This document shows, one piece after another, positions 1 through 64,000 of a stretch of 64,000 bases of DNA; positions within the stretch are counted from its first letter, which is position 1; each line of letters opens with the position of its first letter. Source of the DNA: Candidatus Woesearchaeota archaeon. GTDB lineage: Archaea > Nanobdellota > Nanobdellia > Pacearchaeales > GW2011-AR1. Made by a program: the position numbers and the translations under genes. The DNA lies in contig CAZOCP010000003.1 of the NCBI GenBank assembly GCA_964578345.1, forward strand, positions 1,136-65,135, read 5' to 3'. The notes below the pieces were generated by a model. It was not told where the DNA came from. It searched no databases and saw nothing but the letters and a program-made list of their open reading frames with translations.

Positions 1-1231
1 CAGAAGAATCGTCAGAAGAACCGCCTCCGCCACCCTGATTATTAGTCTGTGGTTGAGGAGGAGGATTATTATCTGGAGGTGTTGTATCTGGAGGTGTTGT
101 TGATAAAAAGAATAAATCCCTGCTAGATCCAAAGATATTGGATACCTCTGCTTCTGGCAAAGCACGATTAAATATAACTACTTCATCAATAAATCCAGTG
201 AAATAACTATTTACGTAACGCCCAATATTCAATTGAAGAGGATCCTGAGTTAAACTCTTTGCTCCAATAACTTTAGTATAAACCTTAACTCCATCAACAT
301 AAAATGCTACTTCACCTCTAGGTGATTGAACAGGTGCTCCAGTGTTTGATGGAGTGTTTTGAATAGCTACTCCAGTAATTGCACCTCCATCAGGCGAGGC
401 TGTTGCATCACTATTAGGTGTGGTTGTTGCATCTTCACAAGGATAAGGCCCACCACAACCATAATCAGGCGTTCCACCTCCAGAAGAAGGAGGGGTTGTT
501 GTGTCCCCAGTAGACGGGACGTCAGAATCGGCTAATGGAGTATAGGTAAACGAATAATGATGCCACTTTTTATCAGAAAAGATATCTTTCACAACATATC
601 CAGAATCAAAAAATATCATATTAAGATTATTAGCTTCTCTTTTCATTTGTAAACCGTTATTTGGTCCCAAGTGAATTAATCCTCCAGGAAGTTGAGGATC
701 TACTATGCTACCATAAGGTTGAGTTGTTGTTTCGCCATAAGGTTGAGTTGTTGTTTCGCCATAAGGTTGAACAGCTGCCCCAATAATTGCACTTCCATAA
801 GGTTGAGTTGTTGTACTTCCATAAGTAGACACTAAATCGCTTTTAGCCCATAATGAAACAGTTATATCATCGCTTTTAATACTTGCTAATTCACCAAGAG
901 AAATATAGTCCCCTATCCCATCAAAATAAAGAGCTCTATTTCCTTTTTCAAAGGATCTATATTTTAAATTGCCATGTACAACTGGGTTATTGACTGCTGC
1001 AAAAGAATTGTCTTTGACTGCTGCAAAAGAAGTGTCTTGAATTCCACCTTGAAAATTATAATATAAAAGAACAGAAGGATCTTCAGTGAGTGGAGATAAA
1101 GATATTTTCTCTTTCTCCTCGTATGTAAACAACAGCACTAAAGAAGCAAGAATAATGAATCCCAAAACAAAAAAAGTCACGAAAAATTTAAGACTTTGAT
1201 CGTTATATTTCCTCTTTTTCAAACTCTTCAT
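1..1231 (-). CDS. Partial (C-terminus beyond window edge) secreted/membrane-anchored surface protein with two concanavalin-A-like (LamG/Laminin_G_3-type) lectin domains, (E)TTTQPYG tandem repeats and a Pro/Thr-rich tail
   Basis: Reverse translation from ATG at 1231-1229 gives MKSLKKRKYNDQSLKFFVTFFVLGFIILASLVLL (signal anchor). Then ...LYFDGIGDYISLGELASIKSDDITVSLWAK... and ...FTGFIDEVVIFNRALPEAEV, typical LamG_3 signatures. Runs to window start without a stop, so it is absent from the ORF track. Confidence 0.6.
   Translation of the reverse strand, partial: MKSLKKRKYNDQSLKFFVTFFVLGFIILASLVLLFTYEEKEKISLSPLTEDPSVLLYYNFQGGIQDTSFAAVKDNSFAAVNNPVVHGNLKYRSFEKGNRALYFDGIGDYISLGELASIKSDDITVSLWAKSDLVSTYGSTTTQPYGSAIIGAAVQPYGETTTQPYGETTTQPYGSIVDPQLPGGLIHLGPNNGLQMKREANNLNMIFFDSGYVVKDIFSDKKWHHYSFTYTPLADSDVPSTGDTTTPPSSGGGTPDYGCGGPYPCEDATTTPNSDATASPDGGAITGVAIQNTPSNTGAPVQSPRGEVAFYVDGVKVYTKVIGAKSLTQDPLQLNIGRYVNSYFTGFIDEVVIFNRALPEAEVSNIFGSSRDLFFLSTTPPDTTPPDNNPPPQPQTNNQGGGGGSSDDSS
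711..820. repeat. In-frame tandem 24-bp repeat (ccataaggttgagttgttgtttcg x ~4.5) inside the LamG surface protein gene, encoding (E)TTTQPYG repeats
   Basis: Direct reading: units at 711-734 and 735-758, a partial unit at 759-, and 795-818. Confidence 0.8.
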
Positions 1232-1294
1232 AAAAACTTGAAACTAATAATCTATTTAAACCTTTTCTTTTTCTGCTCTTTCAAAAATGACAAA

Positions 1295-1428
1295 ATCGCC
1301 AAACTCTCTGTGTTTGTACCTAGCCTCCTCAAGAATCCTTGATTCTTGATAGCCATCAGAAACTCAAAGAGTTTCTCAGCCTCAAGAACTCTATGTTCTT
1401 GACGGCCGCAGTTTGTTCTTCTGTATCC
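1295..1428. repeat. Hairpin-module repeat, family 1, degraded copy. The ORF 1252..1458(-) lies inside it and is judged spurious
   Basis: Shares >100 nt with 7294-7462 and 57568-57800: atcgccaaac(c/t)ctctgtgtttgtacct.gcctcctcaagaatccttgattcttgatagccatcagaaactcaaagagtttctcagcctcaa. Confidence 0.75.
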
Positions 1429-1492
1429 ATTAACATCTTTTAGCAAAAACATAAACATAAAAATTTAATAAACCAAATTTCCTGATAAATCA

Positions 1493-2803
1493 ATGAGTTA
1501 TGACATAATTTTAGGCAGAGACTCCTCTGACAAAGAAGTTTTTGGAGATAGTGGTTTAATTTTTCTAGGCAGAGGATATGTAAAAATGGGCAATCGAACC
1601 TCATTATCTAACAAAATATGGATGGACGTCGCGAGATCTCATGCAGTTTTAATAGCTGGAAAAAGAGGCTCTGGAAAATCATACACTTTAGCCGCAATTG
1701 CAGAAGAGCTTTCATCCCTCCCTCCGGAAAATGCAAAAAACATCTCTTCGCTTATATTCGATACAATGGGAATTTTCTGGACAATGAAATATAAAAACGA
1801 AAAAGACTCTTTGCTTTTAAAATCATGGAACCTAGAACCAAAAAATCTTCCTGTCAAAATATTCATTCCATATGGCAAAATAAATGAGTATCAAAAAAAT
1901 AGCATTCCCTTCGATTATCTATTCTCAATAAACGCCGGAGAATTAGAGCCGGAAGATTGGATAAATTTATTCAATCTCTCAATAACAAGCCAAATAGGAG
2001 TCTTGATTTCCAGAATAATATCAGAAACCAAAGAAAAAAACAGTGAAATAACTATTAAAGACATTCAAAGCTCAATCATGCAAGACAAGCACTCTTCTCA
2101 GGATGCCAAAGATATATCTCTTTCTCTATTTATTGCAGCAGATACCTGGGGAATATTTTCACAAGCAGATCAGTCAGCAAAAATTCTCAATTTAATCATA
2201 CCTGGAGCAACTTCTGTCTTAGACATTTCAACATACAGCTCATTAAACTCCTTCAACGTCAGGGCTCTTGTAATTAGTCTTGTTACAAGAAAATTATTCG
2301 AATCTCGATTAAAAGCCCGAAAAAAAGAAGAAATCGAATCAATAAGAAGAGGGCAGGACTATCTTTCATACAGCCCCTCAAGAAAAGAGCCTTTGATATG
2401 GATATTTATTGATGAAGCACATGAATTTCTTCCCCAAAATGAAAAAACTCCTGCTACAGATGCTCTTATTCAAATTATTAGAGAAGGAAGACAGCCGGGT
2501 ATTTCACTTGTATTAGCCACACAGCAGCCTGGAAAAATTCATCGGGATGTCTTGACTCAATCAGATATAATTATAGCCCATAGAGTTACATCAAAACAGG
2601 ACATTGAATCTCTAAATGAAATTATGCAGACTTATTTGATAGAAAATATCAAACAGCATATGGAATCTTTACCTTCGTTAAAGGGTTCTGCAATAATTCT
2701 AGACGATAATTCTGAGAGAATATATCCAATTCAAGTACGCCCCAGATTCACATGGCACGGAGGAGAAACTCCAGCATCAATTAAATCAAAAGTAAAGCTT
2801 TAA
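1493..2803 (+). CDS. HerA/FtsK-like P-loop ATPase (DUF87, AAA-like domain)
   Basis: Walker A AGKRGSGKSYTLAAI, Walker B IWIFIDEAHEF, C-terminal VLATQQPG...IIAHRVTS. Length 436 aa. Confidence 0.6.
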   Translation: MSYDIILGRDSSDKEVFGDSGLIFLGRGYVKMGNRTSLSNKIWMDVARSHAVLIAGKRGSGKSYTLAAIAEELSSLPPENAKNISSLIFDTMGIFWTMKYKNEKDSLLLKSWNLEPKNLPVKIFIPYGKINEYQKNSIPFDYLFSINAGELEPEDWINLFNLSITSQIGVLISRIISETKEKNSEITIKDIQSSIMQDKHSSQDAKDISLSLFIAADTWGIFSQADQSAKILNLIIPGATSVLDISTYSSLNSFNVRALVISLVTRKLFESRLKARKKEEIESIRRGQDYLSYSPSRKEPLIWIFIDEAHEFLPQNEKTPATDALIQIIREGRQPGISLVLATQQPGKIHRDVLTQSDIIIAHRVTSKQDIESLNEIMQTYLIENIKQHMESLPSLKGSAIILDDNSERIYPIQVRPRFTWHGGETPASIKSKVKL

Positions 2804-2958
2804 TTTGAGACCAAAACCCTCTCGCAGAATATCCGACGAAACTCTCGGCCCATGTATCGAAGATTTACTAAATAAAGAAAAGAAAGAAGAAAGTATTAAA
2901 GAGGCGCGTTTATTGACAATAGAAGCAATAAAATTATATGATGAATACCTCCCTAAGG

Positions 2959-3729
2959 TTAAGAAACCTTCAGATCAGCTCTCCAGCGGTAATTATAAGG
3001 GCCGATATCGCCGGCCTTCTTAACTTTAAGAATCTTAACTTTTTTCCCATTTTCTAAACCTTCTTTCAAGATGTTTCTTTTTATAGATGCTATCTCCTCC
3101 TCTTTGCAGAAAAAATAATAATGTATAATCCCCTTCTTCTTAATGCATAAAAAAGCAGAATCTAAAAAGCTGTCTTTTAAATTTGGGCGCGCCATAATAA
3201 TTCTATCAAATTTTTCATCTAAAGCAGGAATTTCTTTTCTTACATCTCCCCGTATCAATTTAATTTTCTCCTCGGCCTTATTTCTCCTGACATTTTCTCT
3301 AGCATATTTATTGCACTCTCTTCCTAATTCAATAGAAACAATTTTTTTCGGATATGAATTTTTAGCAATAACTATCGCATATGGTGCAACACCTCCAAAC
3401 ATAACCAAAACCTTTTCTCCTCCGCCAATCATGCCTGCAATTTTTAGTCTTTCACTCGCAAGTCTAGGAGAAAAATAACAGCTATCAACATTAAAGCGAA
3501 AAACGCATCCATTTTCTTTATACAAAACTTCCTTTGTCTTCTCGCCTAAAACCCATTTAGTTTTCAAAGTTCTGAGTCTTCCTTTAAATCTGCTGGTCTT
3601 TTCAAGAACACCTTTCACTGACGTATGGCGCCGAAGCAATTCAGTAGCAAATAATTTCTTTTCTTTTATTTTTACCCCTGTCTTGAATTTCACAATTGCA
3701 ATGTTTCCTAAAATATCATATGGCGCCAT
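2959..3729 (-). CDS. tRNA methyltransferase of the Trm5/Taw2 (Met-10+ like) family
   Basis: SAM-MTase motif LVMFGGVAPYAIVIA, IVSIELGRECNKYARENV, DRIIMARPN, KGIIHYYFF, collinear with archaeal Trm5/Taw2. The 256-aa size favours Taw2-like. Confidence 0.6.
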   Translation of the reverse strand: MAPYDILGNIAIVKFKTGVKIKEKKLFATELLRRHTSVKGVLEKTSRFKGRLRTLKTKWVLGEKTKEVLYKENGCVFRFNVDSCYFSPRLASERLKIAGMIGGGEKVLVMFGGVAPYAIVIAKNSYPKKIVSIELGRECNKYARENVRRNKAEEKIKLIRGDVRKEIPALDEKFDRIIMARPNLKDSFLDSAFLCIKKKGIIHYYFFCKEEEIASIKRNILKEGLENGKKVKILKVKKAGDIGPYNYRWRADLKVS

Positions 3730-4013
3730 CTCTTATGATATTACAAGAATATTAAATACCTATGCCTCAAAAAACCAATCCGCACTAAAGTGAGGGGAGT
3801 TTTCCAAGGCTTGCTCGGTTCAAAAAGCTTCAGGTTATAAAAAATTAAGCTTCTTTTGCATAACAAGAATATCTTCTAGCAATTTTTTTACGAATTTTTA
3901 CAATTCACCTTCTCAAATATTCTTCAAGGTTTTTCATAATGTTATTGAATCTTTGAACATCAGCATCAGCAAACATTTAAATATAAGCTCCCTGAATAAA
4001 TAGAAAAGAGACA

Positions 4014-4271
4014 ATGAATAAGATAATTGGTTACATTCTGGCATTACTGGGAATTCTAAGTCTGGCTGTAGGCACAATGCCCCAACTAAGAAAAGCATTA
4101 TCTTTCATTCCGGCAGAAATATCAAACAAAATACTCATTATAGCCGGAGTAGTAATTGTAGTTATCGGCATAATTCTTCTCTACAAAAAAGACTCTGGAA
4201 AAAAACTCGAAGAAGTCCCAATTTATCACGGAAAAGAGATCGTAGGTTATAGAAAGATCAAGCAGAAATAA
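4014..4271 (+). CDS. Small membrane protein (2 TM), hypothetical
   Basis: Hydrophobic segments ILALLGILSLAVG and IIAGVVIVVIGIILL. Confidence 0.4.
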   Translation: MNKIIGYILALLGILSLAVGTMPQLRKALSFIPAEISNKILIIAGVVIVVIGIILLYKKDSGKKLEEVPIYHGKEIVGYRKIKQK

Positions 4272-4295
4272 TAAGAAAATTATATTTCACAGCCG

Positions 4296-4420
4296 TCACA
4301 AAACCCTTCGGGTTTTAACCCCGCACTTTAGTGCGGGGCTTGTTCGTGGTTTTGTGACCGCCGGAGAAATCCTCACAAACAACCCCAGACTAAAGTCTAA
4401 GGATTTCTACGAGCGTTAAA
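4296..4420 (+). ncRNA. Candidate structured RNA/element (copy 1 of 2): UUCG-capped hairpin aaaaccc-ttcg-gggtttt, then ccccgcac-ttta-gtgcgggg, within a long closing helix gtcacaaaac...gttttgtgac
   Basis: Near-identical to 38648-38771. Between the copies the third hairpin carries paired substitutions (cctcggac/gtccgagg in copy 2). Intergenic location. Confidence 0.4.
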
Positions 4421-4441
4421 TAACCAAAATTAGAGAATAAT

Positions 4442-5227
4442 CTAAGAAGTCATTAAATTTTTAAGCTGTTTTTTCTTTAAAGCTATCTCTTCCTTCAAGT
4501 CACGCATCTGTTCAGCACTTGCGTTCCTTAACCTGCTTCGCAGTTCTTTAATTTCCTCAGTAATATCTATGGCCTCTATTCTTTTTGTTCTATCGGCCAT
4601 TTTATTTAAAGAACTCATCAAGAACATCGCATGGATATTCTTATCAAATATCAAAAGCAATGCAGAAATAACTGCAATGGCTGCATAAATCAATGCAAGA
4701 TTATAATACCATTCATTATGCCCAGAAATAAATAATTCATCCCATCTCACATAAGCTAAACCAGTAAATATCACAAGATAAGTAACCCACCCTACTTTCC
4801 TAATAACAGTACTGTCAAATCCTTCAATAAAAAAGAATCCAATAATAAATGGAAGAAAAGATGACAGAGCAATCCCTAAAACACCATAAGGAAGCCAAAT
4901 AAAATCTATCAAATAGTCATTAGTTAAATAGCGAACAGCTATGAGTGAAACAATTAAAGAAATAATAAATGCAAGAGAAGTATTTTCCCCCAATCTAGGA
5001 ATATTCTGAACAGCAGAATTTATAATAGCCAAAAGCAGAATAAAAACCAGAAATTTAATAAAAAGGATTTCCACACCTAAAGAAGAAGTTGATTTATTCT
5101 CAAAACCTCCAAAAGCAAATTCAAGTACATCCACAACGCCATCTGTAAAAGCATTTGCAGACACAAAAGGAATCAAAAAACTACTTGCAAACAAAAATAA
5201 AAAAATAAATGCACCAATCTTTTTCAT
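4442..5227 (-). CDS. Polytopic membrane protein with N-terminal signal and C-terminal coiled-coil tail, hypothetical (paralog of 5310..6098)
   Basis: MKKIGAFIFLFLFASS signal, multiple hydrophobic helices, C-terminal KELRSRLRNASAEQMRDLKEEIALKKKQLKNL. Confidence 0.5.
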   Translation of the reverse strand: MKKIGAFIFLFLFASSFLIPFVSANAFTDGVVDVLEFAFGGFENKSTSSLGVEILFIKFLVFILLLAIINSAVQNIPRLGENTSLAFIISLIVSLIAVRYLTNDYLIDFIWLPYGVLGIALSSFLPFIIGFFFIEGFDSTVIRKVGWVTYLVIFTGLAYVRWDELFISGHNEWYYNLALIYAAIAVISALLLIFDKNIHAMFLMSSLNKMADRTKRIEAIDITEEIKELRSRLRNASAEQMRDLKEEIALKKKQLKNLMTS

Positions 5228-5309
5228 AATATTATGGTAAATAAACTAGTATATAAATATTACTCTTCTCTCGGGCGTCATCCTCCAACTATCCAAAAAA
5301 CATTAATTT

Positions 5310-6098
5310 CTAAGAATTTGAAATCTTACGGACAAGTTCTGCCTGTTTATTTTGCAATTGTGTAAGAACCTCGCCAGTCGCGCTTTTTTGAAGTTCTAAA
5401 TTCCTCTGCAACTGCGCATTTAAATCAGCAATATATTCTCCCCTAGCACCCTGAACATTTCCCTTCATCGCTGTTTTCATCATCCTAAAAAAGATCGGCC
5501 TCTCAAAAAATAGCATAACCAGTGATAAAAGAAGAATAGCTAAATAAATCCACATATAATTACCAGGAGCATTCCATAAAAGAACAAACATCAATACAGC
5601 AAATCCTGCCCAAACCAGTTTGCTCAAATAAATATGTTCTTTTTCATACAATCTCTTCGCAATAACTGCTGCAGCACAGAAAGGAAGCAGCCCTACAATC
5701 AAAAGACCCAGCGCCTTGTAAGGATAAATTACTCCAACAATCTCAGCAGGCTCCAGATATAAAGTAGCTAAAATAGCAACTATAGCAGAAACCATGAAAG
5801 CAATCCAATTTTTCTCTCCAATAAAAGGAATCCATGGAGTTATCGCATATAAAATTAAAAGAACAAGCAAAAAGATAAGTATCCTGGAAAACAATTGAGA
5901 ATCAGCAAGTTTCTGAATAAAATCGCTGCCTGAAGCTCCAGTTACTCCGCCGCCAACAATCGTTTTAACAATTGAAACCACCTTGTCACCAGTAACTTCA
6001 GTTGTTTCAGTATGCAATAAGGTATGTTGAGCTGCAGCAGCACTTATCAGAAAAACTCCGATAAAAAAAATAACAAAAAATGCACCAATCTTTTTCAT
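5310..6098 (-). CDS. Polytopic membrane protein, tandem paralog of 4442..5227
   Basis: Same MKKIGAF start, same architecture and charged coiled-coil C-terminus. Confidence 0.5.
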   Translation of the reverse strand: MKKIGAFFVIFFIGVFLISAAAAQHTLLHTETTEVTGDKVVSIVKTIVGGGVTGASGSDFIQKLADSQLFSRILIFLLVLLILYAITPWIPFIGEKNWIAFMVSAIVAILATLYLEPAEIVGVIYPYKALGLLIVGLLPFCAAAVIAKRLYEKEHIYLSKLVWAGFAVLMFVLLWNAPGNYMWIYLAILLLSLVMLFFERPIFFRMMKTAMKGNVQGARGEYIADLNAQLQRNLELQKSATGEVLTQLQNKQAELVRKISNS

Positions 6099-6227
6099 AT
6101 TTCTTACATACCAAACAGCTATTTAAATATTTCCCCGCATAGGCTTTGTTAAACAAGTGTTATTCTTAGCTTACTTATTTAACATGATATTAGCAAGATT
6201 TATTAAGCTTTTTAACTTTTAATAATC

Positions 6228-6428
6228 ATGTCTAAGGAAGTTAATAATTATCTTCTTGTATCGGGGCTGATTTTCTTACTAATAACTCTGCTTCATTTAT
6301 TTAGAATAATTTTTCAGTGGGAAGCTGTATTTAATGGAAGAGAAATTCCTTTGTATGCTTCCTATATTGGCTTCATTATCGGAACTGTTTTAACTTATTA
6401 TGCGTTTAGATTGAGAAAATTTCAATAG
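6228..6428 (+). CDS. Small 2-TM membrane protein, hypothetical
   Basis: 66 aa, two hydrophobic helices, intergenic position. Confidence 0.3.
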   Translation: MSKEVNNYLLVSGLIFLLITLLHLFRIIFQWEAVFNGREIPLYASYIGFIIGTVLTYYAFRLRKFQ

Positions 6429-6552
6429 AGCACTTATCTTAGAAAACAATATATAGTGAATATTGTTTATAATTTTATAGAGAAGTTTGCAAAAGTCGAA
6501 AGTTCTCTATAAATTAAAATACAAAAATAAAGAGACTATTATTTAATATTCA

Positions 6553-7260
6553 ATGAATAAAAACACAAAAATCATTCTGCTGATGTTCTGCATATTAGCA
6601 ATCACAATAACAAATTTAGAAATAAAAAATACCAAAGCTCAAGACCCTAAAGAAATAATCCAAAAAAACATAGGTATCAACCCTGAAAATATCCCTCAAA
6701 ATCAAGATGAATTAAAAGAAGAGATAAAAAAGCGCTACCTTGAAAAAGAATGGTCAAACATAATCTCAAATATTACCATAATAGGGCCAATGCATAATTT
6801 TCTCCTTAAAAGCAAAAACATATTTATTGTGCCTTTTGGAGAACCGTATTCCTTCACTCCAACTTTCATCTTAATTGCGGTTTTATGGTTATATTTTTTT
6901 CTATTAATGTACGATATAATAAAAGGAAGTAAAATAGTCCAGAAAACTCCTGCATTTCTGATAAGCTTAGGAGCAGCGGTAATAATCGCCCAAACCGGAC
7001 TGATAAAAAATCTCGTCACAGGCGCTCTAACTCTTATTTATTCAAAAGAAGCATGGTGGCTCCGTATAATAATATTAATTCTATTATTTGGAGGTCTCTA
7101 TTTAGTCTACTTTATAGAAAAAAAGATAGGCCGAACAATCAGAAAAGAAAAGGAAAAACAGAAAATAGGAGAAATAAAAAAAGAAACAGAAGAATCTAAA
7201 TCATTTATAAAGGGCGTAAAAGAAGCTCAAAACATAACTAAAAAATATAAAATAACATAA
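6553..7260 (+). CDS. Membrane protein with signal peptide and Lys/Glu-rich C-terminus, hypothetical
   Basis: MNKNTKIILLMFCILAITITN signal, 3-4 TM helices, KEKEKQKIGEIKKETEESK tail. Confidence 0.45.
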   Translation: MNKNTKIILLMFCILAITITNLEIKNTKAQDPKEIIQKNIGINPENIPQNQDELKEEIKKRYLEKEWSNIISNITIIGPMHNFLLKSKNIFIVPFGEPYSFTPTFILIAVLWLYFFLLMYDIIKGSKIVQKTPAFLISLGAAVIIAQTGLIKNLVTGALTLIYSKEAWWLRIIILILLFGGLYLVYFIEKKIGRTIRKEKEKQKIGEIKKETEESKSFIKGVKEAQNITKKYKIT

Positions 7261-7293
7261 AAATAAACTATCAAACTTAAATTAATCCTAAGT

Positions 7294-7462
7294 ATCGCCA
7301 AACCCTCTGTGTTTGTACCTCGCCTCCTCAAGAATCCTTGATTCTTGATAGCCATCAGAAACTCAAAGAGTTTCTCAGCCTCAAAAATCCATAAAAGATT
7401 TTTGACCCGCTCAGGAATCAAAGATTTCTGACGTAAAAGCCGAGTTTTGTTTTCTGTATCAA
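7294..7462. repeat. Hairpin-module repeat, family 1 copy B. The ORF 7227..7421(-) lies inside it and is judged spurious
   Basis: Modules caagaatc-ctt-gattcttg, gaaactc-aaa-gagtttc, caaaaatc-cataaaa-gatttttg, tcaggaatc-aaa-gatttctga. Confidence 0.75.
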
Positions 7463-7622
7463 AAGCCGGAGAAGTATGAACGAAAGCGGCGAAGAAATCT
7501 TTATTTAATTCAGATTAGCTTTTTCTAACCTTTATTCTTTCTTTAAGCTCTTAAAAACAGATTCAAACAAATTAACACGTTAACCAAAAAGCTTATAAAG
7601 TTAATAATCTACTAATATATTA

Positions 7623-7955
7623 ATGAGAGAAATACTGGATAATGCTCATGAATTTCTAGAATCTACAGAAGACAATATAAAAAAAGAAAGATGGAATGCC
7701 GCAGTCTCCGACTTCTTTAAAGCAATCGCTGCTTTCTGTGATTATCTGATATACAAAGAAATAAAAAGACTTCCTAAAAAGCATAGCGAACGTTTTAGTC
7801 TATTGGAAAAATATTTTAATAATGTCTACCAGAAAGTCACTGAATTATTCAAAAAATATAGAGAATCATATAATTTAAGACTCAAAAAGGAGGATGCTTT
7901 AAAATCGAGAGCATATGCATATGAACTCAGAGACTTTATTAAGAATAAAGAATAG
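7623..7955 (+). CDS. HEPN-domain protein (toxin-like partner of the adjacent nucleotidyltransferase)
   Basis: Helical protein with R-x4-H motif RLPKKH. Overlaps the downstream MNT gene by 41 nt. Confidence 0.5.
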   Translation: MREILDNAHEFLESTEDNIKKERWNAAVSDFFKAIAAFCDYLIYKEIKRLPKKHSERFSLLEKYFNNVYQKVTELFKKYRESYNLRLKKEDALKSRAYAYELRDFIKNKE

Positions 7956-8448
7956 ATTAAAAAAATTCCTAAAAGATAAAGAGATCTTAGATATTATATT
8001 ATTTGGTTCTGTAATTAAAGGCAAATATCTACCGAGAGATATAGATCTAGCTTTTATAGCTAATAAAGAAATTAAACCGGAAATAGAGGGATTTCATATA
8101 AGCTTAATTAAACCGGAAGAATTCTTTACTGACCAGCCTTCAATAACGAACACTGTATTGAGAGAAGGTTTTAGCTTGAGAAAAAATGCTTTTTTTGTTG
8201 AAGGACTAAAATTCAAAAATAGGGTGCTCTTTACTTATAAATTAAATGACAAGAGGTTATCAGAAAAAGTTAAAATAGTTAATATCTTGCGTGGAAAGAA
8301 TAAAGAAAAAGGAATTGTTGAAGAATATGGCGGAAGATGGCTGGTAAACCAGGCATTTACTGTCCCAATAACTACGGAGCACATAATTGAATCTCTGCTT
8401 ATAAATCTAAAAATAAAATACTCAAAATCATATATATTAATACATTAA
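7915..8448 (+). CDS. Minimal nucleotidyltransferase (MNT, Pol-beta superfamily)
   Basis: ILFGSVIKGKYLPRDIDLAF, the GS-x9-13-DxD NTase signature. Confidence 0.65.
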   Translation: MHMNSETLLRIKNRLKKFLKDKEILDIILFGSVIKGKYLPRDIDLAFIANKEIKPEIEGFHISLIKPEEFFTDQPSITNTVLREGFSLRKNAFFVEGLKFKNRVLFTYKLNDKRLSEKVKIVNILRGKNKEKGIVEEYGGRWLVNQAFTVPITTEHIIESLLINLKIKYSKSYILIH

Positions 8449-8454
8449 CTAAAA

Positions 8455-8709
8455 ATGAAAGAAAATAGATCTAAGATTAACACATTAATAAAAAGAAAAA
8501 ATGTAATAAAATTGCTTAAAAAAAATGATATAAATAGAATATCGCCAAGAGCACTAGACAAAATAGAAAAATTAATTACAGAATACTTAATAAGTTTATC
8601 TGCCGCCCTAAAAGAAAAGATAATTACAAAAGGCAAAAAAACTCTGGAAGTAGAAGATATCTCGGAGACTCTTGATAAGAGAAATTCTGAACAATACTGG
8701 GAAATTTGA
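8455..8709 (+). CDS. Histone-fold protein (archaeal histone / NF-Y-like)
   Basis: ISPRALDKIEKLITEYLISLSAALKEKIITKGKKTLEVEDISETL is collinear with the archaeal histone core (...RKTIKAEDIELA...). Confidence 0.5.
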   Translation: MKENRSKINTLIKRKNVIKLLKKNDINRISPRALDKIEKLITEYLISLSAALKEKIITKGKKTLEVEDISETLDKRNSEQYWEI

Positions 8710-8841
8710 TCTCATCTCTTCTTTTATTCTTCCTTCAATCTTTCAAGAATTTCCTTCTCAGAGGCAGTAAAAACGTTCAAATAAAGTTTATAAACAAACT
8801 AAAAATTTTCTTGCTAATCTAAGTTTATGTAAATATATAAT

Positions 8842-10254
8842 TTACCTTATTCCAAATAATCTTCTAAACCAATTAAGAATTCTCTCAATTAAATTTTGGC
8901 TTACACACTCATTAGATAAACAAACATTACTGCCGCATTCAAAGTGATTATCACATTTTACTCCGGCTTTTAATTGGGATACAAATGCTCCAGAATCAGA
9001 ACAATAGTCATTTATTTTTCTATAACCAAAAGGATAGCATTTATTATCTAATAAACAGGAATCCTTACAAATTACTTCGCCTACTTTTACACAAGCGCCA
9101 TAAGAACAGTCAGTTGGGCATTTATATTCAGTTCTACCTACAGTACCATTAACATTACAAAAACTCTCTATTAATGTATTACCAGTGCATGAATCTTTTG
9201 TGATTGAACCTCCGCCTCCACCACCTCCACCCCCATTACAAGATGGACCTTGATTAGAAGAAGAACCGCTAGAAATTTGACCAAGAGTATAATAATCCTC
9301 TCCTCCATCGCTATCAGAGCAAGTATAAGTTACATTAGAACAAACAGATAAATCATAACTGATTCGATTATAATCGCAGTAGTTTATATTACCAGATTGA
9401 GTATTATACCCAAATTCGCCGCATTTCTGAGTTGTTTCAAGAGGGTTAACACAAGCGCCATTAAAACAGCCATTAGGGCATTTATATTCTGTAAGTACTT
9501 CTACTCCCCCACTGCTGTTTATACCGCAGCTATATTCCCTAAGAAAATTAGAAACGTTCCCCAAACTACAAACATCTTTATATATTCCAAATTTATTGCC
9601 GTCTGTTGTATAATTGATATAACCAGAAAAATAAAATTCCTCTCCGCCATCAGAATCATTGCACATAGCTTTATCTGTCTGAACAGTAAAATAAAGATTT
9701 ATAGTCTTGTCTTTAAACCCATTTGATACCTTAACTTTAACATTTTTTACTCCAGCCTTTGTATACATGCAATTAAAAGTTGAAGATGGATTTCCTGTTA
9801 CAGAAATACCATCAACTCCGCAATCGTGTTGACTAAACGTAATCTCTCCCTTATAAGCATATCCTGATAAATTAGTTACATTAACAGTCCATTGAACTAC
9901 ATCCCCAATTATAACAATCCCAGATTGTGTAGCAGTGACTAAAGGAGGATTTAAGTAAGCAAAAAATTCTTTATTAATGCATCCCCCCTTAATACAAACA
10001 TTCTCATTCCCACAAAATAGATAATGCCCGACTATTGTGGTATTAAGATCTCCGCAAAGATATTCAGTTAGATAATTTCCATTACAATAATCTATAGCAT
10101 TCTTGCCAGGTATACTAACATTCCCACTTATTTCATAATTAATTCCTCCATCGCTATCAATGCATAAAAGAAAGTCGTTTGAAGCTCCTGAAATAAAAGA
10201 ACTAGAAAACAAAACTAAAAAATTCAAAAATAAAATAATTGAAATTCTTTTCAT
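8842..10254 (-). CDS. Secreted Cys-rich protein with repeated C-x-DSDGG-...-DYC-...-EY-C modules and an encoded poly-Gly run
   Basis: Signal peptide MKRISIILFLNFLVLFSSS. Three CxDSDGG modules (CIDSDGGINYEISGNV..DYCNGNYLTEYLCG, CNDSDGGEEFYF.., CSDSDGGEDYYT..). GGGGGGGGG encoded at ~9205-9240. Confidence 0.6.
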   Translation of the reverse strand: MKRISIILFLNFLVLFSSSFISGASNDFLLCIDSDGGINYEISGNVSIPGKNAIDYCNGNYLTEYLCGDLNTTIVGHYLFCGNENVCIKGGCINKEFFAYLNPPLVTATQSGIVIIGDVVQWTVNVTNLSGYAYKGEITFSQHDCGVDGISVTGNPSSTFNCMYTKAGVKNVKVKVSNGFKDKTINLYFTVQTDKAMCNDSDGGEEFYFSGYINYTTDGNKFGIYKDVCSLGNVSNFLREYSCGINSSGGVEVLTEYKCPNGCFNGACVNPLETTQKCGEFGYNTQSGNINYCDYNRISYDLSVCSNVTYTCSDSDGGEDYYTLGQISSGSSSNQGPSCNGGGGGGGGGSITKDSCTGNTLIESFCNVNGTVGRTEYKCPTDCSYGACVKVGEVICKDSCLLDNKCYPFGYRKINDYCSDSGAFVSQLKAGVKCDNHFECGSNVCLSNECVSQNLIERILNWFRRLFGIR

Positions 10255-10399
10255 AAAATAAAGATAAAAATAGTATTGATAAACCTTTCTATACTTGAAT
10301 ACTAAATAAAAGTAATAAAAAATCTAAATATGTTCTGGTAAGCTGGCTTGTGGTTCTGGACTGCCAGAGCTATTTTAATATAGAGAAAATAGTTTATAA

Positions 10400-11212
10400 T
10401 TATTTCTTAAAAAAAATAGACCTTATCCCAGACTCATACTCATCTCTCGCTGCTTCTGAAACATATCTTCTTGAAAACTCTAGGACTTCTGCTAAAGATA
10501 GTGCAGAAATGCTAACTTCTGCTCCAGAAATTCTTTGCGAAGTGCCTTCAGCAGTTCTCAACACCCCATAAGCCGCCTCGTCTTTATCCAAGCCCAACCA
10601 ACCACAATGTAGAACACGATAATGGCCAAACCACAGGTAATTAAAAATTACTTGGCTATTTGAATCTTCGGGAAGATTCTCGAATTCTATTGTTCCTTTA
10701 GTGAATCTATCAAAGTAAGGCTTAGTTTGTTTAGTGAATTCATCAAAGTAAGGCTCAGTTTGCTTTCTAAAGATGAACTGAGATTCAGGCATTTCAGGAG
10801 TTAAAATAAAACATCCTCTTTGTGAAACAATAAGTGCACTTCTGTCTTCAGGAGCCATAGATTCTTGGCTTTTTGCAAGCGCTTCGGCTGCTTCATAAAC
10901 ATCTCTGTTTGTCTCAAAATGCCTTTTGCTTGCATAAGCTCTAACAGCAACAGGAGCCATTAAAGGATTCATCAAGATAGAGTCTCTAACTAAAATAGTT
11001 TTTTTGCCCTTTAGTGCGATAGGTGCCATGCTTGTTCTTGAGTAATCTTTAGAAACACCAGCTAATCGTATCTGAGCAACTTCATCAGGAGCAGCAAGTG
11101 TATGAATGCCTTTATCTGCAAAAGCTCGCAATTGCTTATCTAAAGGCGCAGCTACACGATAAATATCTCCCAAGCCTTCTACGGTTCCTATCTTTTGTGC
11201 TTCATATGTCAT
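10400..11212 (-). CDS. Conserved hypothetical protein, copy 1 of a three-member, compositionally GC-richer paralog family (see 32036..32824 and 60282..60950)
   Basis: N-terminal ~130 aa and last ~57 aa are near-identical to copy 2 at protein and DNA level (last ~170 nt identical). ~100 bp of upstream region is also conserved. Confidence 0.6.
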   Translation of the reverse strand: MTYEAQKIGTVEGLGDIYRVAAPLDKQLRAFADKGIHTLAAPDEVAQIRLAGVSKDYSRTSMAPIALKGKKTILVRDSILMNPLMAPVAVRAYASKRHFETNRDVYEAAEALAKSQESMAPEDRSALIVSQRGCFILTPEMPESQFIFRKQTEPYFDEFTKQTKPYFDRFTKGTIEFENLPEDSNSQVIFNYLWFGHYRVLHCGWLGLDKDEAAYGVLRTAEGTSQRISGAEVSISALSLAEVLEFSRRYVSEAARDEYESGIRSIFFKK

Positions 11213-11411
11213 GCTTTTCTCAAGAATAAAAGGTATTTAAACTTTTCTATTTGTTACTATTTAGAAATTAATTTAGAGTTAAAAACCCTGGGGTTTTGTA
11301 AATTTAATTTCTTCTCAATCCATTCAAAGTTCCGGAAACTTTCAAGAATTGTTTTTTTGCAAACTCCTGACTTTAGTTCGTGAGAAAGCAAAAACAATTC
11401 TTAGCACCACC

Positions 11412-11969
11412 CTAATCCTCATGTCTTCTATGCATATATTTTCCTCCTGCAAGTTTAAATCCTGCCAAATAAGCATCTTCTTTACTGACTTTATTTTTTA
11501 AAAGATGAATAAGTCTTGAAGCTCCAAAAAACAAAATAAATAGGACAACTAAAATAAACAGCAGATAAACCATCCCCCACTTATCAGAGAAGCTGAGGAA
11601 AGATAAAATTAATTTTGTTGATTCAAAAAATGCCCCGCTGGTGGCAATTAATAAAGTAACAATAACACTGCCTATCCATCGCTTATTTCCTTCGAAAAAA
11701 GGAGTAAACCCTAATACTTCAGCAAGAATTCCAAAGAACATAATCAATAAAGAAGAGAGAATAATTAAAGTCTGTAGATTTATGCTTGTTCCTATAGGTA
11801 TTCCAAAAACAATTCTAGAAGCAATCTGTAAATTTTCTGGTATAATGATTTCCTTTGATAAAAACCCTGGCTTTTCATCATCTAAAGAAAGTGTATTGAC
11901 ATTCTCATTCTGGGCAGATGCAAAAATAATATTCAAAAAGATGATAGTCAGAATAACTTCTTTTTTCAT
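11412..11969 (-). CDS. Membrane/secreted protein with signal peptide, hypothetical
   Basis: MKKEVILTIIFLNIIFASAQN signal, then three hydrophobic helices. Confidence 0.45.
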   Translation of the reverse strand: MKKEVILTIIFLNIIFASAQNENVNTLSLDDEKPGFLSKEIIIPENLQIASRIVFGIPIGTSINLQTLIILSSLLIMFFGILAEVLGFTPFFEGNKRWIGSVIVTLLIATSGAFFESTKLILSFLSFSDKWGMVYLLFILVVLFILFFGASRLIHLLKNKVSKEDAYLAGFKLAGGKYMHRRHED

Positions 11970-12307
11970 GGCCTAATGGGCAAAACAAACTTTATATCTC
12001 TTTCTAAAAAAGATTTTTTTGATGTCAGAAATGCGGTACAAACCGCGGCTTTAGGGCACTGTATTCCTGAGTATCCCAACGTCCCAAACAAACCTCTGCT
12101 TTTAAGTAGAGTTATAACAAAAGGACTTTTTGATGCCAAAGAACTTGATGAAAAAAACACCTTTTAAGATGCGCTTATTTTTTTAATCATTAAAAACCCC
12201 AAAGTCGCTGAAAGCGAGACTATCTATTTTCCGAAGGAAAATCAAGCGCGCTTCCTCTGTGCAAAGAAGGTAACAACAATCACAATTGAGTTGAACTGCT
12301 AATTATC

Positions 12308-13300
12308 CTACTTATTCAAAGGCTTCTCTTTTGCCTTTGAATTGTCAAACCAATCAAAATACTGAAGCGCGGAATCTTTTCCCTTTTTTATTAAATCTTC
12401 TTTTTGCTCATCTTTGAGGGAAAATTGGGTTGCTTTTATTTTTCCGCAGTTGATGTATATTGTTCTATGCCAGTCTTTCTCATCAAGATGTTTTTTATTT
12501 GCGTTGTCTATAAATCCGACAATTAGAGTTTCTACAAATCCTTTTAGATTTTTTACTTCCTCTTGATATCCTGGATTTTCTATTGTGCTTATCTCCTCTT
12601 GAGAGTCGACTCTTAAGCCAATTGTCTCTTTATTATAGATTTTCTCTTCACTATTTTTTTCTAAGTTTTTATATTCTTCCAGATATTCAGGCTTGTCAAA
12701 AATATCTATAGGATAATTGTAATATAAACCTCCATCAATAAAGAACTGCTTATTTTGTTCAACTGCTTGGAAGAAGAGAGGTATTGAAGCTGAAATTCTG
12801 ACCGCATCTATTATCTTCATGTCTGGAGTGTTTTTTTTGCTCATTATAATCTCTGTTTTATTATTAAGATTAGTCCCAGTCAGATACAATTCTTTAATTA
12901 GGCCGCCTTGATTTTCTTTTAATTCATACAACTGACGAAACGTGATATTTTCTGCAGATTTCTTCTTAAAAACTTCCTGCAGCCATTTTTTTAGTTTATC
13001 ACCCTTAAACCATCCGAATCTTTTATAAAATCTTATTATATTAAATGGAATGAAAAATGAGTCGTCTTTAAAATCTGCGAAATCTGTTTTTTTAAGCAAT
13101 TCGCTTATTTCTTGAGCAGTGTAACCAATGCTTAAAATAGATGCAGTGATTGCTCCAACCGAACTGCCTGCAACTCTTTCTATATTTTTTAATATGCCTT
13201 TTTCCTCCAAGACCTGCATTGCTCCGGCATAAGCGATTCCCTTTATTCCCCCGCCCTCAAAAACCAAGTTCTTAAAATTATAACTTGAATATTTTTTCAT
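12308..13300 (-). CDS. Patatin-like phospholipase
   Basis: GGGIKGIAYAGA oxyanion motif, G-S-S-V-G (GxSxG) nucleophile, FIDGG catalytic Asp motif. Confidence 0.8.
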   Translation of the reverse strand: MKKYSSYNFKNLVFEGGGIKGIAYAGAMQVLEEKGILKNIERVAGSSVGAITASILSIGYTAQEISELLKKTDFADFKDDSFFIPFNIIRFYKRFGWFKGDKLKKWLQEVFKKKSAENITFRQLYELKENQGGLIKELYLTGTNLNNKTEIIMSKKNTPDMKIIDAVRISASIPLFFQAVEQNKQFFIDGGLYYNYPIDIFDKPEYLEEYKNLEKNSEEKIYNKETIGLRVDSQEEISTIENPGYQEEVKNLKGFVETLIVGFIDNANKKHLDEKDWHRTIYINCGKIKATQFSLKDEQKEDLIKKGKDSALQYFDWFDNSKAKEKPLNK

Positions 13301-13301
13301 T

Positions 13302-15626
13302 TTATAAGAGAGTTTTTTGTCTTGAATTTTTTACAATGTCTTCAAAATTTTTCCCAAGCAAAGTTAGTATCTGATCTGCAATTGGGGCTATCTGTTTTTC
13401 TATATAATGAGCGTAATTAATTTTATGCTTTCTTTTTTGTATTGGTTCAGGACCAGCAGTTGTAATGTAGTATTGTATTACATTTGAATCAAGATTGTCT
13501 AAAAGCCGGGCTGCTTTTACATGTGGAGGAGTCGTTTTTATATATTTGCCTAATTCTTTTCTTATTGATTTTCTATAAATCAGCTTATCATCTATTTTTC
13601 CATCTGTAATTTTTTTAATGAATTCTTTTATAAATTTCTCAACAGGCTCTCTGTGAAATACCTTAACAAGAATTTCCTTCTGGAAATCCTGCGCAGCTTC
13701 TGTCCAGTCCCCTCTTATAGCTTCTAATCCAACAATTTCCAATATTTCTTTATTTTCTTTTTCAATAAGCCCCGCATAACGCTTTTTAGCAGCTTTTTCT
13801 TTTTCCTTATCTCTGATTTTAGGTATCATAAGAGATAAATACTGTTTTTGAAACTGCAATTCTAGAAGAGAATTTCTGCCGTACTTTTCTTTTACAAATT
13901 TAGAATAAAAAATATTTATTTCATTCTCAATTTTTTCCCCTAAAATATTTGCTTTTTCTTTCTCTAATTTTGTTTCAACAAATACAGAATCAGTATCTGA
14001 ATATATAACTTTATATCCTTTTTTTTCTATTTCTACAGCAGTAAGCTTAATAAGCATTTGGCCAAAGTGAGTAATTGAATTTGCAATATCTAAGTTGAAA
14101 TATCTGCAATTTGGTGAAGCCAAAACTCCGAAGAAAGAGTTCATAATTATTTTAATTGCGTAGCTTGCCAGCTCTCTTTTTTCTTTTTTAGCTTTTTCTC
14201 TTGCTTGATGAAGCCTCTCTATTATTTCAGGAAGAATGCCTGTTTTATTTTTGAATAGAGCGCCATTAGGAGCTTCAATAGAATCTTTTTCTTTTTTTAC
14301 TATAAAAGATGCCGGGTCTATATTAAATGTCTTTATAATTGAAGGATATAGAGATTTAAAATCCAACACTAGAACGTTATGGTATATGCCAGGCTCTGGA
14401 GATTTTACATACCCTCCTTTAATGCGCTCCTCTTTTTCTTTGTAGATAGTTGTAGGAGAAACAGTTCCAAGTTTTCTTGCTTCTCTTATATATAAAGAGT
14501 CAAATGCTGCTATTGAGGATGTTACTCTGTTAAATGGCAAAGATGTCAACTGAGATCTCTCAAGTACAAGTTCGATTATTTTTGTCTCTTTTATGATGTC
14601 ATACGCAAGCTTGCAATCCATGAGATTGTAATCCACAATTTTCTGAGGATTTTTTTTATATAATTTTTCTATTTCTTCATGCCTTCCAGATCCTTTTATG
14701 AGTTTTCCAGTTTTTAAGATCGCTTGGGCTACATCTTCTAAAGAGTACGAATCAAAGTCGGCATTTTTTATTGACGGCGCTTCTTTTATGAAAGGATCTT
14801 TGATTAGATTAATTCCATCTAAAACTTGCCTGCCCGGCATATCTACAGATGAAGAGCGGAAGAAATTCGATTCTATTCTCATTCTGACATTTTCTGAATT
14901 CCTCCCCAAATCAAAGCAAATACTATGTTTTTTAAAAAGGTTCTTTAGATAAACTAAATCAAAATCTATTACATTCCATCCAATTATTATATCTGGGTCC
15001 TGTTTTATCAACTCGGCCCTGAATTTTTCTAGACAGTCTGCTTCCGTCAAACAAGATACAGTGTTCTTCAGCTTTTCTTTCGTTACCATAAAATTTTTCT
15101 GATAATTTTCTCCATATATTCCTATACAGAACAAATCGCCTGATTCTTTACTAGATTCTATATCCATTGAAAGAATTTTTAGATTGGGCTGATAGAACTC
15201 AGCAGTTATTTCAGGATTATGATATATTCTATCGACTTTTTCTGAAGAAGAATATTCTCCATCTATATTTATTGTTGCAAAGATATCTTCGTCAATTATA
15301 AAACGCATGGCTGGCTTGATATCCGCTTCATAAGTCTCTATATTTGATTTATGTAAAAAACTTACAAGAGAGTTTATTTCTGCAGGCACGGCTGCTGCTA
15401 TCTTTACGACCTTTTCATTCTGAAAATTTACGAGGTCTGCTTCCACAACTTTATATTTTTGGAGATATTTCTCAACTTTTTTCGCATCACTTTTTTTTAT
15501 GAAAAAGTAAGGCTCTATTTTTTTAAGAGCTATAAAAGACTGTCCGTTTTCCAGCTTTCCGAATAAATGCACGATTGTTTCATTGTTATCTATAATATAA
15601 GACGAATCTACAATACAACCTTTCAT
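13302..15626 (-). CDS. polB: Family B DNA polymerase (unsplit, no intein evident)
   Basis: Exo motif MDIES, motif A DFKSLYPSII, motif C YSDTDS. Length 774 aa. Confidence 0.9.
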   Translation of the reverse strand: MKGCIVDSSYIIDNNETIVHLFGKLENGQSFIALKKIEPYFFIKKSDAKKVEKYLQKYKVVEADLVNFQNEKVVKIAAAVPAEINSLVSFLHKSNIETYEADIKPAMRFIIDEDIFATINIDGEYSSSEKVDRIYHNPEITAEFYQPNLKILSMDIESSKESGDLFCIGIYGENYQKNFMVTKEKLKNTVSCLTEADCLEKFRAELIKQDPDIIIGWNVIDFDLVYLKNLFKKHSICFDLGRNSENVRMRIESNFFRSSSVDMPGRQVLDGINLIKDPFIKEAPSIKNADFDSYSLEDVAQAILKTGKLIKGSGRHEEIEKLYKKNPQKIVDYNLMDCKLAYDIIKETKIIELVLERSQLTSLPFNRVTSSIAAFDSLYIREARKLGTVSPTTIYKEKEERIKGGYVKSPEPGIYHNVLVLDFKSLYPSIIKTFNIDPASFIVKKEKDSIEAPNGALFKNKTGILPEIIERLHQAREKAKKEKRELASYAIKIIMNSFFGVLASPNCRYFNLDIANSITHFGQMLIKLTAVEIEKKGYKVIYSDTDSVFVETKLEKEKANILGEKIENEINIFYSKFVKEKYGRNSLLELQFQKQYLSLMIPKIRDKEKEKAAKKRYAGLIEKENKEILEIVGLEAIRGDWTEAAQDFQKEILVKVFHREPVEKFIKEFIKKITDGKIDDKLIYRKSIRKELGKYIKTTPPHVKAARLLDNLDSNVIQYYITTAGPEPIQKRKHKINYAHYIEKQIAPIADQILTLLGKNFEDIVKNSRQKTLL

Positions 15627-16319
15627 CTTTTTTATAATATATGTGAGTTTTTAGACATTATCTATTTCAAGAGCAAAGTTATTCTTCTTTTAATATTTAT
15701 AATTTACTATATAGTAGTTACGTTAGAAAGATTTAAATAGCCGAATTATCTTTGTTTTTTATGCAGCAACAAATAGAATATATTAAGGATATTGACTCGT
15801 TTGCAATAAAGGTTGTTAGAGATGCCTCTATGCCTAGGTCGCATAGAGGAGATTTGGATTTTCTTGTGATAACAGCGGAAACTATACAACAGTCAAGCCA
15901 GATACCTGATGAATAGAGTTATTTAATTGAGCTTTCTTTTGTCAAGAGATTTTTAGGCATTGATAACCAGCGGCGCAATATAATAAAGTGCAATCTGCCG
16001 TATCTTCATTATAAAAATGAAGGAAGATGCAATCAATCTGAATACGTTTTTAATTACTTAAACAATTTGAAGAATATTTTAATATCCAAGCACAGTCTTT
16101 TCGACCAGGGCAACATTCGAATCAACGGGAACTTTTTATATGTGCCTGCTTCGTTTAAAATTCTCGATGATATGTTTACTTCTTTATATAGTGGTGGACT
16201 GAAATAACTTACCACGAAAGCCAACATATTCCCAGACTCAAATGTTAACCATCCAATTTGAGTCTGCACTACAGTATACTCTTAGATAAATATTTAATGT
16301 TGTCTTTTGTAAGATTTAG

Positions 16320-17327
16320 ATGGGATTACAGATTGGAGACATTGTACCAAGACGGGAGCTATCTCTCTCTGAACTTAAAGGGAAAACAATAGCTATAGAT
16401 GCTTTTAATGCAATTTATCAATTTTTAAGCTCAATAAGACAGCCGGATGGCACACCCTTAAAAGACAATAAGGGGAGAGTAACCTCCCATCTTTCAGGCT
16501 TGTTTTATAGGAATATTTCCTTATTGAGCGAAGGTATTGTACTTATTTATGTTTTTGACGGAGAGTATCATATACTAAAAGGAAAGACGCATGAAATTAG
16601 ACAGGAGGCTAAAGATATTGCGCAGGAAAAGTTTAGAACTGCTCTTGAAGAAGAGGACATTGAAGGAATGGCTAAATATTCTAGAGGCTTTACGAAACTT
16701 ACTGCAGAAATGATTGCAGAAAGCAAAGAACTTCTGACTGCTATGGGTGTTGCAGTACTGCAGGCGCCAGGCGAGGGAGAGATGCAGTGCGCAGAACTTG
16801 TTAAATCAGAGCAGGCTTACGCTGTTGCAAGCCAGGATTATGACGCGTTGGTCGTAGGAGGTAAAAGGCTGATTCAAAACCTAACATTATCACGCAAACG
16901 TAAAACTCCTTCCGGATTTGTCTATATTGCACCAGAGCTTATAGAGTATGAGAAATTACTAAATGAATTAGGAATTGATGTTGATCAGTTTATATGCCTT
17001 GCCATTTTAGTAGGAACTGATTTTAATCCGGGCGGAATTAAAGGCATTGGACCCAAGAAGGCCCTGGCTTTAGTGAGAGATAAAAAATATCCTGTACAGA
17101 TATTTAGGTCTGTTGAGGAGAAATTGGACTTTAATTGGCAGGAAGTTTTTGAGATATTCAAGAAGCCAAATGTTTCTAAAGAGAAAAATGTTTTTCCTAA
17201 GATTGATGAAAAGAAAATAAAAGAAATTCTAGTGAATGAACATAACTTTTCACTTGAGAGAGTTGAGAAGCAGCTTGAGAAACTGCGCGATATAAGGAAA
17301 AAGAGTGCACAAAACAAATTGTTTTAA
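16320..17327 (+). CDS. fen: Flap endonuclease FEN1
   Basis: MGLQIGDI...ELKGKTIAIDAFNAIYQFL, LIYVFDG, and an H3TH region. Confidence 0.9.
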   Translation: MGLQIGDIVPRRELSLSELKGKTIAIDAFNAIYQFLSSIRQPDGTPLKDNKGRVTSHLSGLFYRNISLLSEGIVLIYVFDGEYHILKGKTHEIRQEAKDIAQEKFRTALEEEDIEGMAKYSRGFTKLTAEMIAESKELLTAMGVAVLQAPGEGEMQCAELVKSEQAYAVASQDYDALVVGGKRLIQNLTLSRKRKTPSGFVYIAPELIEYEKLLNELGIDVDQFICLAILVGTDFNPGGIKGIGPKKALALVRDKKYPVQIFRSVEEKLDFNWQEVFEIFKKPNVSKEKNVFPKIDEKKIKEILVNEHNFSLERVEKQLEKLRDIRKKSAQNKLF

Positions 17328-17339
17328 TCTTTCCGCAAT

Positions 17340-17530
17340 AAATCCTGAGTTGTCAAGAACCCACCACTAAAGTGGCGGGCGTGTTAGGGTTCTTGAGCAC
17401 ACGAGATTTGTGTTTGCTTACCCACGAACTGAAGTAGGGGGATTGCGCAAACACAAATGCTCGATGTTTCAAGTCAATTTCATTTAATCGTTCAGGTTAA
17501 GCGAAGTTTCAGCACAATAAATTTATTAAG
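17340..17530. repeat. GC-richer non-coding repeat unit (ctcgag/ttaatcgttcagg...aagcgaagttt family)
   Basis: Shares ttaatcgttcagg(t/c)taagcgaagttt(c/t)ag(c/g)cac with 18965-19005, and ctcgag-rich segments with 18920-18990 and 20740-20800. Confidence 0.5.
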
Positions 17531-17563
17531 ACAAAAAGCCAAAAAGAATCAAGAAAGAAATTA

Positions 17564-17851
17564 ATGGACAACATTTTTGAAGTTATTGATAAAACAGGAA
17601 GGAAAATTAGATTGACTCATAAACAGTGGAAACATATTCAACAAGACCATCCAAATAATGTCAAAATAGAAGACATAGAAGAGGCTATTAAGAATCCTAT
17701 AAAAATTATCCAAAAAAGAATAAATTCTGCTTTTTATTATCAATATTTTAAACATAGAAAAGAACCTGCAAAATATCTTAGAGTCGTCGTTAAGTATTTA
17801 AACGATGACGGTTTTATTATAACGTCTTACTTTGTTAAGAATCCAACATGA
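17564..17851 (+). CDS. DUF4258-like small protein (putative toxin of a DUF4258/DUF2283 pair)
   Basis: 95 aa with KIRLTHKQWKHIQQDHP. A 4-nt overlap with the downstream DUF2283-like gene gives a TA-like arrangement. Confidence 0.4.
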   Translation: MDNIFEVIDKTGRKIRLTHKQWKHIQQDHPNNVKIEDIEEAIKNPIKIIQKRINSAFYYQYFKHRKEPAKYLRVVVKYLNDDGFIITSYFVKNPT

Positions 17852-18081
17852 AAGGAAAAATGAATATGTATTATGATGAAGAAGGAGATTATTTAGAGAT
17901 TTTTGCAGGCGAGCCTAGAGAAAATTATGGTGAGGATGTCGCAGAAGATATAACTTTATTTAGAGATGAAAAAACAGACGAAGTTGTAGGTATAGGAATA
18001 TTAAACTTTAAAAAAAGAGCATCTGATTTGAAAGAAGTGCTTAGCAAACTTCCTGTTTCTATAAAAATAGAACCAAATTAA
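17848..18081 (+). CDS. DUF2283-like small protein (putative antitoxin partner)
   Basis: MYYDEEGDYLEIF...GEDVAEDITLFRDEKTDEVVGIGIL matches the DUF2283 hallmark (YD-E-D-L-I). Confidence 0.45.
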   Translation: MKGKMNMYYDEEGDYLEIFAGEPRENYGEDVAEDITLFRDEKTDEVVGIGILNFKKRASDLKEVLSKLPVSIKIEPN

Positions 18082-18384
18082 TTTCTTTAGTCATTAAGCT
18101 GAAACTTAAAAGAAAATGCGTTTTTACACGAAGTAAAACATTCTCGGAGAGAATGAGCACTTTCTCGCTTAGTGGAGATTAGGCGAGTCCAAAGGACCTC
18201 TTGGTGCGAACTCAGAGCCAAGAGTTAGTAAACTTGGATAAAAATTTGAGGTTGGGCGTAATTGCTGTTTGTTATCAGATTTATGGAGGGCTACAATTTT
18301 GGGGGGACGGCGCGCTATCCTCAAATATTACTATTAAATAACAACAATAAAAATATTTAAATAGTCATTATTTCTCCAAATAAT

Positions 18385-18795
18385 ATGGGATTAGAAGATA
18401 TACCGAATGTACAAATATTAGAATTTAGAGATAGTGTAAAATGGAATTTTGAAAAACACCCTTCTTATAATGGAAAATTTATAGCTATGCGAGATAAACA
18501 AGGTAAAAATTATCTTTTCTCAATAGTTTCTATTGATCCAAATGAGTTACTAATGAGACAGCATAAGGATTTGGTATATATATTTAATATGAATGCAATA
18601 GATGATTACAATGTTTCAAATCCTGGAAGTGAATTTAATGTCACTGGGGGTGGAAAGATTAAAGTATCTTCAGAATCTGTATCTTTATATGACAAAAGTG
18701 AAAAATATGGAGAATTTAACAGATCCGATATTGAATCCATAATCAAAGATTACATGGTAAAAAATTTGCCAAAACATACATTATCTTTTGAATAA
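18385..18795 (+). CDS. Hypothetical protein
   Basis: 136-aa ORF with no recognisable motif. Flanked by repeat-rich non-coding DNA. Confidence 0.35.
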   Translation: MGLEDIPNVQILEFRDSVKWNFEKHPSYNGKFIAMRDKQGKNYLFSIVSIDPNELLMRQHKDLVYIFNMNAIDDYNVSNPGSEFNVTGGGKIKVSSESVSLYDKSEKYGEFNRSDIESIIKDYMVKNLPKHTLSFE

Positions 18796-18837
18796 TTCTC
18801 AATTCTTTTTTATATTACTCTTAAGTCTTTGGCCTTC

Positions 18838-19306
18838 GTGCCGTCCTGGGTGGGGGGTTGGTGAATAAGCCAGCATGAATTTAATACAATGTTGTGATTA
18901 CGTTTGAAACAGCTCTTCAAGTAAATTAGGCAACTCGAGACTCCGAGTTCGTACCTCGAGCTTCTTACAGAAGTCTGTTAATCGTTCAGGCTAAGCGAAG
19001 TTTTAGGCACTATTATTTCCTTGAACAACCTAAAACTTACAGCATTCATCGGTTCGAACTAAGAGAACGATTTTGGAAAAATCGAGATGGATGCCGCTTA
19101 GTAGAGATTAAAAGAAGTTCTAATTTACCTCTCGATAAAATAAAAAAGATTGGAGGTTCCTTCGGAATTCCAAAATCGCATTTTCGCTACGTTTAAGCTC
19201 TTTCAAAAACAGAGACGCCGTTCGGCGTTTAATCTTTGCTTAAACATAATTAACTCATTGTTCCAAGCCATTTAGGGTTTCTTTACCCCCGACCACCCAC
19301 CCCTAG
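18838..19306. ncRNA. Candidate structured non-coding region closed by complementary termini (cctgggtggggggttgg ... cccccgaccacccacccc)
   Basis: ~470 nt, GC-richer than flanks, no ORF, G-rich 5' and C-rich 3' segments able to pair. Contains internal copies of the ctcgag/ttaatcgttcagg repeat modules. Confidence 0.25.
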
Positions 19307-19384
19307 ATTGGAGAGGGCACTTTGAAATACAAATCAGACCGCAGAACGTTGGGGGCAGAAGATGACAAACCGACAGACTTTTAA

Positions 19385-19852
19385 ATGATGCAAATTTATA
19401 CTTGTATGGCAAAGACATCTACTAAGATTTTGATTGCCGTTTTGGTTATCATTGTATTGGCCGTTGTTCTTTTCTTTGTTTTAAGGCCATCTAATAAACC
19501 TGATTTGATTATATCTAATGTTACTTTTGGTTTTGCTCAAAGTCCAGTCTACATAACAATTTCAAATATTGGTAATTCTGATGTAACGGAAAGGGTAACT
19601 TTGTGTGTGTGGGACAAGGATTCAACAAAAGAGGCCTATAAACAAAGAACGGGAACAGAATGTAGTATGTCTGTAACCAATTATGATCCATCTGATGCGA
19701 GTAAGAATCTAGCGATAAAAGCAGGGCAAAGCATAAATTTGACGTTCAGTAGCCTTGGAGGATACTTTCCGCCACTTAACTTCGAGATAGATTCGGATAA
19801 TGTAGTTAAAGAATCGAATGAAGATAATAATTTCTATACACTTACTCAATAA
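19385..19852 (+). CDS. Membrane-anchored CARDB-like domain protein
   Basis: TM anchor ILIAVLVIIVLAVVLFFVL, then PDLIISNVTF...YITISNIGNSDV...ESNEDNNFYT, the CARDB pattern. Confidence 0.5.
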   Translation: MMQIYTCMAKTSTKILIAVLVIIVLAVVLFFVLRPSNKPDLIISNVTFGFAQSPVYITISNIGNSDVTERVTLCVWDKDSTKEAYKQRTGTECSMSVTNYDPSDASKNLAIKAGQSINLTFSSLGGYFPPLNFEIDSDNVVKESNEDNNFYTLTQ

Positions 19853-19866
19853 TCTTAATCTCTAAA

Positions 19867-20175
19867 ATGGCTAACAAAAAGTTTCTAGCAGGAATGGAAG
19901 AAACTAAGACTGGATATAAATTTAATCCCGTCAAATTTGGAATTTCTGGTTTGTTGCAAATCTTGATAGGAATTGTCTTACTTGTTTTAGGAGCATATAA
20001 TCAAATTTTTGCAATTTTATTCTTAATTTATCTTATATTTATAATAGTTCTCCATTTTAAAGGTATGAAACAATATTTTACTTCAATTATCTCAAAAAGC
20101 AAAGAAAGTAATTATAAATTCAGTTTTGAAAGTAAGGGACCATTCGAAGAAAAGGAGATCAAATTTAAAAGATGA
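19867..20175 (+). CDS. Small membrane protein, hypothetical
   Basis: Two hydrophobic helices (GISGLLQILIGIVLLVLGAY; ILFLIYLIFIIVL). Confidence 0.4.
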   Translation: MANKKFLAGMEETKTGYKFNPVKFGISGLLQILIGIVLLVLGAYNQIFAILFLIYLIFIIVLHFKGMKQYFTSIISKSKESNYKFSFESKGPFEEKEIKFKR

Positions 20176-20588
20176 TAAGAGAATTTTTTGGCATAAAAAA
20201 ATTATCTGAAGATAAGCGGAAAATAAAATATCTTATTAAGACAAGATATACTGTCTTGTTTGTTCCAATTTTATTTATCATCTTATTTATCATTTTGGTG
20301 GCTTTCTCAAATGTCTTAATCGCTTTATTAGTGACTTTTCTTTTGGCCATTTTATTGGTAATTTCAGTGTATTTCCCAATGATGATTGCAAAGGTAAAGG
20401 GGAGAAAATTAGTTTATAGAGCGATTGATTATAAAACACAAGAGTTAACCATTTACGAAGTCGGAAATGGATTTTTGAAATATTCTATTGAGTATGATAT
20501 GTCTGCTCTGAAGGGAAATACTCGTGGTCTAAACAAAGCTGAAAAAGAACTTACAGACGTTGCTTCAAAAGTATTAAAGTTAAAATAG
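20172..20588 (+). CDS. Membrane protein, hypothetical (translationally coupled to 19867..20175)
   Basis: 4-nt overlap with upstream gene; two TM helices. Confidence 0.4.
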   Translation: MIREFFGIKKLSEDKRKIKYLIKTRYTVLFVPILFIILFIILVAFSNVLIALLVTFLLAILLVISVYFPMMIAKVKGRKLVYRAIDYKTQELTIYEVGNGFLKYSIEYDMSALKGNTRGLNKAEKELTDVASKVLKLK

Positions 20589-20981
20589 AAATCTTCTTTT
20601 TCTGAAAAAGAAGCAAAAACGACTGCCCCCAACGAAAACCCGAAAACCAAAGTGCCCTCTCAAAGTTTTCCCACCATCCCAAACCCTAAAAAAATAGTTC
20701 GTTAATCACGCTCAAATGCGATTTTAGGAATAAATTAGAAGCACTCGAGGGCTTTCGTAGCCAACTCGAGCCTTACAGGTCTCTTAATCTCCCTTAACCG
20801 TCCTTCAAAAAATAAAAAATACATTCTGCCAGGCGAAAATACATCCTGCCAGGCGCATTCGGCGCTTCGCGCCTCATTTACAACTAAGGCTATTTTTTAT
20901 TATATTCAAATAATACAAAATCAAAATCCAACAGAAACATTTATAAAAACAAAAGTCCTCAGTTTCTCAATAAAAAATAGG

Positions 20982-22316
20982 TTGCGAAACATGCTAGAAA
21001 CAAAAAAAGGGTGGCGATTTTTCATTGTAGCTTTAATTCTTCTATTATTAATTATTGCCCTAGGTTTGCTTCTCAACCCTCTCTTCACAGGCGGATCAAT
21101 TCAAGAGAATCGTTCTCCATCGACATGCAGCGGAGCTTGGTCATCTTGCGCTAATGCTTTTACTGACGATTCAAGCAGAGCAACTGCTTCTGTCAATGAT
21201 CAAAACAAAAAATCAGGAATTTGGCGCAATTACAATCTGCTAATACCACAAAGTGCAACTATTGAGAAAGTCTATCTTAGAGCAGACTTCTTTGCAAAAT
21301 TTAATAATGGCTATCTTGATATAAAAATAAGCAATGATGGTGGTTTAACTTATGGTCCTTCCCATATAATCGGCGGCAATACTCAAGAAAAAGATTATTT
21401 AATTGATGTCACAAATGACAGAACCTGGTCTCCTTCGAGCTTAAACAACGAAAAACTCATTGTTCAAGCAACCTGCTTTAAGAAAGGCGGCGGAAAGAAT
21501 CCGCTCTGCTATCTTGACTGGCTGCCAGTAAATGCCAGCTATACATTATTTGACTTCTCTCTTTCGATAAGTCCTTCTGGAAACTCTGTCTCACCAGGGG
21601 GAGCAACTTCCGCATTAATTTTTATCAACTCTCTTGGCGGCATATCTCAACCAGTTTCCCTATCACAAACAGGCTGCCCACCAGCTACAAGTTGTATTCT
21701 TAGTCCATTAACAGGAAACCCTCCATATAATTCGCAACTCTTAATTACAACCTCTCCCACAACGCCTACAGGAAAATATTTGATAACAATAATAAGTTCT
21801 GGTGACGGCAAAACAAAAAGCACAGGTTTCATTTTGAATGTTACTTCCAGTACAAATGAGACACAAAACATCTCTTCACCTCCTCCAACATCAAACATGA
21901 CATCTAATAATAGTTGCTTTGATTCAGACGGAGGATTGAATTATAATGTTCCTGGCAACGTAACAAAAGGATCATCAACTTACAAAGATTATTGTGGAAA
22001 TCAGCAGTATAATTACACTATAGAATATTACTGTGCATCAAGTGAAAGTGTTGCTGAGCAGCTATATTCATGTCCAAAAGGACAATGCAGTTGGGATGTA
22101 ACAGGATCGGGTGCGTGTTCTGATGACACTGCGCCTTGCACTGATTCAGACGGAGGATTGAATTATAATGTAAAAGGAAGTGTTACTAACAGCCTTCTCA
22201 CTCACACAGACTATTGTGGCAACCCAAGTCTTGTTGTCGAGAATTACTGTGATGCAAATAGTAAGATGGTCTATTCAACTTATTCCTGCACATGTAGTGA
22301 CGGAGCTTGCGTCTAA
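20982..22316 (+). CDS. Secreted Cys-rich protein with C-x-DSDGG-LNYNV-G-V...DYCGN...EYYC modules (same module family as 8842..10254)
   Basis: Signal anchor WRFFIVALILLLLIIALGLLL. Two C-terminal modules CFDSDGGLNYNVPGNVTKG..DYCGNQQYNYTIEYYC and CTDSDGGLNYNVKGSVTN..DYCGNPSLVVENYC. Confidence 0.6.
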   Translation: MRNMLETKKGWRFFIVALILLLLIIALGLLLNPLFTGGSIQENRSPSTCSGAWSSCANAFTDDSSRATASVNDQNKKSGIWRNYNLLIPQSATIEKVYLRADFFAKFNNGYLDIKISNDGGLTYGPSHIIGGNTQEKDYLIDVTNDRTWSPSSLNNEKLIVQATCFKKGGGKNPLCYLDWLPVNASYTLFDFSLSISPSGNSVSPGGATSALIFINSLGGISQPVSLSQTGCPPATSCILSPLTGNPPYNSQLLITTSPTTPTGKYLITIISSGDGKTKSTGFILNVTSSTNETQNISSPPPTSNMTSNNSCFDSDGGLNYNVPGNVTKGSSTYKDYCGNQQYNYTIEYYCASSESVAEQLYSCPKGQCSWDVTGSGACSDDTAPCTDSDGGLNYNVKGSVTNSLLTHTDYCGNPSLVVENYCDANSKMVYSTYSCTCSDGACV

Positions 22317-22501
22317 ACTTAAATTCCATTATTAAAAGAATATACTAGAATAATCATAAACCATCATATTGCTCAACTTAATTTTAATCTTTAATAAACA
22401 TCATAAGTATAGAAAAAATCAGGCGATTTAATCTGACTATGTTCTCTAACCTTCTAGGAGTTATTATATAATCAGAACTATAACTACAATATCAAAAAAA
22501 C

Positions 22502-22888
22502 TTTGCGTTTTACCTCGGCTTTTAAGCCGAGGTTTGTTTGGTTTTTTGGATGCAGAAAAATCCCTGTGATTTTTCTGAACAGAGAATTTCTATCTGAAAT
22601 TCTCTTGTGCTCAAGAATTCATCTGCACACTGAAGTGTGCAGTTTTCTTCTAGAATTCTTGACATCAAAAAAACGATGTGCCACCTCGCCTTAAAAGGCG
22701 AGGTTTGTGATAGGCACTCGTTTCATCAAGGACGAAGTCCTTGAGTGTCATCGAGAATCGGAGATTCTCGAGATTTGGATGCTCAGGAATGCAGCGCCCT
22801 AAAGCCTCAAGAACGAAGTTCTTGATGGCCGTCAAGGATACTCAATCCTTGAGGGGCGCGGTTTTCACCGCATTCTTGACATAAAAAA
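22502..22888. repeat. Tandem pair of family-2 hairpin-module repeats (array of ~10 perfect short hairpins). The ORF 22503..22694 is judged spurious
   Basis: cctcggct-ttta-agccgagg, cagaaaaatc-cctgt-gatttttctg, agagaatttc-tatct-gaaattctct, tgcacact-gaa-gtgtgcag, cctcgcc-ttaaaa-ggcgagg, caaggac-gaa-gtccttg, tcgagaatc-gga-gattctcga, caagaac-gaa-gttcttg. Both units end in cttgacat(c/a)aaaaa. Confidence 0.8.
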
Positions 22889-22954
22889 GTAATAATATTT
22901 ATTATTTTGTAAGCCTTGAGGTATATTTTTAAACCTCTTTGCTTTTGAACAAAA

Positions 22955-23842
22955 ATGAATCAATCTGAGATAGAAAAATTAATAAAATCTGGCTCAATAG
23001 CAAAACAAGTAGTAGAATACGCAAAATCCTTCATAAAACCATCAATGAAACTATTAGAAATAGCTGAAAGAATAGAAGAAAAAATTTATGAGCTTGGCGG
23101 AAAACCTGCTTTTCCAGTTAATCTATCAAAAAACAATATTGCTGCACACTCAACTCCGGTCACTAATGATACAGAAATTGCTGAAGGTTTATTAAAAGTG
23201 GATATTGGAATCCATATTGACGGATATATTGCAGACACTGCATTATCTTTAGATTTAGAGGACAATGAAGAAAATAAAAAATTAATCGAAGCTGCAGAAA
23301 CTGCACTGCAGAAAGCATTAGATGTAATAAATCAAACAAGCACCTTGGGAGAAATAGGAAAAATAATAGAATCGACAATTAAATCTTTTAACTTATCACC
23401 AATTCATAATTTATCCGGCCATTCAATAGAAAAATACAACTTGCACGCAGGAATCACTATTCCAAACTTTGATACAAAGCAAAACAAAAAACTTCTCCCC
23501 GGAATATATGCGATAGAACCCTTCTCCACAAATGGCTTAGGCTCGGTAAAAGAAGGCAGGCTCTCAGGGATTTACATGTTAAAAAAAAGTGGGCAAGTCA
23601 GGGATAAAAACTCCAGAGAAATACTATCATTTATAGAATCAGAATATAAGAGTCTGCCTTTCTGCACGCGCTGGATAGAAAAAAAATTCGGCTCTCGCTC
23701 AATACTTGCCTTGAAAAGAATCGAAGAAGCAGGATTGCTGCATAACTATCCTCTACTCACCGAGATAAGCAACGGTAAAGTAGCACAAGCAGAACATACA
23801 GTAATTTTGACAGAAAATGAAAAGATTATCACAACAAAATAA
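22955..23842 (+). CDS. map: Methionine aminopeptidase, type 2 (archaeal)
   Basis: Collinear with archaeal MetAP2: metal ligands in DIGIHIDGYIADTA, HN..GH, and E...E. Confidence 0.85.
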   Translation: MNQSEIEKLIKSGSIAKQVVEYAKSFIKPSMKLLEIAERIEEKIYELGGKPAFPVNLSKNNIAAHSTPVTNDTEIAEGLLKVDIGIHIDGYIADTALSLDLEDNEENKKLIEAAETALQKALDVINQTSTLGEIGKIIESTIKSFNLSPIHNLSGHSIEKYNLHAGITIPNFDTKQNKKLLPGIYAIEPFSTNGLGSVKEGRLSGIYMLKKSGQVRDKNSREILSFIESEYKSLPFCTRWIEKKFGSRSILALKRIEEAGLLHNYPLLTEISNGKVAQAEHTVILTENEKIITTK

Positions 23843-23851
23843 AACAAATAA

Positions 23852-24607
23852 ATGAAGAAAGAAACTAAAAACAAAATTGAATTATCTTTTATACTAGCAG
23901 AAAGCTGGTTTAAGTTAAAAAATGAGGGGAGTTATATAGGGATTTTTTGGTATTTGCTGAATCCTCTCCTTATTTTTTTGCTGCTTTACACAATATTTTC
24001 AAACAGTTTAGGAAAAAGTATACCTAACTATTCTCTTTATATATTTATAGGAATCAGCATATTTAATCTATTCCAGCAGACAACGCAGGAAGCTACTAAA
24101 GTTATTTTCAATCATAGATGGATTATAAAATCTATCAATATTCCATCACTCTCTCTCATTGGTGCAACAGTAATCAAACAACTATATTCTCACACTATAG
24201 AAATAATTATAATAATAGCATTAATGATAATAGAAAAAGTGCCTTTGATTAATATAATCTTCTACCCTCTAATTTTAATAATTTTCTGTCTTTTCATCTA
24301 TGGAGTGTCTTTGGCTCTTGCTGCACTCACTGTATACTTCTTAGACCTAGAAAATATATGGTCATTTGCAATGCGCTTGCTTTGGCTGGCAACTCCTATA
24401 TTTTATAATCTAGAGGGTCATGCAATCAGTAAAATAAATTTAATAAACCCAATATACTATTTTATAGAAATCAGCCGTAATTTATTAATAAATAGTTCTA
24501 TATCCTGGACTCTCATTTTAGGCGCATTTATTTCAGCACTAGTTTCCCTGATAATTGGAAACTTTATATTTTCTAAACTAAAAAATAAATTTGCAGAACA
24601 CATATAA
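23852..24607 (+). CDS. ABC-2 type polysaccharide/teichoic-acid-type exporter permease (Wzm/TagG-like)
   Basis: 6-TM ABC-2 topology, directly followed by the cognate ATPase. Confidence 0.7.
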   Translation: MKKETKNKIELSFILAESWFKLKNEGSYIGIFWYLLNPLLIFLLLYTIFSNSLGKSIPNYSLYIFIGISIFNLFQQTTQEATKVIFNHRWIIKSINIPSLSLIGATVIKQLYSHTIEIIIIIALMIIEKVPLINIIFYPLILIIFCLFIYGVSLALAALTVYFLDLENIWSFAMRLLWLATPIFYNLEGHAISKINLINPIYYFIEISRNLLINSSISWTLILGAFISALVSLIIGNFIFSKLKNKFAEHI

Positions 24608-25336
24608 ATGGAAAGAATAAAAATAGAAAAAGTGAGCAAGACCTTTAACTTAAGCTTTAAAAAAAACCAGACAGCTCTCCAAAGAACAGTTGCATTTTTT
24701 ACAGAAAAAGAGCAGAAGAAAACACTTACAGTTCTTGAAAATGTATCTCTCTCCGTAAAATCAGGAGAAATAAAAGGATTAATAGGAAGCAACGGTTCAG
24801 GAAAAAGTACTTTATTAAGGATAATTGCAGGAATATATCCTCCAGACTCCGGAAAAATAACCAATACTGGAAAAGTAGTCTCAATTATTAATTTAACAAG
24901 CGGACTACAAGAAAGACTGACAATGAGAGAAAATATATTTCTATGTTGTACATTCTATGGATTATCTATTAAAGAGACAAAAAATAAATTCGATTATATA
25001 GTTTCGTTCTCCGAATTAGAAAAATTTGTTGACACTAGGATATTTCAGTTCTCAAATGGAATGCTGCAGCGCCTTGCATTCTCAATTGCAGTAAATTGCT
25101 TTCCTGAGATCATGCTTCTTGATGAAGTATTTGAAGTAGGAGATGAGAAATTCAGGGAAAAAAGCTCTGAAGAAATAAAAAAACTTGCAAAACAAGGAGT
25201 GGCAATTTTATTGGTAAGCCATGATATGCATTTAATAGAAAAACATTGCCATAAAGTTATTTGGCTTAGCAATGGCAAGATTAAGAAGGAAGGAGAAACT
25301 AAAAAAGTAGTGAAAGGATATTTAGCAGAAAACTAA
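24608..25336 (+). CDS. ABC transporter ATP-binding protein (Wzt/TagH/KpsT-like, short form)
   Basis: Walker A GSNGSGKST, signature FSNGMLQRLAFS, Walker B IMLLDE. Confidence 0.8.
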   Translation: MERIKIEKVSKTFNLSFKKNQTALQRTVAFFTEKEQKKTLTVLENVSLSVKSGEIKGLIGSNGSGKSTLLRIIAGIYPPDSGKITNTGKVVSIINLTSGLQERLTMRENIFLCCTFYGLSIKETKNKFDYIVSFSELEKFVDTRIFQFSNGMLQRLAFSIAVNCFPEIMLLDEVFEVGDEKFREKSSEEIKKLAKQGVAILLVSHDMHLIEKHCHKVIWLSNGKIKKEGETKKVVKGYLAEN

Positions 25337-26256
25337 AGAAGGAAATTTCTTTCTAAATATCCTTTAAGAACACCTAAGCGCCAACCGCAGTCAAAAATAA
25401 TATTAAAATAACTTTCAGAGATTGGTTTTCTAAATAATTCAGAAACTATCCACTTGGGATAGAACAAATAAGACTTAAAAGAAATTCCGCTAAAAATAAT
25501 CTCTTTACCAATAGATTCATCTAAAGAATAATGCTTTCGAAAAATTTTATAAATCCAATATCCTCTATTAAAATTTAGCCGTGCTGCTTTTAAAACTGTA
25601 GACTTATGATGATGTCCGACCCTCACATCAGGAATAAACTTTATATGGGCATGTTTTCTAGAGCGTAAATAAAAATCTACATCTTCTAAATTAAATATCA
25701 TAGAATCAAACATTATTTTTTTAGCAAGAGATGTGAGAATTGCAAAATTTTTTGTGTCCAAATGCCTTATATATTCTCCAAGTACAAACTGTCTCAAAAA
25801 TTCTTTATTTGCACGCTGAATTTGCCTTGTTGAATAACTTTGAATAACATCTTTTTCATACCCCATAGTAATTTTGGCGTATTCTTCACGAATAGGCTTT
25901 GTTAATTCAAAAAGCCAATTTTTAGGAATTATACAATCTGAATCGGTCATTGCAATAATTTTTCCATGGGCGGCTCTAATCCCGGCATTTCGCGCAGCTC
26001 CACGAGAACGAAATGGTTCAAAAATATATCTAACTTTTTTATTCTGGCGGGAAAATCTCTCAATAATTTCTTTTGTCTTATCAGTTGAATTATTATCTAC
26101 GGCAATAACTTCATAATTTCTATAAGTTTGGCTGAGAATAGAAGACAAACATTTTTCTAAAGTCTCGCCCCCATTAAAAACAGGAATAACTGCTGAAATT
26201 TTAGGATTTTTCATAAATCTTCTCTTTAATTTTTTTAATAAAAATTTTTGTATCAA
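25333..26256 (-). CDS. Glycosyltransferase family 2
   Basis: ISAVIPVFNGGETLEKCLSSILSQTY..YEVIAVDNNSTD with a DSD motif. True start may be the internal Met 14 codons downstream, which reduces the overlap with the upstream gene. Confidence 0.75.
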   Translation of the reverse strand: MIQKFLLKKLKRRFMKNPKISAVIPVFNGGETLEKCLSSILSQTYRNYEVIAVDNNSTDKTKEIIERFSRQNKKVRYIFEPFRSRGAARNAGIRAAHGKIIAMTDSDCIIPKNWLFELTKPIREEYAKITMGYEKDVIQSYSTRQIQRANKEFLRQFVLGEYIRHLDTKNFAILTSLAKKIMFDSMIFNLEDVDFYLRSRKHAHIKFIPDVRVGHHHKSTVLKAARLNFNRGYWIYKIFRKHYSLDESIGKEIIFSGISFKSYLFYPKWIVSELFRKPISESYFNIIFDCGWRLGVLKGYLERNFLL

Positions 26257-27289
26257 ACTTTTTAGCCTGTTTTAAACAGTCATTCTTATATATAAAAGGA
26301 TTCTCTCCTATTTTATTAATAGCTGATTTAAGTGTTGAAACATTAATATCATCAATTAAGATTCCTGTTTTACCATTTACAATACTTTCTTTATACCCTC
26401 CTTCATTAGGTGCTATTACCGGTTTTCCCGATGCCATAGCTTCTACTGCATTCATGCCAAAATCTTCGTTGTGTGACGTAGTGATAAAACCTTTGCATGT
26501 TGCGTACAGCTCTCTCAATCTATCAGCATCCACCCAGCTCAAAATTTTCACATGAGAAGGAGCGATGCGCTTGATATATGAAACATATTGCTGAAAATGA
26601 GCAGACTGCTCATAACTCCCTACTACAACCAATTGTTCTTGGGGAAGCTGAGCAAACGCGTGCATCTGCAAATCAATTCTCTTATGAGCAATAAGTCTAT
26701 TCACACTCAACCAGAAATCTCCATTTTTCTGATAATAAAAAAGCGAAGTATCTATAGGGGGATATACCACTAAGGCATTTCTTCCAAGATAACGATGAAT
26801 TCTTACTTGTACGTTCTTCGAATTACAAACTATTTTATCAACTTCTCTCACATATTTTCTATACAAAGACCTGTTCCAAAATACCCAAGCATCGAAAGGC
26901 CAGCGCTTATACCATTCAACAATGTAAGTTCGAGTGTAATGGTATAAATCCCATAGCTCTCGCGGAGGTGAATGCACATACCAAAGATTAGGTTTATTCT
27001 GTAAAGCACCAGACACTGCCCAATCCCCTCCAATAATATAAAAATCATATTTTTTTCCAAGATTCAGAGTTCTAAACCGAAACAAGGCCATTTGCTGACG
27101 AAAAGGAGCCTGAAGAGGTATACTCCCTATAGAAATAACTTTCACATTAGCAAACCCCATTTTTCGTATCTTCTCTCTATCAATATTAGTTGTGTATATA
27201 TCGGCTCGTAATTCTCGAGCTAAGGTCAAACACACCATCTCTGCACCTCCGATGTTGTCCATAAAATTATGGAAGATAGCTATCTTCAT
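26201..27289 (-). CDS. Glycosyltransferase family 4 (GT-B)
   Basis: N-terminal GGAEMVCLTLAREL, C-terminal E..G...VEAMASGKPVIA motif. Confidence 0.75.
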   Translation of the reverse strand: MKIAIFHNFMDNIGGAEMVCLTLARELRADIYTTNIDREKIRKMGFANVKVISIGSIPLQAPFRQQMALFRFRTLNLGKKYDFYIIGGDWAVSGALQNKPNLWYVHSPPRELWDLYHYTRTYIVEWYKRWPFDAWVFWNRSLYRKYVREVDKIVCNSKNVQVRIHRYLGRNALVVYPPIDTSLFYYQKNGDFWLSVNRLIAHKRIDLQMHAFAQLPQEQLVVVGSYEQSAHFQQYVSYIKRIAPSHVKILSWVDADRLRELYATCKGFITTSHNEDFGMNAVEAMASGKPVIAPNEGGYKESIVNGKTGILIDDINVSTLKSAINKIGENPFIYKNDCLKQAKKFDTKIFIKKIKEKIYEKS

Positions 27290-27345
27290 AGAAGCTCTGC
27301 CAACTCTGCCCCTTTATTAAATTGCATTGTATTGAAGTCTATAAT

Positions 27346-28608
27346 TCATTTTATCATATTTAGGAGAGTTGATATGTTCTTCTTATTTAATTTCTGATAA
27401 TTTTTTGAAAATTTATAGGCTCCTGTTGTTAGATTTCTATAAAGCTTATGGTCAGTAAGTATTCTGATTACTGCGTTTGAAAAAGATTCAGGGTCATCTG
27501 CAACCAAAAATGCTTTGTTCTTTCTATCTAAACCTTCGGCACTATGAGATGTCATAACTATCGGCTTGGAATAACTGAGCGCTTCAACAACTTTTATTTT
27601 CAAGCCAGTACCTACATAAAGCGGGCTTATCACCACATCAGCACTATCATAAAATTTCGCAATGTTTTTTACTTCCCCTAATACCTTACAGCCTTCTACT
27701 GCTTTAATTTTATGGCCTATATTCCCTGCTAAAATAAGTCTTACATTTGGCAAATGCATTTTTATCCTGGAAAAAATATTTTTAATAAAAAAGTTTACAC
27801 CATGAATATTTGCTTTATTTCCTGATCCTAAAAAAGCAATATTGTTTCCTACTTTAGTTTTTTGAGGTTTTTTTAAGGAAGTGATATGTCCTATTATAAT
27901 CACGGGCTTTTTTGTCAAGGTTCTCAAGAATTTTGCTTCTTCTTTTTGGATAGCAATAATTATATCCGCTCTTTTAATGCCTCTCGCCTCTTCTGATATT
28001 GTTGTCGAAAAAAAATCTTCAAATATTCTTTTCTTGCTATATTTTTTATTTCTATTTGTAAATACATCATGAGTATCTATAATCTTAACCACTTCATTGC
28101 CTACCGCCTCTAATGCTCTTGACATAAATACATATTCAACCATTATAGCATCATAAATATATTTTGCATGCATTTTTTTAATCCTGTAATCAAGACTAAT
28201 ATCATAAAATCTGTCTAAACCTGTATTTTTTCTTTTCATAGGGTATAGAGTAGAAAAAGCATCTGGAAAATAAGGCTTGAGTTCCCTATATAACTCTGAA
28301 AAATATTTTTTAATAAGTTTTCCTGCTATTCCAGAAGTGTAGTGAAAAAGAGCATCGGCACGCTGAAAAAAGTTAGGAGAATTAAGAGGAACATACACAA
28401 AATTATCCCAAAATAATTTCATAGCCGGAATATCTGGTTTTCTCTCCACATGGTTGCTGTGACGCTCACGATCCCAATAAAGAAAATGAACTTCATAACC
28501 TCTTTTTTGTATTGATGATGCAAGAGCGTAAATGCGTGCACGGTTTCCTGCATTTTGTGGATGGCTGGGAGTAGGTGAAATAATAAGAATTCTTTTCCGC
28601 TCTTTCAT
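27346..28608 (-). CDS. Glycosyltransferase, GT-B fold (GT4-like)
   Basis: PTPSHPQNAGNRARIYALASSI N-terminus, C-terminal GT-B domain (SPLYVGTGLKIKVVEALSYSKPIV). Confidence 0.6.
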   Translation of the reverse strand: MKERKRILIISPTPSHPQNAGNRARIYALASSIQKRGYEVHFLYWDRERHSNHVERKPDIPAMKLFWDNFVYVPLNSPNFFQRADALFHYTSGIAGKLIKKYFSELYRELKPYFPDAFSTLYPMKRKNTGLDRFYDISLDYRIKKMHAKYIYDAIMVEYVFMSRALEAVGNEVVKIIDTHDVFTNRNKKYSKKRIFEDFFSTTISEEARGIKRADIIIAIQKEEAKFLRTLTKKPVIIIGHITSLKKPQKTKVGNNIAFLGSGNKANIHGVNFFIKNIFSRIKMHLPNVRLILAGNIGHKIKAVEGCKVLGEVKNIAKFYDSADVVISPLYVGTGLKIKVVEALSYSKPIVMTSHSAEGLDRKNKAFLVADDPESFSNAVIRILTDHKLYRNLTTGAYKFSKNYQKLNKKNISTLLNMIK

Positions 28609-28679
28609 TATCTTTAATAGTTTTTCCTTTTATAAGTTTATTCATGAATATAAATCAACAATAAATCTATGTGTAAATC

Positions 28680-29867
28680 TTAGTGCCTCTTTATTCCCAG
28701 CACGCTCAGCATAAAACCAGAAAAAAAGGTTTGCACTCCTAAAACCACTAAAGTCAGAGCAATAATTGCATTTTTTACTTCTTGTAACTCACCAAAACCA
28801 CTCTGCAACCACTGGATAAAAATAGACAAGTACATAATAGCGCTAATACCAGCCATAGCTAAACCACTCATGAGCGCTTTTTCTAAAGTTATATGCCTGA
28901 GAAAAAAAGCCATAGAACTGCTCTTCTCTTCTAAGTAAATCATAGAATAAGTTTTAGCAAAAAATCCAAAGAAGATAAGTTGATAACCGACGATGATAAG
29001 CATAGAAGAAAGAAACATAGGATGATAGAATAACTCTACACCAACAACCCGTCCTCCACCTAAATAGAGTATAAGCATACTCACTAGACCTAAAAGAAAA
29101 AGTCCAATGCCTGGCAGCAGAAAAAGGTAGAGAGGGCTGTACAATAATAAGAAACGCAAATGTCTCCATCCATCAGAGAGCGTCTTCAACTTAGACCGCC
29201 CGCACCGACGATGATAAACAATAGGAAGCTCTGCTATGGTAAGTTTTTTCTTGACTGCCTGTACAATCATCTCTGAAGCAAATTCCATTCCTGTCGTATG
29301 CAAAGACAATTTTTTCCATGCACCCTTGGTGATAGCCCGCATCCCACAATGCACATCCTTCACCTTTGCACTAAAAAAGAGCCGCAGAAGAAAGGAAAGC
29401 GCAGGATTTCCAATCCATTTATGTGTAAGAGGCATCGCGCCTTTCTCCATCTTTCCTGCAAACCGATCGCCAACAACCATATCTGCTCCCTGCCGCAATG
29501 CATCAACAAAACGAGGAATCTCAGCAAAATCATAGCTCCCGTCTGCATCAGCAAGAAACAAATACTTTCCTCTCGCAGCTTTCAGTCCTTCCATACAAGC
29601 AATACCATAACCTTCCTTATCATGCTTTACCACTCTCGCTCCCAAACGTCTGGAAATATTTGGAGAAGAATCAGAAGAAGAATCAGAAACAATTATCTCT
29701 CCAATAATATTATTCTCTCTAAAAACTTTCTTAATTAATTGTATACACCCGCCAACTGCTTCCTCTTCATCCCTGCACGGCAAAATCACGCTTACTTCAG
29801 GAACCCCATCTAAAAAATTTCTATTCACCATTTTAACTAATAAATATATTATATAAATATTATTCAA
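28680..29867 (-). CDS. Membrane-anchored GT2 glycosyltransferase (dolichyl/polyprenyl-phosphate sugar synthase-like, C-terminal TM domain). Compositionally GC-richer than neighbours
   Basis: VSVILPCRDEEEAV...IIVSDSSSDSS, DAD motif, four C-terminal TM helices. Many spurious overlapping ORFs in other frames reflect the higher GC. Confidence 0.7.
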   Translation of the reverse strand: MNNIYIIYLLVKMVNRNFLDGVPEVSVILPCRDEEEAVGGCIQLIKKVFRENNIIGEIIVSDSSSDSSPNISRRLGARVVKHDKEGYGIACMEGLKAARGKYLFLADADGSYDFAEIPRFVDALRQGADMVVGDRFAGKMEKGAMPLTHKWIGNPALSFLLRLFFSAKVKDVHCGMRAITKGAWKKLSLHTTGMEFASEMIVQAVKKKLTIAELPIVYHRRCGRSKLKTLSDGWRHLRFLLLYSPLYLFLLPGIGLFLLGLVSMLILYLGGGRVVGVELFYHPMFLSSMLIIVGYQLIFFGFFAKTYSMIYLEEKSSSMAFFLRHITLEKALMSGLAMAGISAIMYLSIFIQWLQSGFGELQEVKNAIIALTLVVLGVQTFFSGFMLSVLGIKRH

Positions 29868-29875
29868 TCAAAAAC

Positions 29876-31309
29876 TCATCTCTTATATACATATCTTCTG
29901 TTATTAAAGACTAATTCCCAGCCGCAGTCAATCGGTTCCCTTGAAAAAACATATTCAACCTCCTGCTCTTCAAGAATATCTTCTTTTACATCGCATTCAG
30001 AAGAAAAAAACAAATCAACTGCTTCTCCATTGCCATAAAAATATAAAGCTCCGACAGGTTCATGCCCAGTCAATGCATAGAGTGCATTTGAAACATCTTT
30101 CGGAGCCATAACTTTAGTATGTTTAAGTTCAGATAAATAATCTAAAGCTTCAAGGTCAGAATCCTCAATTAAATGATATATTTTAAGGCCAGAAGGCAGC
30201 TCATAATAAGAAACAAAAGAAGATAAAAGGAAAAGCACAATTAAAAGAAAAGATAAAAATCTATTAAAAATAAATTTAGCATTAGATATATAGTATTTGT
30301 TGCTCGCAAATTTTTCAATTATTAAATTCATTCCAAAAGCACTAAGCAATGGAAGACTAAGTGCAAAATAATATAAATTTCTCTGATAGGGAGAAAAATA
30401 AGAAACATCTATCACTCTATATAAAAAAATAGATAAAAGAAGCATAAGAGGCCAAAATAAATAAGTAATATAAGAAACTCTTTTCAATTTAGAAAAAACA
30501 AGATAAAAAAATCCTATAAAAGCCAGAAAATATCCTATTAAACTATAAATCTCAAAAAAAGAATTATCAAGCTCGAAGATAGTCCAGCCTGTTTTAAATT
30601 GTAAGGCAGAAAAGATATTTATAAATAACTCAGAAAAATTTAGATTAAACAATTGTTTGTAAAATAACGCTCCGGTAACAGGGATAAAAATAAATAAAGA
30701 GAAAAATTTCCACTCTTTAAATATATATGAACGGTAGTAAAAAGCTGTGAAAATTAAAAACATAGCTGAAAAAAAAACAGATATAGAGTGTACAAAAATA
30801 AGAAAAAACATAATTCCAAAACTGATGAGAATATATTTCTTATTTTCACGCGCTAATCCTTCACTAAAAAAATGTATATACAAAAAAATAAATGGTATCG
30901 AGAAAGTTAAAGGTGTAAAAAACCACAATCCTAAGATATTAACATTTGATTTAATTGATGCGAAAAAAATCATGGCGAAAAAAGAAATCCAGAAATTTCT
31001 GCTCTTCTTCATAACAACATAAAAAAGAGTCAAGCTGGAAAAAACAGCCCATATTGCAGGCAGAAACTTATACACTGAAATTAAATCAAAAAATTTTGAC
31101 AATAAATATAAAAATAAATGAAATCCTATTTCTAGCCCAAAGCTCCCAGATGTATATTCTCCGCTTCCTAATTTCAAAGCCTCAGTTATATGATGCCATT
31201 CATCAACATGCAAAGGATAAGGATAAGAAAAATGAGGGGCATAAACTAGAAAAAATATTCCAATTCCTGCTAAAATAACTAAAAAATATTTATATCTATC
31301 AATTATCAT
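29876..31309 (-). CDS. Polytopic GT-C-type glycosyltransferase (PMT/ArnT-like), putative
   Basis: More than 10 TM helices. First-loop motif HVDEWHHITEAL resembles the DE motif of GT39/GT83. No WWDYG motif, so it is not AglB. Confidence 0.4.
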   Translation of the reverse strand: MIIDRYKYFLVILAGIGIFFLVYAPHFSYPYPLHVDEWHHITEALKLGSGEYTSGSFGLEIGFHLFLYLLSKFFDLISVYKFLPAIWAVFSSLTLFYVVMKKSRNFWISFFAMIFFASIKSNVNILGLWFFTPLTFSIPFIFLYIHFFSEGLARENKKYILISFGIMFFLIFVHSISVFFSAMFLIFTAFYYRSYIFKEWKFFSLFIFIPVTGALFYKQLFNLNFSELFINIFSALQFKTGWTIFELDNSFFEIYSLIGYFLAFIGFFYLVFSKLKRVSYITYLFWPLMLLLSIFLYRVIDVSYFSPYQRNLYYFALSLPLLSAFGMNLIIEKFASNKYYISNAKFIFNRFLSFLLIVLFLLSSFVSYYELPSGLKIYHLIEDSDLEALDYLSELKHTKVMAPKDVSNALYALTGHEPVGALYFYGNGEAVDLFFSSECDVKEDILEEQEVEYVFSREPIDCGWELVFNNRRYVYKR

Positions 31310-31444
31310 TTAATAATTCCGAATCATTAATATAAATAAGTTTTGAGCTGCGGCCCTTCGCAGCCAAAAATTCACTGAGTATTAAAGTTCGCGGCTCCCT
31401 AAATCATAAAAGTCGAAGGGTTTTTAACCTTGAATCAATTTCTA

Positions 31445-31639
31445 TTACTCATATACGCGTTCTCTTTTATCAATCTTGACAATACCTATCTGTTTATGAA
31501 CATAATCTACTTCATATAGGATTCTTACTTTTCCAACTCGTATCCTAAAAAGACTATCTCCTTCTATTCGTTTCATATCGTGTGGAAAAGGGTTGTTTTG
31601 CAACTCTTCTAATTTCTCCGCTATTCTTCTCACAAGCAC
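31445..31639 (-). CDS. RelE/ParE-family toxin
   Basis: FRIRVGKVRILYEVDYVHKQIGIVKIDKRERVY is the RelE/ParE core. Confidence 0.7.
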   Translation of the reverse strand: MLVRRIAEKLEELQNNPFPHDMKRIEGDSLFRIRVGKVRILYEVDYVHKQIGIVKIDKRERVYE

Positions 31640-31694
31640 CTTATCAGTATTTTTAGAAATTTAAGGGCTTGGTTTGAATAGAATAGCTCAAACA

Positions 31695-31895
31695 TTATAG
31701 CCCAAGTTCTTTTTTAAGTTGTTTGTGCGAAATAAACTTTCCTTCCTTCTTCTCTGCGTGATATGCTCGCAAAGCCTCGATATCTTCTCCAGTAAGTGAA
31801 GTATCTTCTAAGTATTCTTTCAAATAAGTAATATCAGCTTCCAATTTAGCCAACTTTGCTAAAATTTCTTTGTTAACATTCATTGATTGTTCCAT
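31695..31895 (-). CDS. Putative antitoxin of the RelE/ParE module
   Basis: Small acidic helical protein immediately upstream of the toxin on the same strand. Confidence 0.5.
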   Translation of the reverse strand: MEQSMNVNKEILAKLAKLEADITYLKEYLEDTSLTGEDIEALRAYHAEKKEGKFISHKQLKKELGL

Positions 31896-32006
31896 ACTCT
31901 TTTTATGACTCTAAAGTTTTTAAACTCTTTCTTTGCATTTTATGGTCTAAATCACAAAACCCCGGGGTTTTTAACTTTAATTTCTAAATAGTAACAAATA
32001 GAAAGG

Positions 32007-32014
32007 TTTAAATA
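32007..32014 (+). promoter_or_regulatory. TATA box (tttaaata) of the paralog-family gene, ~26 bp upstream of the ATG (leaderless-type spacing)
   Basis: Conserved upstream of copy 1 (reverse strand ~11235) and partly upstream of copy 3 (tttaaatacctcttattc). Confidence 0.4.
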
Positions 32015-32035
32015 TCTCTTATTCTCAAAAAAAGC

Positions 32036-32824
32036 ATGACATATGAAGCACAAAAGATAGGAACGGTAGAAGGCTTGGGAGATATTTACTATGTAGCTGC
32101 GCCTTTAGATGAGCAATTGCGAGCTTTTGCAGATAAAGGCATTCATACACTTGCTGCTCCTGATGAAGTTGCTCAAATATATTTAGCTGGTGTTTCTGAA
32201 GATTACTCAAGAACAAGCATGGTATTTATTGTACTAAAGGGCGGAAAAACTATTTTAGTTAGAGACTCTATTTTGATGGCTCCTTTAATGGCTTTTGCTG
32301 CTGTTAGAGATCATGCAAGTGGAAGGTATTTTGAGACAAGTAAGGGGGTTTATGAGGCAGCTGAAGCGCTCGCAAGAAGCCAAGAATCTATGGCTCCTGA
32401 AGACAGAAGCACACTTATTGTTTCACGAGAGGAAGATTTGACTTTAACTCCTGAAATGCCTGAATCTCAGTTCATCTTTAGAAAGCAAACTAAGCCTTAC
32501 TTTGATAAATTCAATAAAAAAGCAATAAATTTCTATAATCCTCACGGATATTCAAATAGTCGGGCAATTATTAATTACATGTGGTTTGGCTCTCCTCCGA
32601 ACAATCGTGATCTAGATTGTAGTCTCTTGGGCTTGGACAAAAAAAGAGCGGCTTATGGGGTGTTGAGAACTGCTGAAGGCACTTCGCAAAGAATTTCTGG
32701 AGCAGAAGTTAGCATTTCTGCACTATCTTTAGCAGAAGTCCTAGAGTTTTCAAGAAGATATGTTTCAGAAGCAGCGAGAGATGAGTATGAGTCTGGGATA
32801 AGGTCTATTTTTTTTAAGAAATAA
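32036..32824 (+). CDS. Conserved hypothetical protein, copy 2 of the three-member paralog family
   Basis: MTYEAQKIGTVEGLGDIY.VAAPLD.QLRAFADKGIHTLAAPDEVAQI... shared with copies 1 and 3. Its stop lies 11 nt from the cdc48 stop (convergent). Confidence 0.6.
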   Translation: MTYEAQKIGTVEGLGDIYYVAAPLDEQLRAFADKGIHTLAAPDEVAQIYLAGVSEDYSRTSMVFIVLKGGKTILVRDSILMAPLMAFAAVRDHASGRYFETSKGVYEAAEALARSQESMAPEDRSTLIVSREEDLTLTPEMPESQFIFRKQTKPYFDKFNKKAINFYNPHGYSNSRAIINYMWFGSPPNNRDLDCSLLGLDKKRAAYGVLRTAEGTSQRISGAEVSISALSLAEVLEFSRRYVSEAARDEYESGIRSIFFKK

Positions 32825-32835
32825 TTATAAACTAT

Positions 32836-35121
32836 TTACCCAGTATATAACGGCCCAACTTCTATCCCTGCCTTAGCACTCTTTAAATAATATTCCTCTA
32901 ATTTTTTATAGCGCTTTGCAGTATCCTGAGAAACTGAAGGTCTGACTTTATTCAAAGCCTCTTCAAAATCCTCCCTAGTTACTAATTTACTATCAACATC
33001 TTTTCTTAAGGCATGCATCCCAGATTCTAAAACAAGTCCTTCAATATCCGCTCCGACAAAACCCTCAGTCAATTTCACTAAATCCATGATAATAACATCC
33101 TTTGCAAGAGGAGTATTTTTCAGATGCACTTCAAAAATCTTCTTCCTGCTCTCAGCATCAGGTATATCCACTAAAATAATTCTATCAAACCTCCCTGGAC
33201 GCAAAAGAGCAGGATCCAACATATCCGGCCTGTTTGTGGCGCCAATAATAGTCACATCTTTAAGCCCTTCAAGGCCGTCTAATTCTGCTAGCAGCTGATT
33301 TAGAACCCTATCACTAACCTTATTCCCCTGGTCATACCCTCTTCTTCCTGCAAGAGCATCAATCTCATCAAAGAAAATTACGCAGGGAGAAACTTGTCTT
33401 GCTCTTTCAAAAATTTTGCGCACTCCCTCTTCTGATTTTCCAACCCACATACTTAACAAAGAAGGGCCCTTAACATGAATAAAATTAGATTCACTCTCCT
33501 TAGCAACTGCCTTTGCAAGCATTGTCTTTCCAGTCCCCGGCGGCCCATATAACAGAATTCCTCTAGGGGCCCTAATACCCAGCCTCTTAAAACTTTCCGG
33601 ATGTTTCAAAGGCCACTCAATAGCCTCCTTTAATCTTTGTTTAGTCTGCTCCAATCCTCCAATATCATTCCATCCTACATTCGGAGTCTCAACAAAAACC
33701 TCTCTCATTGCAGAAGGCCGAACCACTTTTAGAGCAGATTCAAAATCTTCAGAGATTACTATAATTTTATCCAAGACTTCTTTAGGGATAGCCTCACTTT
33801 CCTCTAACTTCAAACTCGGCAGTACTTTCCTAAGAACATTCATTGCAGCTTCTTTAGTAAGTGCCGACAAATCTGCTCCTACAAACCCATGTGTTTTCCC
33901 TGCAAGAAAATCAAGATGAACATCCTTAGCCAGAGGCATATTTCTTGTATGAATTTTAAGAATATTCAATCTCGCAGCTTTATCAGGAACACTTATCTCA
34001 ATCTCTCTATCAAATCTACCAGGTCTTCTCAAAGCAGGATCTAAAGAATTAACACGATTAGTTGCTGCAATAACAACAACTTTTCCTCTAGACTTAAGAC
34101 CGTCCATCATAGTCAGTAATTGGCTGACAACTCTGCGCTCTACTTCTCCCTGTACATCTTCTCTTTTAGGAGCTATTGCATCTATCTCATCGATAAATAT
34201 AATAGAAGGGGCATGCTTTTGTGCATCTTCAAAAATGTCCCTGATTTTTTTCTCTGACTCTCCATAAAACTTGCTCATGATTTCAGGTCCATTCAATAAA
34301 ATAAAATGTGCTTCTGATTCATTAGCAACTGCCTTTGCAAGAAGAGTCTTTCCGGTTCCTGGATGCCCGTGTAAAATAACACCTTTGGGAGCTTCGATAC
34401 CCAGCCTGTCAAATATTTCAGGATGTTTCAAAGGCAATTCAACCATCTCTCTAATTTTCTTAACTTCATCAACTAATCCTCCAATATCTTCATAAGTAAC
34501 ATCAGGAACAGTTTCCTCGTTTATGTCAACTGTTTTAGAATGTAAAGTCACCTCAGTATTTTCATTAATAATACAAGCTTGAGTAGGTTGTGTAGAAACA
34601 ACTACAAACTTCAAATGTTGAAAGCCGGCAAAACCAAAATTTGCTCCAAACAAATCATTCAAATCTCCAAAAATATCAGGCATTCCTTCAGCCATCAAAT
34701 CCCTTCTTCTCTGCACTCCTCCAAGCGAGATCAAATCGCCCTTCAGCACCGCTCTTCCAAGAAGCCCTTGCTTAAACATTTCAGGATCTCCATGAACCAT
34801 AATTCCTTGCTGGGCAGGAGCAATCGACACTTTAGTAGCGGGCCGCACATTTGCTTTAGATACAAGTACCTGCTCCCCAACCCCTGCTTTAGCATTTTTT
34901 CTTATTAAACCGTCAATACGAATAATTCCTTCACCTACATCTGCAGGATACGCCCTGTCAACAATAGCAACTGTCTCTCTCTGCCCCTTTATAGAAATAA
35001 TATCGCCTCTATTCAAATTCATCAACTTCATCAAATGAGGATCAATACGCGCAATTCCCTTATAAGCATCATCTTGTAATGCTTCTACAATTTTCAACTT
35101 AACTTCATCATTCGTCTTCAT
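32836..35121 (-). CDS. cdc48: Cdc48/VCP-like AAA+ ATPase (two AAA domains)
   Basis: N-domain, then Walker A GHPGTGKT and GPPGTGKT, two Walker B DEID motifs, SRH regions. Confidence 0.95.
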
Positions 35122-35476
35122 CGTTAAACCTCACTTTCAAAGTTTCAAAATCTTCAAAACACAAGCGCACCATATCATCCATTCTCGTCCTCATAGAGCG
35201 ATGCTGTTCATTGATAAAATCAATAATCTCTTTAGGTATACTAATTGCGTGGCTATTCCCAACCATTCGAAGCTTGACATTGAAAGTCTTGCCTCGCAGA
35301 TTATTAAAATGTTCAAAACCATTTAAATCAGCCGGATGGGTAATTGTATCTCCACATTTATTGCATTGGACTGCCCTCAATTCAAATCCATTTCTATTAA
35401 CAATTGTAGAAGACATTTCATTATCGCAGTTTTTACAAACTATTTTTGTATCGAATATATCTGTCATTTCATACAT
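35108..35476 (-). CDS. Zn-ribbon plus SpoVT/AbrB-like domain protein, overlapping the cdc48 start by 14 nt
   Basis: C-x2-C...C-x2-C (CKNCDN...CNKCGD) followed by NVKLRMVGNSHAISIPKEIIDF. Confidence 0.45.
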   Translation of the reverse strand: MYEMTDIFDTKIVCKNCDNEMSSTIVNRNGFELRAVQCNKCGDTITHPADLNGFEHFNNLRGKTFNVKLRMVGNSHAISIPKEIIDFINEQHRSMRTRMDDMVRLCFEDFETLKVRFNDEDE

Positions 35477-35763
35477 CCCCTATGTATACACATAAGGTAT
35501 ACACTAGTATTTAAATCTTTCGAACCTATGTCATACTGCGCTTACGCTTCGCTTCGGCATTTTTTCTCGCAGAAAAACCACATAACGTAAGCGAACGGAG
35601 CGTAGCAGAGTGAGAGTGCAACGTGCCGACCAAACGAAGTTAGGGAGAGTTGTCCAAAGCTCGCCTATTTTTTAACAAGACTATTTTTTATTTTCAGTTA
35701 ATAAAATACCAAAAGAACAAGTTTTATTAACCAAAAACCCCACTTAAAAAAGTAAAAGAGAAT

Positions 35764-37107
35764 ATGAAAAAACTTCTTCAAACAGAACAGCAAAAAAAAC
35801 AGCAGGCTCTTTCTGTCAGCATTAAAGAAGGATCAGCAGCAAATTTCTCAGCAGGCTTGGCAGAAACATACATCACACCTTTTGCTTTGGAGCTAAAAGC
35901 CAGTCCTCTAAATATCGGTTTTCTTAGTTCAATATCAGGATTAATAGCTCCCTTAGCTCAGATTATCGGCGACAAGCTAATGGATAAAAACTCAAGAAAA
36001 AAAATTGTTCGGAATTTTGTCCTTATGCAAGCGGTTATGCTTATACCTATTGCCTCGCTTAGCTTCTTCTATTGGAAAAGCATAGGATTGTCTCATCTTC
36101 CTTGGATTTTAATATTATTATACGCTCTCTTCGCAGCAATGGGGGGCATAGCCTATCCTGCATGGTTCTCATGGATGGGCGATCTAGTACCCAAAAACCA
36201 AAGAGGAAAATATTTCGGAAGAAAAGGAAGAATAAATGGTGCAGTCGGACTTGCAGCAATATTAATTGGCGGAATGATGATTGACGCATTAAAAACAAAA
36301 GGAATAGTACTGTTAGGATTTAGCATTCTATTCATAATAGCTTCTATTGCGAGATTAATTTCTTACTATCTTCTTAACAAACAATACTCTCCAAAATTCC
36401 CTGTTAAAAAAACAAATTATTTCTCAATCTTTTCTTTTTTAAAAAGAATGGACAATTATGGCAAATTTTCAGTAAGCAATGCATTATTTAATTTTACATT
36501 AATGATAGCCAGCCCTTTTTTTTCTGTATATATGCTTAAAGAGCTGAATTTCACATATAAAATCTACACAATAATCATAATCAGCTCTGTACTTTTCACG
36601 ATAATCTCCTCCTCATTTATTGGAAGATTAGCTGATAAATATGGCAATAAAAAAATATTTGCCTTATCCTGCATTCTATTCAGCATCAATCCTTTACTCT
36701 GGATGTTTATTAAAGCGCCTGTCCTTTTAGTCGTCCTGCAGATTATAGCAGGAATTGCAAATGCAGGTATGCTTCTCTCAGTAAATAATTTCACATACGA
36801 CGCTGTTTCTCCAAAAAATCGAGCCCTATGTATAACATACACTAATATTCTAGCAGGAATAGGGGTTTTCCTAGGCTCTCTTTTAGGCGGATTCTTAATA
36901 GACTATCTGCATCCTCAGTCAATGAACCCATTTATTTTTGTCTTCCTTGTTTCAGCAATAGGCAGAAGCATAGTCTCAGTTATTCTAGTTCCAAAAATAA
37001 AAGAGCAGAGAAAAGTAAATTCTCTACGCCCCCCAAACTTCCATCTGATACACCTCTTCCGCTCAATAAACGCAGAAATCCATTGGTTTAAGCATACAAT
37101 AAAATAA
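35764..37107 (+). CDS. MFS-type transporter
   Basis: 12 predicted TM helices with a GRxGR-like loop (FGRKGRING). Confidence 0.65.
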   Translation: MKKLLQTEQQKKQQALSVSIKEGSAANFSAGLAETYITPFALELKASPLNIGFLSSISGLIAPLAQIIGDKLMDKNSRKKIVRNFVLMQAVMLIPIASLSFFYWKSIGLSHLPWILILLYALFAAMGGIAYPAWFSWMGDLVPKNQRGKYFGRKGRINGAVGLAAILIGGMMIDALKTKGIVLLGFSILFIIASIARLISYYLLNKQYSPKFPVKKTNYFSIFSFLKRMDNYGKFSVSNALFNFTLMIASPFFSVYMLKELNFTYKIYTIIIISSVLFTIISSSFIGRLADKYGNKKIFALSCILFSINPLLWMFIKAPVLLVVLQIIAGIANAGMLLSVNNFTYDAVSPKNRALCITYTNILAGIGVFLGSLLGGFLIDYLHPQSMNPFIFVFLVSAIGRSIVSVILVPKIKEQRKVNSLRPPNFHLIHLFRSINAEIHWFKHTIK

Positions 37108-37155
37108 AGACTGAGAATACAAAAAGTTTAAAAGCTTTATTTTATTGTATAAAAG

Positions 37156-37815
37156 ATGATATTTAAAAAAAAATCTAAAAAAGAACAATTAAAATGTTAT
37201 TCATGTGATTCTGCAATCAATGAAAAGTATAGTTTCTGCCCTTGGTGCGGAAATCCTCAATTCGACCCGGAGCAGGAGTTGCGGGACTTCGGAATGCTTG
37301 GCAGAAGAGACACAACAGATGAAAACAAATTCAAACAGCAGTTTATATCATCAGATACGACAATAATGGAGAAAATGATAGGCTCTCTAATGAACAATTT
37401 CATAAAAAATATAGATAAACAATTCAGAGATATGGAAAAAACAAATATATCGCAGATGCCTAATAGTATTAAAATAAAAATTGGAATGTCTCCTCAGCAG
37501 ACAAAAAGAGGATCGCAGCAGTCAATACTACAAAGAAAAATAACAGAAGATCAGATGTCTAAAATGGAAGGTCTGCCTAGAACAACGGCAAAAACAAATA
37601 TTAAGAGATTAAGTGATAAAGTAATTTATGAACTGTTTACGCCAGGTATTATTTCTCCTCAAGATGTATTTGTTTCAAAGATAGAATCAGGATATGAAAT
37701 AAAAGCGATAGGAGAGAAAAAAGTATATGTTAATTCTCTTCCAATCAACCTTCCTCTGCATAGGTTCTCCATTGATAACGACAAGCTGATAATTGAATTC
37801 AAAACAGAAGAATAG
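37156..37815 (+). CDS. Zn-ribbon protein, hypothetical
   Basis: CYSCDS...CPWCGN N-terminal ribbon. C-terminal beta-rich domain has no clear family. Confidence 0.35.
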   Translation: MIFKKKSKKEQLKCYSCDSAINEKYSFCPWCGNPQFDPEQELRDFGMLGRRDTTDENKFKQQFISSDTTIMEKMIGSLMNNFIKNIDKQFRDMEKTNISQMPNSIKIKIGMSPQQTKRGSQQSILQRKITEDQMSKMEGLPRTTAKTNIKRLSDKVIYELFTPGIISPQDVFVSKIESGYEIKAIGEKKVYVNSLPINLPLHRFSIDNDKLIIEFKTEE

Positions 37816-37855
37816 TAAAAGATATATTGAGCATGCTCAAGTTCTTTGACATAAA

Positions 37856-37942
37856 TGATCCCGCCAAGAATTGAACTTGGGACCTCTGCCTTCCTGATAA
37901 ACATTATCAGAGCAGCGCTCTAACCAACTGAGCTACGGGATC
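37856..37942 (-). tRNA. tRNA-Ile (anticodon GAU) with 13-nt intron at 37/38
   Basis: Reverse complement: GATCCCG TA GCTC AGTTGGTTA GAGC G CTGCT CTGATA[ATGTTTATCAGGA]A GGCAG AGGTC CCAAG TTCAATT CTTGG CGGGATC A. Perfect 7-bp acceptor, T-loop TTCAATT, palindromic ctgataa/ttatcag (BHB-like). Confidence 0.8.
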
Positions 37943-38018
37943 CTAAAACTTCACAGAAATAATTGTTTATAAAAGTGTCGATAGGAACATTATTAAAAAT
38001 CAAAATTCTGGAAAAACA

Positions 38019-38420
38019 ATGAGATCAATAGAAAAAATTATATTGGCATTTATTTGCCTGGAGATATTGTTAACATTAACAATACTAATTTCAAATTTCA
38101 ATAGTATTGATCTATGTATAGGAGGAACAGATTGCAACACAGTGCAAAACTCAGAATATGGAAAAATTGCAGGCGTCAGACTAAGCTTATGGGGATTCAC
38201 GGCATTCATTTCACTGCTTCTTATTTATTTATCAGTAATTTATTACGAAAGAGGTTATATTTTATATAAAAAAGCAACTTTGCTTGGAGCATGCATCTCG
38301 ATATATCTTATATATTTACAGCTTTTTATCATAAAAAAAATCTGCTCAAGTTGTTTAGCAATAGATGTTCTCATGATTATAATTTGCGCTTATAGCTACT
38401 ACGCTTTTCAATCAAAATAG
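38019..38420 (+). CDS. Vitamin K epoxide reductase (VKOR)-like membrane thiol oxidoreductase
   Basis: 4-5 TM helices, loop Cys pair CIGGTDC, C-terminal-helix CSSC (CxxC) active-site-like motif. Confidence 0.5.
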   Translation: MRSIEKIILAFICLEILLTLTILISNFNSIDLCIGGTDCNTVQNSEYGKIAGVRLSLWGFTAFISLLLIYLSVIYYERGYILYKKATLLGACISIYLIYLQLFIIKKICSSCLAIDVLMIIICAYSYYAFQSK

Positions 38421-38436
38421 CAAAAAAATTAATTGC

Positions 38437-38507
38437 GCGCCGTTAGTATAGTGGCAGTATTCAAGCTTCCCAAGCTTGCCGCGCGGGTTCGATTCCCGCA
38501 CGGCGCA
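38437..38507 (+). tRNA. tRNA-Gly (anticodon CCC)
   Basis: GCGCCGT...CAAGC TTCCCAA GCTTG ... GCGGG TTCGATT CCCGC ACGGCGC A. Perfect acceptor and anticodon stems. No encoded CCA. Confidence 0.8.
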
Positions 38508-38647
38508 TTGATAATTGTGCGGGAAGAATTCACTTTGTACTCGTCAGAGTCAAAAGTTCCCAAGGAGCTTGCTCTGCGTGGACCGCACGGCGCATGACTA
38601 AGGCGCATAGCTCAGAGCTTGGTTTGTATGAATCGCGCAGCGTATCT

Positions 38648-38771
38648 GTCACAAAACCCTTCGGGTTTAACCCCGCACTAAAGTATGGGGTTTGTTCGTG
38701 GTTTTGTGACCGCCGGAGAAATCCTCACAAACAACCTCGGACTAAAGTCCGAGGATTTCTACGAGCGTTAA
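38648..38771 (+). ncRNA. Candidate structured RNA/element, copy 2 of the ~125-nt UUCG-hairpin element. The ORF 38594..38800 is judged spurious
   Basis: Near-identical to 4296-4420. Copy-2-specific cctcggac-taaa-gtccgagg perfect hairpin. Confidence 0.4.
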
Positions 38772-38835
38772 AGAATAGAAACAATTACAATAGAATTTAA
38801 ATATACAACTCCCCTGATAAAAAAATGAGATTTAG

Positions 38836-39684
38836 TTGTTAAAAATAACACTGAGTATTCTAATCTCTTATATATTAAAAATAAAAATGAATTCATTAAT
38901 AAATTCTCTAAAAGACAACCATCTTTATCAACTAATAATCAATAGAGGCATACAGATTGTGAAAAATGATATTCACAAAAGAGAGCTGAATCTCATTGGA
39001 GTCGAAGATGCAAGCTATCAAGATGCTATTGAAAAAGATCTTGAGTATATCTATCAGATATTTCATGAATGTGAAGGATGGGCTCTCTCTGGAGGACTGT
39101 CCATATATCTAACAATAGGAAAAATTCAAAGAAAACATAACGCCCACCATATTGGAGTCCAAAGTGAAAGATTATTAAATTTATTATCAAAAGCAAACAG
39201 ATCCAATTATTTCATATTTTCTAGGATATGGAATGCACATATATCAGAAACAAAAAAACTAGATTATTATCTTCCTTTAAATTATGAACAAATAGAAAAC
39301 ATCTGTTCTAGTTTAGAAAATAATGAATCAGAACTTGGCAGAATGAAAAAAAATTGGCGGCTGATAAAAATTGAAGACAGAAGAGGTATAATTCAAGCTC
39401 ATAAAGAAAGAATAGATTATTTTGATATTTATATTCACGATGTAAGAGACAGCCTTCTATTCTCTAATGATGACTGCGTGAGAAACTGTCCAGAGTATTA
39501 TTGCGGAGCAAATTATCAAACGAAAGGAGGAATAATTAATCTGGTGAATATCAGCTATCTCGAAGATTTAAAAAGAGATCTTTGTAAAAAACGCAAAGAC
39601 GAACGCCATATTTTTGATTTAGAGCGAATCATAGAATACAAAGAAAAATTATCAAAACAGTTTAAAAACCTAGAAAACTCATAA
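38836..39684 (+). CDS. Hypothetical protein with weak resemblance to 2''-aminoglycoside-type nucleotidyltransferase fold (possibly inactive)
   Basis: GWALSGGLSIYLTIGKIQRKHNAHHIGV resembles W-L-GG...G...R-H-D-D of the ANT(2'') family, but Asp residues are replaced by His. Confidence 0.25.
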   Translation: MLKITLSILISYILKIKMNSLINSLKDNHLYQLIINRGIQIVKNDIHKRELNLIGVEDASYQDAIEKDLEYIYQIFHECEGWALSGGLSIYLTIGKIQRKHNAHHIGVQSERLLNLLSKANRSNYFIFSRIWNAHISETKKLDYYLPLNYEQIENICSSLENNESELGRMKKNWRLIKIEDRRGIIQAHKERIDYFDIYIHDVRDSLLFSNDDCVRNCPEYYCGANYQTKGGIINLVNISYLEDLKRDLCKKRKDERHIFDLERIIEYKEKLSKQFKNLENS

Positions 39685-39689
39685 ATTAA

Positions 39690-40265
39690 ATGAGTATAAA
39701 GGAAAATTTAATAAAATTTTGGAGATTTCTGAAAGAAGATACTTGGCAATCATGGATTGTCTCGTTAGTTCTAGCAATTATAGTTATCAAATTTATCTTA
39801 TTCCCCCTTCTATCATTGATTACCGGCTCGTCGTTTCCTTTAGTTGTAGTTCAGTCATGCTCAATGTATCATGAGTCTTCATTTGATAAATGGTGGGAGG
39901 AAAATGGACAATGGTATGAGTCAAGAAATATTGCAAAAGAAGAATTCAAAACATTTTCGTTTAAACGCGGCCTTAATAAAGGAGATATAATAATCGTAAC
40001 TGGATATTTAAAATATAATAAAGGAGACATAATAATATTTAATGCAGGCACCCAATATCCTATTATACACAGAATAGTAACAATTAATCCTACTTCCACA
40101 AAGGGAGATAATAATCAGGGCCAATTCTCAAACGGTCTTGAAAGCGATATAGAAGATGATAAGATTTTAGGAAAATCATTTATAAAAATACCTCTTATCG
40201 GATGGATCAAGCTGATATTCTATGAGCCATTTAGAAACCCAAAAGAGAGAGGACTATGTAAATAG
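39690..40265 (+). CDS. Signal peptidase I, archaeal/eukaryotic Sec11 (S26B) type
   Basis: N-terminal TM, VVVQSCSM (SGSM-type Ser box), GDIIIFNAGTQYPIIHRIV (His box), GDNN box. Confidence 0.85.
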   Translation: MSIKENLIKFWRFLKEDTWQSWIVSLVLAIIVIKFILFPLLSLITGSSFPLVVVQSCSMYHESSFDKWWEENGQWYESRNIAKEEFKTFSFKRGLNKGDIIIVTGYLKYNKGDIIIFNAGTQYPIIHRIVTINPTSTKGDNNQGQFSNGLESDIEDDKILGKSFIKIPLIGWIKLIFYEPFRNPKERGLCK

Positions 40266-40304
40266 CAACCAAAGCGTTAAAAACCCTTTGTTACATAAGA
40301 TACA

Positions 40305-40613
40305 ATGGAATTCTGCGAAAAGTGCGGGAGAATAATTGCAATATCAAAAGGAAAAGCTGCCTGTGTAGGCTGCGGCTATAAACCAAAAAAGAAATTTAAG
40401 ATAGAAGTTGGCGAGAAAATGACAAATAAAGAAACAGTTGCTGTAATAAATGAAAAATCTGAAAACGTGTACCCTATAACTCAAATAGACTGCCCGAAAT
40501 GCAAGAACAAAAATGCTTATTTTTGGACAACTCAAACCCGATCCAGTGATGAAGCAGAAACAAGCTTCTACAAATGCACCAAGTGCAACTATAGCTGGAG
40601 AAAGTATAGGTAA
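40305..40613 (+). CDS. tfs: Transcription factor S / RNA polymerase subunit M (TFIIS-type Zn ribbon)
   Basis: N-terminal C-x2-C...C-x2-C. C-terminal CPKCKNKNAYFWTTQTRSSDEAETSFYKCTKCNYSW with the acidic SDE hairpin. Confidence 0.85.
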   Translation: MEFCEKCGRIIAISKGKAACVGCGYKPKKKFKIEVGEKMTNKETVAVINEKSENVYPITQIDCPKCKNKNAYFWTTQTRSSDEAETSFYKCTKCNYSWRKYR

Positions 40614-40671
40614 ATATTTTAAATTTAGCTGCCCAGATACCTATTTAAACAATTCTTCTTTTTACTCATAA

Positions 40672-40796
40672 GGCCTCGTAGCTCAGCCCGGTTAGAGTAC
40701 TTGGCTCTTACAAATAGAAAGTTTCTAGGAGCACTAGAAAACTGATTGAAGTTTGTAGAAACCAAGGTGTCGGGGGTTCAAATCCCCTCGAGGCCA
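40672..40796 (+). tRNA. tRNA-Lys (anticodon CUU) with ~50-nt intron at 37/38
   Basis: GGCCTCG TA GCTC AGCCCGGTTA GAGT A CTTGG CTCTTA[intron 40711-40760]A CCAAG GTGTC GGGGG TTCAAAT CCCCT CGAGGCC A. Confidence 0.75.
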
Positions 40797-40816
40797 TTAA
40801 ATAAAGAGCAATAAAA

Positions 40817-41428
40817 ATGAACAAAGGAATCTATTTTCTAAATATCTTTAAAAAAGCAGAAAAGACATATGAAAAAAATACGAAAAGACTTGCAGGAGAA
40901 GGCTGGGCAGAGCATTGGCAGACGCTTATAGCAACAATTATGTCCGCACAAAGTAGAGATGAAACAACAATTCCAGTCGCAGAAAAATTATTTGCAGAGT
41001 ATAATAAATTAGAAATTTTGTCTAATGCTGAATATAAAAAAATTTTGAAAATATTTAAAAGTTTAAATTATAATAAAACAAAAGCTAAGAATGTTATATC
41101 TGCAGCAAAATTCTTGATTAAACACTATAACGGTAAGGTTCCAGACTCCATGGAAGAATTAATTAAAATTCCCGGCGTCGGAAGAAAAACAGCAAATCTC
41201 GTGCTGAGCGAATGCCACTCAAAAGACAGCATCACAGTAGACACTCACGTCCATAGAATTAGCAATGTATTAAACATAGTAAAAACAAAAACTCCTGAAA
41301 AAACCGAATTAGAGCTCCAGAAAATCGTCCCTAAAAGATACTGGTCTCGTATAAACAGAATCTTCGTCTTATGGGGCAAGGACGCCCCAGGTAAAAATAA
41401 AAAAAGGCTTTTGGAAAAGATCAGTTGA
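40817..41428 (+). CDS. nth: HhH-GPD DNA glycosylase (endonuclease III-like, no Fe-S cluster Cys motif)
   Basis: Catalytic-Lys region LIKIPGVGRKTANLVL, Asp in VDTHVHRI. C-terminus lacks C-x6-C-x2-C-x5-C. Confidence 0.7.
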   Translation: MNKGIYFLNIFKKAEKTYEKNTKRLAGEGWAEHWQTLIATIMSAQSRDETTIPVAEKLFAEYNKLEILSNAEYKKILKIFKSLNYNKTKAKNVISAAKFLIKHYNGKVPDSMEELIKIPGVGRKTANLVLSECHSKDSITVDTHVHRISNVLNIVKTKTPEKTELELQKIVPKRYWSRINRIFVLWGKDAPGKNKKRLLEKIS

Positions 41429-41535
41429 AAAACAAACATCACCTATTCTAGCTTATACAAAAACATGAGCTATAGAATAAACGTCTGGAATTTTGGAATT
41501 ATTGCTGTGTAAACGAGTTAAAAAAGCATATCAAA

Positions 41536-41597
41536 AAGTCCTTGCGTTTACCACATCTTAAAAGGTGTGGTTTTCGTCAAGCATCTTGACATAATAA
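41536..41597. repeat. Family-2 hairpin-module repeat, short unit
   Basis: ccacatc-ttaaaa-ggtgtgg then gtcaagcatcttgacataataaa terminal motif. Confidence 0.6.
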
Positions 41598-41671
41598 AGC
41601 AGTTTTTATACAACAAACCAATATGAATATTGAAGAGATATGACTACATGAAAAAAAGCAATAGATTATTT

Positions 41672-42628
41672 CTAGTCTTTAAAATAATCATAGTTTAAGA
41701 AATACAATGTTTCTACCAACTCATTAAGTTCAACAAGAATAGAGTAGGTACTGTAAGAAATAATGCCCCTAACTTCGTGCTTCTTAATTTTTTCTTCATT
41801 ATCTTTTCTTAAACTATCCAGCTCATTTGTTAAAGACACAAACTTCTTTATATCAAATTTTCTATAAACGGAAATAAGCTCTTTTGTCAGATTTACAGAT
41901 TTTTCTAGAGATTTGAGAGTGTATTTATCAATTCTTTCTTTGTTCTTGGTAAAGTGAAGAGAAATCTCGAAAAACTTGTCTCCTAAAGATTCAAGTTTAA
42001 GAATCAAGTCATAATAAACCATAGTTTTCTTATCCGATTCAAAGCTAAATGAGGAAAGAATTCTAGTGCAGAAATCTGTTGTTTGAGTTATCAGCCTTTC
42101 TGTCAAAAGTGCTTCATCAAAGGAATCTTTATTTTGTGATAAGGATTCATAGACTTGTTCTGCTTGATGAATCAGATGCAAGCAAAGTTTGTTTAAGACA
42201 TTTGTAAACTCACCTGGATTGACTTTTGCGCTTTCCACTGAAAGAGCATAATTTTTTCCATCGTGCTTTCCTATTTCCCAAAATTGCATTCCTGTGAGGT
42301 GGTCAAATGTGTTTTTTATCATATCAATTTCTTTTACTAATCTTCCTCGCCTTTCAACCGTCTTATTTGGAGTGTAATAAGCTTTTATCTTCTTATAACC
42401 CATCTTATAAAGAATACCAATAACTTTAGTAGAAACAGGATGAAGAGAAGAAACATCAAGGCTTGCAGATTCTTCTTCAATTGTGTGCTTAGTAGAAATT
42501 CTGAGTGCATTCCCTTTTTGTTCAACATCTAATTCTTGGCCTTTTTCTAATCTGAATTTTTTTACCCAATCCATTGGGAGGGATATTGCCAATGTTACAG
42601 GTCCTGCCTGAAGTATCTTTCTATTCAT
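41672..42628 (-). CDS. AbrB/SpoVT-domain protein with helical C-terminal region (archaeal PhoU-like regulator possible)
   Basis: N-terminal AbrB-type swapped-hairpin motif LQAGPVTLAISLPMDWVKKFRLEKGQELDVEQKGNALRI. Confidence 0.4.
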   Translation of the reverse strand: MNRKILQAGPVTLAISLPMDWVKKFRLEKGQELDVEQKGNALRISTKHTIEEESASLDVSSLHPVSTKVIGILYKMGYKKIKAYYTPNKTVERRGRLVKEIDMIKNTFDHLTGMQFWEIGKHDGKNYALSVESAKVNPGEFTNVLNKLCLHLIHQAEQVYESLSQNKDSFDEALLTERLITQTTDFCTRILSSFSFESDKKTMVYYDLILKLESLGDKFFEISLHFTKNKERIDKYTLKSLEKSVNLTKELISVYRKFDIKKFVSLTNELDSLRKDNEEKIKKHEVRGIISYSTYSILVELNELVETLYFLNYDYFKD

Positions 42629-42722
42629 TTTTAAGAGAGCATAGATATGTACTTGAATTTATAATTATTAATACTTATTATACTTTAAATATATTTATAT
42701 TGCCAAGAGTAATACTAAATCC

Positions 42723-43157
42723 ATGAATAATGAACAAACAACTGACCTACCTAGCCCTCAAAGAAAAGATTTGTATGATGAGCTAAAGCAAATTAAAGTA
42801 TATTATGATAAAGGCGAAGACGACCCTCAGCTAGATATCCGTTATAGAAACGGACCACTAGAAATTGAAGCTGAAAAAGTATTTAGTGCAGAACAATTGG
42901 TTTATGTTTCGCGCAAACTAATACCTTTAGATAAGCCTATAAAATTTTATGTAAGGAGAATTAGTTTTGGAAGTTGTGCTAGTCTTGAGATTTCTTTATT
43001 GCTAGAGAGAAGAGGCAGAAGAATATTTCGAGAGCTTTATTTTAGTAAGGGAGGATTCGATCCTAAAACAGTTAAGTTCCACTGGAAGATTGAACCAAAT
43101 CTAAAACTGACTTTGGATGAGTGGTATGAAAACTGGCTGCATGATACTTGGAGATAA
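42723..43157 (+). CDS. Hypothetical protein
   Basis: 144-aa ORF with sound codon usage and no recognisable motif. Confidence 0.35.
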   Translation: MNNEQTTDLPSPQRKDLYDELKQIKVYYDKGEDDPQLDIRYRNGPLEIEAEKVFSAEQLVYVSRKLIPLDKPIKFYVRRISFGSCASLEISLLLERRGRRIFRELYFSKGGFDPKTVKFHWKIEPNLKLTLDEWYENWLHDTWR

Positions 43158-43355
43158 AAAAGTTAAAAATGAACAACCAACCCTAAAGGGCGAGGTATCA
43201 ATTAAAGAAAAAATGTTATCACAAACAAACCCGGAATTGAGAAAGAACCAGACAGAGATTGCTATTAATAATTCTTTTACCACTCAAAGATTAAATATTG
43301 GAGATGGCAATTCCTCTCTCTGCTTCAAAGCAGAGGTATCCTTGCCATACATGTA

Positions 43356-44423
43356 ATGAAAAAAACAAAAATATCTGTTGGAGGAAATAGAATAGATGTT
43401 GACCAAGGATTTTTAGATGGTTTAGAGTATATGGGAACTCTAACAGATTTATACCGCCCAGATATAAATGAGCATATTCCAAAAGATCTTCAAAAGCCTT
43501 TGTATTTTCTTTTTGATCGTGCAAAAGCTAGAATGAAATTAGCAGGGAGAGACAGAGACTTGCCAGAAAGATTAAAAACAATAAAAGGTTTGGAAGACTT
43601 TGTTGATTTTGTTTCTGATACAGATGAAAAACATACCATAGCAGTTGTTGATTATGCTTCAAAGATTACGACTGGAGAATTGAACAAAATTGACCCAGAT
43701 GCTCCTCCTGATTTTTCTCTTAGAATGCCTTTTTCAGGACTTGGTGGTTATCTAGATTATGATAGAAAAAAGCTTCTTAGTGCTGCTATATGTCACGATT
43801 GCGCCTATCCAATTACAGCAGGAACTCAATTTAGAGATAAAGAAATCCGCAAGTTGCATCAGCAAGAGGCTGCAGAAGAATTCAAGAAATTGGCAGAAGC
43901 AATAAACAAAAGATTTGATTTTCTTGGAAGAAGAGTATATCGCTCTGATCTAATATTTAAGAATAAACTTCCACCTTTTTATTCGCAAGATGAGACAGAT
44001 GGAACAGTCTATATAATTTCTCTCCATGATAGCCCCCCTTTCAGCCCTTTAGATAAACATATAGAACTCCTTTTAAGCCACAGAGAAGCAGATAGATTGT
44101 GGATGTTGGACAGAGCAGGCTTTGCCCTGGATATATTAAGAAAATTAATTAAAAGTAATGAAGGAGAGTACTGTCCTTTAGAAATGCTTGCTCATAATGT
44201 CGCAAGGCATATTGAAGAAGCAAGAGCATATTCAGAAGAAAACAGAAAAGTGATAAGATTTAGATATTATGAAAATTACCCAACTCTTTATGCGACTAAT
44301 AAAGGATTTGAAATATTTAAAGAATTAATAGAAAAAAGAATGCAAGAGTATAACCTTTCTAGAGATGATTTTTTTAAAAAATTGCAAAAGAGACTTGAAA
44401 GGGGAGAGGGAAAAATAAAATGA
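43356..44423 (+). CDS. Hypothetical protein
   Basis: 355-aa ORF with no recognisable catalytic motif. Region ends in a transposase remnant. Confidence 0.4.
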   Translation: MKKTKISVGGNRIDVDQGFLDGLEYMGTLTDLYRPDINEHIPKDLQKPLYFLFDRAKARMKLAGRDRDLPERLKTIKGLEDFVDFVSDTDEKHTIAVVDYASKITTGELNKIDPDAPPDFSLRMPFSGLGGYLDYDRKKLLSAAICHDCAYPITAGTQFRDKEIRKLHQQEAAEEFKKLAEAINKRFDFLGRRVYRSDLIFKNKLPPFYSQDETDGTVYIISLHDSPPFSPLDKHIELLLSHREADRLWMLDRAGFALDILRKLIKSNEGEYCPLEMLAHNVARHIEEARAYSEENRKVIRFRYYENYPTLYATNKGFEIFKELIEKRMQEYNLSRDDFFKKLQKRLERGEGKIK

Positions 44424-44699
44424 ATGAAAAACAAAATCTTGATAAGTTAATTCAGGTATATCTTTTGATGGATAACAGCGACTCTTCGGGTATTAATCTC
44501 AATCAAGGTTTTAAAGCAAGCGCAGAACAAGCAGGACATATAGAGGCAAAAAAAGTTTTTACTTCAGAAGCATTCAGACTTTTAAAGCCTTTTCTTAATA
44601 AAGGATCTGGTATTACAGCGAATAGAAATATAATAGATTACAGGTTAGTGTTAGTATATAAACCCTCTGTTGAGGAGTATATGGAAGAAATTAGTTCAC

Positions 44700-44906
44700 A
44701 TGTTTATTATAAAGAACAAGAGAAGAAATGGAGAAAAAGTTGGTATAGAGATTCTCAATTTCATGAAGGTGTTCCATAGAAAAGCATTCAAAACAAAAGA
44801 AGAATTTTTAGTTTGGTACAATGAAGTTCGCCCACATAGAAGTTTAAATTTTGAAATGCTTGAGACTCCAAAGCAAGCATTTATAAGAAAAAGGAGAAAA
44901 GAATAA
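44700..44906 (+). pseudogene. C-terminal remnant of a DDE (rve-type) transposase
   Basis: ...FHRKAFKTKEEFLVWYNEVRPHRSLNFEMLETPKQAF is the characteristic integrase-core C-terminal tail (YN-RPH-SL-TP). No DDE domain upstream. Out of frame with ORF 44420..44779. Confidence 0.55.
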
Positions 44907-45184
44907 ATATGGCAAAGAGGATTAATTTATCGATAGGAAATATTAATCGGATAGCACAACAGCTCGCAAAAACATCATATTTTTATACCCTTGTCTCTAT
45001 ACAAAAGCATGGCAGAAAATAAAATATCTCTTCCAGGTGCATTTGGGGGCTTAATGCGTTATGATGAAGCATATGAAAGCAGATTTATGATTAATCCATC
45101 AACTGTAGTCGGATTTGTTATAGTAATCATATTATTTATCATAATGCTCAATTTATTCAGGCCTATTTCAGGATAAACTTCTTT

Positions 45185-46171
45185 ATGGATAAAGAAAAAA
45201 TTGCGAGAAAAAATCTACTTAGGAATAATAAACTAATAAAAGGAACTGCAATAAAAGGATATGATTTTAATAAGGGAGTTGATTATAAAAAAATTATAGA
45301 AAGTCTGAAAACAACAGGATTTCAGGCGGCTCATTTTTCTCAGGCAATCCAAATTGTTAACGAAATGATCAAAGAGAAAGCATTCATCTTTTTAGGATAT
45401 ACCTCGAATATGGTCTCTTCTGGATTAAGAGATATCTTTAGATATATTATCGAACATGAAAAAGTTAATGTTGTCGTTACAACAGCCGGAGGAATTGAAG
45501 AAGACATAATTAAATGTTTAGGAAAATTTGTAATTGGAGATTTTAAAGCTTCTGGAAAAGAATTGAGAAAAAAAGGCATTAATAGAATAGGAAATATTTT
45601 TGCGCCGAATTCTCTTTATGTAAAATTCGAGCAGTTTGTACAGCCGTTACTAAAGGATTTATATGAAGAGCAAAAAAAAACAGGAGTATTCATCAGCTCA
45701 TCAGACATAATCTGGAAACTAGGAGAAAAAATAAACAATCCAGAAAGTATATGCTACTGGGCATGGAAAAATAAAATCCCTATTTATTGCCCATGCATAA
45801 CAGACGGAGCACTTGGAGATAATATCTATTTCTTCAGCTTCAAACATCAAGATTTTATAATAGATATTGTTAAAGACACCAAACAATTAAACGATTCGAC
45901 AATTGGCCTGAAAAAATCTGGAATAATAATACTTGGAGCCGGTCTTGTCAAACATACTATACTAAATGCAAATATGCTCAGAAACGGTGCAGACTACGCA
46001 GTTTATATAAACACCGCGCAGGAATATGACGGCTCGGATGCTGGAGCGTCTCCAGACGAAGCAATCTCCTGGGGGAAAATTCTACCTAAAGCAAAATCAG
46101 TAAAAGTCTTTGGAGATGCCACTATTCTTTTTCCTTTTCTTGTTGCAGAGAGTTTTGCTAAAAATAATTGA
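45185..46171 (+). CDS. dys: Deoxyhypusine synthase
   Basis: Collinear with archaeal DHS (FLGYTSNMVSSGLRDI, VVVTTAGGIEEDIIKCLG, NAD-binding Gly-rich segments). Confidence 0.85.
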   Translation: MDKEKIARKNLLRNNKLIKGTAIKGYDFNKGVDYKKIIESLKTTGFQAAHFSQAIQIVNEMIKEKAFIFLGYTSNMVSSGLRDIFRYIIEHEKVNVVVTTAGGIEEDIIKCLGKFVIGDFKASGKELRKKGINRIGNIFAPNSLYVKFEQFVQPLLKDLYEEQKKTGVFISSSDIIWKLGEKINNPESICYWAWKNKIPIYCPCITDGALGDNIYFFSFKHQDFIIDIVKDTKQLNDSTIGLKKSGIIILGAGLVKHTILNANMLRNGADYAVYINTAQEYDGSDAGASPDEAISWGKILPKAKSVKVFGDATILFPFLVAESFAKNN

Positions 46172-46304
46172 CAGCACACTTTAGCGTGAGCTGTAAAGTT
46201 AGCGTCAGGTATTAGACCTGTTCTTTCCACCATTTGTTTTAATTATAAAGCAGATACAGAACCGATAAATATATAAATAAAATAAAAATAAATAAAATAA
46301 TAAA

Positions 46305-47309
46305 ATGACCTCAAAAGTAGCTGAAGGAAAAGCAGAAGAAGTTAATTGGGATGCTCAATATCAGCAAAATCCTGAATTTATGAGATTTATGATTCCGTAT
46401 ATGTTGGACTATGCTGAAGAATCTATCAAAAAAGTTACTTTTGAAGAAAGAGATTTAAGGGCAGTAATTGGTTTATCTGGAGGACTAGATTCGTGCGTTT
46501 CTGCTTGGTTAGTTGCCAATGCAATGTCCAGAGGAATAAAAAGAGGGAGTTCAGATAAAAGTAGATTAGTTTTAATGACTTTTAATGGAATGAGCCAAGA
46601 AGATTTGGAATATGGGAGAAGATTTGGAAAAGATTTGGAAAGAAATTTTAGAGAAATTGAAGTAATATATGTTGAGAGGGATATAAGACCTTTAATGCAT
46701 GCTGTTCACGAGTTTACTGATGATGTGGTACATGTCACAGGAGGAAATAAAATTTATCCAGGAGAATTATCTACTAGATTAATAGATTTAGCAACGTTAG
46801 AATACGCAGATAAAACCGGTCATTGTGGAATAGACTCCACGAATGGAAGCGAGATAGTTTTAGGAGAGATTGTACTTGGTGCAGGGCTAGAATATTCTCC
46901 CATAAGCGATTTGTATAAAAGTCAAGTCTTTGATTTAGGAGAATTATTAGAAACACCCCAATATGTTTTGGATAGAAATCCTATAAACTCAACTTTTGGG
47001 ACAGATAAAATTAGAAGTTATTTTGGAGAAATTCCTGAAGGATTTAATGCAAGAGATGTTTATGCAGTTTTGGACCCTCTCTTATTCTATATATTAGATA
47101 AAAAAATGAAGCCAAGAGGAATAGCACGAAAGTTAGGGCATCCTCAAGAATTTGTCGAGAGAGTTTATCAAAGAGTCAGAAATCAAGACCATCGGCGAAA
47201 ACATCCTTATTTTGCCTTGAATGATAGAAGAGTGAGTTTAGCAAGAACGATTAGTGATAAATCTAATGAAGATTTTAAGCAATATCTTGAAGGTTGTTTT
47301 ATTAAGTAA
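46305..47309 (+). CDS. nadE: PP-loop ATP pyrophosphatase, likely NH3-dependent NAD+ synthetase
   Basis: SGGLDS PP-loop in VIGLSGGLDSCVSAWLVANAM. Longer than typical NadE at 334 aa. Confidence 0.5.
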   Translation: MTSKVAEGKAEEVNWDAQYQQNPEFMRFMIPYMLDYAEESIKKVTFEERDLRAVIGLSGGLDSCVSAWLVANAMSRGIKRGSSDKSRLVLMTFNGMSQEDLEYGRRFGKDLERNFREIEVIYVERDIRPLMHAVHEFTDDVVHVTGGNKIYPGELSTRLIDLATLEYADKTGHCGIDSTNGSEIVLGEIVLGAGLEYSPISDLYKSQVFDLGELLETPQYVLDRNPINSTFGTDKIRSYFGEIPEGFNARDVYAVLDPLLFYILDKKMKPRGIARKLGHPQEFVERVYQRVRNQDHRRKHPYFALNDRRVSLARTISDKSNEDFKQYLEGCFIK

Positions 47310-47352
47310 GTAATGCGATACACTTTTAAACAATAGCTCATTAATTAGTGTT

Positions 47353-47892
47353 ATGGGTATAAAAATTGAGAAACAAAGAAGTTGTGAGAGTTGTTTATCC
47401 GTTTGTTTAATGAGCCTCTTAGATTCTCAAAAAGGAATAATATTAGATGAAAAAGAAGAGTTTAATATACTTTTTGAGGGATTAAAATTTACACGCTTAG
47501 ATTTTTCAACAGGTCATTTAGTGTATTTAGCTAAAAAACTTCCGGAATTAACTTTTGAACAATATATAGATTTTGATGTTTTTTATGAAATCCTAAAAAA
47601 ACTAGATATTCCTAAGAATCTTAAATTGTGTTCTAAAAAAATAAATTTGAAATTCTTAAAAGAGATGACTAAAGAAAACCCCGCAATTATTTATATAGAT
47701 ATGTTTACCTTAGAGGGAATATATCATTATTCTCATTTTGTAATTTTAAAAGAAATTAATGATGAAAAGGCCACCATCTTTGATCCTTGGTCGGGAGAGA
47801 AAATTGAAATGAAAACGAAAATTTTAATGAAATCAGTTAGCTATGTTAGAAATATGTTGAAGATTAGCCCTAAGTTGATAAGGATAAAATAA
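47353..47892 (+). CDS. Peptidase C39-like (papain-fold) cysteine peptidase domain protein
   Basis: QRSCESCLSVCLMSLL (Gln/Cys) and HYSHFVIL (His) arranged as in C39 bacteriocin-processing peptidase domains. Confidence 0.4.
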   Translation: MGIKIEKQRSCESCLSVCLMSLLDSQKGIILDEKEEFNILFEGLKFTRLDFSTGHLVYLAKKLPELTFEQYIDFDVFYEILKKLDIPKNLKLCSKKINLKFLKEMTKENPAIIYIDMFTLEGIYHYSHFVILKEINDEKATIFDPWSGEKIEMKTKILMKSVSYVRNMLKISPKLIRIK

Positions 47893-47911
47893 TAAGATTT
47901 TAGCTTTAAAT

Positions 47912-48339
47912 ATCTATAAGTTTTTAGCCGATAATTTGATTAAATCCAACCACTGATTATCTCCCAATTCTAAATTAACTCCTGCTCTTTCAGAAGGAAC
48001 TTCATCAGTAGTTGAGTGATTTTCTATAAATTTATGAACTTTTAAGGTATATCTTCTTACTCAGTCTAAAACAGAAACATGACTTACTTTGTGACTAAGA
48101 TATCTTTTTAGTTGGTTTCTCATTTTCCTACTTGATAAATTAGAAACATACATATCAATAGACATTGTAATAATCTCTGGTTTGTTTCTCATTCTATAAA
48201 ATCCATCATCATTTGTAAAATATTTATGACAATCCTTACAATAATATTTTTGTATCTTTCCCTTATTGCTAGTTTTTCTATTCCCTTCTCTTCGGAAATT
48301 TTGACTTTTACAATGCTTACATCTAATCTCAATTTTCAT
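47912..48339 (-). pseudogene. IS6-family transposase N-terminal remnant with in-frame TGA at a conserved Trp position; DDE domain absent
   Basis: Zn-ribbon CKHCKS...CKDCHK, then EIITMSIDMYVSNLSSRKMRNQLKRYLSHKVSHVSVLD*VRRY... Compare IS26 DIILWAVRWY..ISYREL......VDHSTIYRWVQRY. The ORF call 48061..48339 ends at this TGA. Confidence 0.55.
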
Positions 48340-48441
48340 ACATATATTAGGTACCTATTCTCTATATATCTTTCGGTACCTAATTAACTACTTTATAGTT
48401 GGTACCTAAAAGTTTAAATATAAGTCAATTCTACTTTAGTT

Positions 48442-48605
48442 TATGAAACTGCAAAAACAACTTTCTAGAAAGGTTGGAAGTGTAGAATATGCTAAATGGG
48501 TTTTAGTTATACCTTCAAGTATAGTAGAAGAACTAAAATGGAAAGAAGGACAAGAATTAGAAGCTGAAATTAAAGAAAATAATCTAGTTGTTAAGAAAAG
48601 TTAAT
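48442..48605 (+). CDS. Small SpoVT/AbrB-like protein (antitoxin-like), 54 aa, below the ORF-track cutoff
   Basis: MKLQKQLSRKVGSVEYAKWVLVIPSSIVEELKWKEGQELEAEIKENNLVVKKS, an AbrB/MazE-type swapped-hairpin motif. Confidence 0.4.
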
Positions 48606-48686
48606 TTTTTTGTTCAAAATTCCAGACGTTTACTTAACATCTCACTTTAGCGCAACTTTTAAGAACATCTTTTTTCTTTAAAACAT

Positions 48687-50054
48687 ATGAAATCTCAATT
48701 AAAAAAGATTGAAGGAATAATCGGATTAGAAGTCCATGCTTATCTGGTAACATCAGAAAAACTTTTCTGTCAATGTAAAGCTTCACGCGAAAAAAGTTTG
48801 CTGCCTAATATAAACATTTGCCCAATTTGTACCGGCCAACCAGGAGCAAAGCCAATGCTCCCCAATAAAATAGCAGTGAAAAAGACAGTGCAAATTGCCG
48901 TAATGCTTGGCTGTAAAATTAATGAATATATGTTATGGCAGCGAAAACACTATGACTGGCCAGACTTGCCTAAAGGATATCAAAACACCCTATCAGGAAG
49001 TCATGCCGCACCAATTGGAGAAAACGGAAAGTTTTACAATATATCAATAAAAAGCATGCATTTAGAAGAAGATCCTGCTTCTTGGAATCCCGAAACAGGA
49101 GAGGTAGATTATAATCGTTCAGGACTCCCATTAGTCGAAATAGTAACTTCTCCAGAATTCAAGACCGCAGAAGAGGTAATTACGTGGCTGAAAAAACTAT
49201 TGCACAGTTTTTCATATTTAAAATGTGTGGACGCAAACGCAGGCATTAAAGTTGACGTAAATGTCAACATCCCAAAAAAAACAGAGAGAGTTGAAATAAA
49301 AAATATTAGCTCTCTGGAAAGCATAAAAAAAGCAATTGAATATGAGCTAAAGAGACATGCAACCGAAAAAGTTTCTAAGCAAGAAACAAGAAGATATGAT
49401 GATTTGAAAGGCAGAACAATATTAATGCGGACGAAAGAAACACAAGACGACTATAGGTTCATTAGCGATCCTGATTTAGTGCCGCTTATCATAAATAAAG
49501 AATTTATCAAAAACCAGGAAAAGAGCCTTCCAGAATCTCCTGAGCAGAAGCTGAAAAAAATAATATCTATATACAAAATAGACAAAAAAAATGCAGAAAT
49601 TCTAGCAAAAAATATTGACATTATAGAGTTTTTTGAGAAAGTTGCAGAGGAAATAGACCCTAAATTTGCCATTCCATGGGTAACTGGAGAGCTCCTAAGA
49701 CTGATAAATGAAAATAAAACAACATTGGATAAAATAGACATCAATCCAACTCACTTTGCTGCCCTGCTAAATCTAGTTAAAAACAATTCAATAACACCTC
49801 TAAAAGCAAAAGAAATACTTAAGAAATTCTACCCTAAAAGCTTCCAGCCAGAAACAGAGAGAAAAATGACGAATCCTGCTGAAATAGAAAAGGTGGCAAA
49901 AGAAGTAATAGCTAAAAATACAAGCGCTGTTGAAAGCTACAAAAAGGGAGAGAAAAATGCAATTAATTTCTTAATGGGTGAGATAATGAAAATAACAAAA
50001 AAAAGAGCAGATTTTAAAATTTCTAGAGAATGTTTAGAAAAATTGCTAAGATAG
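48687..50054 (+). CDS. gatB: Asp/Glu-tRNA amidotransferase subunit B (GatB)
   Basis: GLEVHAYL...KLFCQC...CPICTGQPGAKP and GatB-specific RKHYDWPDLPKGYQ. Confidence 0.8.
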   Translation: MKSQLKKIEGIIGLEVHAYLVTSEKLFCQCKASREKSLLPNINICPICTGQPGAKPMLPNKIAVKKTVQIAVMLGCKINEYMLWQRKHYDWPDLPKGYQNTLSGSHAAPIGENGKFYNISIKSMHLEEDPASWNPETGEVDYNRSGLPLVEIVTSPEFKTAEEVITWLKKLLHSFSYLKCVDANAGIKVDVNVNIPKKTERVEIKNISSLESIKKAIEYELKRHATEKVSKQETRRYDDLKGRTILMRTKETQDDYRFISDPDLVPLIINKEFIKNQEKSLPESPEQKLKKIISIYKIDKKNAEILAKNIDIIEFFEKVAEEIDPKFAIPWVTGELLRLINENKTTLDKIDINPTHFAALLNLVKNNSITPLKAKEILKKFYPKSFQPETERKMTNPAEIEKVAKEVIAKNTSAVESYKKGEKNAINFLMGEIMKITKKRADFKISRECLEKLLR

Positions 50055-50090
50055 ACAGAATATATCATTAAAAAGCAAAGCTTTTATAAT

Positions 50091-50528
50091 ATGCATTCCA
50101 TTTATATAAAAAGAGTCATGGAAGCAATACAATATTATAAAGAAAGAAGAGTAAAATTCTATTTCTGGGTGATGATATGTATAATACTCATCTGTCTAAT
50201 ATTAGTAATATCAATATTTATTCCGCAAAAAAAAGAAGGCAAAACAGATGAACAAATCACAACCCCTATAAAAAAAGAAGTTTCAATAGAACAAAAAGTT
50301 CTACTGTGCATAGAACAAGAGGATTTAGATGAAGAATGCATTAATCTATTCTATTCTCAAGATATAGAATCAGAATGCTTTAAACTCACTCAGCCTGCCA
50401 AAGACCTCTGTTTCTCCAGAATATCAGAAGTAAAAAACAGCTATCTTCCATGTAAAAATATCCAAAATGAAAGCTTTAGAAACGATTGTGAATTTAGCAT
50501 AATAGAAAAAATACCGCATGAAACTTAA
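50091..50528 (+). CDS. Membrane-anchored Cys-containing small protein, translationally coupled to the downstream large surface protein
   Basis: TM anchor FYFWVMICIILICLILVISIFI. Eight Cys in the ectodomain. Stop overlaps the next start. Confidence 0.4.
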   Translation: MHSIYIKRVMEAIQYYKERRVKFYFWVMICIILICLILVISIFIPQKKEGKTDEQITTPIKKEVSIEQKVLLCIEQEDLDEECINLFYSQDIESECFKLTQPAKDLCFSRISEVKNSYLPCKNIQNESFRNDCEFSIIEKIPHET

Positions 50529-53235
50529 AATCAAAAATAAATATATATTATCAGCGATCTGCTTAGGATTTATATTGTCAAATGTTTTTCTAGTTTCAGC
50601 AAATCAGGATAAAATTCTTATGAAAGAATGCAAATACAGTTTTAATGATGAAAATTTCAGATCCTGGAGTTCTCAAGATAACAAGGGAGTTTTCTTAAGC
50701 ATAACAAATAATAATCTAAATCATAAAGAAGAAGCAAATTATGTTTATACAAGCCAACAGCCGCCCAGAAACTACAAGACATATGATTATAACATAAAAC
50801 AGCAGATAGAAAGAGGAATATCAAAAATACCTGAATTAAAGGTCATAAATAATCAGCCAAACATAGTATATATTGAATGTCAATATCGTACTGAATCCTC
50901 TTTTCTAATGACTCTATTTTCCGCAGCCTGCGCTGAATGTGGAAATTCACCAGGTCTAAGATTAACGCACGATTTTGATTTAGCAGGACAAGTAAGAATA
51001 CAAGATTCATATGCAAGCAAATACATTTATAAAACTTCAGCAGAATATCAAAGCCCATACTCATACTATAATCAAAAACAGCAAGTCATTCCATTAGATG
51101 AAATCTATGAAGTTAATGGAATAGAAAAGAAAGGAATAGATTTCTTAAAGCAAACGCTTCCTAAAGATTCAGAAATCACTGTTAAATCAAAAATTGATAT
51201 ATCAAAACTTGCAAGTGGAATATTAGGAATTTCTAATTCCCATGCTGATAATGGAGGAGTTTCTTTAATATCAAATAGGCCCGGCTCATCTTTATGGACA
51301 GCATACATTTATATTAATTCAGAAAAAAATATTGAAGACATTCTTCTTCCAGATAAAAAAATAGTTTTATTTTCTAGAAAAAGAATAATAGAAGGAAGAG
51401 AAGACATAAAACAAAACTTCGGATGTCAGATAGGAACTTCACAATGTATAGATACCAAAATAGGAGACGAAATAAAAGCAGTTTACACTTATTATAACCC
51501 CTTCAATACCCAATTAACAAACATAAAAATTACGCATGTTTTTGCCTTTGATCCTTCAGGCACAGGCATAGCAGAATTAAGTATCGGCGAGCCAAAAGTC
51601 ATAAGATTCTTAAACAAAAAAGAATTTATAAATCTAATTTTCGCTCCTCAAGGAGAAATTAACTTAGAGCATTCAACAAAAATATCAGGATCGGTTTCTA
51701 ATCCTACAACAACCGATGACATATTATACGCACATAGAATCAGCTCGAATACTGCTATAGAAAGAGCAGAGGGTTTAAAAGTATTAGATTGGAAAGCCTT
51801 AGGCGGAGATGATAAAAGCTACTTCTATTTTGGAAAGCTAGAACTGGAGCCAGCTCTTAATTCTCTTAGAGCCCCAGTCATAAAAATAAAGGTAGAACTG
51901 CCAGTTTTAACAAATAGAGACAATAGTCAATCTATAAATGAAAATGAATTTGACATTGAAGTTGATATATATAAAAAAACAGGAAATAGAAGAGAACTAG
52001 AAATACAAGAGTTCATCCCTTTAAATGAAGAGTCTATTTTATATGATAATTTTCCTTTAAAGTCAAAAGACAAGCCAGCAACTTTCAGCTATGAACTGCC
52101 GATTGCAATACAAGCAGAAAATAACAATCAAAATGAAGAGTTTGAATATTCTGTAGAAATGTATAGTAGAAAGGCAATGAACAATGAACCATATGCAGGA
52201 AAAAGAATTGGAACGCTAACAACTAAACCTACAATTAATCCTGGAAAAATATTTTATGCTGATAATACAGTATTCGATTTGTATTATCGATATCCCTCAA
52301 AAATTAATGATTTAAGTTTGTTTAACCCGGATTTTTCGAAAAAGCACAATATAATTCTTAAAATAGCAAATATCAAATCAGAAAAAGATAAATTAGATAA
52401 ATTTAACATTGTAATAAAAGATAAAGATGGCAATGAAATCTTAAAAGAAAGACTTTCATCTGAATTAAACAATCGGGAAATATTTAATATAGTTCTAAGT
52501 CCATTAGAAGTCAAAGAACTAAAAATAGAAATAATACGTCTTCAAGATAAATGGCCTGCTGATGAAGATAAAGAAGTAACTTTTGATATATCTGCGGCAA
52601 TTGATCAAGAGCAAGAACCTAAATCAATTATAAATTTTAAAGTTATTGTCCATAAATTTGTACAATGTTCAGAGATAGAAGAAATAGATGCATCTAAAAG
52701 ACCAAATTCTTGTTTAAGGAATACATTAACATGTTATTGGAACTATGTACCAACAAGTTCTTCTATATACGAAACCTCTCCTCTTGGAAAGATAGAAGAT
52801 GGTGAATGCAGAGAATGCGAGGAATTAGAAGGCAACGGAAAATATTGCTCTAATTACAACAATGATTTGAGCTGTAATGAAGACCCATGTAATTTAGTTC
52901 CTGAAGGATATGAAAAATGTGAATGGAATAATGACCTATATAAATGCGTAGCCGTAAAAGCTCCATGCAAGTACTCAATCAGTAACACATGCACTTCACA
53001 GCAAAAACAAGGTATACTTACTTTCACTCCTATAAGCCAGACAGCAGACTGCAAGATAATAACAAAGCAAGTTCCATGTGCGGGCTATATCGAGCTTCCA
53101 TTTTTTTCAGAATTACAGATATTATTATCAATATTTCTAATCCTGCTTTTTTATTCAATTTTCTGCACTAAAAAGCAAAGCATTAAAAAAGCATATATCT
53201 CATCATCAAAAAGACGATGTGCCGCCACGGCTTAA
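50518..53235 (+). CDS. Large (905 aa) surface protein with signal peptide, Cys-rich C-terminal region and C-terminal TM anchor. 3' end runs into a hairpin repeat, so the true stop is uncertain
   Basis: Signal MKLKIKNKYILSAICLGFILSNVFLVSA. 24 Cys in the last ~200 aa. LQILLSIFLILLFYSIF anchor. Confidence 0.55.
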   Translation: MKLKIKNKYILSAICLGFILSNVFLVSANQDKILMKECKYSFNDENFRSWSSQDNKGVFLSITNNNLNHKEEANYVYTSQQPPRNYKTYDYNIKQQIERGISKIPELKVINNQPNIVYIECQYRTESSFLMTLFSAACAECGNSPGLRLTHDFDLAGQVRIQDSYASKYIYKTSAEYQSPYSYYNQKQQVIPLDEIYEVNGIEKKGIDFLKQTLPKDSEITVKSKIDISKLASGILGISNSHADNGGVSLISNRPGSSLWTAYIYINSEKNIEDILLPDKKIVLFSRKRIIEGREDIKQNFGCQIGTSQCIDTKIGDEIKAVYTYYNPFNTQLTNIKITHVFAFDPSGTGIAELSIGEPKVIRFLNKKEFINLIFAPQGEINLEHSTKISGSVSNPTTTDDILYAHRISSNTAIERAEGLKVLDWKALGGDDKSYFYFGKLELEPALNSLRAPVIKIKVELPVLTNRDNSQSINENEFDIEVDIYKKTGNRRELEIQEFIPLNEESILYDNFPLKSKDKPATFSYELPIAIQAENNNQNEEFEYSVEMYSRKAMNNEPYAGKRIGTLTTKPTINPGKIFYADNTVFDLYYRYPSKINDLSLFNPDFSKKHNIILKIANIKSEKDKLDKFNIVIKDKDGNEILKERLSSELNNREIFNIVLSPLEVKELKIEIIRLQDKWPADEDKEVTFDISAAIDQEQEPKSIINFKVIVHKFVQCSEIEEIDASKRPNSCLRNTLTCYWNYVPTSSSIYETSPLGKIEDGECRECEELEGNGKYCSNYNNDLSCNEDPCNLVPEGYEKCEWNNDLYKCVAVKAPCKYSISNTCTSQQKQGILTFTPISQTADCKIITKQVPCAGYIELPFFSELQILLSIFLILLFYSIFCTKKQSIKKAYISSSKRRCAATA

Positions 53236-53377
53236 AACGTCAGGAATCGAAGATTCCTGAGCGCATCAAAAATCCATAAAAGATTTTTGACGGCCGTGGT
53301 TTGAAAAGGCACTCGTGTTTTGGATGCTCAAGGAACAACTCCATCCTTTAGAAAGGAGTTGTTCCTTGACATAAAAA
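53212..53377. repeat. Family-2 hairpin-module repeat, nested form, ending 2 nt before tRNA-Arg
   Basis: ccacggc...gccgtgg encloses tcaggaatc-gaa-gattcctga and caaaaatc-cataaaa-gatttttg. A 15-bp stem caaggaacaactcc/ggagttgttccttg follows, then cttgacataaaaa. Confidence 0.75.
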
Positions 53378-53378
53378 T

Positions 53379-53450
53379 GGGCCCATAGTTTAGTGGATAG
53401 AATGACAGGCTTCGGACCTGTAGACCGGGGTTCAATTCCTCGTGGGCCTG
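53379..53450 (+). tRNA. tRNA-Arg (anticodon UCG)
   Basis: GGGCCCA TA GTTT AGTGGATAG AAT G ACAGG CTTCGGA CCTGT AGAC CGGGG TTCAATT CCTCG TGGGCCT G. Confidence 0.75.
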
Positions 53451-53519
53451 TAAATAACTTGCACATCATATAAAAGATACAGAATAAAGTTTAATAACTC
53501 TCTTTATCTTTAGAATAAT

Positions 53520-54971
53520 ATGGCGGATAAAAAAAAGCAAGATCTAGGAATAACTTCTGAAAAAGACGAATTTTCTGAGTGGTTTACACAATTGATTATA
53601 AAAGCAGACCTGGCAGATTATACAAATGTCTCAGGATGCATAGTATTCAAGCCCGCTTCATACTCTATCTGGGAAAAAATCAAAGAAGAAACAGACAAAA
53701 GATTTAAAGCCATAGGAATTAAAAATGCATATTTCCCTTTATTCATTCCTGAAAAAACATTAATGAAGGAAAAAGATCACTTGAAAGGATTTTCTCCTGA
53801 AGTAGCATGGGTGACTCATGCAGGAGACTCCAAATTGAATGAGCGTTTAGCAATAAGGCCAACTTCAGAAACAATTATGTATGAATCATATTCGAAATGG
53901 ATTAGAAGCTGGAGAGATCTTCCTCTAAAATACAATCAATGGAACAATGTCGTGCGCTGGGAGTTTAAACACCCAATTCCTTTCTTAAGAACAAGAGAAT
54001 TTCTTTGGAACGAGGGGCATACTGTTTATGCAACTAAAAAAGAAGCCGAAGCAGAAAAGGATGAAATTATAAAGATATACAAAGAGATATGTGAAAGATT
54101 CTTAGCTCTTCCCTCTTTAATAGGCAGAAAATCTAAAAAAGAGACTTTTCCAGGAGCAGAGTATTCAATATCTATGGAATTTTATTTGCCTAACGGAAAA
54201 TGCGTTCAAGGCCCGGACTTTCACCATGACGGGCAAATATTTTCGAAGGTATATGATATCTCATTTTTGAATAAAAGCGGACAACAGGAATATGCATATC
54301 AAAATACATTCGCCATCTCAACACGAATGCTCGGAATTATGTTTGCAGTGCATTCTGACAAAAAAGGATTGATTTTACCTCCTAAAATAGCATCTTCACA
54401 AATAGTTATTATACCCATCTTATTCGATTCAAGTAAGGAAAAAGTTCTTGCTAAAGCTAAAAATATCCAAAAAAAGCTTAAAAAATACAACACTTTATTA
54501 GACTTTAGAGAAGGGTACAATCCAGGTTTCAAGTTCAATGAATGGGAGCTGAAAGGAATTCCACTGAGGATTGAAATAGGCCCAAAAGATATTGAGAAAT
54601 CAAATGTAGTTATAGTAAGAAGAGATACTGGGGAAAAAATAGTAGTTAAAATCGCCAATGTCGAAAAACAAGTTCCTATTATTTTAGAAGACATACAAAA
54701 TTCTTTATTCAAAAAAGCAGAAGCTATTTTGCAGAGCAGTATCCAGAAAGTTAATTCTCTTGAATCTTTAAAAAAATCTCTCTCTGAAAAGAAGATTTGT
54801 TTTGCTCCTTTAAACAACGAAATAGAAACTGATGAATCACTAAAAAATCAGACTGGAGGGGCAAAAGTTCTTAACATCCCATACGAACAACCAATAGAAC
54901 TAGCAAAAAGCAAGTGCATCATTACAGGAAAAAAAGCAGCATATTTTGCTTATGTAGGAAGATCTTACTAA
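53520..54971 (+). CDS. proS: Prolyl-tRNA synthetase, archaeal/eukaryotic type
   Basis: Class II motifs and archaeal ProRS N-terminus (FSEWFTQLIIKADLADY...IRPTSET). Length 483 aa. Confidence 0.9.
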   Translation: MADKKKQDLGITSEKDEFSEWFTQLIIKADLADYTNVSGCIVFKPASYSIWEKIKEETDKRFKAIGIKNAYFPLFIPEKTLMKEKDHLKGFSPEVAWVTHAGDSKLNERLAIRPTSETIMYESYSKWIRSWRDLPLKYNQWNNVVRWEFKHPIPFLRTREFLWNEGHTVYATKKEAEAEKDEIIKIYKEICERFLALPSLIGRKSKKETFPGAEYSISMEFYLPNGKCVQGPDFHHDGQIFSKVYDISFLNKSGQQEYAYQNTFAISTRMLGIMFAVHSDKKGLILPPKIASSQIVIIPILFDSSKEKVLAKAKNIQKKLKKYNTLLDFREGYNPGFKFNEWELKGIPLRIEIGPKDIEKSNVVIVRRDTGEKIVVKIANVEKQVPIILEDIQNSLFKKAEAILQSSIQKVNSLESLKKSLSEKKICFAPLNNEIETDESLKNQTGGAKVLNIPYEQPIELAKSKCIITGKKAAYFAYVGRSY

Positions 54972-55133
54972 AATATTGATAACTGCATAGCTTAGATAAC
55001 TTGATTTTGGCAGTTATCCATTAGAGAACTGTGTGCAAATGTCATGCAGCTAACGCAGTTCCCTATAAACTAAGTTTCCTTCTCTCACTTTCCTTAACCA
55101 AACTTTTTTATATCATTGCTACTGCTATAAACC

Positions 55134-56402
55134 ATGGCAAATCTTAATTTTACTCCGGGAGATTTAGTGCGGTTGCGCTTAGCCCATGAAGAAATTGATG
55201 GAATAATATTAGAAAACGCAGATTCTTCAATTGTCCTGCTTAAGTTGCCTTCCGGATATAATATAGGCATATCAAAAGAAAATATTCTTGCAGCCAGAGC
55301 ATTAAAGAAATTTCGCGGGCAGGATAAAAAATATTCTATGCCTCAACACCAAAAAGGAAAACCTTCCATAGGAATGATAATAACTGGAGGGACAATAGCT
55401 TCAAAACTGGATGTTAGAACAGGAGGAGTAAAATGGCTAACAGATATCGCAGAATTTTCTTACTTTTATTCAGGCTTGTATGATATAGTAAATGTAAAAA
55501 CTATTGCCGTTCCTTTTATGATAGCTTCAGAAAGCATGAGCGGAGAGCACTGGATTAAAATAGCAGAAGCATTAAAGCCTATGCTGAACGATCCTGAAAT
55601 AAAAGGAATTATAATCACACATGGCACAGACTTTCTAAGTTATACCGCCTCAGCTCTCTCATTTTTTGTAAAGAATCTCAATAAACCTATAATCCTAACT
55701 TACAGCCAAAGAAGCATTGATAGGGCAAGCTCAGACGCACGTTTGAACTTACAGTGCTCTGCAAGAATGGCGCTAAGCGAGGCTGCCGAAGTCATGCTAG
55801 TTGGACATGCAGACCTTAACGATCAATATTGTTTTGCTCTTAGAGGAACAAAAGTAAGAAAGATGCACTCTTCAAGAAGAGACGCATTCAAGCCTATAAA
55901 CTCTGAACCAATAGCAAAAGTTTATTCAGACCGTACTGAATTTTTGTCAGCATATAAAAAACGCCATGAAGGAAAAACAGAATTAGACATCTCATTTAGT
56001 GATAAGATAGCTTTAGTGAAGTTTTATCCAGGCCAAGACCCGTCTATACTTGATTTCTATGCTTTAAAATATAAGGGAATAGTAATTGAAGCTGCAGGGT
56101 TGGGGCATCTTCCAACTGCAGAATCAACACATTCATGGCTTTCAGCAATTAAAAAACATATAAAATCAGGTTTTGTCATATGCGCGGCTGCACAAACTAT
56201 CTATGGAAGATTAGATCCTTACGTTTATTCAAACGGTAGAGAACTTGTTGATGCGGGAGTTATATTTTTAGAAGACATGCTTCCTGAAACAGCATTTATT
56301 AAATTAGGATATGTTCTAGGCCATTTCGGCTGGAAAAAGTTAGTGCGAGAAAAGATGTTAGAAAATATGGCTGGAGAGCTAAATTCAAAACTCGCTGTCT
56401 AA
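55134..56402 (+). CDS. gatD: Glu-tRNA(Gln) amidotransferase subunit D (GatD, asparaginase-like)
   Basis: N-terminal GatD domain plus L-asparaginase fold (ITGGTIAS threonine motif, HGTDF). Confidence 0.85.
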   Translation: MANLNFTPGDLVRLRLAHEEIDGIILENADSSIVLLKLPSGYNIGISKENILAARALKKFRGQDKKYSMPQHQKGKPSIGMIITGGTIASKLDVRTGGVKWLTDIAEFSYFYSGLYDIVNVKTIAVPFMIASESMSGEHWIKIAEALKPMLNDPEIKGIIITHGTDFLSYTASALSFFVKNLNKPIILTYSQRSIDRASSDARLNLQCSARMALSEAAEVMLVGHADLNDQYCFALRGTKVRKMHSSRRDAFKPINSEPIAKVYSDRTEFLSAYKKRHEGKTELDISFSDKIALVKFYPGQDPSILDFYALKYKGIVIEAAGLGHLPTAESTHSWLSAIKKHIKSGFVICAAAQTIYGRLDPYVYSNGRELVDAGVIFLEDMLPETAFIKLGYVLGHFGWKKLVREKMLENMAGELNSKLAV

Positions 56403-56415
56403 AATAAATTCTTGT

Positions 56416-57534
56416 CTAATTCTTTTGAACTATCAACTTCTCAATCTTCTTAATAATCTTATCCCATGCGAATTTCTCAACTGATTTGCTCGCATTTACT
56501 CTAATATTTCTATGTTTTTCTGATAAAGCATATTCTATCTTCTTTGCAAGTTCCACAAAATTTCCAATTGGAAACAAATATCCATTGCTTCCGTCTCTGA
56601 TTAAATCCTTAGCTCCTGCCGTATCACTTGCGATAACTATCTTCTCTCTAGCCATCGCCTCAATAAGAGCCTGGGGCATTCCCTCTCTTTTAGAAGGCAG
56701 AACCAAAACTCTAGCAGAATCTATTTTAGTAATTTTCTCATTTATTTCATAAATAGGGGGAACGAAGAACACTCTATTTCCTAGATTATATGAAAAAATT
56801 AAGTTTCTAAGTTGTTTTTCATAAATCTTCTCAGAAGGCCCGACGAGTTCCAGTTTAATCTTCTTGTTCCTTATAAGTTTAAATGCTCCGATAAGAGTCT
56901 CTATATTCTTGACTGGGGAAATTCTTCCAAAGTAGATTATTTTATTTTCCTCCTTCGATTTTTTCTGCTCGAAAAAATTTTTTGGAATTCCATTAGGAAC
57001 ATAATGTATTTTTTCTCTAGGTACACCCAGCTTAAGCAAAGAAGGAATTTCCCATTTACTTATTGCAATAACTCCATCGAATTTTCGCAAAACTCTTTTA
57101 CCTATCCAAAAATCATACATCCAAACAGTCCAGGCTTGAAACAGCGAGCGCGTTGTTGACCCGCTATCGAAAGGTGCATGCGTCACAAGAAAAATCTTTG
57201 CATTTATTTTCTTCGCAAGTTTAAGCGCTAAAGTTGTATGAGAATGGCGGTATGCATGCGCAATAACAACATCAGGATAGAAAGACAGAAAAGAATTTTT
57301 AAAATTCCAACGCATAAAACTCTCTCCTCCAAGCTTTATTGCAGGAAAACGCTGAATCAGCACTTTTCCTCTTTTTTCTTCTAATGAAGCTAGTTCAAAG
57401 AGTCCCTTAACACGGTTTGTAGAAAAAATACGTACTTCGTGTCCTCTCTCAGCGAGCAGTTCAGCTTCCTGGAGAACACGCGCTCCGACTCCGCATCCTC
57501 CAGCAGTGTAATTTGTTATTTCAAGTATTTTCAT
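56416..57534 (-). CDS. Glycosyltransferase family 4
   Basis: N-terminal GGCGVGARVLQEAELLAERGHEV, C-terminal PSKREGMPQALIEAMAREKIVIASD. Confidence 0.75.
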   Translation of the reverse strand: MKILEITNYTAGGCGVGARVLQEAELLAERGHEVRIFSTNRVKGLFELASLEEKRGKVLIQRFPAIKLGGESFMRWNFKNSFLSFYPDVVIAHAYRHSHTTLALKLAKKINAKIFLVTHAPFDSGSTTRSLFQAWTVWMYDFWIGKRVLRKFDGVIAISKWEIPSLLKLGVPREKIHYVPNGIPKNFFEQKKSKEENKIIYFGRISPVKNIETLIGAFKLIRNKKIKLELVGPSEKIYEKQLRNLIFSYNLGNRVFFVPPIYEINEKITKIDSARVLVLPSKREGMPQALIEAMAREKIVIASDTAGAKDLIRDGSNGYLFPIGNFVELAKKIEYALSEKHRNIRVNASKSVEKFAWDKIIKKIEKLIVQKN

Positions 57535-57567
57535 GATGCAACAAATAAATAAAGATTTATAAATACT

Positions 57568-57800
57568 ATCACCAAACCCTTCGGGTTTGTACTTCGCCTC
57601 CTCAAGAATCCTTGATTCTTAATGGCCATCAGAAACTCAAAGAGTTTCTCAGCCTCAAAAATCTTTTATGGATTTTTGACAACGCTCAGGAATCAAAGAT
57701 TCCTGACGTAAAAGCCGAGGTTTGCCTGGTGTTTGGCGAGACAGAAGAACAAACTACGCAAATACCTTTGCAGCTTAAAAGCCGCAGTTTGTTCTTCTGC
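57568..57800. repeat. Hairpin-module repeat, family 1, most intact copy (copy C)
   Basis: caaaccc-ttcg-ggtttg, caagaatc-ctt-gattctta, gaaactc-aaa-gagtttc, caaaaatc-ttttatg-gatttttg, tcaggaatc-aaa-gattcctga. Then a 14-bp stem cagaagaacaaact/agtttgttcttctg enclosing two inner hairpins. Confidence 0.8.
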
Positions 57801-57905
57801 ATCAAATAAACAAATATTAGCAATACCCTCTAGATAGTTTGTTATACCTAAAAAGAAGTTACAAGAGAAAGATTTATAAATCTAATTAACTCTTTTCCTA
57901 TTAAT

Positions 57906-58697
57906 ATGACGGAAAAATTTACAAATCCGGTATTAATCAAAGATATTGAAAGAAAAATTGGGAAAATAAGAAGAAGAGGCTTAAATCCTATTAAATTTGG
58001 CATATTAAGAGTTAGAGAACATTATATAGAAAAAGAAGCCAGAACACATTCATATAAAATAGAAGATAACCGTAAAAATGAAACAAGTAGAAAATATAGA
58101 TTAAATAAAAAACATAAAATAAGAGAGGGGGCAAAGAATATAAGAAAAGCTCTTGAATGGGGGTTTAAAAATTTTGATTTTAAAACATTTGATGAAGAAT
58201 TTATAAAGGAGATTGGAGGAAGAATAGACCCAGAATATCATCAAAACCATCCTGCGAGATATAGATCATACGATGAAGGGATTCGCATACTAGGGGGGCC
58301 ATGCATGCCTCCGAGACCAGAAAAAGTAAAAAGAGAAATGGAAAGTTATCTTGCGGCATTACAAATAATTATGAGCGAAGAGAGCCTTGCAGCAGTTATT
58401 GAAGCAGCTGCTTTTGCGCATCTGCATTTAGTTCGAATACATCCATTTAACGACACAAACGGTAGAACAGCTAGAACACTGCAGAATATAATTTTAAAAA
58501 CAAAAGATCTTCCCCCAGCAATAATATACGCAGGAGAGAAAATCGACTATTATAGAAGAGTTCAAACTGGGATTGAAGCATGGAAAGAACGCACAAGTGA
58601 AAGCGCCCAAAGAAATATTGATGTAAAAGGAGAGTATGACTGGTATAATTATATAGCTGGAAAGGTCTCTTCATCTCTTGATAGATTACTTACTTAA
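57906..58697 (+). CDS. Fic/Doc-family protein (putative AMPylase / toxin-like)
   Basis: HPFNDTNGRTAR fits the Fic motif HPFx[DE]GNGRxxR, with T replacing the first G. Confidence 0.65.
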   Translation: MTEKFTNPVLIKDIERKIGKIRRRGLNPIKFGILRVREHYIEKEARTHSYKIEDNRKNETSRKYRLNKKHKIREGAKNIRKALEWGFKNFDFKTFDEEFIKEIGGRIDPEYHQNHPARYRSYDEGIRILGGPCMPPRPEKVKREMESYLAALQIIMSEESLAAVIEAAAFAHLHLVRIHPFNDTNGRTARTLQNIILKTKDLPPAIIYAGEKIDYYRRVQTGIEAWKERTSESAQRNIDVKGEYDWYNYIAGKVSSSLDRLLT

Positions 58698-58735
58698 AGC
58701 ATCAAATTTAATAACTTGTGTAACTGTTTTTATCC

Positions 58736-60175
58736 ATGACAGAATATAATAAAATAGGCTTTAAAGCAGGAATCGAAATACATCAGCAGATAGAAACTGA
58801 TAAATTATTCTGTAATTGCCCAAGTTACTTAAGATCTGACGAACCTAATTTTATCATCGAACGTAAGCTCCATTCCGTTGCAGGAGAAACTGGAGAAATA
58901 GATGTAGCAGTTGCTCATGAAGCAGCTAAAGACAAAACATTTCTTTATCAAGGATATCATGATACAACATGTTTAATTGAATTAGACGAGGAGCCCCCTC
59001 ATTTCATCAATGAAGATGCATTAAACGAAACAATTAAAATATGTCTGCTATTAAACTGTGAAATTTATCCAATGACCCAAATAATGCGAAAGACAGTTAT
59101 TGATGGTTCTAACACTTCAGGTTTCCAGCGCACAATTTTGATAGCGCATGATGGATTTATTGAAACAAGTTTTGGAAAAGTTACTATTCAAACAGTTTGT
59201 TTAGAGGAGGATGCAGCACGCATTATAAATAAAGATGAAAAGCAGACAATTTATCGCCTTGATCGTCTAGGAATACCATTAGTAGAAATAGCTACTGCTC
59301 CGATAATTAATAATCCAAAACAAATTAAAGAAACCGCTTTAAAAATTGGAGAGATGTTGCGCGTCTGTAAAGTCAAAAGAGGAATAGGAACAATCAGACA
59401 AGACATAAATATTAGCATAAAGGGACATGAAAGGGTAGAAATCAAAGGATTTCAAGATCTTGCTATGATGGAAATAACAGCAGAAAAAGAAATCTTGCGC
59501 CAACAGAAGGAAGTTTCTCAGGGAAAAACACAAGGAGAAGTTAGAAACGCACAGGAAGATAGTTCTAGCATTTTTCTACGCCCACTGCCAGGAAGTGCGA
59601 GAATGTACCCTGAAACAGACCTTCCTATTTTAAAAATAAGCAGAGACAAAATTATTTCTTTAAAAAAGGCTCTTCCTAAATTAAAAAATGAAATTAGAGA
59701 AGAACTACAAAAAAAAGGTTTACCGGAAGAATTGTTGCGTTTAGTTTTAGACAGAAATCTAGATGAATTTGAAGTGCTATTGAGAGTACATCCGAAAAAT
59801 CCTAGCTTAGTGGCAAAAATGGTTACTTTATGGAGAGCAGAATTTGCAAGCAAATTAGGTAAAAGGCTTGAAGATATAAAAGAATCTCTAAATGGAAAAG
59901 TTTTGGAGGAAGTATTAGAGAATGTATTCTCGGGAAAGATTGACGAAAAAGATGTTAGAGATGTTTTGTTTAAGATAGCTTCAGGAACAAATCTCGAAGA
60001 AGCATTAAACGTAAAAAAGATTACACATGATAAATTAGAAAAAGAAATTCATAAAATTATGCAAGAAAAACCTGGATTAACAGTTGGTGCATATATGGGT
60101 CTGATAATAGAAAGTCTAGGTTCTGGAATAAATAAGAAAAACGCAATGGATATATTGAAAAAAATTGTGAAATAG
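58736..60175 (+). CDS. gatE: Glu-tRNA(Gln) amidotransferase subunit E (GatE), unusually short at 479 aa
   Basis: GIEIHQQIETDKLFCNCPSYLRSDEP...CLIELDEEPPH and GatE-specific RKTVIDGSNTSGFQRT. Lacks ~130 aa relative to typical GatE, probably the inserted AspRS-like domain (inference). Confidence 0.7.
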   Translation: MTEYNKIGFKAGIEIHQQIETDKLFCNCPSYLRSDEPNFIIERKLHSVAGETGEIDVAVAHEAAKDKTFLYQGYHDTTCLIELDEEPPHFINEDALNETIKICLLLNCEIYPMTQIMRKTVIDGSNTSGFQRTILIAHDGFIETSFGKVTIQTVCLEEDAARIINKDEKQTIYRLDRLGIPLVEIATAPIINNPKQIKETALKIGEMLRVCKVKRGIGTIRQDINISIKGHERVEIKGFQDLAMMEITAEKEILRQQKEVSQGKTQGEVRNAQEDSSSIFLRPLPGSARMYPETDLPILKISRDKIISLKKALPKLKNEIREELQKKGLPEELLRLVLDRNLDEFEVLLRVHPKNPSLVAKMVTLWRAEFASKLGKRLEDIKESLNGKVLEEVLENVFSGKIDEKDVRDVLFKIASGTNLEEALNVKKITHDKLEKEIHKIMQEKPGLTVGAYMGLIIESLGSGINKKNAMDILKKIVK

Positions 60176-60281
60176 ATATTAAGTTTTTTTTGGATCATGA
60201 AGAGACGTAATAAATTAATACTGTGGGATAATTATTATATAATACATAGAACTTTAAATACCTCTTATTCCCAAGAAAAGC

Positions 60282-60950
60282 ATGGAATCTGACTATGAAG
60301 CACTAAAGATAGGAACAGTAAAAGACTTGGGAGATATTTACCAAGTAACTGCGCCTTTAGATAAGCAATTGCGAGCTTTTGCAGATAAAGGCATTCACAC
60401 ACTTGCTGCTCCTGATGAAGTTGCTCAGATACATTTAGCTGGTGTTTCTGAAGATTCCTCAAGAACAAGAATGACATCTATCGTACTAAGGGGCGAAAAA
60501 ACTATTTTAGTTAGAGACTCTATTTCGATGAATCCTTTAATGGCTTCTGCTGCTGTTAGAGATCATGCAAGTGGAAGGTGTTTTGAGACAAGCAGAGATG
60601 TTTATGAAGAAGCCGAAGCACTTGCAAAAAGGCAAGAATCTATAGATCCTGAAGACAGAAGCGCACTTATTGTTTCACAAAGAGGAGGTTTTGTTTTAAC
60701 TCCTAAAATGCCTGAATCTCAGTTCATCTTAAGAAAGCAAACTGAGCCTTACTTTGATAAATTCACTAATGGAACAATGAAATTAGATAATCTTTTCAGA
60801 TATTCAGATAGAAAGGCAATTATTAATTACATGTGGTTTAAGAGAAATTGTAGTCTAGATTGTATTTGGTTGGGCTTGGACAAAGACCGTCCGGCTTATG
60901 GGGTGTTGAGAACTGCTGAAGGCAGCGCAAAAAATACAAGTGCTTCTTAA
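60282..60950 (+). CDS. Conserved hypothetical protein, copy 3 (shortest) of the three-member paralog family
   Basis: Shares KQLRAFADKGIHTLAAPDEVAQIHLAGVSED...ILVRDSI...PESQFI..KQTEPYFD with copies 1 and 2. C-terminus diverges after ...GVLRTAEG. Confidence 0.55.
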   Translation: MESDYEALKIGTVKDLGDIYQVTAPLDKQLRAFADKGIHTLAAPDEVAQIHLAGVSEDSSRTRMTSIVLRGEKTILVRDSISMNPLMASAAVRDHASGRCFETSRDVYEEAEALAKRQESIDPEDRSALIVSQRGGFVLTPKMPESQFILRKQTEPYFDKFTNGTMKLDNLFRYSDRKAIINYMWFKRNCSLDCIWLGLDKDRPAYGVLRTAEGSAKNTSAS

Positions 60951-61089
60951 TTATACAATTATATTCGAAGATTCAATCAAATTATTGAGAGATTAGGCGA
61001 GGTTAAAAAGATGTTAGAAGATATTATTGTTATGCAAAAGAAACCTTAATTAAATACAACATTTGTTTTATCATAAAGTCCTTTTGTTA

Positions 61090-61180
61090 TACCTCGGCTT
61101 TTAAGCCGAGGTTTGTTTGGGACTTTGGGATGCTCAGGAATGCAGCGCCCTAAAGGGCGCTGCATTCCTGACATGATAAA
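61090..61180. repeat. Family-2 hairpin-module repeat, compact ~90-bp unit
   Basis: cctcggct-ttta-agccgagg, then tttgtttgggactttgggatgctc, then caggaatgcagcgccc-taaa-gggcgctgcattcctg, then acatgataaa. Confidence 0.75.
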
Positions 61181-61209
61181 TATTTAAATATCTGATTAAT
61201 TAATTATTT

Positions 61210-61536
61210 ATGAAAAAGTCTAAGATTATATTGTTAATTTCATTATTAGTAGTTGTATTCTTTTTAGGATTTATAATAGGACTTTCTGTTAAAGATGGCA
61301 ATAAAAGCGTCACAGGAAAAGCAGTTTTTGGAGAGGCTGATAATGTAATTAAAACGGAAAGTGGCAATTATACATGGACAACTGCAATATGCAATTCTAA
61401 AAAAGAATGTATTGACGTTCTTATTAAATGTAAAGACGGAGAAGTTGCTGGAATTGAGCCTATATCTAATCTGACAATCTTCTCAGAAGATTGGAAAGAT
61501 TATAGGAATTTAGATAATAAAGATTTTTGCGAATAA
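61210..61536 (+). CDS. Small membrane-anchored Cys-containing protein, hypothetical
   Basis: Signal anchor IILLISLLVVVFFLGFIIGL. Five Cys in the ectodomain. Confidence 0.35.
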   Translation: MKKSKIILLISLLVVVFFLGFIIGLSVKDGNKSVTGKAVFGEADNVIKTESGNYTWTTAICNSKKECIDVLIKCKDGEVAGIEPISNLTIFSEDWKDYRNLDNKDFCE

Positions 61537-61570
61537 AAACGCTTAAAAACACTGTAGTATTCACACAAAT

Positions 61571-62890
61571 ATGATTGATAGGGAGAAATTTCAAAAAGAA
61601 CGAGTGTCTATAAATTCAATTTCTTCTAAAGATGAGAAAAAAAGTGTTATAATAGCAGGATGGCTTTATGATGATAGAGATATAGGCAAAATAAGGTTTG
61701 CATTAATTAGAGATATAACCGGCGAGATACAAGTTACTGGAGTTAAGGGAGAGACTAATGAATTAGTATTCAATAAATTAGGAAAAATTCCTAGAGAAAG
61801 TGTGATAATTGTCAAAGGAAAAGTTGTAAGTAATAAAAAAGCTCCTGGAGGAAGAGAAATAATTCCAGAATCTCTAGAAGTGCTCGCAGAAGCAAAACAA
61901 CCACTCCCAATAGATACATCAGATTTCTCAAAAACAGAACTATCGAAAAGATTAGATTATAGATTTTTAGATTTTCATAGAAAAAGAACTCAAGCTATCT
62001 TTAAAATACAGAGCACAATTACGCAGGCTTTTAGAGAGCATTTTTCTAAAAAAGGATTTATTGAAATTCAACCGCCATGCCTTATCTCTGCTGCATCCGA
62101 AGGCGGCGCAGATTTGTTCAAAGTAAAATATTTCGAAAAGGAAGCCTGTTTAGCGCAAAGCCCTCAACTCTACAAGCAAATGCTTGCCTGTTCACTTGAA
62201 AAAGTATCAATGGTTGCGCCAGTCTGGCGGGCGGAAAAACATAATACAATAAGGCATATAAATGAAATAAGGCAGATGGACATAGAAGCAGCTTTTTATG
62301 ATATGTTTGCAATTATGAAACAGGAGGAGGAATTAATGATTCAAATAATCAAAACATTACTCCAAGAAAGAGCTGATGAATTATCTCTTTTAAGAGTTGA
62401 GCTCAAAATACCTAGTTCACATTATATTTCTTATACGGAAACAATTGAACTTCTTAAGAAAAATAAAGTTAAAATTTACTATGGAGAAGACTTAACGCCC
62501 GATTCTGAAAAAAAATTAGAAGAACTTTTTCCTAATACTTTGTTATTTGTACATTCCTGGCCTCTGTCACTTCGCGCGTTTTACATCATGCCGAAAAAAG
62601 AAGATTTAAAAGCGGAATTGTCAGAAGGATTTGACTTGATATATAAAGGATTGGAAATAACTTCTGGCGGACAGCGCATTCATATTCCTGAGCTATTAAT
62701 CGCGCGTTTGAAAGCTAAGGGGCTTAATCCGAAAGATTTCACTGATTATATAGATTCTTTCCGTTATGGGGCTCCTTATCACAGTGGGTGGAGTATTGGA
62801 CTAGAAAGATTAACAATGGTTTTAACAGCTCAAGAAAACATAAGAGAAACAACAATGTTTCCAAGGGACCGGGACCGTCTCACACCGTAA
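61571..62890 (+). CDS. aspS: Aspartyl-tRNA synthetase, archaeal type
   Basis: OB-fold N-terminus (VIIAGWLYDDRDIGKIRFALIRD), class II motifs (FRAF...P, GGADLFKV, GLERL). Length 439 aa. Confidence 0.85.
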   Translation: MIDREKFQKERVSINSISSKDEKKSVIIAGWLYDDRDIGKIRFALIRDITGEIQVTGVKGETNELVFNKLGKIPRESVIIVKGKVVSNKKAPGGREIIPESLEVLAEAKQPLPIDTSDFSKTELSKRLDYRFLDFHRKRTQAIFKIQSTITQAFREHFSKKGFIEIQPPCLISAASEGGADLFKVKYFEKEACLAQSPQLYKQMLACSLEKVSMVAPVWRAEKHNTIRHINEIRQMDIEAAFYDMFAIMKQEEELMIQIIKTLLQERADELSLLRVELKIPSSHYISYTETIELLKKNKVKIYYGEDLTPDSEKKLEELFPNTLLFVHSWPLSLRAFYIMPKKEDLKAELSEGFDLIYKGLEITSGGQRIHIPELLIARLKAKGLNPKDFTDYIDSFRYGAPYHSGWSIGLERLTMVLTAQENIRETTMFPRDRDRLTP

Positions 62891-62932
62891 CTTGCATAAG
62901 AATTATTAAATAATAATGATTTAGACTAAAAA

Positions 62933-63307
62933 TTGGAACCGCTGCAAAATGAGCCTCTCGAATACCAGATAAAATATATCCGTTTTGTTGCAGAACTTTT
63001 TAAAGATCGTTTTCAACAGGAAAAAGATATAGAATGTATTGATAACATTCTAAATGAATTTGAACAGGACCCTTCACATTTTTTCACATATAAAAATAAA
63101 TATGAAATCATCAATTTTTCCAGATTTACTGCAGCCTATGTCTCTTGGGCTTCTGTTCTTTCTCGTGCTCTTCCAAATTTTTCTTCAGTATATAAAGAAA
63201 AAATCTCAATTTCACCAGACTCATTTTTTCAGCTGGCAGTAGACCCATTCATTTACGCATTTTATATTAAAAAATACCCAAATGAAGCCAGGATTAAGAC
63301 AGCCTAG
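62933..63307 (+). CDS. Hypothetical protein
   Basis: 124-aa ORF with no recognisable motif. Confidence 0.3.
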   Translation: MEPLQNEPLEYQIKYIRFVAELFKDRFQQEKDIECIDNILNEFEQDPSHFFTYKNKYEIINFSRFTAAYVSWASVLSRALPNFSSVYKEKISISPDSFFQLAVDPFIYAFYIKKYPNEARIKTA

Positions 63308-63557
63308 GGTATGGATAACCGCATTGTTTGCGTTACAACGACAAGAAAGTATCCATTAAAGAACTGCGTACTAAAGATATTGGCAATAGGAGACTTCCAC
63401 GGAAAATTTCGAAAGAAGTTCTTTTCAATAATAGATATCTAAGGGCATAAAAATAGAAAAGTCAGAGTAAAAATGATATGATTATCTCATTTATAGAGTA
63501 AAATTTAATATCAAAAGAATTAAATAAGTTTATAAATCATGATCTTCTTTTTAATAC

Positions 63558-63812
63558 ATGAATCAAATTTCAGACAAAGAACGCTCTAAAATTCAATCGG
63601 AAGCCAGAGAAATACTGGAAAAATTCGGCAAATCTCTTGAAAGTATAAAAACGATTCCAAGAAAAAAAATCGATCAAAAATTATCTCTTGGATTCAGAGA
63701 AGATAGCCAAAGTCATGAAGAGATAACAGACCCGGACTTTAGAAAACGCATACTTGCTAACTCGCCAAAACATAACGAAGATTCAGTCATAGCAGAAAAA
63801 AAACAATGGTAA
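63558..63812 (+). CDS. Hypothetical small charged protein
   Basis: 84 aa. Overlaps the next ORF start (ATG at 63806) by 7 nt. Confidence 0.3.
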   Translation: MNQISDKERSKIQSEAREILEKFGKSLESIKTIPRKKIDQKLSLGFREDSQSHEEITDPDFRKRILANSPKHNEDSVIAEKKQW

Positions 63813-64000
63813 CAAAGAAATACCAAAAGAAAGATAAGAAAAATGGACTTTCACAAAAAAAGAAAGGCATTAAGTCAAAAGAGACTGAAAAAGATATTGA
63901 GACTATTGAAAAAGAAATGAATAATCTCGGCAGAAAAAATAATAATGATGAATCATTTTCAGATGTAGAAATAAAATCATCTAAATCTATCTCACAAATA
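63806..64000 (+). CDS. Partial hypothetical Lys-rich protein (continues beyond window)
   Basis: Open frame from ATG 63806 to the window end: MVTKKYQKKDKKNGLSQKKKGIKSKETEKDIETIEKEMNNLGRKNNNDES... Confidence 0.3.
   Translation, partial: MVTKKYQKKDKKNGLSQKKKGIKSKETEKDIETIEKEMNNLGRKNNNDESFSDVEIKSSKSISQI

Follow-up and report, generated by a model that had tools for sequence, protein, structure and literature searches.

The window, by which we mean the whole 64,000-nt stretch of DNA that was analyzed, contains two copies of an element that we call the type A unit. Copy 1 (4295-4417, + strand) is 123 nt long, reads GTCACAAAACC...TTTCTACGAGCGTT, and lies between two convergent genes predicted to encode membrane proteins (4014-4271, + strand, and 4442-5227, - strand). 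Copy 2 (38648-38769, + strand) begins 140 nt after the 3′ end of the tRNA-Gly gene (38437-38507). A first-pass annotation of this DNA had proposed two near-identical copies in these two settings, and both the copies and their neighbors were confirmed. In the pairwise comparison, the copies are 91.9% identical over the unit and in direct orientation with unrelated flanks. They share the 21-mer GTCACAAAACCCTTCGGGTTT, for which shuffles give a chance expectation of 0 matches, and a repeat search of the window placed them 34,352 nt apart. The ends of the unit were set at the points beyond which more than 20 copies have differing flanks, and these ends are sharp (GTCAC...GAGCGTT).

The covariance-model search that the first-pass annotation had suggested (model R1) recovered both copies, with 145.6 bits for copy 1 and 140.3 bits for copy 2, and it revealed the unit as a dispersed repeat at non-homologous sites in several genomes. 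The spacer between tRNA-Gly and copy 2 (38508-38647) has no significant structure (z = -0.37). The last 12 nt of the tRNA gene (ccgcacggcgca) are repeated within it at 38584-38595. A spurious 68-codon open reading frame runs across copy 2.

Fold of the unit and covariation in the family

The folds of copy 1 and copy 2 far surpass those of shuffled sequences (z = -6.0 and -5.7, respectively), and the minus strand folds equally well (z = -5.9). In copy 1, the left domain (4295-4358, + strand) consists of the closing helix P1 (4295-4305 with 4348-4358) around an internal loop and hairpin 2 (4319-4326 with 4331-4338). The right domain (4359-4415, + strand) consists of P3 (4359-4374 with 4399-4415), an A-rich 5′ bulge (4375-4382), and hairpin 3 (4383-4402). 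P3 of copy 1 is interrupted by a G·A mismatch and a single bulged A. Hairpin 2, spanning 4319-4338, is a perfect 8-bp stem with no tandem G·A pairs, and hairpin 3 is perfect in copy 2 (38735-38754). The closing helix and the ccccgcac stem of hairpin 2 had both been recognized earlier. The hairpin aaaccc-UUCG-gggttt, which had been drawn beside the closing helix, cannot form together with it, because 4300-4305 doubles as the 5′ strand of P1. It is a competing mini-hairpin (AAAACCC-TTC-GGGTTTT, 4300-4316, + strand). Its loop had been taken for a UUCG tetraloop, a hallmark of stable RNA, which was a misreading; in register, the stem has 7 bp and is capped by a UUC triloop, not by C(UUCG)G.

The differences between copy 1 and copy 2 are mostly non-compensatory, so this pair alone is weak evidence of covariation, and it is the wider family that provides strong evidence. 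Hairpin 3 differs at four positions between the copies. The substitutions there had been described as paired, which is correct for one compensatory pair (A-T versus G-C), whereas at the other two positions copy 1 has C·A mismatches. In hairpin 2, copy 2 carries a GC-to-AT change that hits only one arm and weakens the stem to G·U and C·A. Among about 30 family members, 96% of the cells of the family fold pair versus 82% in shuffles, and both-sided changes are found in 34 of the 38 pairs; 0 of 500 shuffles came up to this level. Slid controls reach a pairing of just 28-50%. A cleaned recount, from which a reverse-strand artifact and rows with non-homologous left halves were dropped, gave 95% Watson-Crick pairs. 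In this count, at least two Watson-Crick types occur in 6 of the 11 pairs of P1, 6 of 8 in hairpin 2, 11 of 15 in P3, and all 4 in hairpin 3. The preservation of P1, hairpin 2, and P3 around hairpin 3 by compensatory mutations is well supported. The earlier claim of selection on structure thus holds in the wider family, and the comparison of compensatory changes across more copies, which had been proposed as a check, shows that the helices are kept. The cleaned mismatches are 12 G·U and 13 A·C (25 and 15 in the raw count), with no strand asymmetry, so these frequencies suit RNA and single-stranded DNA alike.

The spacer CTTGTTCGT after hairpin 2 (4339-4347, + strand) is a candidate long-range partner of the A-rich bulge CACAAACAA (4374-4382). 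The duplex of a copy's own spacer and bulge has a mean of -4.66 kcal/mol versus -3.31 for cross-pairings, with a permutation p = 0.004 that ignores kinship among copies. Such a tertiary pairing would fit a compact functional RNA, a counterpoint to the mobile reading discussed below.

Related modules and distribution

Relatives of type A are found elsewhere in the window. The type B relative at 61070-61174 (+ strand; R1 54.3 bits, repeat family D4) reads ATCATAAAGTCC...GGACTTTGGGAT around ACCTCGGC-TTTTAA-GCCGAGGT, followed by a 17-bp hairpin, and shares the left-domain architecture of type A. At 22492-22890 (+ strand; R1 44.8 bits), a type B unit is followed by about 10 arrayed hairpin modules, some of which are nested within loops or lie between the two halves of a stem, and another type B relative lies at 12020-12140 (- strand; inverted-repeat pairs I6 and I11). 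The family-1 repeat at 7266-7449 (+ strand) combines a type-B-like head with hairpin 2 (ACCTCGCC...TAAAAGCCGAG), whose loop harbors four small nested hairpins. Its sister copies lie at 57540-57810 and 1267-1433, with a partial inverted copy at 53237-53370 (D2, D10, D15, and I9). The family-1 repeats belong to the same superfamily as the unit; the first-pass annotation had noted the aaaccc-ttcg-gggttt hairpin at their start. A solo head AAATCACAAAACCCCGGGGTTTTTAAC is located at 31949-31983 (head 31949-31975, + strand), about 60 nt upstream of the paralog gene 32036-32824. It has counterparts at 11270-11304 (- strand) and, more weakly, at 31400-31444 (pairs I12 and I14). These correspond to the near-copies of the hairpin noted earlier by the paralogs, with the reverse complement at about 11270-11304, and to a reverse-complement fragment noted at about 31405-31425. 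The three-copy paralog (10400-11212, - strand; 32036-32824; 60282-60950) was considered as the mobilizing enzyme or parent insertion sequence and was not supported. It has no significant Pfam or PHROG match, and its repeat unit shares with type A just the 25-nt upstream head palindrome and no 3′ end.

In the wider family, insertions of small hairpin pairs occupy the hairpin-2 loop (L006, L010, L012, and L021), the hairpin-3 loop (L019 and L022), the P3 bulge (L008 and L015), and the P1-P3 linker (L023-L028). In L014, type A itself lies inside the loop of another hairpin, and the hairpin-in-loop nesting reaches up to three levels. Hairpin 2 is absent from two variants (L012:2623-2710 and L030), and in L026:3659-3773 and L017 the right domain is joined to other left halves. 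The small modules have stems of 8-9 bp and mostly 3-nt loops such as GAA, AAA, and CTT. Nested small modules are preceded by TAAAG or TAAAA in 6 of 6 cases, several of which may share ancestry; the 5′ flanks of type A are variable, with no common target motif. The restriction of insertions to unpaired regions may stem from selection on a functional fold instead of targeting, another counterpoint to the mobile reading.

The exact 22-mer TGTGACCGCCGGAGAAATCCTC from the center of the unit has 20 matches in six DPANN MAGs, 10 of them in one MAG, and more copies were found on metagenome contigs. The carriers are a subset of the DPANN archaea labelled Pacearchaeota, Woesearchaeota, or Nanoarchaeota. 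In 7 of 19 stretches, the 22-mer match is within about 110 nt of a contig end, and a Logan contig from the same organism breaks within copy 1 (window 4356). The copies occupy unrelated intergenic sites in either orientation to the genes, including convergent, tandem, and divergent spacers. Two comparisons of filled with empty sites show presence or absence of the unit. In the first, L005:1360-1479 carries the unit and the orthologous spacer L012:3741-3782 is empty, with flanking genes of about 70% nucleotide identity. In the second, at the copy 1 site, the spacer of the window (4272-4441) is 170 nt long with the unit inside it. L033 and L035 have the orthologous convergent gene pair in the conserved PolB...Trm5...HerA synteny, but with gaps of 30 nt and 0 nt, respectively. 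No target-site duplication was found when di- to deca-nucleotide repeats were compared in the flanks of 23 copies, and there are no terminal inverted repeats, as GTCACAAAACC at one end lacks complementarity to TTTCTACGAGCGTT at the other. Perfect G/C-containing hairpins of at least 8 bp number 23 in the window versus about 2 expected; the syntenic relatives L033 and L035 have zero, in keeping with a spread specific to certain lineages.

Copy identity is 84-92% within one genome and 88-91% between genomes; copy 2 and L004, from another MAG, are 91.1% identical. GatB is 69% identical between two carrier genomes, and housekeeping proteins are 60-70% identical. A recent selfish burst suits this pattern less well than either horizontal spread or long-term purifying selection on a useful sequence, a further counterpoint to the mobile reading.

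Nature of the unit

We compared the unit with known RNA classes and elements. Rfam 15, whose families include known ribozymes, C/D and H/ACA sRNAs, and Hgc RNAs, found four tRNA genes only in the whole window at the gathering threshold, and at E values up to 10 the best hit to the element was 19.3 bits versus a cut-off of 39.8. No positioned TATA-like signal is present in the upstream flanks. The unit ends with ...CTACGAGCGTT followed by A-rich sequence, and the T-run of an intrinsic terminator is absent. The candidate small structured RNA of the first-pass annotation is supported as a conserved secondary structure (95% Watson-Crick) and is not supported as a discrete RNA gene (dispersed, no positioned promoter, no Rfam family). 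An archaeal H/ACA guide sRNA would have a K-turn or K-loop in its upper stem and, on the 3′ side of its lower stem, an ACA box. P1 is followed by CGCC in type A and GCT, GCA, ACC, or ACT in the relatives, and no ACA box was found apart from the sole exception L018 (ACA). For omega RNA, no copy is at the 3′ end of a tnpB-sized open reading frame; the upstream same-strand frames are 85-377 aa at inconsistent distances. The H/ACA, C/D, hammerhead, and omega RNA readings were rejected, as the defining boxes or genomic contexts are lacking. No TnpA-like sequence was found at E < 0.6 in 317 kb by tblastn, a weak test with an approximate IS608 TnpA query, and the Pfam-annotated genes of the window, of housekeeping or defence type, include no transposase. 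Two gapped patterns had no match in IMG/VR contigs, which gives no sign of a virus or plasmid origin. Literature searches on DPANN, Pacearchaeota, and archaeal REP or MITE elements turned up no account of the type A repeat family.

The copies are members of an apparently undescribed, hairpin-built, multi-copy intergenic repeat family in several DPANN genomes. The element is probably a copy of a dispersed, non-coding structured repeat that is non-autonomous, REP/BIME-like, and mobile as a folded strand. Nothing establishes a dedicated small-RNA gene; passive transcription within neighboring transcripts may occur, and the unit does not resemble a gene driven from a promoter of its own. We hypothesize that a folded single strand is copied or recognized. 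This strand would most likely be single-stranded DNA on which a structure-specific recombinase or nuclease acts in trans, as in REP/BIME-RAYT systems or IS200/IS605 derivatives. The fold may persist because copies that misfold are neither propagated nor tolerated, and the unpaired regions of folded copies would be the preferred or sole tolerated landing sites for new modules. It is a doubtful extension of this idea that the conserved two-domain fold with its spacer-bulge pairing is both mobile and a landing platform, with modules targeting unpaired loops and bulges. If true, it would mean structure-targeted mobility on single-stranded DNA or RNA, perhaps via an unrecognized enzyme, and the 90% between-genome conservation would reflect a host-level function. 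We know of no such mechanism described in archaea.

The copies could instead form a many-copy family of trans-acting structured small RNAs, whose two-domain fold with a loop-bulge tertiary contact is functional and whose loops tolerate expansion segments, like those of other structured RNAs. Selection for the RNA would then preserve the copies. Strong covariation, an identity of 88-91% between genomes while GatB is at 69%, conserved unpaired motifs (TTTTAA, YTTGTT, and the A-rich bulge), the candidate spacer-bulge pairing (permutation p = 0.004), and insertions restricted to unpaired regions would all be expected of such RNAs. We nevertheless consider them unlikely, because the upstream flanks are unrelated and lack a positioned promoter, the copies lie in either orientation to their neighbors and sometimes 0-1 nt past a stop codon, and syntenic relatives are without the unit. 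In addition, G·U is no more frequent than A·C, the minus-strand fold is as good as or better than the plus-strand fold, and no Rfam family matches. The module loops are also mostly of 3 nt, with GNRA and UNCG tetraloops not prominent by eye (uncounted). A role in cis, either on host transcripts or chromatin as a 3′-end stabilizer, terminator, or insulator between genes or as a portable promoter piece in which the 3′ end GAGCGTT plus AAATA/TATATA serves as a TATA box, is decidedly unlikely. It would account for the intergenic position of every copy and for the placement 0-1 nt after a stop codon in L009, L022, and L012. Five copies have a same-strand ATG 19-27 nt past the element (junctions TTAAATAT, TTTATATA, and TTTATAAT), and the downstream positions +1 to +7 are 80-90% A/T, both in line with a promoter piece. 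However, the hairpins are not followed by the T-run of a terminator, and the copies are found in both orientations, whether the spacer is convergent, tandem, or divergent. In about 9 of 23 copies, the 3′ end faces that of a convergent gene, which is senseless for a promoter, and the TATA-to-ATG distance of about 33-36 nt in the window's own genes is longer than in those five cases.

A further alternative is an orphan guide-RNA scaffold (an omega RNA or right end) or a PATE from an IS200/IS605-type element, with TnpB or TnpA acting in trans. The hairpins at both ends with neither terminal inverted repeats nor target duplication, the sharp 3′ end followed by variable sequence, the possible pseudoknot, and the six nested modules after TAAAG or TAAAA agree with it. 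This origin is improbable, given that no tnpB-sized open reading frame ends at any copy, no TnpA-like sequence was found in 317 kb (approximate query), no target motif is common to the 5′ flanks of type A, and a left end together with an omega RNA scaffold would be expected to need more than 123 nt. Two direct repeats 34,352 nt apart, one of them near a tRNA gene whose ccgcacggcgca recurs at 38584-38595, would also suit attL/attR-type repeats of a 34-kb integrated element by tRNA-Gly. We rejected this island as hardly credible, because the genes of the interval are chromosomal (PolB, FEN1-like, glycosyltransferases, and an ABC transporter) and other genomes carry the unit at least 20 times between unrelated flanks. 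Compared with the syntenic relatives, copy 1 simply adds 123 nt at a site across which their PolB...Trm5 synteny continues, and the annotated parts of the interval show no integrase.

Knowledge of DPANN archaea, whose genomes are very small and streamlined, comes almost solely from metagenomes. The structured repeats fill many DPANN intergenic spacers. They break assemblies, with contigs of several MAGs terminating inside the element, and mislead the calling of non-coding RNAs and small open reading frames. An archaeal REP/BIME analogue with loop-directed nesting and no recognizable transposase would imply an unknown mobilizing activity. If transcribed, the family would point instead to a new conserved archaeal RNA class. 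The unit identity of 88-91% versus 60-70% for housekeeping proteins demands an explanation under either reading.

Comparison with known repeat systems

Archaeal MITEs, such as those of Sulfolobus and haloarchaea, resemble type A in being small, non-coding, multi-copy, and mobile in archaeal chromosomes. A classical MITE carries terminal inverted repeats and is flanked by target duplications, matching a parent insertion sequence, whereas type A has neither, and a parent element sharing its ends was not found. The BOX (Streptococcus pneumoniae), ERIC/IRU (enterobacteria), and Correia (Neisseria) families, all bacterial, likewise occupy intergenic sites in many copies, measure about 100-200 nt, and are predicted to fold stably, and they are modular, with internal insertion variants at fixed positions. 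They are sometimes co-transcribed with neighboring genes, with effects on the mRNA. Correia elements differ from type A in their terminal inverted repeats and TA duplication, and we know of no BOX, ERIC, or Correia family with hairpin-in-loop nesting to three levels.

To our knowledge, REP/BIME-type systems are well worked out in bacteria only. The DPANN repeats share with them short extragenic hairpins in high copy number (stems of 8-9 bp and mostly 3-nt loops here), covarying stems on a constant short foot (TCA...TGA), and mosaic composite units and clusters. Target duplication and terminal inverted repeats are absent from both, and presence or absence varies at orthologous sites. REP hairpins carry a conserved GTAG or CGTC tetranucleotide at one end (PMC3733652). 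This tag is absent from the DPANN archaeal repeats, whose feet read TCA(A/G)GAA...TTC(C/T)TGA, GTCAC...GTGAC, or ACCNCG...CGNGGT, and no RAYT, the Y1 HUH transposase that mobilizes REPINs, was found for them in 317 kb with the approximate IS608 TnpA query. Type A is a fixed two-domain 123-nt composite, and the DPANN modules are nested in each other's loops, whereas REP sequences lie side by side in alternating orientation. The DPANN copies are also not genome-specific clouds, as the identity between genomes equals that within a genome.

The PATEs of the IS200/IS605 family, including small non-coding repeats of Deinococcus, differ from the DPANN unit in that no cognate TnpA or TnpB was identified for the latter in the sequences analyzed. 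No constant target tetra- or pentanucleotide is seen in the variable 5′ flanks of type A, and its nested small modules follow TAAAG or TAAAA. The hairpin feet of type A are at the very ends. The likeness is in the hairpins at or near both ends and in the lack of both terminal inverted repeats and target duplication. A structure-dependent, strand-specific chemistry on single-stranded DNA, of the PATE type, would explain both the conserved fold and the insertions at unpaired sites.

A dispersed repeat and its surroundings

The type A unit, about 123 nt long, runs from GTCACAAAACC to TTTCTACGAGCGTT and lies on the forward strand at 4295-4417 (copy 1) and 38648-38769 (copy 2). The two copies are 91.9% identical, with unrelated flanks. 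Shuffled sequences gave no chance match to the first 21 nt of the unit, and the folding of each copy is about 6 standard deviations better than that of dinucleotide shuffles, as is that of its reverse strand. The first-pass annotation correctly recognised the near-identical pair, the position of copy 1 between a convergent pair of predicted membrane-protein genes (4014-4271, +; 4442-5227, -) and the start of copy 2 140 nt after tRNA-Gly. A 68-codon ORF (38594-38800, +) passing straight through copy 2 is almost certainly spurious, an example of how type A repeats can seed false small-protein calls. The 140-nt spacer between tRNA-Gly and copy 2 is GC-rich and its structure is not significant (z = -0.37). 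The last 12 nt of tRNA-Gly (ccgcacggcgca; 38496-38507) recur 77 nt downstream at 38584-38595, after a T-arm-like gcgtgga, and may be left over from an old integration event at the 3' end of the tRNA.

A 22-mer spanning the junction between the unit's halves has 20 exact matches. They lie in 19 stretches of six MAGs that carry the labels Woesearchaeota, Pacearchaeota or Nanoarchaeota; one MAG has 10 of the matches and a second has six. A gapped pattern added eight further stretches from metagenome contigs of JGI and ENA, and two gapped patterns matched nothing in the viral contigs of IMG/VR. In 7 of the 19 stretches the 22-mer is no more than about 110 nt from the end of a contig, as expected of a repeat that breaks assemblies. 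One Logan contig from the organism of the window ends at window position 4356, within copy 1, and a second, covering 22905-32006, has repeats at both its ends.

All copies start with GTCAC and end with (G/A)AGC(G/A)T(T/G), and the flanks outside these points are unrelated. We looked for target duplications at the flanks and for terminal inverted repeats in the copies and found neither. Every copy is intergenic, but the type of spacer (convergent, tandem or divergent) and the orientation to the neighbouring genes vary. No positioned TATA-like box was found in the upstream flanks, and A/T content over the first 7 nt downstream is 80-90%. Five copies from other MAGs or contigs (L004, L012:2623, L018:4789, L021 and L022) have an ATG on the same strand 19-27 nt past the element, and their 3' junction reads GAGCGTT followed by AAATAT or TATATA. 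Judging from this junction, the 3' end may form part of, or insert beside, the TATA box of a leaderless gene.

The window comes from a metagenome contig of 71 kb (ENA ERZ27284378) and encodes the archaeal housekeeping proteins PolB, Trm5, HerA-like, GatB, GatD, ProRS, deoxyhypusine synthase and NAD synthase, together with an intron-containing tRNA. Since this content is archaeal and the nearest Trm5 homologues (66% identity) come from Pacearchaeota and Nanoarchaeota MAGs, the host is a DPANN archaeon. A 125-nt tRNA (40672-40796, +) was found by Rfam and missed by ARAGORN, presumably owing to an intron; the 87-nt tRNA called 'Tyr (ata)' by ARAGORN (37856-37942, -) is probably a miscalled intron-containing or long-arm tRNA. 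Three paralogs of 223-270 aa (10378-11304, -; 31949-32846, +; 60282-60950, +) share about 90% DNA identity, which in two of them extends to the upstream region, and have no significant Pfam or PHROG match. Such a multi-copy orphan gene is unusual for a streamlined DPANN genome. The upstream palindrome ATCACAAAACCCCGGGGTTTTTAAC looks like the repeat family's 5' head. A 470-aa ORF (8842-10254, -) encodes a repetitive protein, with internal DNA repeats at 342-501 nt spacing (families D8 and D9), and matches nothing in Pfam or PHROG.

A conserved fold

The consensus fold was obtained with RNAalifold from nine uninterrupted copies. It consists of P1 (11 bp), the closing helix of the left domain; hairpin 2 (8 bp); P3 (about 15 bp), the right-domain helix, with a G·A mismatch, a bulged A and an A-rich 5' bulge inside it; and hairpin 3. 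A covariance model built from the same nine copies picks up diverged members, including L005:1360, L018:2853, L009:6152 and window positions 61070 and 22492, whose helices differ in sequence and keep their pairing. The P1 strands AAAACC/GGTTTT become AAAGCC/GGCTTT, AAAGTCC/GGACTTT or AAAGTTCC/GGAACTTT, and GGAGAAATCCTC of P3 becomes GGAAAAATCTCC or GGCGAAAGCCTC with matching partner strands. In a 30-row alignment, 96.0% of cells are paired against 82.4% in shuffles, and 34 of 38 pairs changed on both sides. None of 500 shuffles reached the observed value of any measure, and slid controls gave only 28-50% pairing. Because this alignment was fitted to the model and includes one reverse-strand artefact and some non-homologous left-half rows, we recounted with those rows left out. 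Compared over more copies in this way, as the first-pass annotation had proposed, the helices vary in sequence and stay paired, with Watson-Crick pairs in 95% of cells. At least two Watson-Crick types occur at 6 of 11 pairs in P1, 6 of 8 in hairpin 2, 11 of 15 in P3 and all four in hairpin 3. The type A fold is real.

Some details of the earlier description change. In register, the proposed UUCG tetraloop hairpin has a UUC triloop and not a C(UUCG)G tetraloop. This mini-hairpin, AAAACCC-TTC-GGGTTTT (4300-4316), draws on bases that P1 needs for its 5' strand; only one of the two can form at a time, not both together as had been described. Its support is weaker than that of the main fold: CCTTCGG variants keep it one C-G pair shorter, the L009, L020 and L022 group has an A·C mismatch in it, and type B relatives, which share the left-domain architecture, do not have it. 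As for paired substitutions between copies 1 and 2, one compensatory pair stands (A-T vs G-C, hairpin 3), and the remaining differences yield C·A or G·U pairs.

Modularity, occupancy and conservation

Several copies are interrupted, at recurring kinds of position. Extra hairpin pairs lie in the hairpin 2 loop after CTAAAG (L006, L010, L012 and L021, the last with a third level nested within the insert), in the hairpin 3 loop after TTAAAA (L019, L022) or between P1 and P3 (L023-L028). A type B unit sits inside the A-rich bulge in L008 and L015, and type A itself within the loop of another hairpin in L014 and L007. The right domain is joined to other left halves in L026:3659 and L017. Within the window, the repeats previously named family-1 (7266-7449, 57540-57810, 1267-1433) are type-B-like with four small hairpins in the hairpin-2 loop, and at 22492-22890 a type B unit is followed by an array of modules. 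These small modules have a constant foot, TCA(A/G)GAA...TTC(C/T)TGA, covarying inner stems and loops mostly of 3 nt (e.g. GAA, AAA, GGA, CTT). Unpaired parts make up 38% of the fold's positions, and six distinct kinds of insertion lie there; one type-B case, by contrast, sits between two stacked stem halves. This placement means either that insertion is aimed at the unpaired regions of a folded strand or that insertions elsewhere are lost.

Variants without hairpin 2 (L012:2623-2710, L030) miss a segment that is flanked in the full unit by a direct GGTTTT repeat. In type A units generally, short direct repeats flank the inner modules, namely GGTTTT either side of hairpin 2 (in the window, for example, 4310-4315/4348-4353) and CCTC, once ahead of the A-rich bulge and once where hairpin 3 begins (4371-4374/4383-4386), making alternative pairing registers possible. 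They could be nested-insertion footprints or slippage-deletion substrates (cf. L012:2623). A module array with a 14-bp hairpin (53237-53370) stops about 8 nt short of tRNA-Arg (53378-53451), so the tRNA promoter must lie inside, or be supplied by, the array.

Orthologous sites are filled or empty. A diverged copy (L005:1360-1479) lies inside a 161-nt divergent promoter spacer, whereas its orthologue in another MAG (L012:3741-3782) has 42 nt, with flanking genes aligning at about 70%; the difference fits a 120-nt element. Around copy 1, the order PolB, two membrane proteins, an 85-aa protein, Trm5 and HerA is kept in the syntenic relatives L033 and L035 (85-aa protein, 47% identity to L033; ~260-aa protein, 29% to L035). 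The convergent stop codons are 170 nt apart in the window, where the spacer holds the 123-nt unit, against 30 nt in L033 and 0 nt in L035, and the covariance model found no copy in either. Perfect GC-containing hairpins of at least 8 bp number 23 in the window (about 2 expected) and none in these relatives (12.8 kb each). Being abundant here and absent there, the whole hairpin-repeat population is lineage-specific.

Copy 2 is 91.1% and 91.2% identical to L004 and L016 from other MAGs, against 91.9% to copy 1, while L004 and L014, from the same MAG, share 83.9%. Copies therefore do not group by genome. GatB is 69% identical between the window and the L004/L014 MAG, and neutral spacers are not alignable; the unit is thus far better conserved than its surroundings. 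Such conservation is compatible with purifying selection, imposed either by the host or by a copying machinery that rejects incorrect copies, and also with horizontal exchange. The pattern seems unlike that of a single recent burst.

RNA gene or mobile repeat

The first-pass annotation had proposed a small structured RNA. The structure was correct, but a dedicated RNA gene is not supported. The cleaned mismatch count is 12 G·U to 13 A·C (raw, 25 to 15), and this near-equality gives no sign of selection on one transcribed strand. The minus strand of copy 1 folds better than the plus strand (-58.6 vs -51.4 kcal/mol). A candidate contact points the opposite way to the mismatch count: the spacer that follows hairpin 2 (CTTGTTCGTG) and the A-rich P3 bulge (CACAAACAA) are complementary and co-vary across copies (L010, UUGUCG/CGACAA; L020, UUGUUAGUG/CACUAAUA; L011, UUUCG/CGAAA). 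Own-copy duplexes average -4.66 kcal/mol against -3.31 when cross-paired (permutation p = 0.004, ignoring the kinship of copies), which we regard as a lead rather than a result. Type A was also rejected, on defining features, as an omega RNA, an H/ACA RNA or a member of any Rfam family.

Type A is multicopy and dispersed, present at some orthologous sites and absent from others, folded and nested; it carries no target duplications, terminal inverted repeats or promoter. It is probably a structured, non-autonomous mobile repeat whose folded single strand is the form propagated or recognised. Single-stranded DNA would be the substrate, and an enzyme would act in trans; a tblastn search of 317 kb with an IS608 TnpA sequence yielded no candidate. 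In the searchable literature we came across no account of this family. Type A differs from REP elements in lacking their GTAG/CGTC head and from MITEs in lacking terminal inverted repeats or target duplication, and belongs to neither class. Among known systems it probably stands nearest to bacterial REP/BIME or IS200/IS605-derived elements.

Follow-up and report, generated by a model that had tools for sequence, protein, structure and literature searches.

What unites the cysteine-rich exported proteins encoded on this archaeal contig, and by what means might their cysteines become oxidized? The question is raised by two large proteins, here called P1 and P2, to which a first-pass annotation of the window (the whole 64 kb stretch of DNA that was analysed) had attributed a shared, repeated module of about 40 aa that it could not name. 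The pattern C-x-D-S-D-G-G…D-x-C…E-[YF]-x-C…C-x(1-5)-C-x2-G-x-C is indeed present in five copies within the window, three in P1 and two in P2. The C-x-D-[ST]-D-G-G core has five matches in the six-frame translation (P1 aa 31, 198 and 312; P2 aa 312 and 386), the corresponding DNA-level pattern has five as compared to 0.00 expected from 100 dinucleotide shuffles, and a profile of the family finds the same five sites only, with per-domain E-values of 1e-12 to 1e-16. The sharing of a module by two secreted proteins is thus confirmed, whereas its length has to be revised; the actual unit comprises 59–79 aa with six Cys and extends through Y-x-C-P-x2-C-x2-G-x-C. The six Cys, D3, D5, G7, G14, D(C2-2), E(C3-3) and G(C6-2) are kept in all five copies, and family-wide these residues occur at frequencies of 91–100%. 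All ORFs were found where the first-pass annotation had placed them; the features of the two proteins are as follows.

8842..10254, minus strand: P1, exported Cys-rich protein, 470 aa, 32 Cys
10183..10254, minus strand: predicted Sec-type signal peptide of P1, aa 1–24, MKRISIILFLNFLVLFSSSFISGA (hydrophobic segment at aa 3; AlphaFold2 helix 2–19)
9973..10164, minus strand: P1 module 1, aa 31–94, six Cys (domain E-value 4.6e-12; pLDDT 79–90)
9445..9663, minus strand: P1 module 2, aa 198–270, six Cys (domain E-value 3.3e-13)
9085..9321, minus strand: P1 module 3, aa 312–390, six core Cys and one extra in an inserted loop (domain E-value 1.2e-12)
9208..9234, minus strand: Gly9 run in the insert of P1 module 3, aa 341–349
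8845..9084, minus strand: C-terminal 8-Cys domain of P1 (aa 391–450), followed by an amphipathic helix (aa 452–466) (pLDDT 85–91)
20982..22316, plus strand: P2, exported or anchored protein, 444 aa, 18 Cys
21915..22124, plus strand: P2 module 1, aa 312–381, six Cys (domain E-value 1.9e-13)
22137..22313, plus strand: P2 module 2, aa 386–444, six Cys, the copy that was modelled (domain E-value 6.9e-16)

P1 begins with the signal peptide, the cleavage site of which is putative and was read from the sequence. Module 1 comes next and is separated from module 2 by a middle domain rich in beta structure; a linker leads from module 2 to module 3, which is followed by the 8-Cys domain and the amphipathic helix. 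There is no transmembrane anchor. The 8-Cys domain and the helix form a second conserved unit, which is also found in P1-like ORFs of two Nanoarchaeota loci (L099 and L020), and an alignment of 13 C-termini gives G-L-x2-K-F-L-x-W-F-K-x-L-F-G as the consensus of the helix. A protein identical to P1 is encoded on ENA contig ERZ27284378:k139_112194. The pure Gly9 run noticed earlier is present; it sits in the variable loop of the module, in a part predicted to be disordered (pLDDT <50, aa 330–347), and is encoded by mixed GGN codons, which is why it is not a slippage-prone repeat and why its interpretation as a phase-variable tract was rejected. The full-length AlphaFold2 model of P1 (pLDDT 63) retrieved beta-propeller and lipocalin structures with Foldseek, matches that were discarded as meaningless. 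P2 consists of an N-terminal hydrophobic anchor, a beta-rich N-terminal region, a linker rich in Ser, Thr and Asn, and the two C-terminal modules; translation more likely starts at the ATG at 20991, and the protein is 60% identical to one with five modules (P0039). A class III (pilin-type) signal at its N-terminus was considered and rejected, as the residues after K-G are, by our own reading, off the known pattern. N-x-S/T sequons are numerous in both proteins.

How far the module is detected beyond this contig depends on the way it is searched for. A word-indexed homology search with module profiles returned 4 and 2 matches; such an index is unable to seed short, variable queries of this kind, so an exhaustive profile search was needed. 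This search, of a kind that had been proposed with the first-pass annotation, uncovered a widespread family of 8,713 protein clusters (50% identity) at E<=1e-3, and 3,064 at E<=1e-10, with up to 26 module copies per protein; small secreted proteins of 97–139 aa with a single module also occur. In other genomes, module loci were located with a hand-made degenerate DNA pattern, and the confirmed matches lie mainly in DPANN archaea of many phyla and in CPR/Patescibacteria. The earlier suggestion of a lineage-specific domain is therefore no longer tenable. Modules from CPR and DPANN are not separated by identity (0.47 vs 0.44), a comparison that is uninformative on transfer, and a pattern scan of viral contigs gave five matches, none of which is a module.

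All six Cys are present in 976 of 1,125 domain hits, most of the remainder being truncated at an end, and each of the six positions is occupied by Cys in at least 99% of the cases where it is aligned. Exactly six Cys are found in 868 of 952 full-length modules and eight in a further 63. An acidic quartet (D3, D5, D(C2-2), E(C3-3)) is complete in 953 of 984 modules (97%), and its residues tend to be lost together (7 joint losses observed vs 0.53 expected under independent loss). N-terminal hydrophobic segments were found in 131 of 152 module proteins. Among 154 module proteins from elsewhere the whole-protein number of Cys is even in 97 and odd in 57, a proportion that speaks against full disulfide pairing, although signal peptides were trimmed only crudely for these counts.

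No named domain accounts for the module. P1 and P2 match no Pfam family at E<=1, the module has no significant match in NCBIfam, and its profile retrieves only chance matches (E>0.8) from PDB sequences. Searching 74 multi-copy members of the family against Pfam yielded eight families in all, each in 1–17 members (counted per protein, regardless of position), none of which recurs in the manner expected of a model describing the repeat itself; these include the Kazal serine protease inhibitor domain in 17 of the 74, and a putative metal-binding motif, MopE, in one, weakly (E = 3.8e-4). By profile, the module region matches none of the named repeats considered (dockerin, PKD, EGF, LDL-A, TSP3, the Myxococcus Cys-rich repeat and the MopE motif). 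The prospect raised with the first-pass annotation, that a dockerin- or PKD-type repeat might be hidden here, has thus not materialized, and its admission that the module could not be named extends to Pfam-A, NCBIfam, the PDB sequences and, as to the fold, PDB structures.

Module 2 of P2 was modelled by AlphaFold2 as an all-beta structure with pLDDT 97.9 and pTM 0.81, for which Foldseek finds no match in the PDB. Of the disulfide-stapled beta-sandwich anticipated earlier, the model delivers a confident all-beta fold; the staples are suggested by the near-invariance of the six Cys, just as the acidic residues kept in 97% of modules suggest a cation site, so that each module would contain three disulfides and a site for a cation, probably Ca2+. 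Naturally Cys-deficient modules are too few to infer the pairing. The module does not conform to a DxDxDG-type calcium-binding loop (it reads D-[ST]-D-[GN]-G, with Gly instead of Asp at the third position), so that a cation bound by the four acidic residues is a separate proposal.

The module proteins are not the only exported proteins of the window that are rich in Cys; three others, all without the module, accompany them.

50091..50528, plus strand: small N-terminally anchored protein, six ectodomain Cys
50518..53235, plus strand: 905-aa surface protein with signal peptide and C-terminal transmembrane anchor
61210..61536, plus strand: small N-terminally anchored protein, four ectodomain Cys

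These had been described before as Cys-rich, with the two small ones anchored, which is correct; the 24 Cys counted in the C-terminal 200 aa of the 905-aa protein are in fact 16, out of 23 in the whole protein, 20 of which belong to the ectodomain (14 of those in aa 717–854). Single-anchor exported proteins of the window contain 3.7–6.8% Cys and the 905-aa protein 2.5%, while the cytoplasmic ORFs mostly have about 1% or less, none exceeding about 2.5% except CxxC zinc-ribbon proteins. The ectodomain Cys counts of the exported proteins (32, 18, 6, 20 and 4) are all even. The cell thus very likely displays a predicted disulfide-bonded surface proteome; as to the disulfide-dependent proteome proposed in the first-pass annotation, the selective enrichment of Cys in exported proteins and their even numbers bear it out, while the connection from a VKOR homologue to the modules is a proposed one. 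The two genes in question are the following.

38019..38420, plus strand: stand-alone VKOR homologue, 133 aa, four transmembrane helices (Pfam PF07884)
39690..40265, plus strand: putative archaeal Sec11/S26B-type signal peptidase I, 191 aa (TIGR02228 borderline; catalytic boxes)

The product of 38019..38420 belongs to the VKOR family: it scores 55.3 bits against PF07884 (cut-off 27.5) over profile positions 10–133 of 134, and its hydropathy segments, starting at aa 2, 50, 86 and 105, correspond to four transmembrane helices, in agreement with the four-helix criterion of Goodstadt & Ponting as cited in PMC4555120. Aligned with Synechococcus VKOR (4nv6), it keeps the loop Cys pair C33/C39, S45 and, at the start of helix 4, C109-S-S-C112; careful alignment, which could have revealed the four-Cys pattern to be missing, therefore upholds the earlier VKOR-like call. 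A quinone-dependent oxidase function is predicted. NCBIfam equivalog models of VKOR match below their cut-offs only, so the protein counts as a family member but as no equivalog of proteins already characterised. Its divergence is considerable (phmmer E = 0.05 to 4nv6), and a search of 5.8 billion proteins for shared 5-mer words retrieved nothing but the protein itself. The assignment of the signal peptidase is less firm: with 51.6 bits against TIGR02228 it falls just short of the cut-off (51.85), and only aa 94–176 are aligned, because of an insertion after box B. Its translation contains VVQSCSMYH (S-x-S-M), PIIHRIV (I-I-H-R, with His, not Lys) and TKGDNN (G-D-N-N), which, going by S26 peptidases in general, would comprise the catalytic Ser, the box D His and the G-D-N box; the boxes speak for the earlier Sec11 call, the score leaves it borderline. 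The peptidase gene had been placed next to that of VKOR; it is near (1.3 kb), with a tRNA-Gly gene and one ORF in between.

Taken together, the reading we consider fairly probable is that P1 and P2 are surface proteins built from disulfide-stapled, cation-binding modules and probably oxidized by VKOR. Both would be exported via Sec by a small-genome archaeon, probably a DPANN member of the Nanoarchaeota/Woesearchaeota group, P1 with a cleavable signal peptide and P2 with an N-terminal anchor. Each copy of about 60–65 aa would fold into a compact all-beta unit, most likely with three intradomain disulfides and a cation site; as tandem arrays, interspersed with domains of Ig-like or other type, such units could form rigid, protease-resistant stalks or extracellular binding surfaces, possibly for attachment, and the 8-Cys domain with the amphipathic helix may retain P1-type proteins at the membrane or S-layer. 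The VKOR homologue probably drives oxidative folding as an equivalent of DsbB, passing electrons to a membrane quinone, and may act either through a thioredoxin-fold partner encoded beyond the window or directly via its loop Cys; scanning about 60 ORFs of the 64 kb window against Pfam revealed no thioredoxin- or DsbA-like partner. A point against this reading is that DPANN archaea as a rule do not make quinones, and it does not account for the electron acceptor of VKOR.

It could also be that the module proteins, VKOR and the peptidase are unrelated, with VKOR serving pilins or S-layer proteins or having a quinone-related role other than folding, and the modules being oxidized spontaneously or by a different catalyst. 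The genes are dispersed over about 53 kb among housekeeping genes, so the ensemble characterizes the genome as a whole and does not amount to a locus or a system. VKOR lies 16–29 kb from P1 and P2, separated from them by genes for PolB, FEN1, a glycosyltransferase, CDC48 and others, so that one contig is the sole link; neither an operon structure nor a partner oxidoreductase was found, and a search with this VKOR sequence detected no relative in any of 120 module loci of 8 kb from other genomes. However, loci of 8 kb are too short to reveal co-occurrence at the genome level, a Sec-exported proteome so rich in Cys needs some oxidant, and no enzyme of the window other than VKOR, whose catalytic residues are intact, is recognisable as a generator of disulfides; mere coincidence is thus considered unlikely, though it is the strongest of the alternatives.

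Decidedly less probable is that the module proteins are soluble effectors, that is, protease inhibitors or toxins directed against hosts or competitors, instead of structural or adhesive proteins. The Kazal-type domains in module proteins elsewhere, the small secreted single-module proteins and the combination of cleavable signal peptide and missing transmembrane anchor in P1 are compatible with such a role; yet, P1 and P2 themselves have neither Kazal nor catalytic domains, many members of the family are very large with 10–26 tandem copies, as is typical of surface fibres, P2 keeps its N-terminal anchor, and the conserved amphipathic helix ending P1-type proteins suggests retention. That the Cys bind metal (Zn, Fe-S or Cu) in a metal-binding or redox unit without disulfides, which the co-occurrence of six invariant Cys with conserved acidic residues and the single MopE match might suggest, is very improbable considering that the module is extracytoplasmic, has neither CxxC or CxxCH pairs nor a conserved His, gains extra Cys mostly in pairs (the 8-Cys variants) and is folded by AlphaFold2 with high confidence from the apo sequence.

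A more far-reaching version of the favoured reading would have the module be an undescribed calcium-binding three-disulfide fold, a hallmark of DPANN and CPR episymbionts that gene transfer spread between the two domains of life and that serves in contact with the host, with the minimal VKOR oxidizing it via the quinone of the host membrane. We regard this as improbable; if true, assembly of the attachment surface would depend on the host. In any case, the pairing with VKOR raises the question of how extracellular disulfides are formed in organisms without respiratory chains and often without oxygen. DPANN and CPR account for much of the diversity of microbes and are cell-attached, and their surface proteins are almost wholly unannotated; with at least 8,700 clusters at 50% identity the module is among the commonest building blocks of these proteins, and its definition provides annotators with a new domain model, structural biology with a small, tractable target, and cell biology with a way of flagging candidate attachment proteins.

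The closest counterparts in general design are the LDL-receptor class A and thrombospondin type-3 repeats, eukaryotic disulfide-rich, Ca2+-binding extracellular repeats of about 40 aa. Like them, the module is small, extracellular and repeated in tandem, its six Cys and a cluster of Asp and Glu that includes a D-S-D-G-like stretch are invariant, and it serves as a building block of large surface proteins; it differs in its size (about 60–65 aa), its predicted all-beta structure, its Cys spacing, its occurrence in prokaryotes (DPANN and CPR) and the lack of a Pfam match at E<=1, and the likeness is one of function and not of homology. The Peribacteria, a lineage of ultra-small symbionts, have large extracellular proteins with signal peptides and about 7% Cys, for which a role in attachment and rigidity was proposed and a weak similarity to Myxococcus Cys-rich repeats, with no domain defined, was noted (Anantharaman et al. 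2016, PMC4736985). Full-length modules are present in three of the four Peribacteria loci that were fetched; in contrast to that work, the present case is archaeal, and the repeating unit, its predicted fold and its conservation are defined.

With regard to the oxidant, VKOR and MdbA form a DsbB/DsbA-like oxidative folding pathway in Actinobacteria (Luong et al. 2017, as cited in PMC6744442), and in CPR genomes VKOR adjoins an MdbA-like oxidoreductase (PMC6744442). The likeness consists in a membrane-embedded VKOR bearing a CxxC besides the Cys pair of the loop, in presumed exported substrates and in an organism without outer membrane, the difference in a VKOR of 133 aa with no fused thioredoxin domain, no MdbA/DsbA-like partner in the window, and an archaeal host. 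Archaeal stand-alone VKOR homologues typically lack a Trx domain (PMC4555120); with these and with 4nv6 the protein shares the four-helix core, the C…C loop pair, the loop Ser and the CxxC at helix 4, while it is very divergent from 4nv6 and has a loop spacing of C-x5-C. Since Cys-rich exported proteins and VKOR as a substitute for DsbB are both already part of the CPR literature, the advance lies in the definition of the module and its extension to archaea and not in a new principle.

The cysteine-rich module repeated in two exported proteins, P1 (8842..10254, minus strand) and P2 (20982..22316, plus strand), is a genuine, abundant and unnamed extracellular domain family; the observation made in the first-pass annotation is confirmed, with corrections, and its interpretation holds in part. 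All open reading frames named there are present. A six-frame regular-expression search of the window for C-x-D-[ST]-D-G-G found five instances, three in P1 and two in P2, and the degenerate DNA equivalent gave five matches with 0.00 expected from shuffles; a family profile run over the whole window matched the same five places (domain E-values 1e-12 to 1e-16) and nothing outside them, the cysteine-rich proteins at 50091..50528, 50518..53235 and 61210..61536 included. The repeat thus stands, but not the length of about 40 residues first given to it, as the five aligned copies span 59-79 residues with six cysteines and follow the consensus C1-x-DSDGG-x2-[YF]-x3-G…D-x-C2…E-[YF]-x-C3…Y-x-C4-(P)-x1-5-C5-x2-G-x-C6.

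Neither P1 nor P2 matched a Pfam-A family at E<=1 or gave a significant NCBIfam match; in another 74 members of the family, carrying as many as ten copies, Pfam recognized accessory domains only, and NCBIfam returned nothing significant for the seven members checked. A profile search of PDB sequences yielded only chance nanobody matches (E>0.8), and the domain is not described in the literature searched. The first-pass annotation could not name the module, and the Pfam-A, NCBIfam and PDB-sequence searches agree with this. The classical DxDxDG loop was rejected for the module; since the motif is D-[ST]-D-G-G, a cation site is something we infer, not a family assignment.

Of 952 full-length modules, taken from 154 proteins, 868 carry six cysteines exactly and 63 carry eight. 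Over 1,125 domain hits, cysteine occupies each of the six positions in at least 99% of aligned cases, and all six are present in 976; conserved acidic residues are D3 (91%, plus 9% Glu), D5 (97%), an Asp two residues before C2 (97%) and a Glu three before C3 (95%), accompanied by [ST]4 (87%), G7 (92%), G14 (93%) and the Gly preceding C6 (95%). The acidic quartet is complete in 953 of 984 complete modules, and joint loss of its residues (7 observed, 0.53 expected under independence, an excess which kinship may inflate) suggests that the four work as a set. AlphaFold2, supplied with a 113-sequence alignment, modeled the second module of P2 with a mean pLDDT of 97.9 and a pTM of 0.81 (59/59 residues at 90 or above) as five main beta strands and a short C-terminal C-x2-G-x-C hairpin, the DSDGG stretch forming an N-terminal loop.

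When a 9-sequence profile was run exhaustively with hmmsearch against 1.84 billion cluster representatives, 8,713 proteins passed E<=1e-3; 3,064 of these reached 1e-10 and 419 reached 1e-30, and the best matches carried up to 26 copies. A scan with a degenerate pattern, covering one genome from each prokaryotic species and giving a sample rather than a census, returned at least 120 loci; re-scoring with the profile confirmed the module in 99 of 120 among the matches listed, grouped here by the labels on their records.

Confirmed loci carrying the module, among the matches listed
DPANN (Woese-, Pace-, Nano-, Micr-, Aenigm-, Iain-, Alti-, Nanohalo-archaeota): 57
CPR/Patescibacteria (Peribacteria, Gracilibacteria, Parcubacteria, Saccharibacteria, others): 13
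Unspecified archaea: 12
Methanosarcinales/Euryarchaeota labels, mostly third-party bins: 11
Other bacteria: 6

In other bacteria (including Verrucomicrobia, Planctomycetes and Dorea), 11 of 17 among the matches listed were chance occurrences of the pattern lacking the module, and a search of IMG/VR viral contigs with the same DNA pattern found no module. One chance-match locus with no module nearby, L082 (archaeon SI037S2_bin4), has a 371-aa ORF with a thioredoxin-like F-Y-G-D-G-C-P-H-C motif.

The 470 residues of P1 include 32 cysteines (6 + 2 + 6 + (3 linker + 1 insert) + 6 + 8). Its full-length AlphaFold2 model has an overall pLDDT of 63; the modules are confident (72-90), as is a C-terminal 8-Cys domain (aa 391-450, 85-91) followed by a terminal helix (aa 452-466), while confidence is low for the beta-rich domain in the middle, for the linker at 270-309 and for the insert with the Gly9 run.

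8845..9084, minus strand: 8-Cys domain plus terminal amphipathic helix (P1 aa 391-470)

This unit (C-x3-C-L-x3-K-C-Y-P-F-G-Y-R-K…C-x-N-x-F-E-C-x-S-N-x-C-x4-C-[VI]-S, then G-L-x2-K-F-L-x-W-F-K-x-L-F-G for the helix) is without a Pfam match. A regular-expression screen of C-termini found it in 13 of 154 proteins, with about 10 more seen by eye; it occurs in P0096, P0151, P0084, P0128, P0144 and others, and in the best colinear relatives of P1, the orthologues L099 and L020 of two Nanoarchaeota MAGs (28-31% identity, identical architecture). The unit's role could lie in surface retention or in sorting. Given these relatives of P1, the window probably derives from a DPANN archaeon, a possibility already raised in the first-pass annotation. 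P2 (444 aa, 18 Cys) has an N-terminal anchor, followed by a beta-rich region, a linker rich in Ser, Thr and Asn, and two modules, and it shares 60% identity with a homologue that has five modules; the ATG at 20991 (MLETKKGW…), three codons after the listed TTG at 20982, is the more plausible start. Kazal-type serine protease inhibitor domains occur in 17 of 74 module proteins (P0008, P0028, P0040 and 14 others), so the family may serve in protection or inhibition besides attachment; PEGA, Kre9-like Ig, Big_2 and PG_binding_1 domains are sporadic.

The proposed VKOR-like protein (38019..38420, plus strand; 133 aa) was upheld by PF07884 (55.3 bits, cut-off 27.5) and by alignment, which keeps the four-Cys pattern. 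Four helices, conserved cysteines and a serine define the family (PMC4555120); the protein has four hydrophobic helices, and C33, C39, S45 and C109xxC112 match catalytic residues in the alignment with Synechococcus VKOR. No thioredoxin domain is fused to it, and a word-indexed search of 5.8 billion proteins detected no close relative. The Sec11-type signal peptidase (39690..40265, plus strand) scored 51.6 bits with the archaeal model (cut-off 51.85), its Ser, His and GDN boxes intact. Cytoplasmic proteins of the window mostly have about 1% Cys or less, none exceeding about 2.5% save CxxC zinc-ribbon proteins; in those exported or anchored proteins that have one N-terminal hydrophobic segment the share is mostly 3.7-6.8% (the 905-aa protein at 50518..53235, 2.5%). 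Ectodomain counts in the latter group are 32, 18, 6, 20 and 4, all even, which is a classical mark of disulfide bonding, and the surface proteome with the module proteins is plausibly disulfide-dependent. Because no thioredoxin/DsbA-like gene lies within the 64-kb window and the genes of the oxidative-folding "theme" are dispersed over about 53 kb amid housekeeping genes, what ties VKOR to the module proteins is putative function, not genomic association.

The window (G+C 33.6%) is archaeal in character. Its other genes include those for an archaeal histone, family-B DNA polymerase, FEN1, CDC48, deoxyhypusine synthase, GatD/GatE and TFS, as well as the following.

1..1231, minus strand: exported, low-Cys protein with Laminin_G_3 (concanavalin-like lectin) domain, cut by the window edge
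12308..13300, minus strand: patatin-like phospholipase, directly downstream of the family-B DNA polymerase
19385..19852, plus strand: exported, low-Cys small CARDB-domain protein
25333..31309, minus strand: four glycosyltransferase genes in a run (GT2, GT4) and a multi-pass membrane protein
37856..37942, minus strand: over-long tRNA gene (87 nt)
40672..40796, plus strand: over-long tRNA gene (125 nt)
41672..42628, minus strand: protein with MazE-like N-terminus
47353..47892, plus strand: weak Peptidase_C39-like ORF (22.8 bits, cut-off 22)
48687..50054, 55134..56402 and 58736..60175, plus strand: GatB-like, GatD and GatE genes, in one 12-kb stretch
56416..57534, minus strand: further GT4 gene
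57906..58697, plus strand: Fic/DOC-domain protein

Both tRNA genes probably contain introns, being far above mature tRNA length; the longer was missed by ARAGORN and found only by Rfam, and the ARAGORN call for the shorter (tRNA-Tyr, anticodon ATA) looks unreliable. The glycosyltransferase genes fit heavy glycosylation of sequon-rich surface proteins (P1 and P2 have 9-10 N-x-S/T sequons each). For the phospholipase one may speculate on host-lipid scavenging in a lipid-auxotrophic symbiont. The cysteine-rich surface genes at 50091 and 50518 are interspersed in the Gat stretch, as are ProRS and a tRNA-Arg gene.

Small disulfide-rich surface repeats and VKOR-type oxidative folding are established principles; new are the definition of the repeating unit with its fold and conservation, its being common to many DPANN phyla and CPR bacteria, and an archaeal example sharing a window with a minimal stand-alone VKOR. 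The module, whose function is here predicted, is of interest to annotators and for work on the DPANN/CPR cell surface. For CPR bacteria the same phenomenon was already on record: Peribacteria carry genes for large proteins with a signal peptide and about 7% Cys, for which a part in attachment has been suggested (PMC4736985), and three of four Peribacteria loci fetched here contain full-length modules. In CPR genomes VKOR often adjoins an MdbA-like oxidoreductase gene (PMC6744442). Homology to the eukaryotic LA, EGF and TSP3-type modules is not detectable; the likeness to these, which are small, disulfide-stapled extracellular repeats with acidic clusters, is functional.

Follow-up and report, generated by a model that had tools for sequence, protein, structure and literature searches.

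The genomes of DPANN archaea are among the smallest and most compact of any cells. In bacteria, REPs and REPINs are mobilised by RAYT, a Y1 HUH transposase, and some REPs have been shown to stabilise mRNA 3' ends. The foot of the REP palindrome carries a conserved GTAG or CGTC tetranucleotide (PMC3733652). No IS family is more widespread in archaea than IS200/IS605 (PMC13343696), and the PATEs of Haloquadratum are non-autonomous derivatives of it (PMC3119063). Our literature search found no description in DPANN of elements comparable to those reported here.

We analysed a stretch of 64,000 nucleotides (the 64-kb window) from a DPANN archaeon that is Woese-/Pacearchaeota-like. The window's hairpin arrays are genuine members of a family of modular repeats with nested hairpins that seems not to have been described before. 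Perfect hairpins (stem of at least 8, loop of 3-8) were counted against dinucleotide shuffles as the null and are enriched, with 32 in the window versus 13.0 ± 3.8 in the shuffles; 17 have a stem of at least 9, versus 4.0. Twelve elements at 11 sites hold 24 of the 32 and have a footprint of 1,851 nt, equal to 2.9% of all window positions and to about 21% of the non-coding ones. Every site listed in the initial annotation has the hairpin arrays described there, and the list was incomplete, lacking 4295-4421, 38647-38781, 17345-17465 and a minus-strand tandem pair at 12017-12190. The elements are indeed GC-richer than their surroundings (0.35-0.50 vs ~0.33), and the ORF calls inside them are artefacts of repetition. 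Neighbouring genes include housekeeping genes (ProRS, AspRS, GatDE and MetAP). Elements were searched for in the window and in relatives' loci with a covariance model, R1. Weak model matches at 10373-10461 and 32764-32851 were rejected as 3' ends of paralogous ORFs. An Rfam 15 scan at the gathering threshold and at E <= 5 returned tRNAs only, with nothing credible on the elements, and viral contigs scanned for the A and C cores gave no match.

The building block of the family is a three-part domain comprising an outer stem, an inner hairpin and a U-rich (T-rich in DNA) 3' internal loop. The outer stem reads AUCAAAAAGUCC/GGACUUUUGGAU or UCARRNNNN/NNNNYYUGA. The inner hairpin reads ACC-N5-6-C(U)UAAA(A)G-N5-6-GGU, in which the ACC…GGT foot is conserved and the A/T loop is CTTAAAAG or CTAAAG; an alignment of 27 copies gave (G)TTTTACC…GGTTTG as the consensus foot. 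A canonical element has two domains and spans about 120 nt, from ATCAAAAAGTCC… at the 5' end to …CTTGACATAA at the 3' end, and 3' ends are A-rich (CATAAAAA or CATAATAA). In variants, domains are concatenated, nested in loops or between domains, collapsed to bare TCA…TGA hairpins or internally deleted; truncated copies also exist. Within one element, inner hairpins and modules all lie in direct orientation on one strand. Judged by eye, one strand carries the A-rich loops in roughly 90% of copies, and a minority of copies have the loop orientation flipped (TTTTAA/TTAAAA, CATAAAA/TTTTATG). Three features that had been picked out from the sequence alone are real: modules shared between elements, a 'cttgacat(a)aaaa' end and an 'acgatgtgcc' start. 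The conserved 5' ATCAAAAAG… was rejected as a duplicated flank, being the 5' strand of a 12-bp closing stem in which it pairs with GGACTTTTGGAT. An apparent direct repeat of CATCAAAAA at both ends was likewise dismissed: one occurrence belongs to the 5' strand of P1, the other to the beginning of the following tandem unit. The elements of the window and their parts are:

22490-22670, plus strand: A1, first tandem unit of 22502-22888
A1, plus strand: closing stem P1, ATCAAAAAAAC…GTTTTTTGGAT
22512-22533: inner hairpin HP1 of A1, ACCTCGGC-TTTTAA-GCCGAGGT
22548-22553: junction GGATGC of A1
22553-22577 and 22581-22605: two collapsed hairpin modules of A1
22610-22620 paired with 22653-22662: outer stem of A1 domain 2
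22623-22642: inner hairpin of A1 domain 2
22659-22665: end of A1, TTGACAT
22664-22888, plus strand: A2, second tandem unit, its start overlapping the final 'AT' of A1
22673-22682 (ACGATGTGCC) paired with 22713-22721 (GGCACTCGT): P1 of A2
22683-22704: HP1 of A2
22726-22744 and 22751-22771: two TCA…TGA modules between the domains of A2
22777-22782: GGATGC of A2
22783-22792 paired with 22870-22879: outer stem of A2 domain 2
22793-22799 paired with 22853-22859: next stem in A2 domain 2
22800-22804: loop TAAAG of that next stem, with two inserted modules (22807-22825, 22832-22852)
22875-22888: terminal motif of A2, CTTGACATAAAAAA
41530-41597, plus strand: A3, short or truncated copy
A3 parts: 5' strand; HP1 ACCACATC-TTAAAA-GGTGTGGT; then directly …GCATCTTGACATAATAA
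53207-53377, plus strand: A4, ending 1 nt before tRNA-Arg (53379-53450)
A4 HP1: closing stem GCCACGGC…GCCGTGG and a CTTAAAA loop with two inserted modules (53240-53260, 53266-53290)
A4 domain 2: 15-bp hairpin with apex TTTAGAAA (53347-53354), at -32 to -25 of tRNA-Arg
61069-61179, plus strand: A5, simplest two-domain copy in the window
A5 parts: P1; HP1 at 61091-61112; GGATGC; 17-bp domain-2 hairpin at 61134-61171
12017-12190, minus strand: A6, two tandem units, one full (12017-12135) and one short (12136-12190)
1294-1430, plus strand: B1, 5' end ATCGCCAAAC…, 3' end resembling the second domain of B3
B1 ACCTAGCC stem: opens onto three modules (1329-1349, 1358-1376, 1382-1402)
7294-7462, plus strand: B2, closing stem CCTCGCC…GCCGAG around four TCA…TGA modules
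57567-57805, plus strand: B3, four modules in domain 1 and a second domain
B3 second domain: 14-bp outer stem CAGAAGAACAAACT/AGTTTGTTCTTCTG
4295-4421, plus strand: C1, two-domain relative with P1 GTCACAAAACC/GGTTTTGTGAC
C1 inner hairpin: ACCCCGCAC-TTTA-GTGCGGGG, then CTTGTT, then a second domain
38647-38781, plus strand: C2, 92% identical to C1, downstream of tRNA-Gly
17345-17465, plus strand: D, weaker relative with the same domain grammar
D parts: TCAAGAACCC…GGGTTCTTGA around CCAC-TAAA-GTGG, then a second domain

The reading of 22502-22888 as two tandem units was borne out, with folding z-scores of -8 to -10. A1 has an MFE of -67.8 kcal/mol (z = -8.1) and covariance-model matches of 70.7 and 48 bits, and A2 an MFE of -103.9 kcal/mol (z = -9.75). 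A5 has the same domain 2 as A2 without the inserts and is the top window match of model R1 (114 bits; folding z = -9.2). In the full unit of A6 (84.2 bits with the covariance model), a deletion relative to A2 takes out the 3' arm of the inner domain-2 stem. A3 scores 28.6 bits with R1 (E = 9.5e-5), and A4, whose HP1 loop contains the stop codon of ORF 50518-53235, folds with z = -9.8. B1 and B2 share 98% identity over 91 nt, and the 3' part of B1 is 100% identical to 57781-57799; B1 is a mosaic, since its 3' end matches the B3 second-domain type. B2 retains a TAAAAG loop remnant on its 3' side, and in B3 (folding z = -8.2) the loop of one module reads TTTTATG, the flipped form of the CATAAAA in B2. 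C1 scores 35 bits with the A model and is 89-96% identical to L009:2014-2184, in which the inner loop holds two inserted hairpins; C2 scores 50 bits (E = 7e-10) with the covariance model. D, which folds with z = -3.8 in sense and -5.8 in antisense, is assigned to the family tentatively.

Covariance across copies, proposed earlier as a check on stem conservation, was found at 26 of 35 base pairs as double changes across 43 copies, with 96.7% of cells paired. Compensatory cells numbered 279, against 82 ± 8 in shuffles and at most 29 with the partners slid, and the observed values were reached in none of 500 shuffles. Pairing is 95.7% Watson-Crick, with G·U in 15 and A·C in 18 of 1438 cells (1.0% vs 1.25%), and z-scores are equal for sense and antisense folds. 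The constraint on pairing is strictly Watson-Crick and strand-symmetric. The upstream regions of 60 copies lack a position-specific TATA/BRE promoter signal. The suggestion that these are transcribed RNA hairpins thus found no positive evidence, given the lack of wobble tolerance, the equal folding of both strands and the lack of a fixed upstream promoter. These same features, together with copies in unrelated contexts and a domain in a tRNA intron, argue for DNA-level palindromes, and the behaviour of the family is closer to that of selfish palindromic DNA than to that of RNA genes. Some strand asymmetry does exist: there are conserved single-stranded segments, the 5' arms are rich in purines, and most loops have the A-rich orientation. 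An RNA function would explain this asymmetry equally well. The GAATC-N3-GATTC apex, described earlier as conserved, is not, as stems covary freely in homologues. Nor did paired GANTC methylation sites hold up: the window has 217 such sites where 234 ± 13 are expected, the motif is not conserved in homologues, and GANTC is incidental.

Terminal inverted repeats (TIRs) are lacking: the 5' end ATCAAAAAGTCCTTG matches the reverse complement of the 3' end ATGTCAAGNNNCTTG at only ~8/15 positions and pairs with an internal segment instead. No direct repeat indicative of a target-site duplication (TSD) was found in the copies' flanks, including those of ~98%-identical copies in different contexts. With TIR and TSD both absent, the proposed modular MITE was discarded. 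TAA occupies positions -4 to -2 in 13 of 55 copies (24%), versus a background of 4.7% per position (p about 1e-6), and lies anywhere in the last 4 nt before the element in 35% of copies. The TAA flank is thus enriched but by no means invariant. Stop codons were rejected as its source, accounting for only 2 of 19 such TAAs. Hairpins are subterminal and on the same strand: ~22 nt separate the 5' end from the start of HP1, and ~22-25 nt lie between the last position of the domain-2 inner hairpin and the 3' end. An IS200 element of related DPANN-type contigs, outside the window's genome, has the same LE/RE hairpin geometry and had inserted after TAA in 7 of 9 contexts. Alignment of the LE/RE of this one IS lineage with the element ends scored no better than shuffles, and a covariance-model search found no element within 4 kb of DPANN IS200 tnpA at 16 loci. 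In a 1.2-kb contig (L163), an IS200-type tnpA adjoins an element-like domain; the 16 other tnpA loci are without one. No transposase, Y1 and RAYT genes included, was seen in the 71-kb contig, and no precise empty site was found between very close strains.

Our best reading, to which we give about an even chance, is that the repeats are lineage-specific, non-coding, interspersed mosaic palindromic DNA of DPANN archaea of the Woese-/Pacearchaeota type, and that they represent REP/BIME- or PATE-like non-autonomous single-strand-DNA elements. A hairpin-recognising Y1/HUH transposase is the best mechanistic guess. It is hypothesized that the hairpins matter as single-stranded DNA and that a trans-acting HUH/Y1 transposase of IS200/IS605-RAYT type would recognise them, excise the top strand and insert it on the 3' side of a TAA-like target. 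Modules may be shuffled, and stems kept perfect, by recombination and template switching among the copies, and some copies may have been co-opted by exaptation, as with the A4 apex at the tRNA-Arg TATA position. The lack of TIR and TSD, the same-strand subterminal hairpins, the TAA flank and the shared orientation of neighbours are points for a Y1-type reading, whereas a TAA flank in only about a quarter to a third of copies and the lack of a transposase in the contig are points against it.

Homologues number in the dozens and come from Woesearchaeota MAGs as well as from metagenomes of freshwater sediment and groundwater. Multiplication and turnover of the family are evident from near-identical copies at unrelated loci, positions that differ between related genomes and a domain in a tRNA intron. 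Elements of L100/L194 and of L097/L115 are 98% identical in contig pairs otherwise without similarity, and element density is 5 in 455 kb of relatives' loci versus 12 in the 64-kb window. The tRNA-Arg-ProRS synteny is kept in relatives, with an element there only in the window; relatives lack one upstream of tRNA-Arg, where their promoter is of the ordinary TTTAAAAAAC type. The apex of the last A4 hairpin sits where the tRNA-Arg TATA box belongs, -32 to -25 being the TATA-box position in other tRNAs and in relatives' tRNA-Arg, and the copy appears to supply it. A tRNA with exons identical to window 37856-37942 carries domain 1 within a 79-nt intron; the intron of the window orthologue measures 13 nt and is without the domain. 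Residence in a tRNA intron fits an intron-encoded RNA too. Copies are placed between tandem, convergent and divergent gene pairs 25, 10 and 6 times, and many begin 0-36 nt past the end of the upstream ORF. Orientation relative to the upstream gene is the same in 30 and opposite in 19 (61% co-oriented), nine copies are antisense to both flanking genes, and adjacent elements agree in orientation 20:5. When 362 ORFs of 52 loci with elements were clustered all against all, no protein family recurred in more than 4 of the loci.

The initial annotation had proposed a REP/BIME architecture. This stands as a fair functional analogy for interspersed, mosaic, modular palindromes, because units are shuffled between elements, and it is not supported for REP/BIME proper. 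As with REPs, BIMEs and REPINs, these are high-copy intergenic palindromes in mosaic arrays, with covarying stems that keep a short foot motif, no TIR or TSD, a presumed role as single-strand DNA hairpin substrates and some copies co-opted as expression signals. In contrast to REPs, they occur in an archaeal (DPANN) host, their foot is ACC…GGT with neither GTAG nor CGTC in the 27-copy alignment, and their unit is a nested two-level domain rather than a 20-40-nt REP. The hairpins are direct, whereas the REPs of BIMEs and REPINs alternate or are inverted, and no repeat-flanked RAYT gene was seen in the 71-kb contig. IS200/IS605 elements and PATEs (PMC3119063) are similar in their same-strand subterminal hairpins near both ends, in lacking TIR and TSD, in the enrichment of a short target, TAA as in the DPANN IS200 examined here, within the 5' flank and in an orientation clustered along contigs. 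The present elements differ in that their sequences do not significantly resemble the ends of this IS200, that no tnpA/tnpB lies nearby and that only about 25-35% of copies have the target, and their extensive modular nesting is atypical of PATEs. BOX of Streptococcus pneumoniae, Correia/NEMIS of Neisseria and the Rickettsia palindromic elements (RPEs) are likewise modular (boxA-B-C-like) or palindromic repeats of small genomes, with variable module number, insertion in 'safe' places including RNA genes and occasional new expression signals. Their sequences are unrelated, the TIRs and TA duplications of Correia elements and MITEs are missing here, and RPEs often lie in-frame within genes whereas these elements are strictly non-coding or intronic. 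Integron attC sites also conserve structure over sequence in strictly Watson-Crick single-strand DNA hairpins of 60-140 nt; by inspection, however, RYYYAAC/GTTRRRY core sites are absent, and there are no cassette arrays, the elements being scattered among housekeeping genes. Several known motif classes were likewise rejected by inspection: H/ACA, since the ACA is paired and a two-sided variable pocket is missing; box C/D and K-turn, since a GA·AG motif is missing; and also CRISPR repeats, attC sites, dif-like recombinase sites and a BHB motif at the ends of elements.

Multi-copy structured small RNAs, with two domains and an RNA-level role such as binding or sequestering a protein, are a possible but doubtful alternative to single-strand-DNA elements. 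They would be released from read-through transcripts, tRNA introns or tRNA-end processing, with the hairpin expansions as tolerated decorations. The very strong covariation with conserved unpaired nucleotides, folding z-scores of -8 to -10, the largely uniform A-rich loop strand and the co-orientation of 61% of copies with the upstream gene fit this, as do the links to tRNAs: domain 1 lies within a tRNA intron, much as a box C/D RNA occurs in the tRNA-Trp intron, A4 adjoins tRNA-Arg, and the C2, L155 and L194 copies come after tRNAs. Yet wobble is not tolerated, the antisense strand is equally foldable, a TATA-like signal at a fixed upstream distance is absent, nine copies are antisense to both neighbours, presence among relatives is patchy, copies may be truncated, deleted or ~98% identical in unrelated contexts, and Rfam has no match even at E <= 5. 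We regard as rather doubtful a related reading in which the repeats are new abundant two-domain DPANN small RNAs, or else substrates of an unrecognised hairpin-specific DNA mobilisation system unlinked to a neighbouring transposase gene. In its small-RNA version, release would be from tRNA introns and tRNA-linked or read-through transcripts, and a conserved protein would recognise the conserved internal loops (UUGUUUGG, UUUUC) as well as the C(U)UAAA(A)G loops.

Cis-acting elements retained by the host, whose repetition would reflect a repeated need for bidirectional terminators, mRNA 3'-end stabilisers, insulators or portable promoters, seem unlikely. The window elements are exclusively intergenic, many start just after an upstream ORF, hairpins and T-rich tracts lie on the sense strand with a T5 run (CTTTTTGAT) on the antisense, and the A4 apex is at the usual TATA position. 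Against this, placement among gene pairs resembles random intergenic placement, MetAP downstream of A2 has its own TATA-like box and therefore does not need A2 as a promoter, close relatives have the same sites without elements, and need hardly accounts for tandem and nested copies. SINE-like spread, in which a structured A-tailed transcript would be reverse-transcribed and integrated by a resident RT (DGR or group II intron), is very improbable. It would suit the A-rich 3' ends and the absence of both TIR and TSD, and DGRs are known in Woese-/Pacearchaeota (PMC5006420); however, no reverse transcriptase was found in the 71-kb contig, a promoter is neither carried nor found upstream, the wobble signature is absent, and the 3' tails, besides being short, are not poly-A. 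Chance palindromes or an assembly artefact, for which nothing but the AT-rich background speaks, are already refuted by hairpins 2.5-4 fold above shuffles and concentrated in 2.9% of the sequence, by the same loci in two independent assemblies and by homologues in many unrelated metagenomes.

About a fifth of the non-coding DNA of a tiny, compact DPANN genome thus consists of proliferating nested-hairpin repeats, and the family is common to uncultured relatives from many environments. Since A4 apparently supplies a tRNA TATA box and another copy resides in a tRNA intron, the family bears on the evolution of expression signals and introns in streamlined genomes. The covariance model and consensus allow its annotation and masking. 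If these are selfish single-strand-DNA elements, REP/REPIN-like biology reaches Archaea with a different, recursive architecture, and some assembly breaks in DPANN MAGs would be explained. Assemblies do break at elements, and in a second assembly of this genome contigs break at two of them.

The elements of the window constitute a real, apparently undescribed and lineage-specific family of nested-hairpin mosaic repeats. Perfect hairpins with a stem of at least 8 and a loop of 3-8 numbered 32, compared with 13.0 ± 3.8 in dinucleotide shuffles of the window (17 versus 4.0 for stems of at least 9), and 24 of the 32 fell inside elements, bearing out the hairpin arrays described in the initial annotation. 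Together the elements take up 1,851 nt, equal to 2.9% of the window; of the non-coding DNA they make up ~21%. Two tandem units had been proposed in the flagged region and both were recovered as A1 and A2, while self-comparison and covariance model R1, built from family A copies, added sites that had been missed.

Tandem units of the flagged region and additional sites
22490-22670, element A1, folding z = -8.1
22664-22888, element A2, folding z = -9.75
12017-12190, minus strand, two tandem units
4295-4421 and 38647-38781, copies of the related family C
17345-17465, a weaker relative

No Rfam family matched the elements, and the literature searched contained no account of comparable elements from DPANN. 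The window has a G+C content of ~33% and carries intron-containing tRNAs and archaeal genes (GatD/GatE, archaeal-type ProRS, family B DNA polymerase and CDC48). The identity of its ProRS to proteins of Candidatus Woesearchaeota/Pacearchaeota MAGs does not exceed 72%, which indicates that the host is a DPANN archaeon with no closely related species sequenced. A 71,290-bp ENA contig contains the window, and breaks in independent Logan contigs of this genome fall at two elements (window 22905 and 4356).

A metagenome scan using a pattern from the 5' half of the element listed at least 120 loci, ~50 of which held true family members. Alignment of 27 simple copies and a consensus fold defined a canonical element of ~120 nt with two similar domains.

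Anatomy of the canonical element
Domain 1 closing stem, 12 bp: AUC-A-AAAAGUCC paired with GGACUUUU-G-GAU
Domain 1 5' internal loop: UUGNGUUUU
Domain 1 inner hairpin (HP1): ACC-N5-C-UUAAAA-G-N5-GGU
Domain 1 3' internal loop: UUGUUUG
Linker from domain 1 to domain 2: short, GC
Domain 2 outer stem: UCAAGNNNN/NNNNCUUGA
Domain 2 inner hairpin: ACC…GGU type, with loop CUAAAG, CUGAAG or CUUAAAAG
Domain 2 3' loop: UUUUCNNCAA
Domain 2 tail: CAUAA

This anatomy accounts for the motifs with which units had been seen to begin and end. The TCA…TGA "hairpin modules" correspond in sequence to the outer stems of domains, with the interior missing. They are located between the two domains (L001, L114, L149, L165 and A2) or within the loop of an inner hairpin or stem (A4, A2, B1-B3 and a family C homologue in L009). 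Families B and C follow the grammar of family A, with family C scoring 50 bits under the A model, and the metagenomic copy L184 combines domain 1 of the A type with domain 2 of the B type. The elements are thus built in a recursive, mosaic way, as the initial annotation had supposed. Its claim of conserved GANTC apices did not hold: GANTC was not enriched (217 versus 234 ± 13) and the GAATC apex was not conserved among homologues.

Covariation was assessed in 43 copies aligned to the model (1438 cells, 35 pairs). Standard pairs made up 96.7% of cells, and 26 of the 35 pairs changed on both sides, yielding 279 compensatory cells compared with 82 ± 8 in shuffles and at most 29 with slid partners. 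The structure is real and maintained. A function at the RNA level is a less likely but still live alternative. Pairing is strictly Watson-Crick (95.7% of cells, with 15 G·U and 18 A·C), sense and antisense strands have equal folding z-scores, and hairpins that otherwise match now and then differ by a reverse-complemented loop (TTTTAA versus TTAAAA, CATAAAA versus TTTTATG), all unlike typical RNA. Two copies on contig L155 differ solely by one compensatory base pair and one loop base, and between the orthologous copies of L083 and L177, whose strains have diverged by ~6%, a single 8-bp stem shows three compensatory pair differences. Quasipalindrome correction, in which template switching or conversion within a strand keeps DNA palindromes perfect, is well established. 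We infer that Watson-Crick-only pairing, strand symmetry, flipped loops and compensatory differences are what would be expected of template-switched or converted DNA palindromes rather than of typical RNA.

No position-specific TATA/BRE signal was present in 60 regions upstream of elements, unlike the tRNAs of this genome, which have a clear box at -32..-24. The upstream gene shared the orientation of the element in 30 cases and opposed it in 19; elements lay between tandem, convergent and divergent gene pairs in 25, 10 and 6 cases, a distribution resembling random intergenic placement. Neighboring elements shared orientation 20:5, and no recurrent protein family was found beside them. The elements do not appear to be independent genes or to be bound to gene ends. 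B2 and A3 are adjoined by small ORFs (7623-8448 and 41672-42628) that resemble HEPN (a weak match) and MazE and may be toxin-antitoxin or defence genes of the same variable intergenic neighborhoods.

Turnover, like the family and its structure, is shown by these comparisons. Elements 98% identical occur on contigs with nothing else in common (L100/L194 and L097/L115), and 31 loci of relatives (455 kb) held five copies, only in L001, L037 and L040, compared with 12 in the 64-kb window. A metagenomic tRNA gene (L180:7108-7234, minus strand) has exons identical to those of window tRNA 37856-37942, yet its 79-nt intron is mostly one complete element domain 1, whereas the window intron is 13 nt. 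Truncation and internal deletion are common among the copies (A3, A6, L189 and L141). On the plus strand at ~37815-37855, a fragment, GCATGCTCAAGTTCTTTGACATAAA, sits immediately next to the minus-strand tRNA, at the 3' end of that gene; it resembles the A-element 3' end (GGATGCTCAAG…CTTGACATAA) and may be a remnant. The tRNA-Arg-ProRS neighborhood is kept in L001, L006, L008, L009 and L010, and the tRNA-abutting element, A4, occurs only in the window. A4 ends one base before tRNA-Arg, and its last-hairpin apex, TTTAGAAA (53347-53354), occupies -32..-25, where the other window tRNAs and relatives' tRNA-Arg genes have TTTATAAA- or TTTAAAAAAC-type boxes. From this position, the tRNA-Arg promoter appears to be supplied by, or embedded in, A4. 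ORF 50518-53235 (905 aa, no Pfam match) extends ~25 nt into A4 (53207-53235) and stops at the TAA of the HP1 loop, so that A4 supplies its last codons.

Absence of terminal inverted repeats and target-site duplications ruled out MITEs. The proposed REP/BIME architecture held as a functional analogy, REP/BIME/REPIN and IS200-derived PATE elements being the closest known systems in function, but the elements lack both the GTAG/CGTC tag and the alternating orientation of REP/BIME proper; they also have a distinct recursive two-domain architecture and an archaeal host. Two similar same-strand hairpins, each ~22 nt from one element end, match the geometry seen in IS200/IS605 ends and in the REP-type substrates on which Y1/HUH transposases act. 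TAA is enriched directly 5' of elements (13/55 at -4..-2 versus a 4.7% background, p ~1e-6), and stop codons account for only 2 of 19 TAAs so placed. Among archaeal IS families, IS200/IS605 is the most widespread (PMC13343696). On the short contig L163, an IS200-type tnpA adjoins an element-like domain; its protein has >1000 homologues, many annotated as Nanoarchaeota, Woesearchaeota or Pacearchaeota. Most of these homologues sit on very short contigs, suggesting that they fragment assemblies. One active ~620-nt DPANN IS200-type element (metagenomic/ENA contigs L219-L228, L163 and L208), encoding a 144-aa Y1 transposase, is identical in nine different contexts, inserted after TAA in 7/9. Its LE hairpin (CCCCGCAGC-TTG-CTGCGG) and RE hairpin lie ~18 and ~15 nt from the ends, with RE terminus …TTTCATT. 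Three results speak against a straightforward connection: the ends of this one IS showed no significant similarity to element ends, no elements lay near IS200 tnpA at 16 loci, and the 71-kb contig held no transposase. Most likely, we infer, the elements would be non-autonomous single-strand-DNA hairpin elements that a Y1-type enzyme mobilises in trans and whose copies recombine and switch templates with one another.

The window has another repeat family, this one protein-coding, made up of three paralogous ORFs (222-270 aa; 10400-11212, minus; 32036-32824 and 60282-60950, plus) without Pfam match and with 85-89% DNA identity over ~350-680 nt. The final 12 nt of tRNA-Gly (CCGCACGGCGCA, 38496-38507) recur 75 nt downstream (38583-38594) within a GC-rich stretch of ~140 nt (38508-38646) also holding a tRNA-like 5' fragment, GCGCATAGCTCAGAGCTTGGT; the stretch looks like an att-type integration remnant or a decayed tRNA duplicate. 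Two of the four window tRNAs have introns (13 nt and ~50 nt). ARAGORN called 37856-37942 tRNA-Tyr(ata); its loop, CUGAUAA, instead gives the anticodon as GAU (Ile), and the intron sits at the canonical 37/38 position. In Nanoarchaeum, which lacks RNase P, tRNA transcripts with no leader or almost none have been described. In all four tRNA genes (37856-37942, minus; 38437-38507, 40672-40796 and 53379-53450, plus), a TATA-like box begins 29-32 nt ahead of the mature 5' end, suggesting that these transcripts are also leaderless or nearly so.
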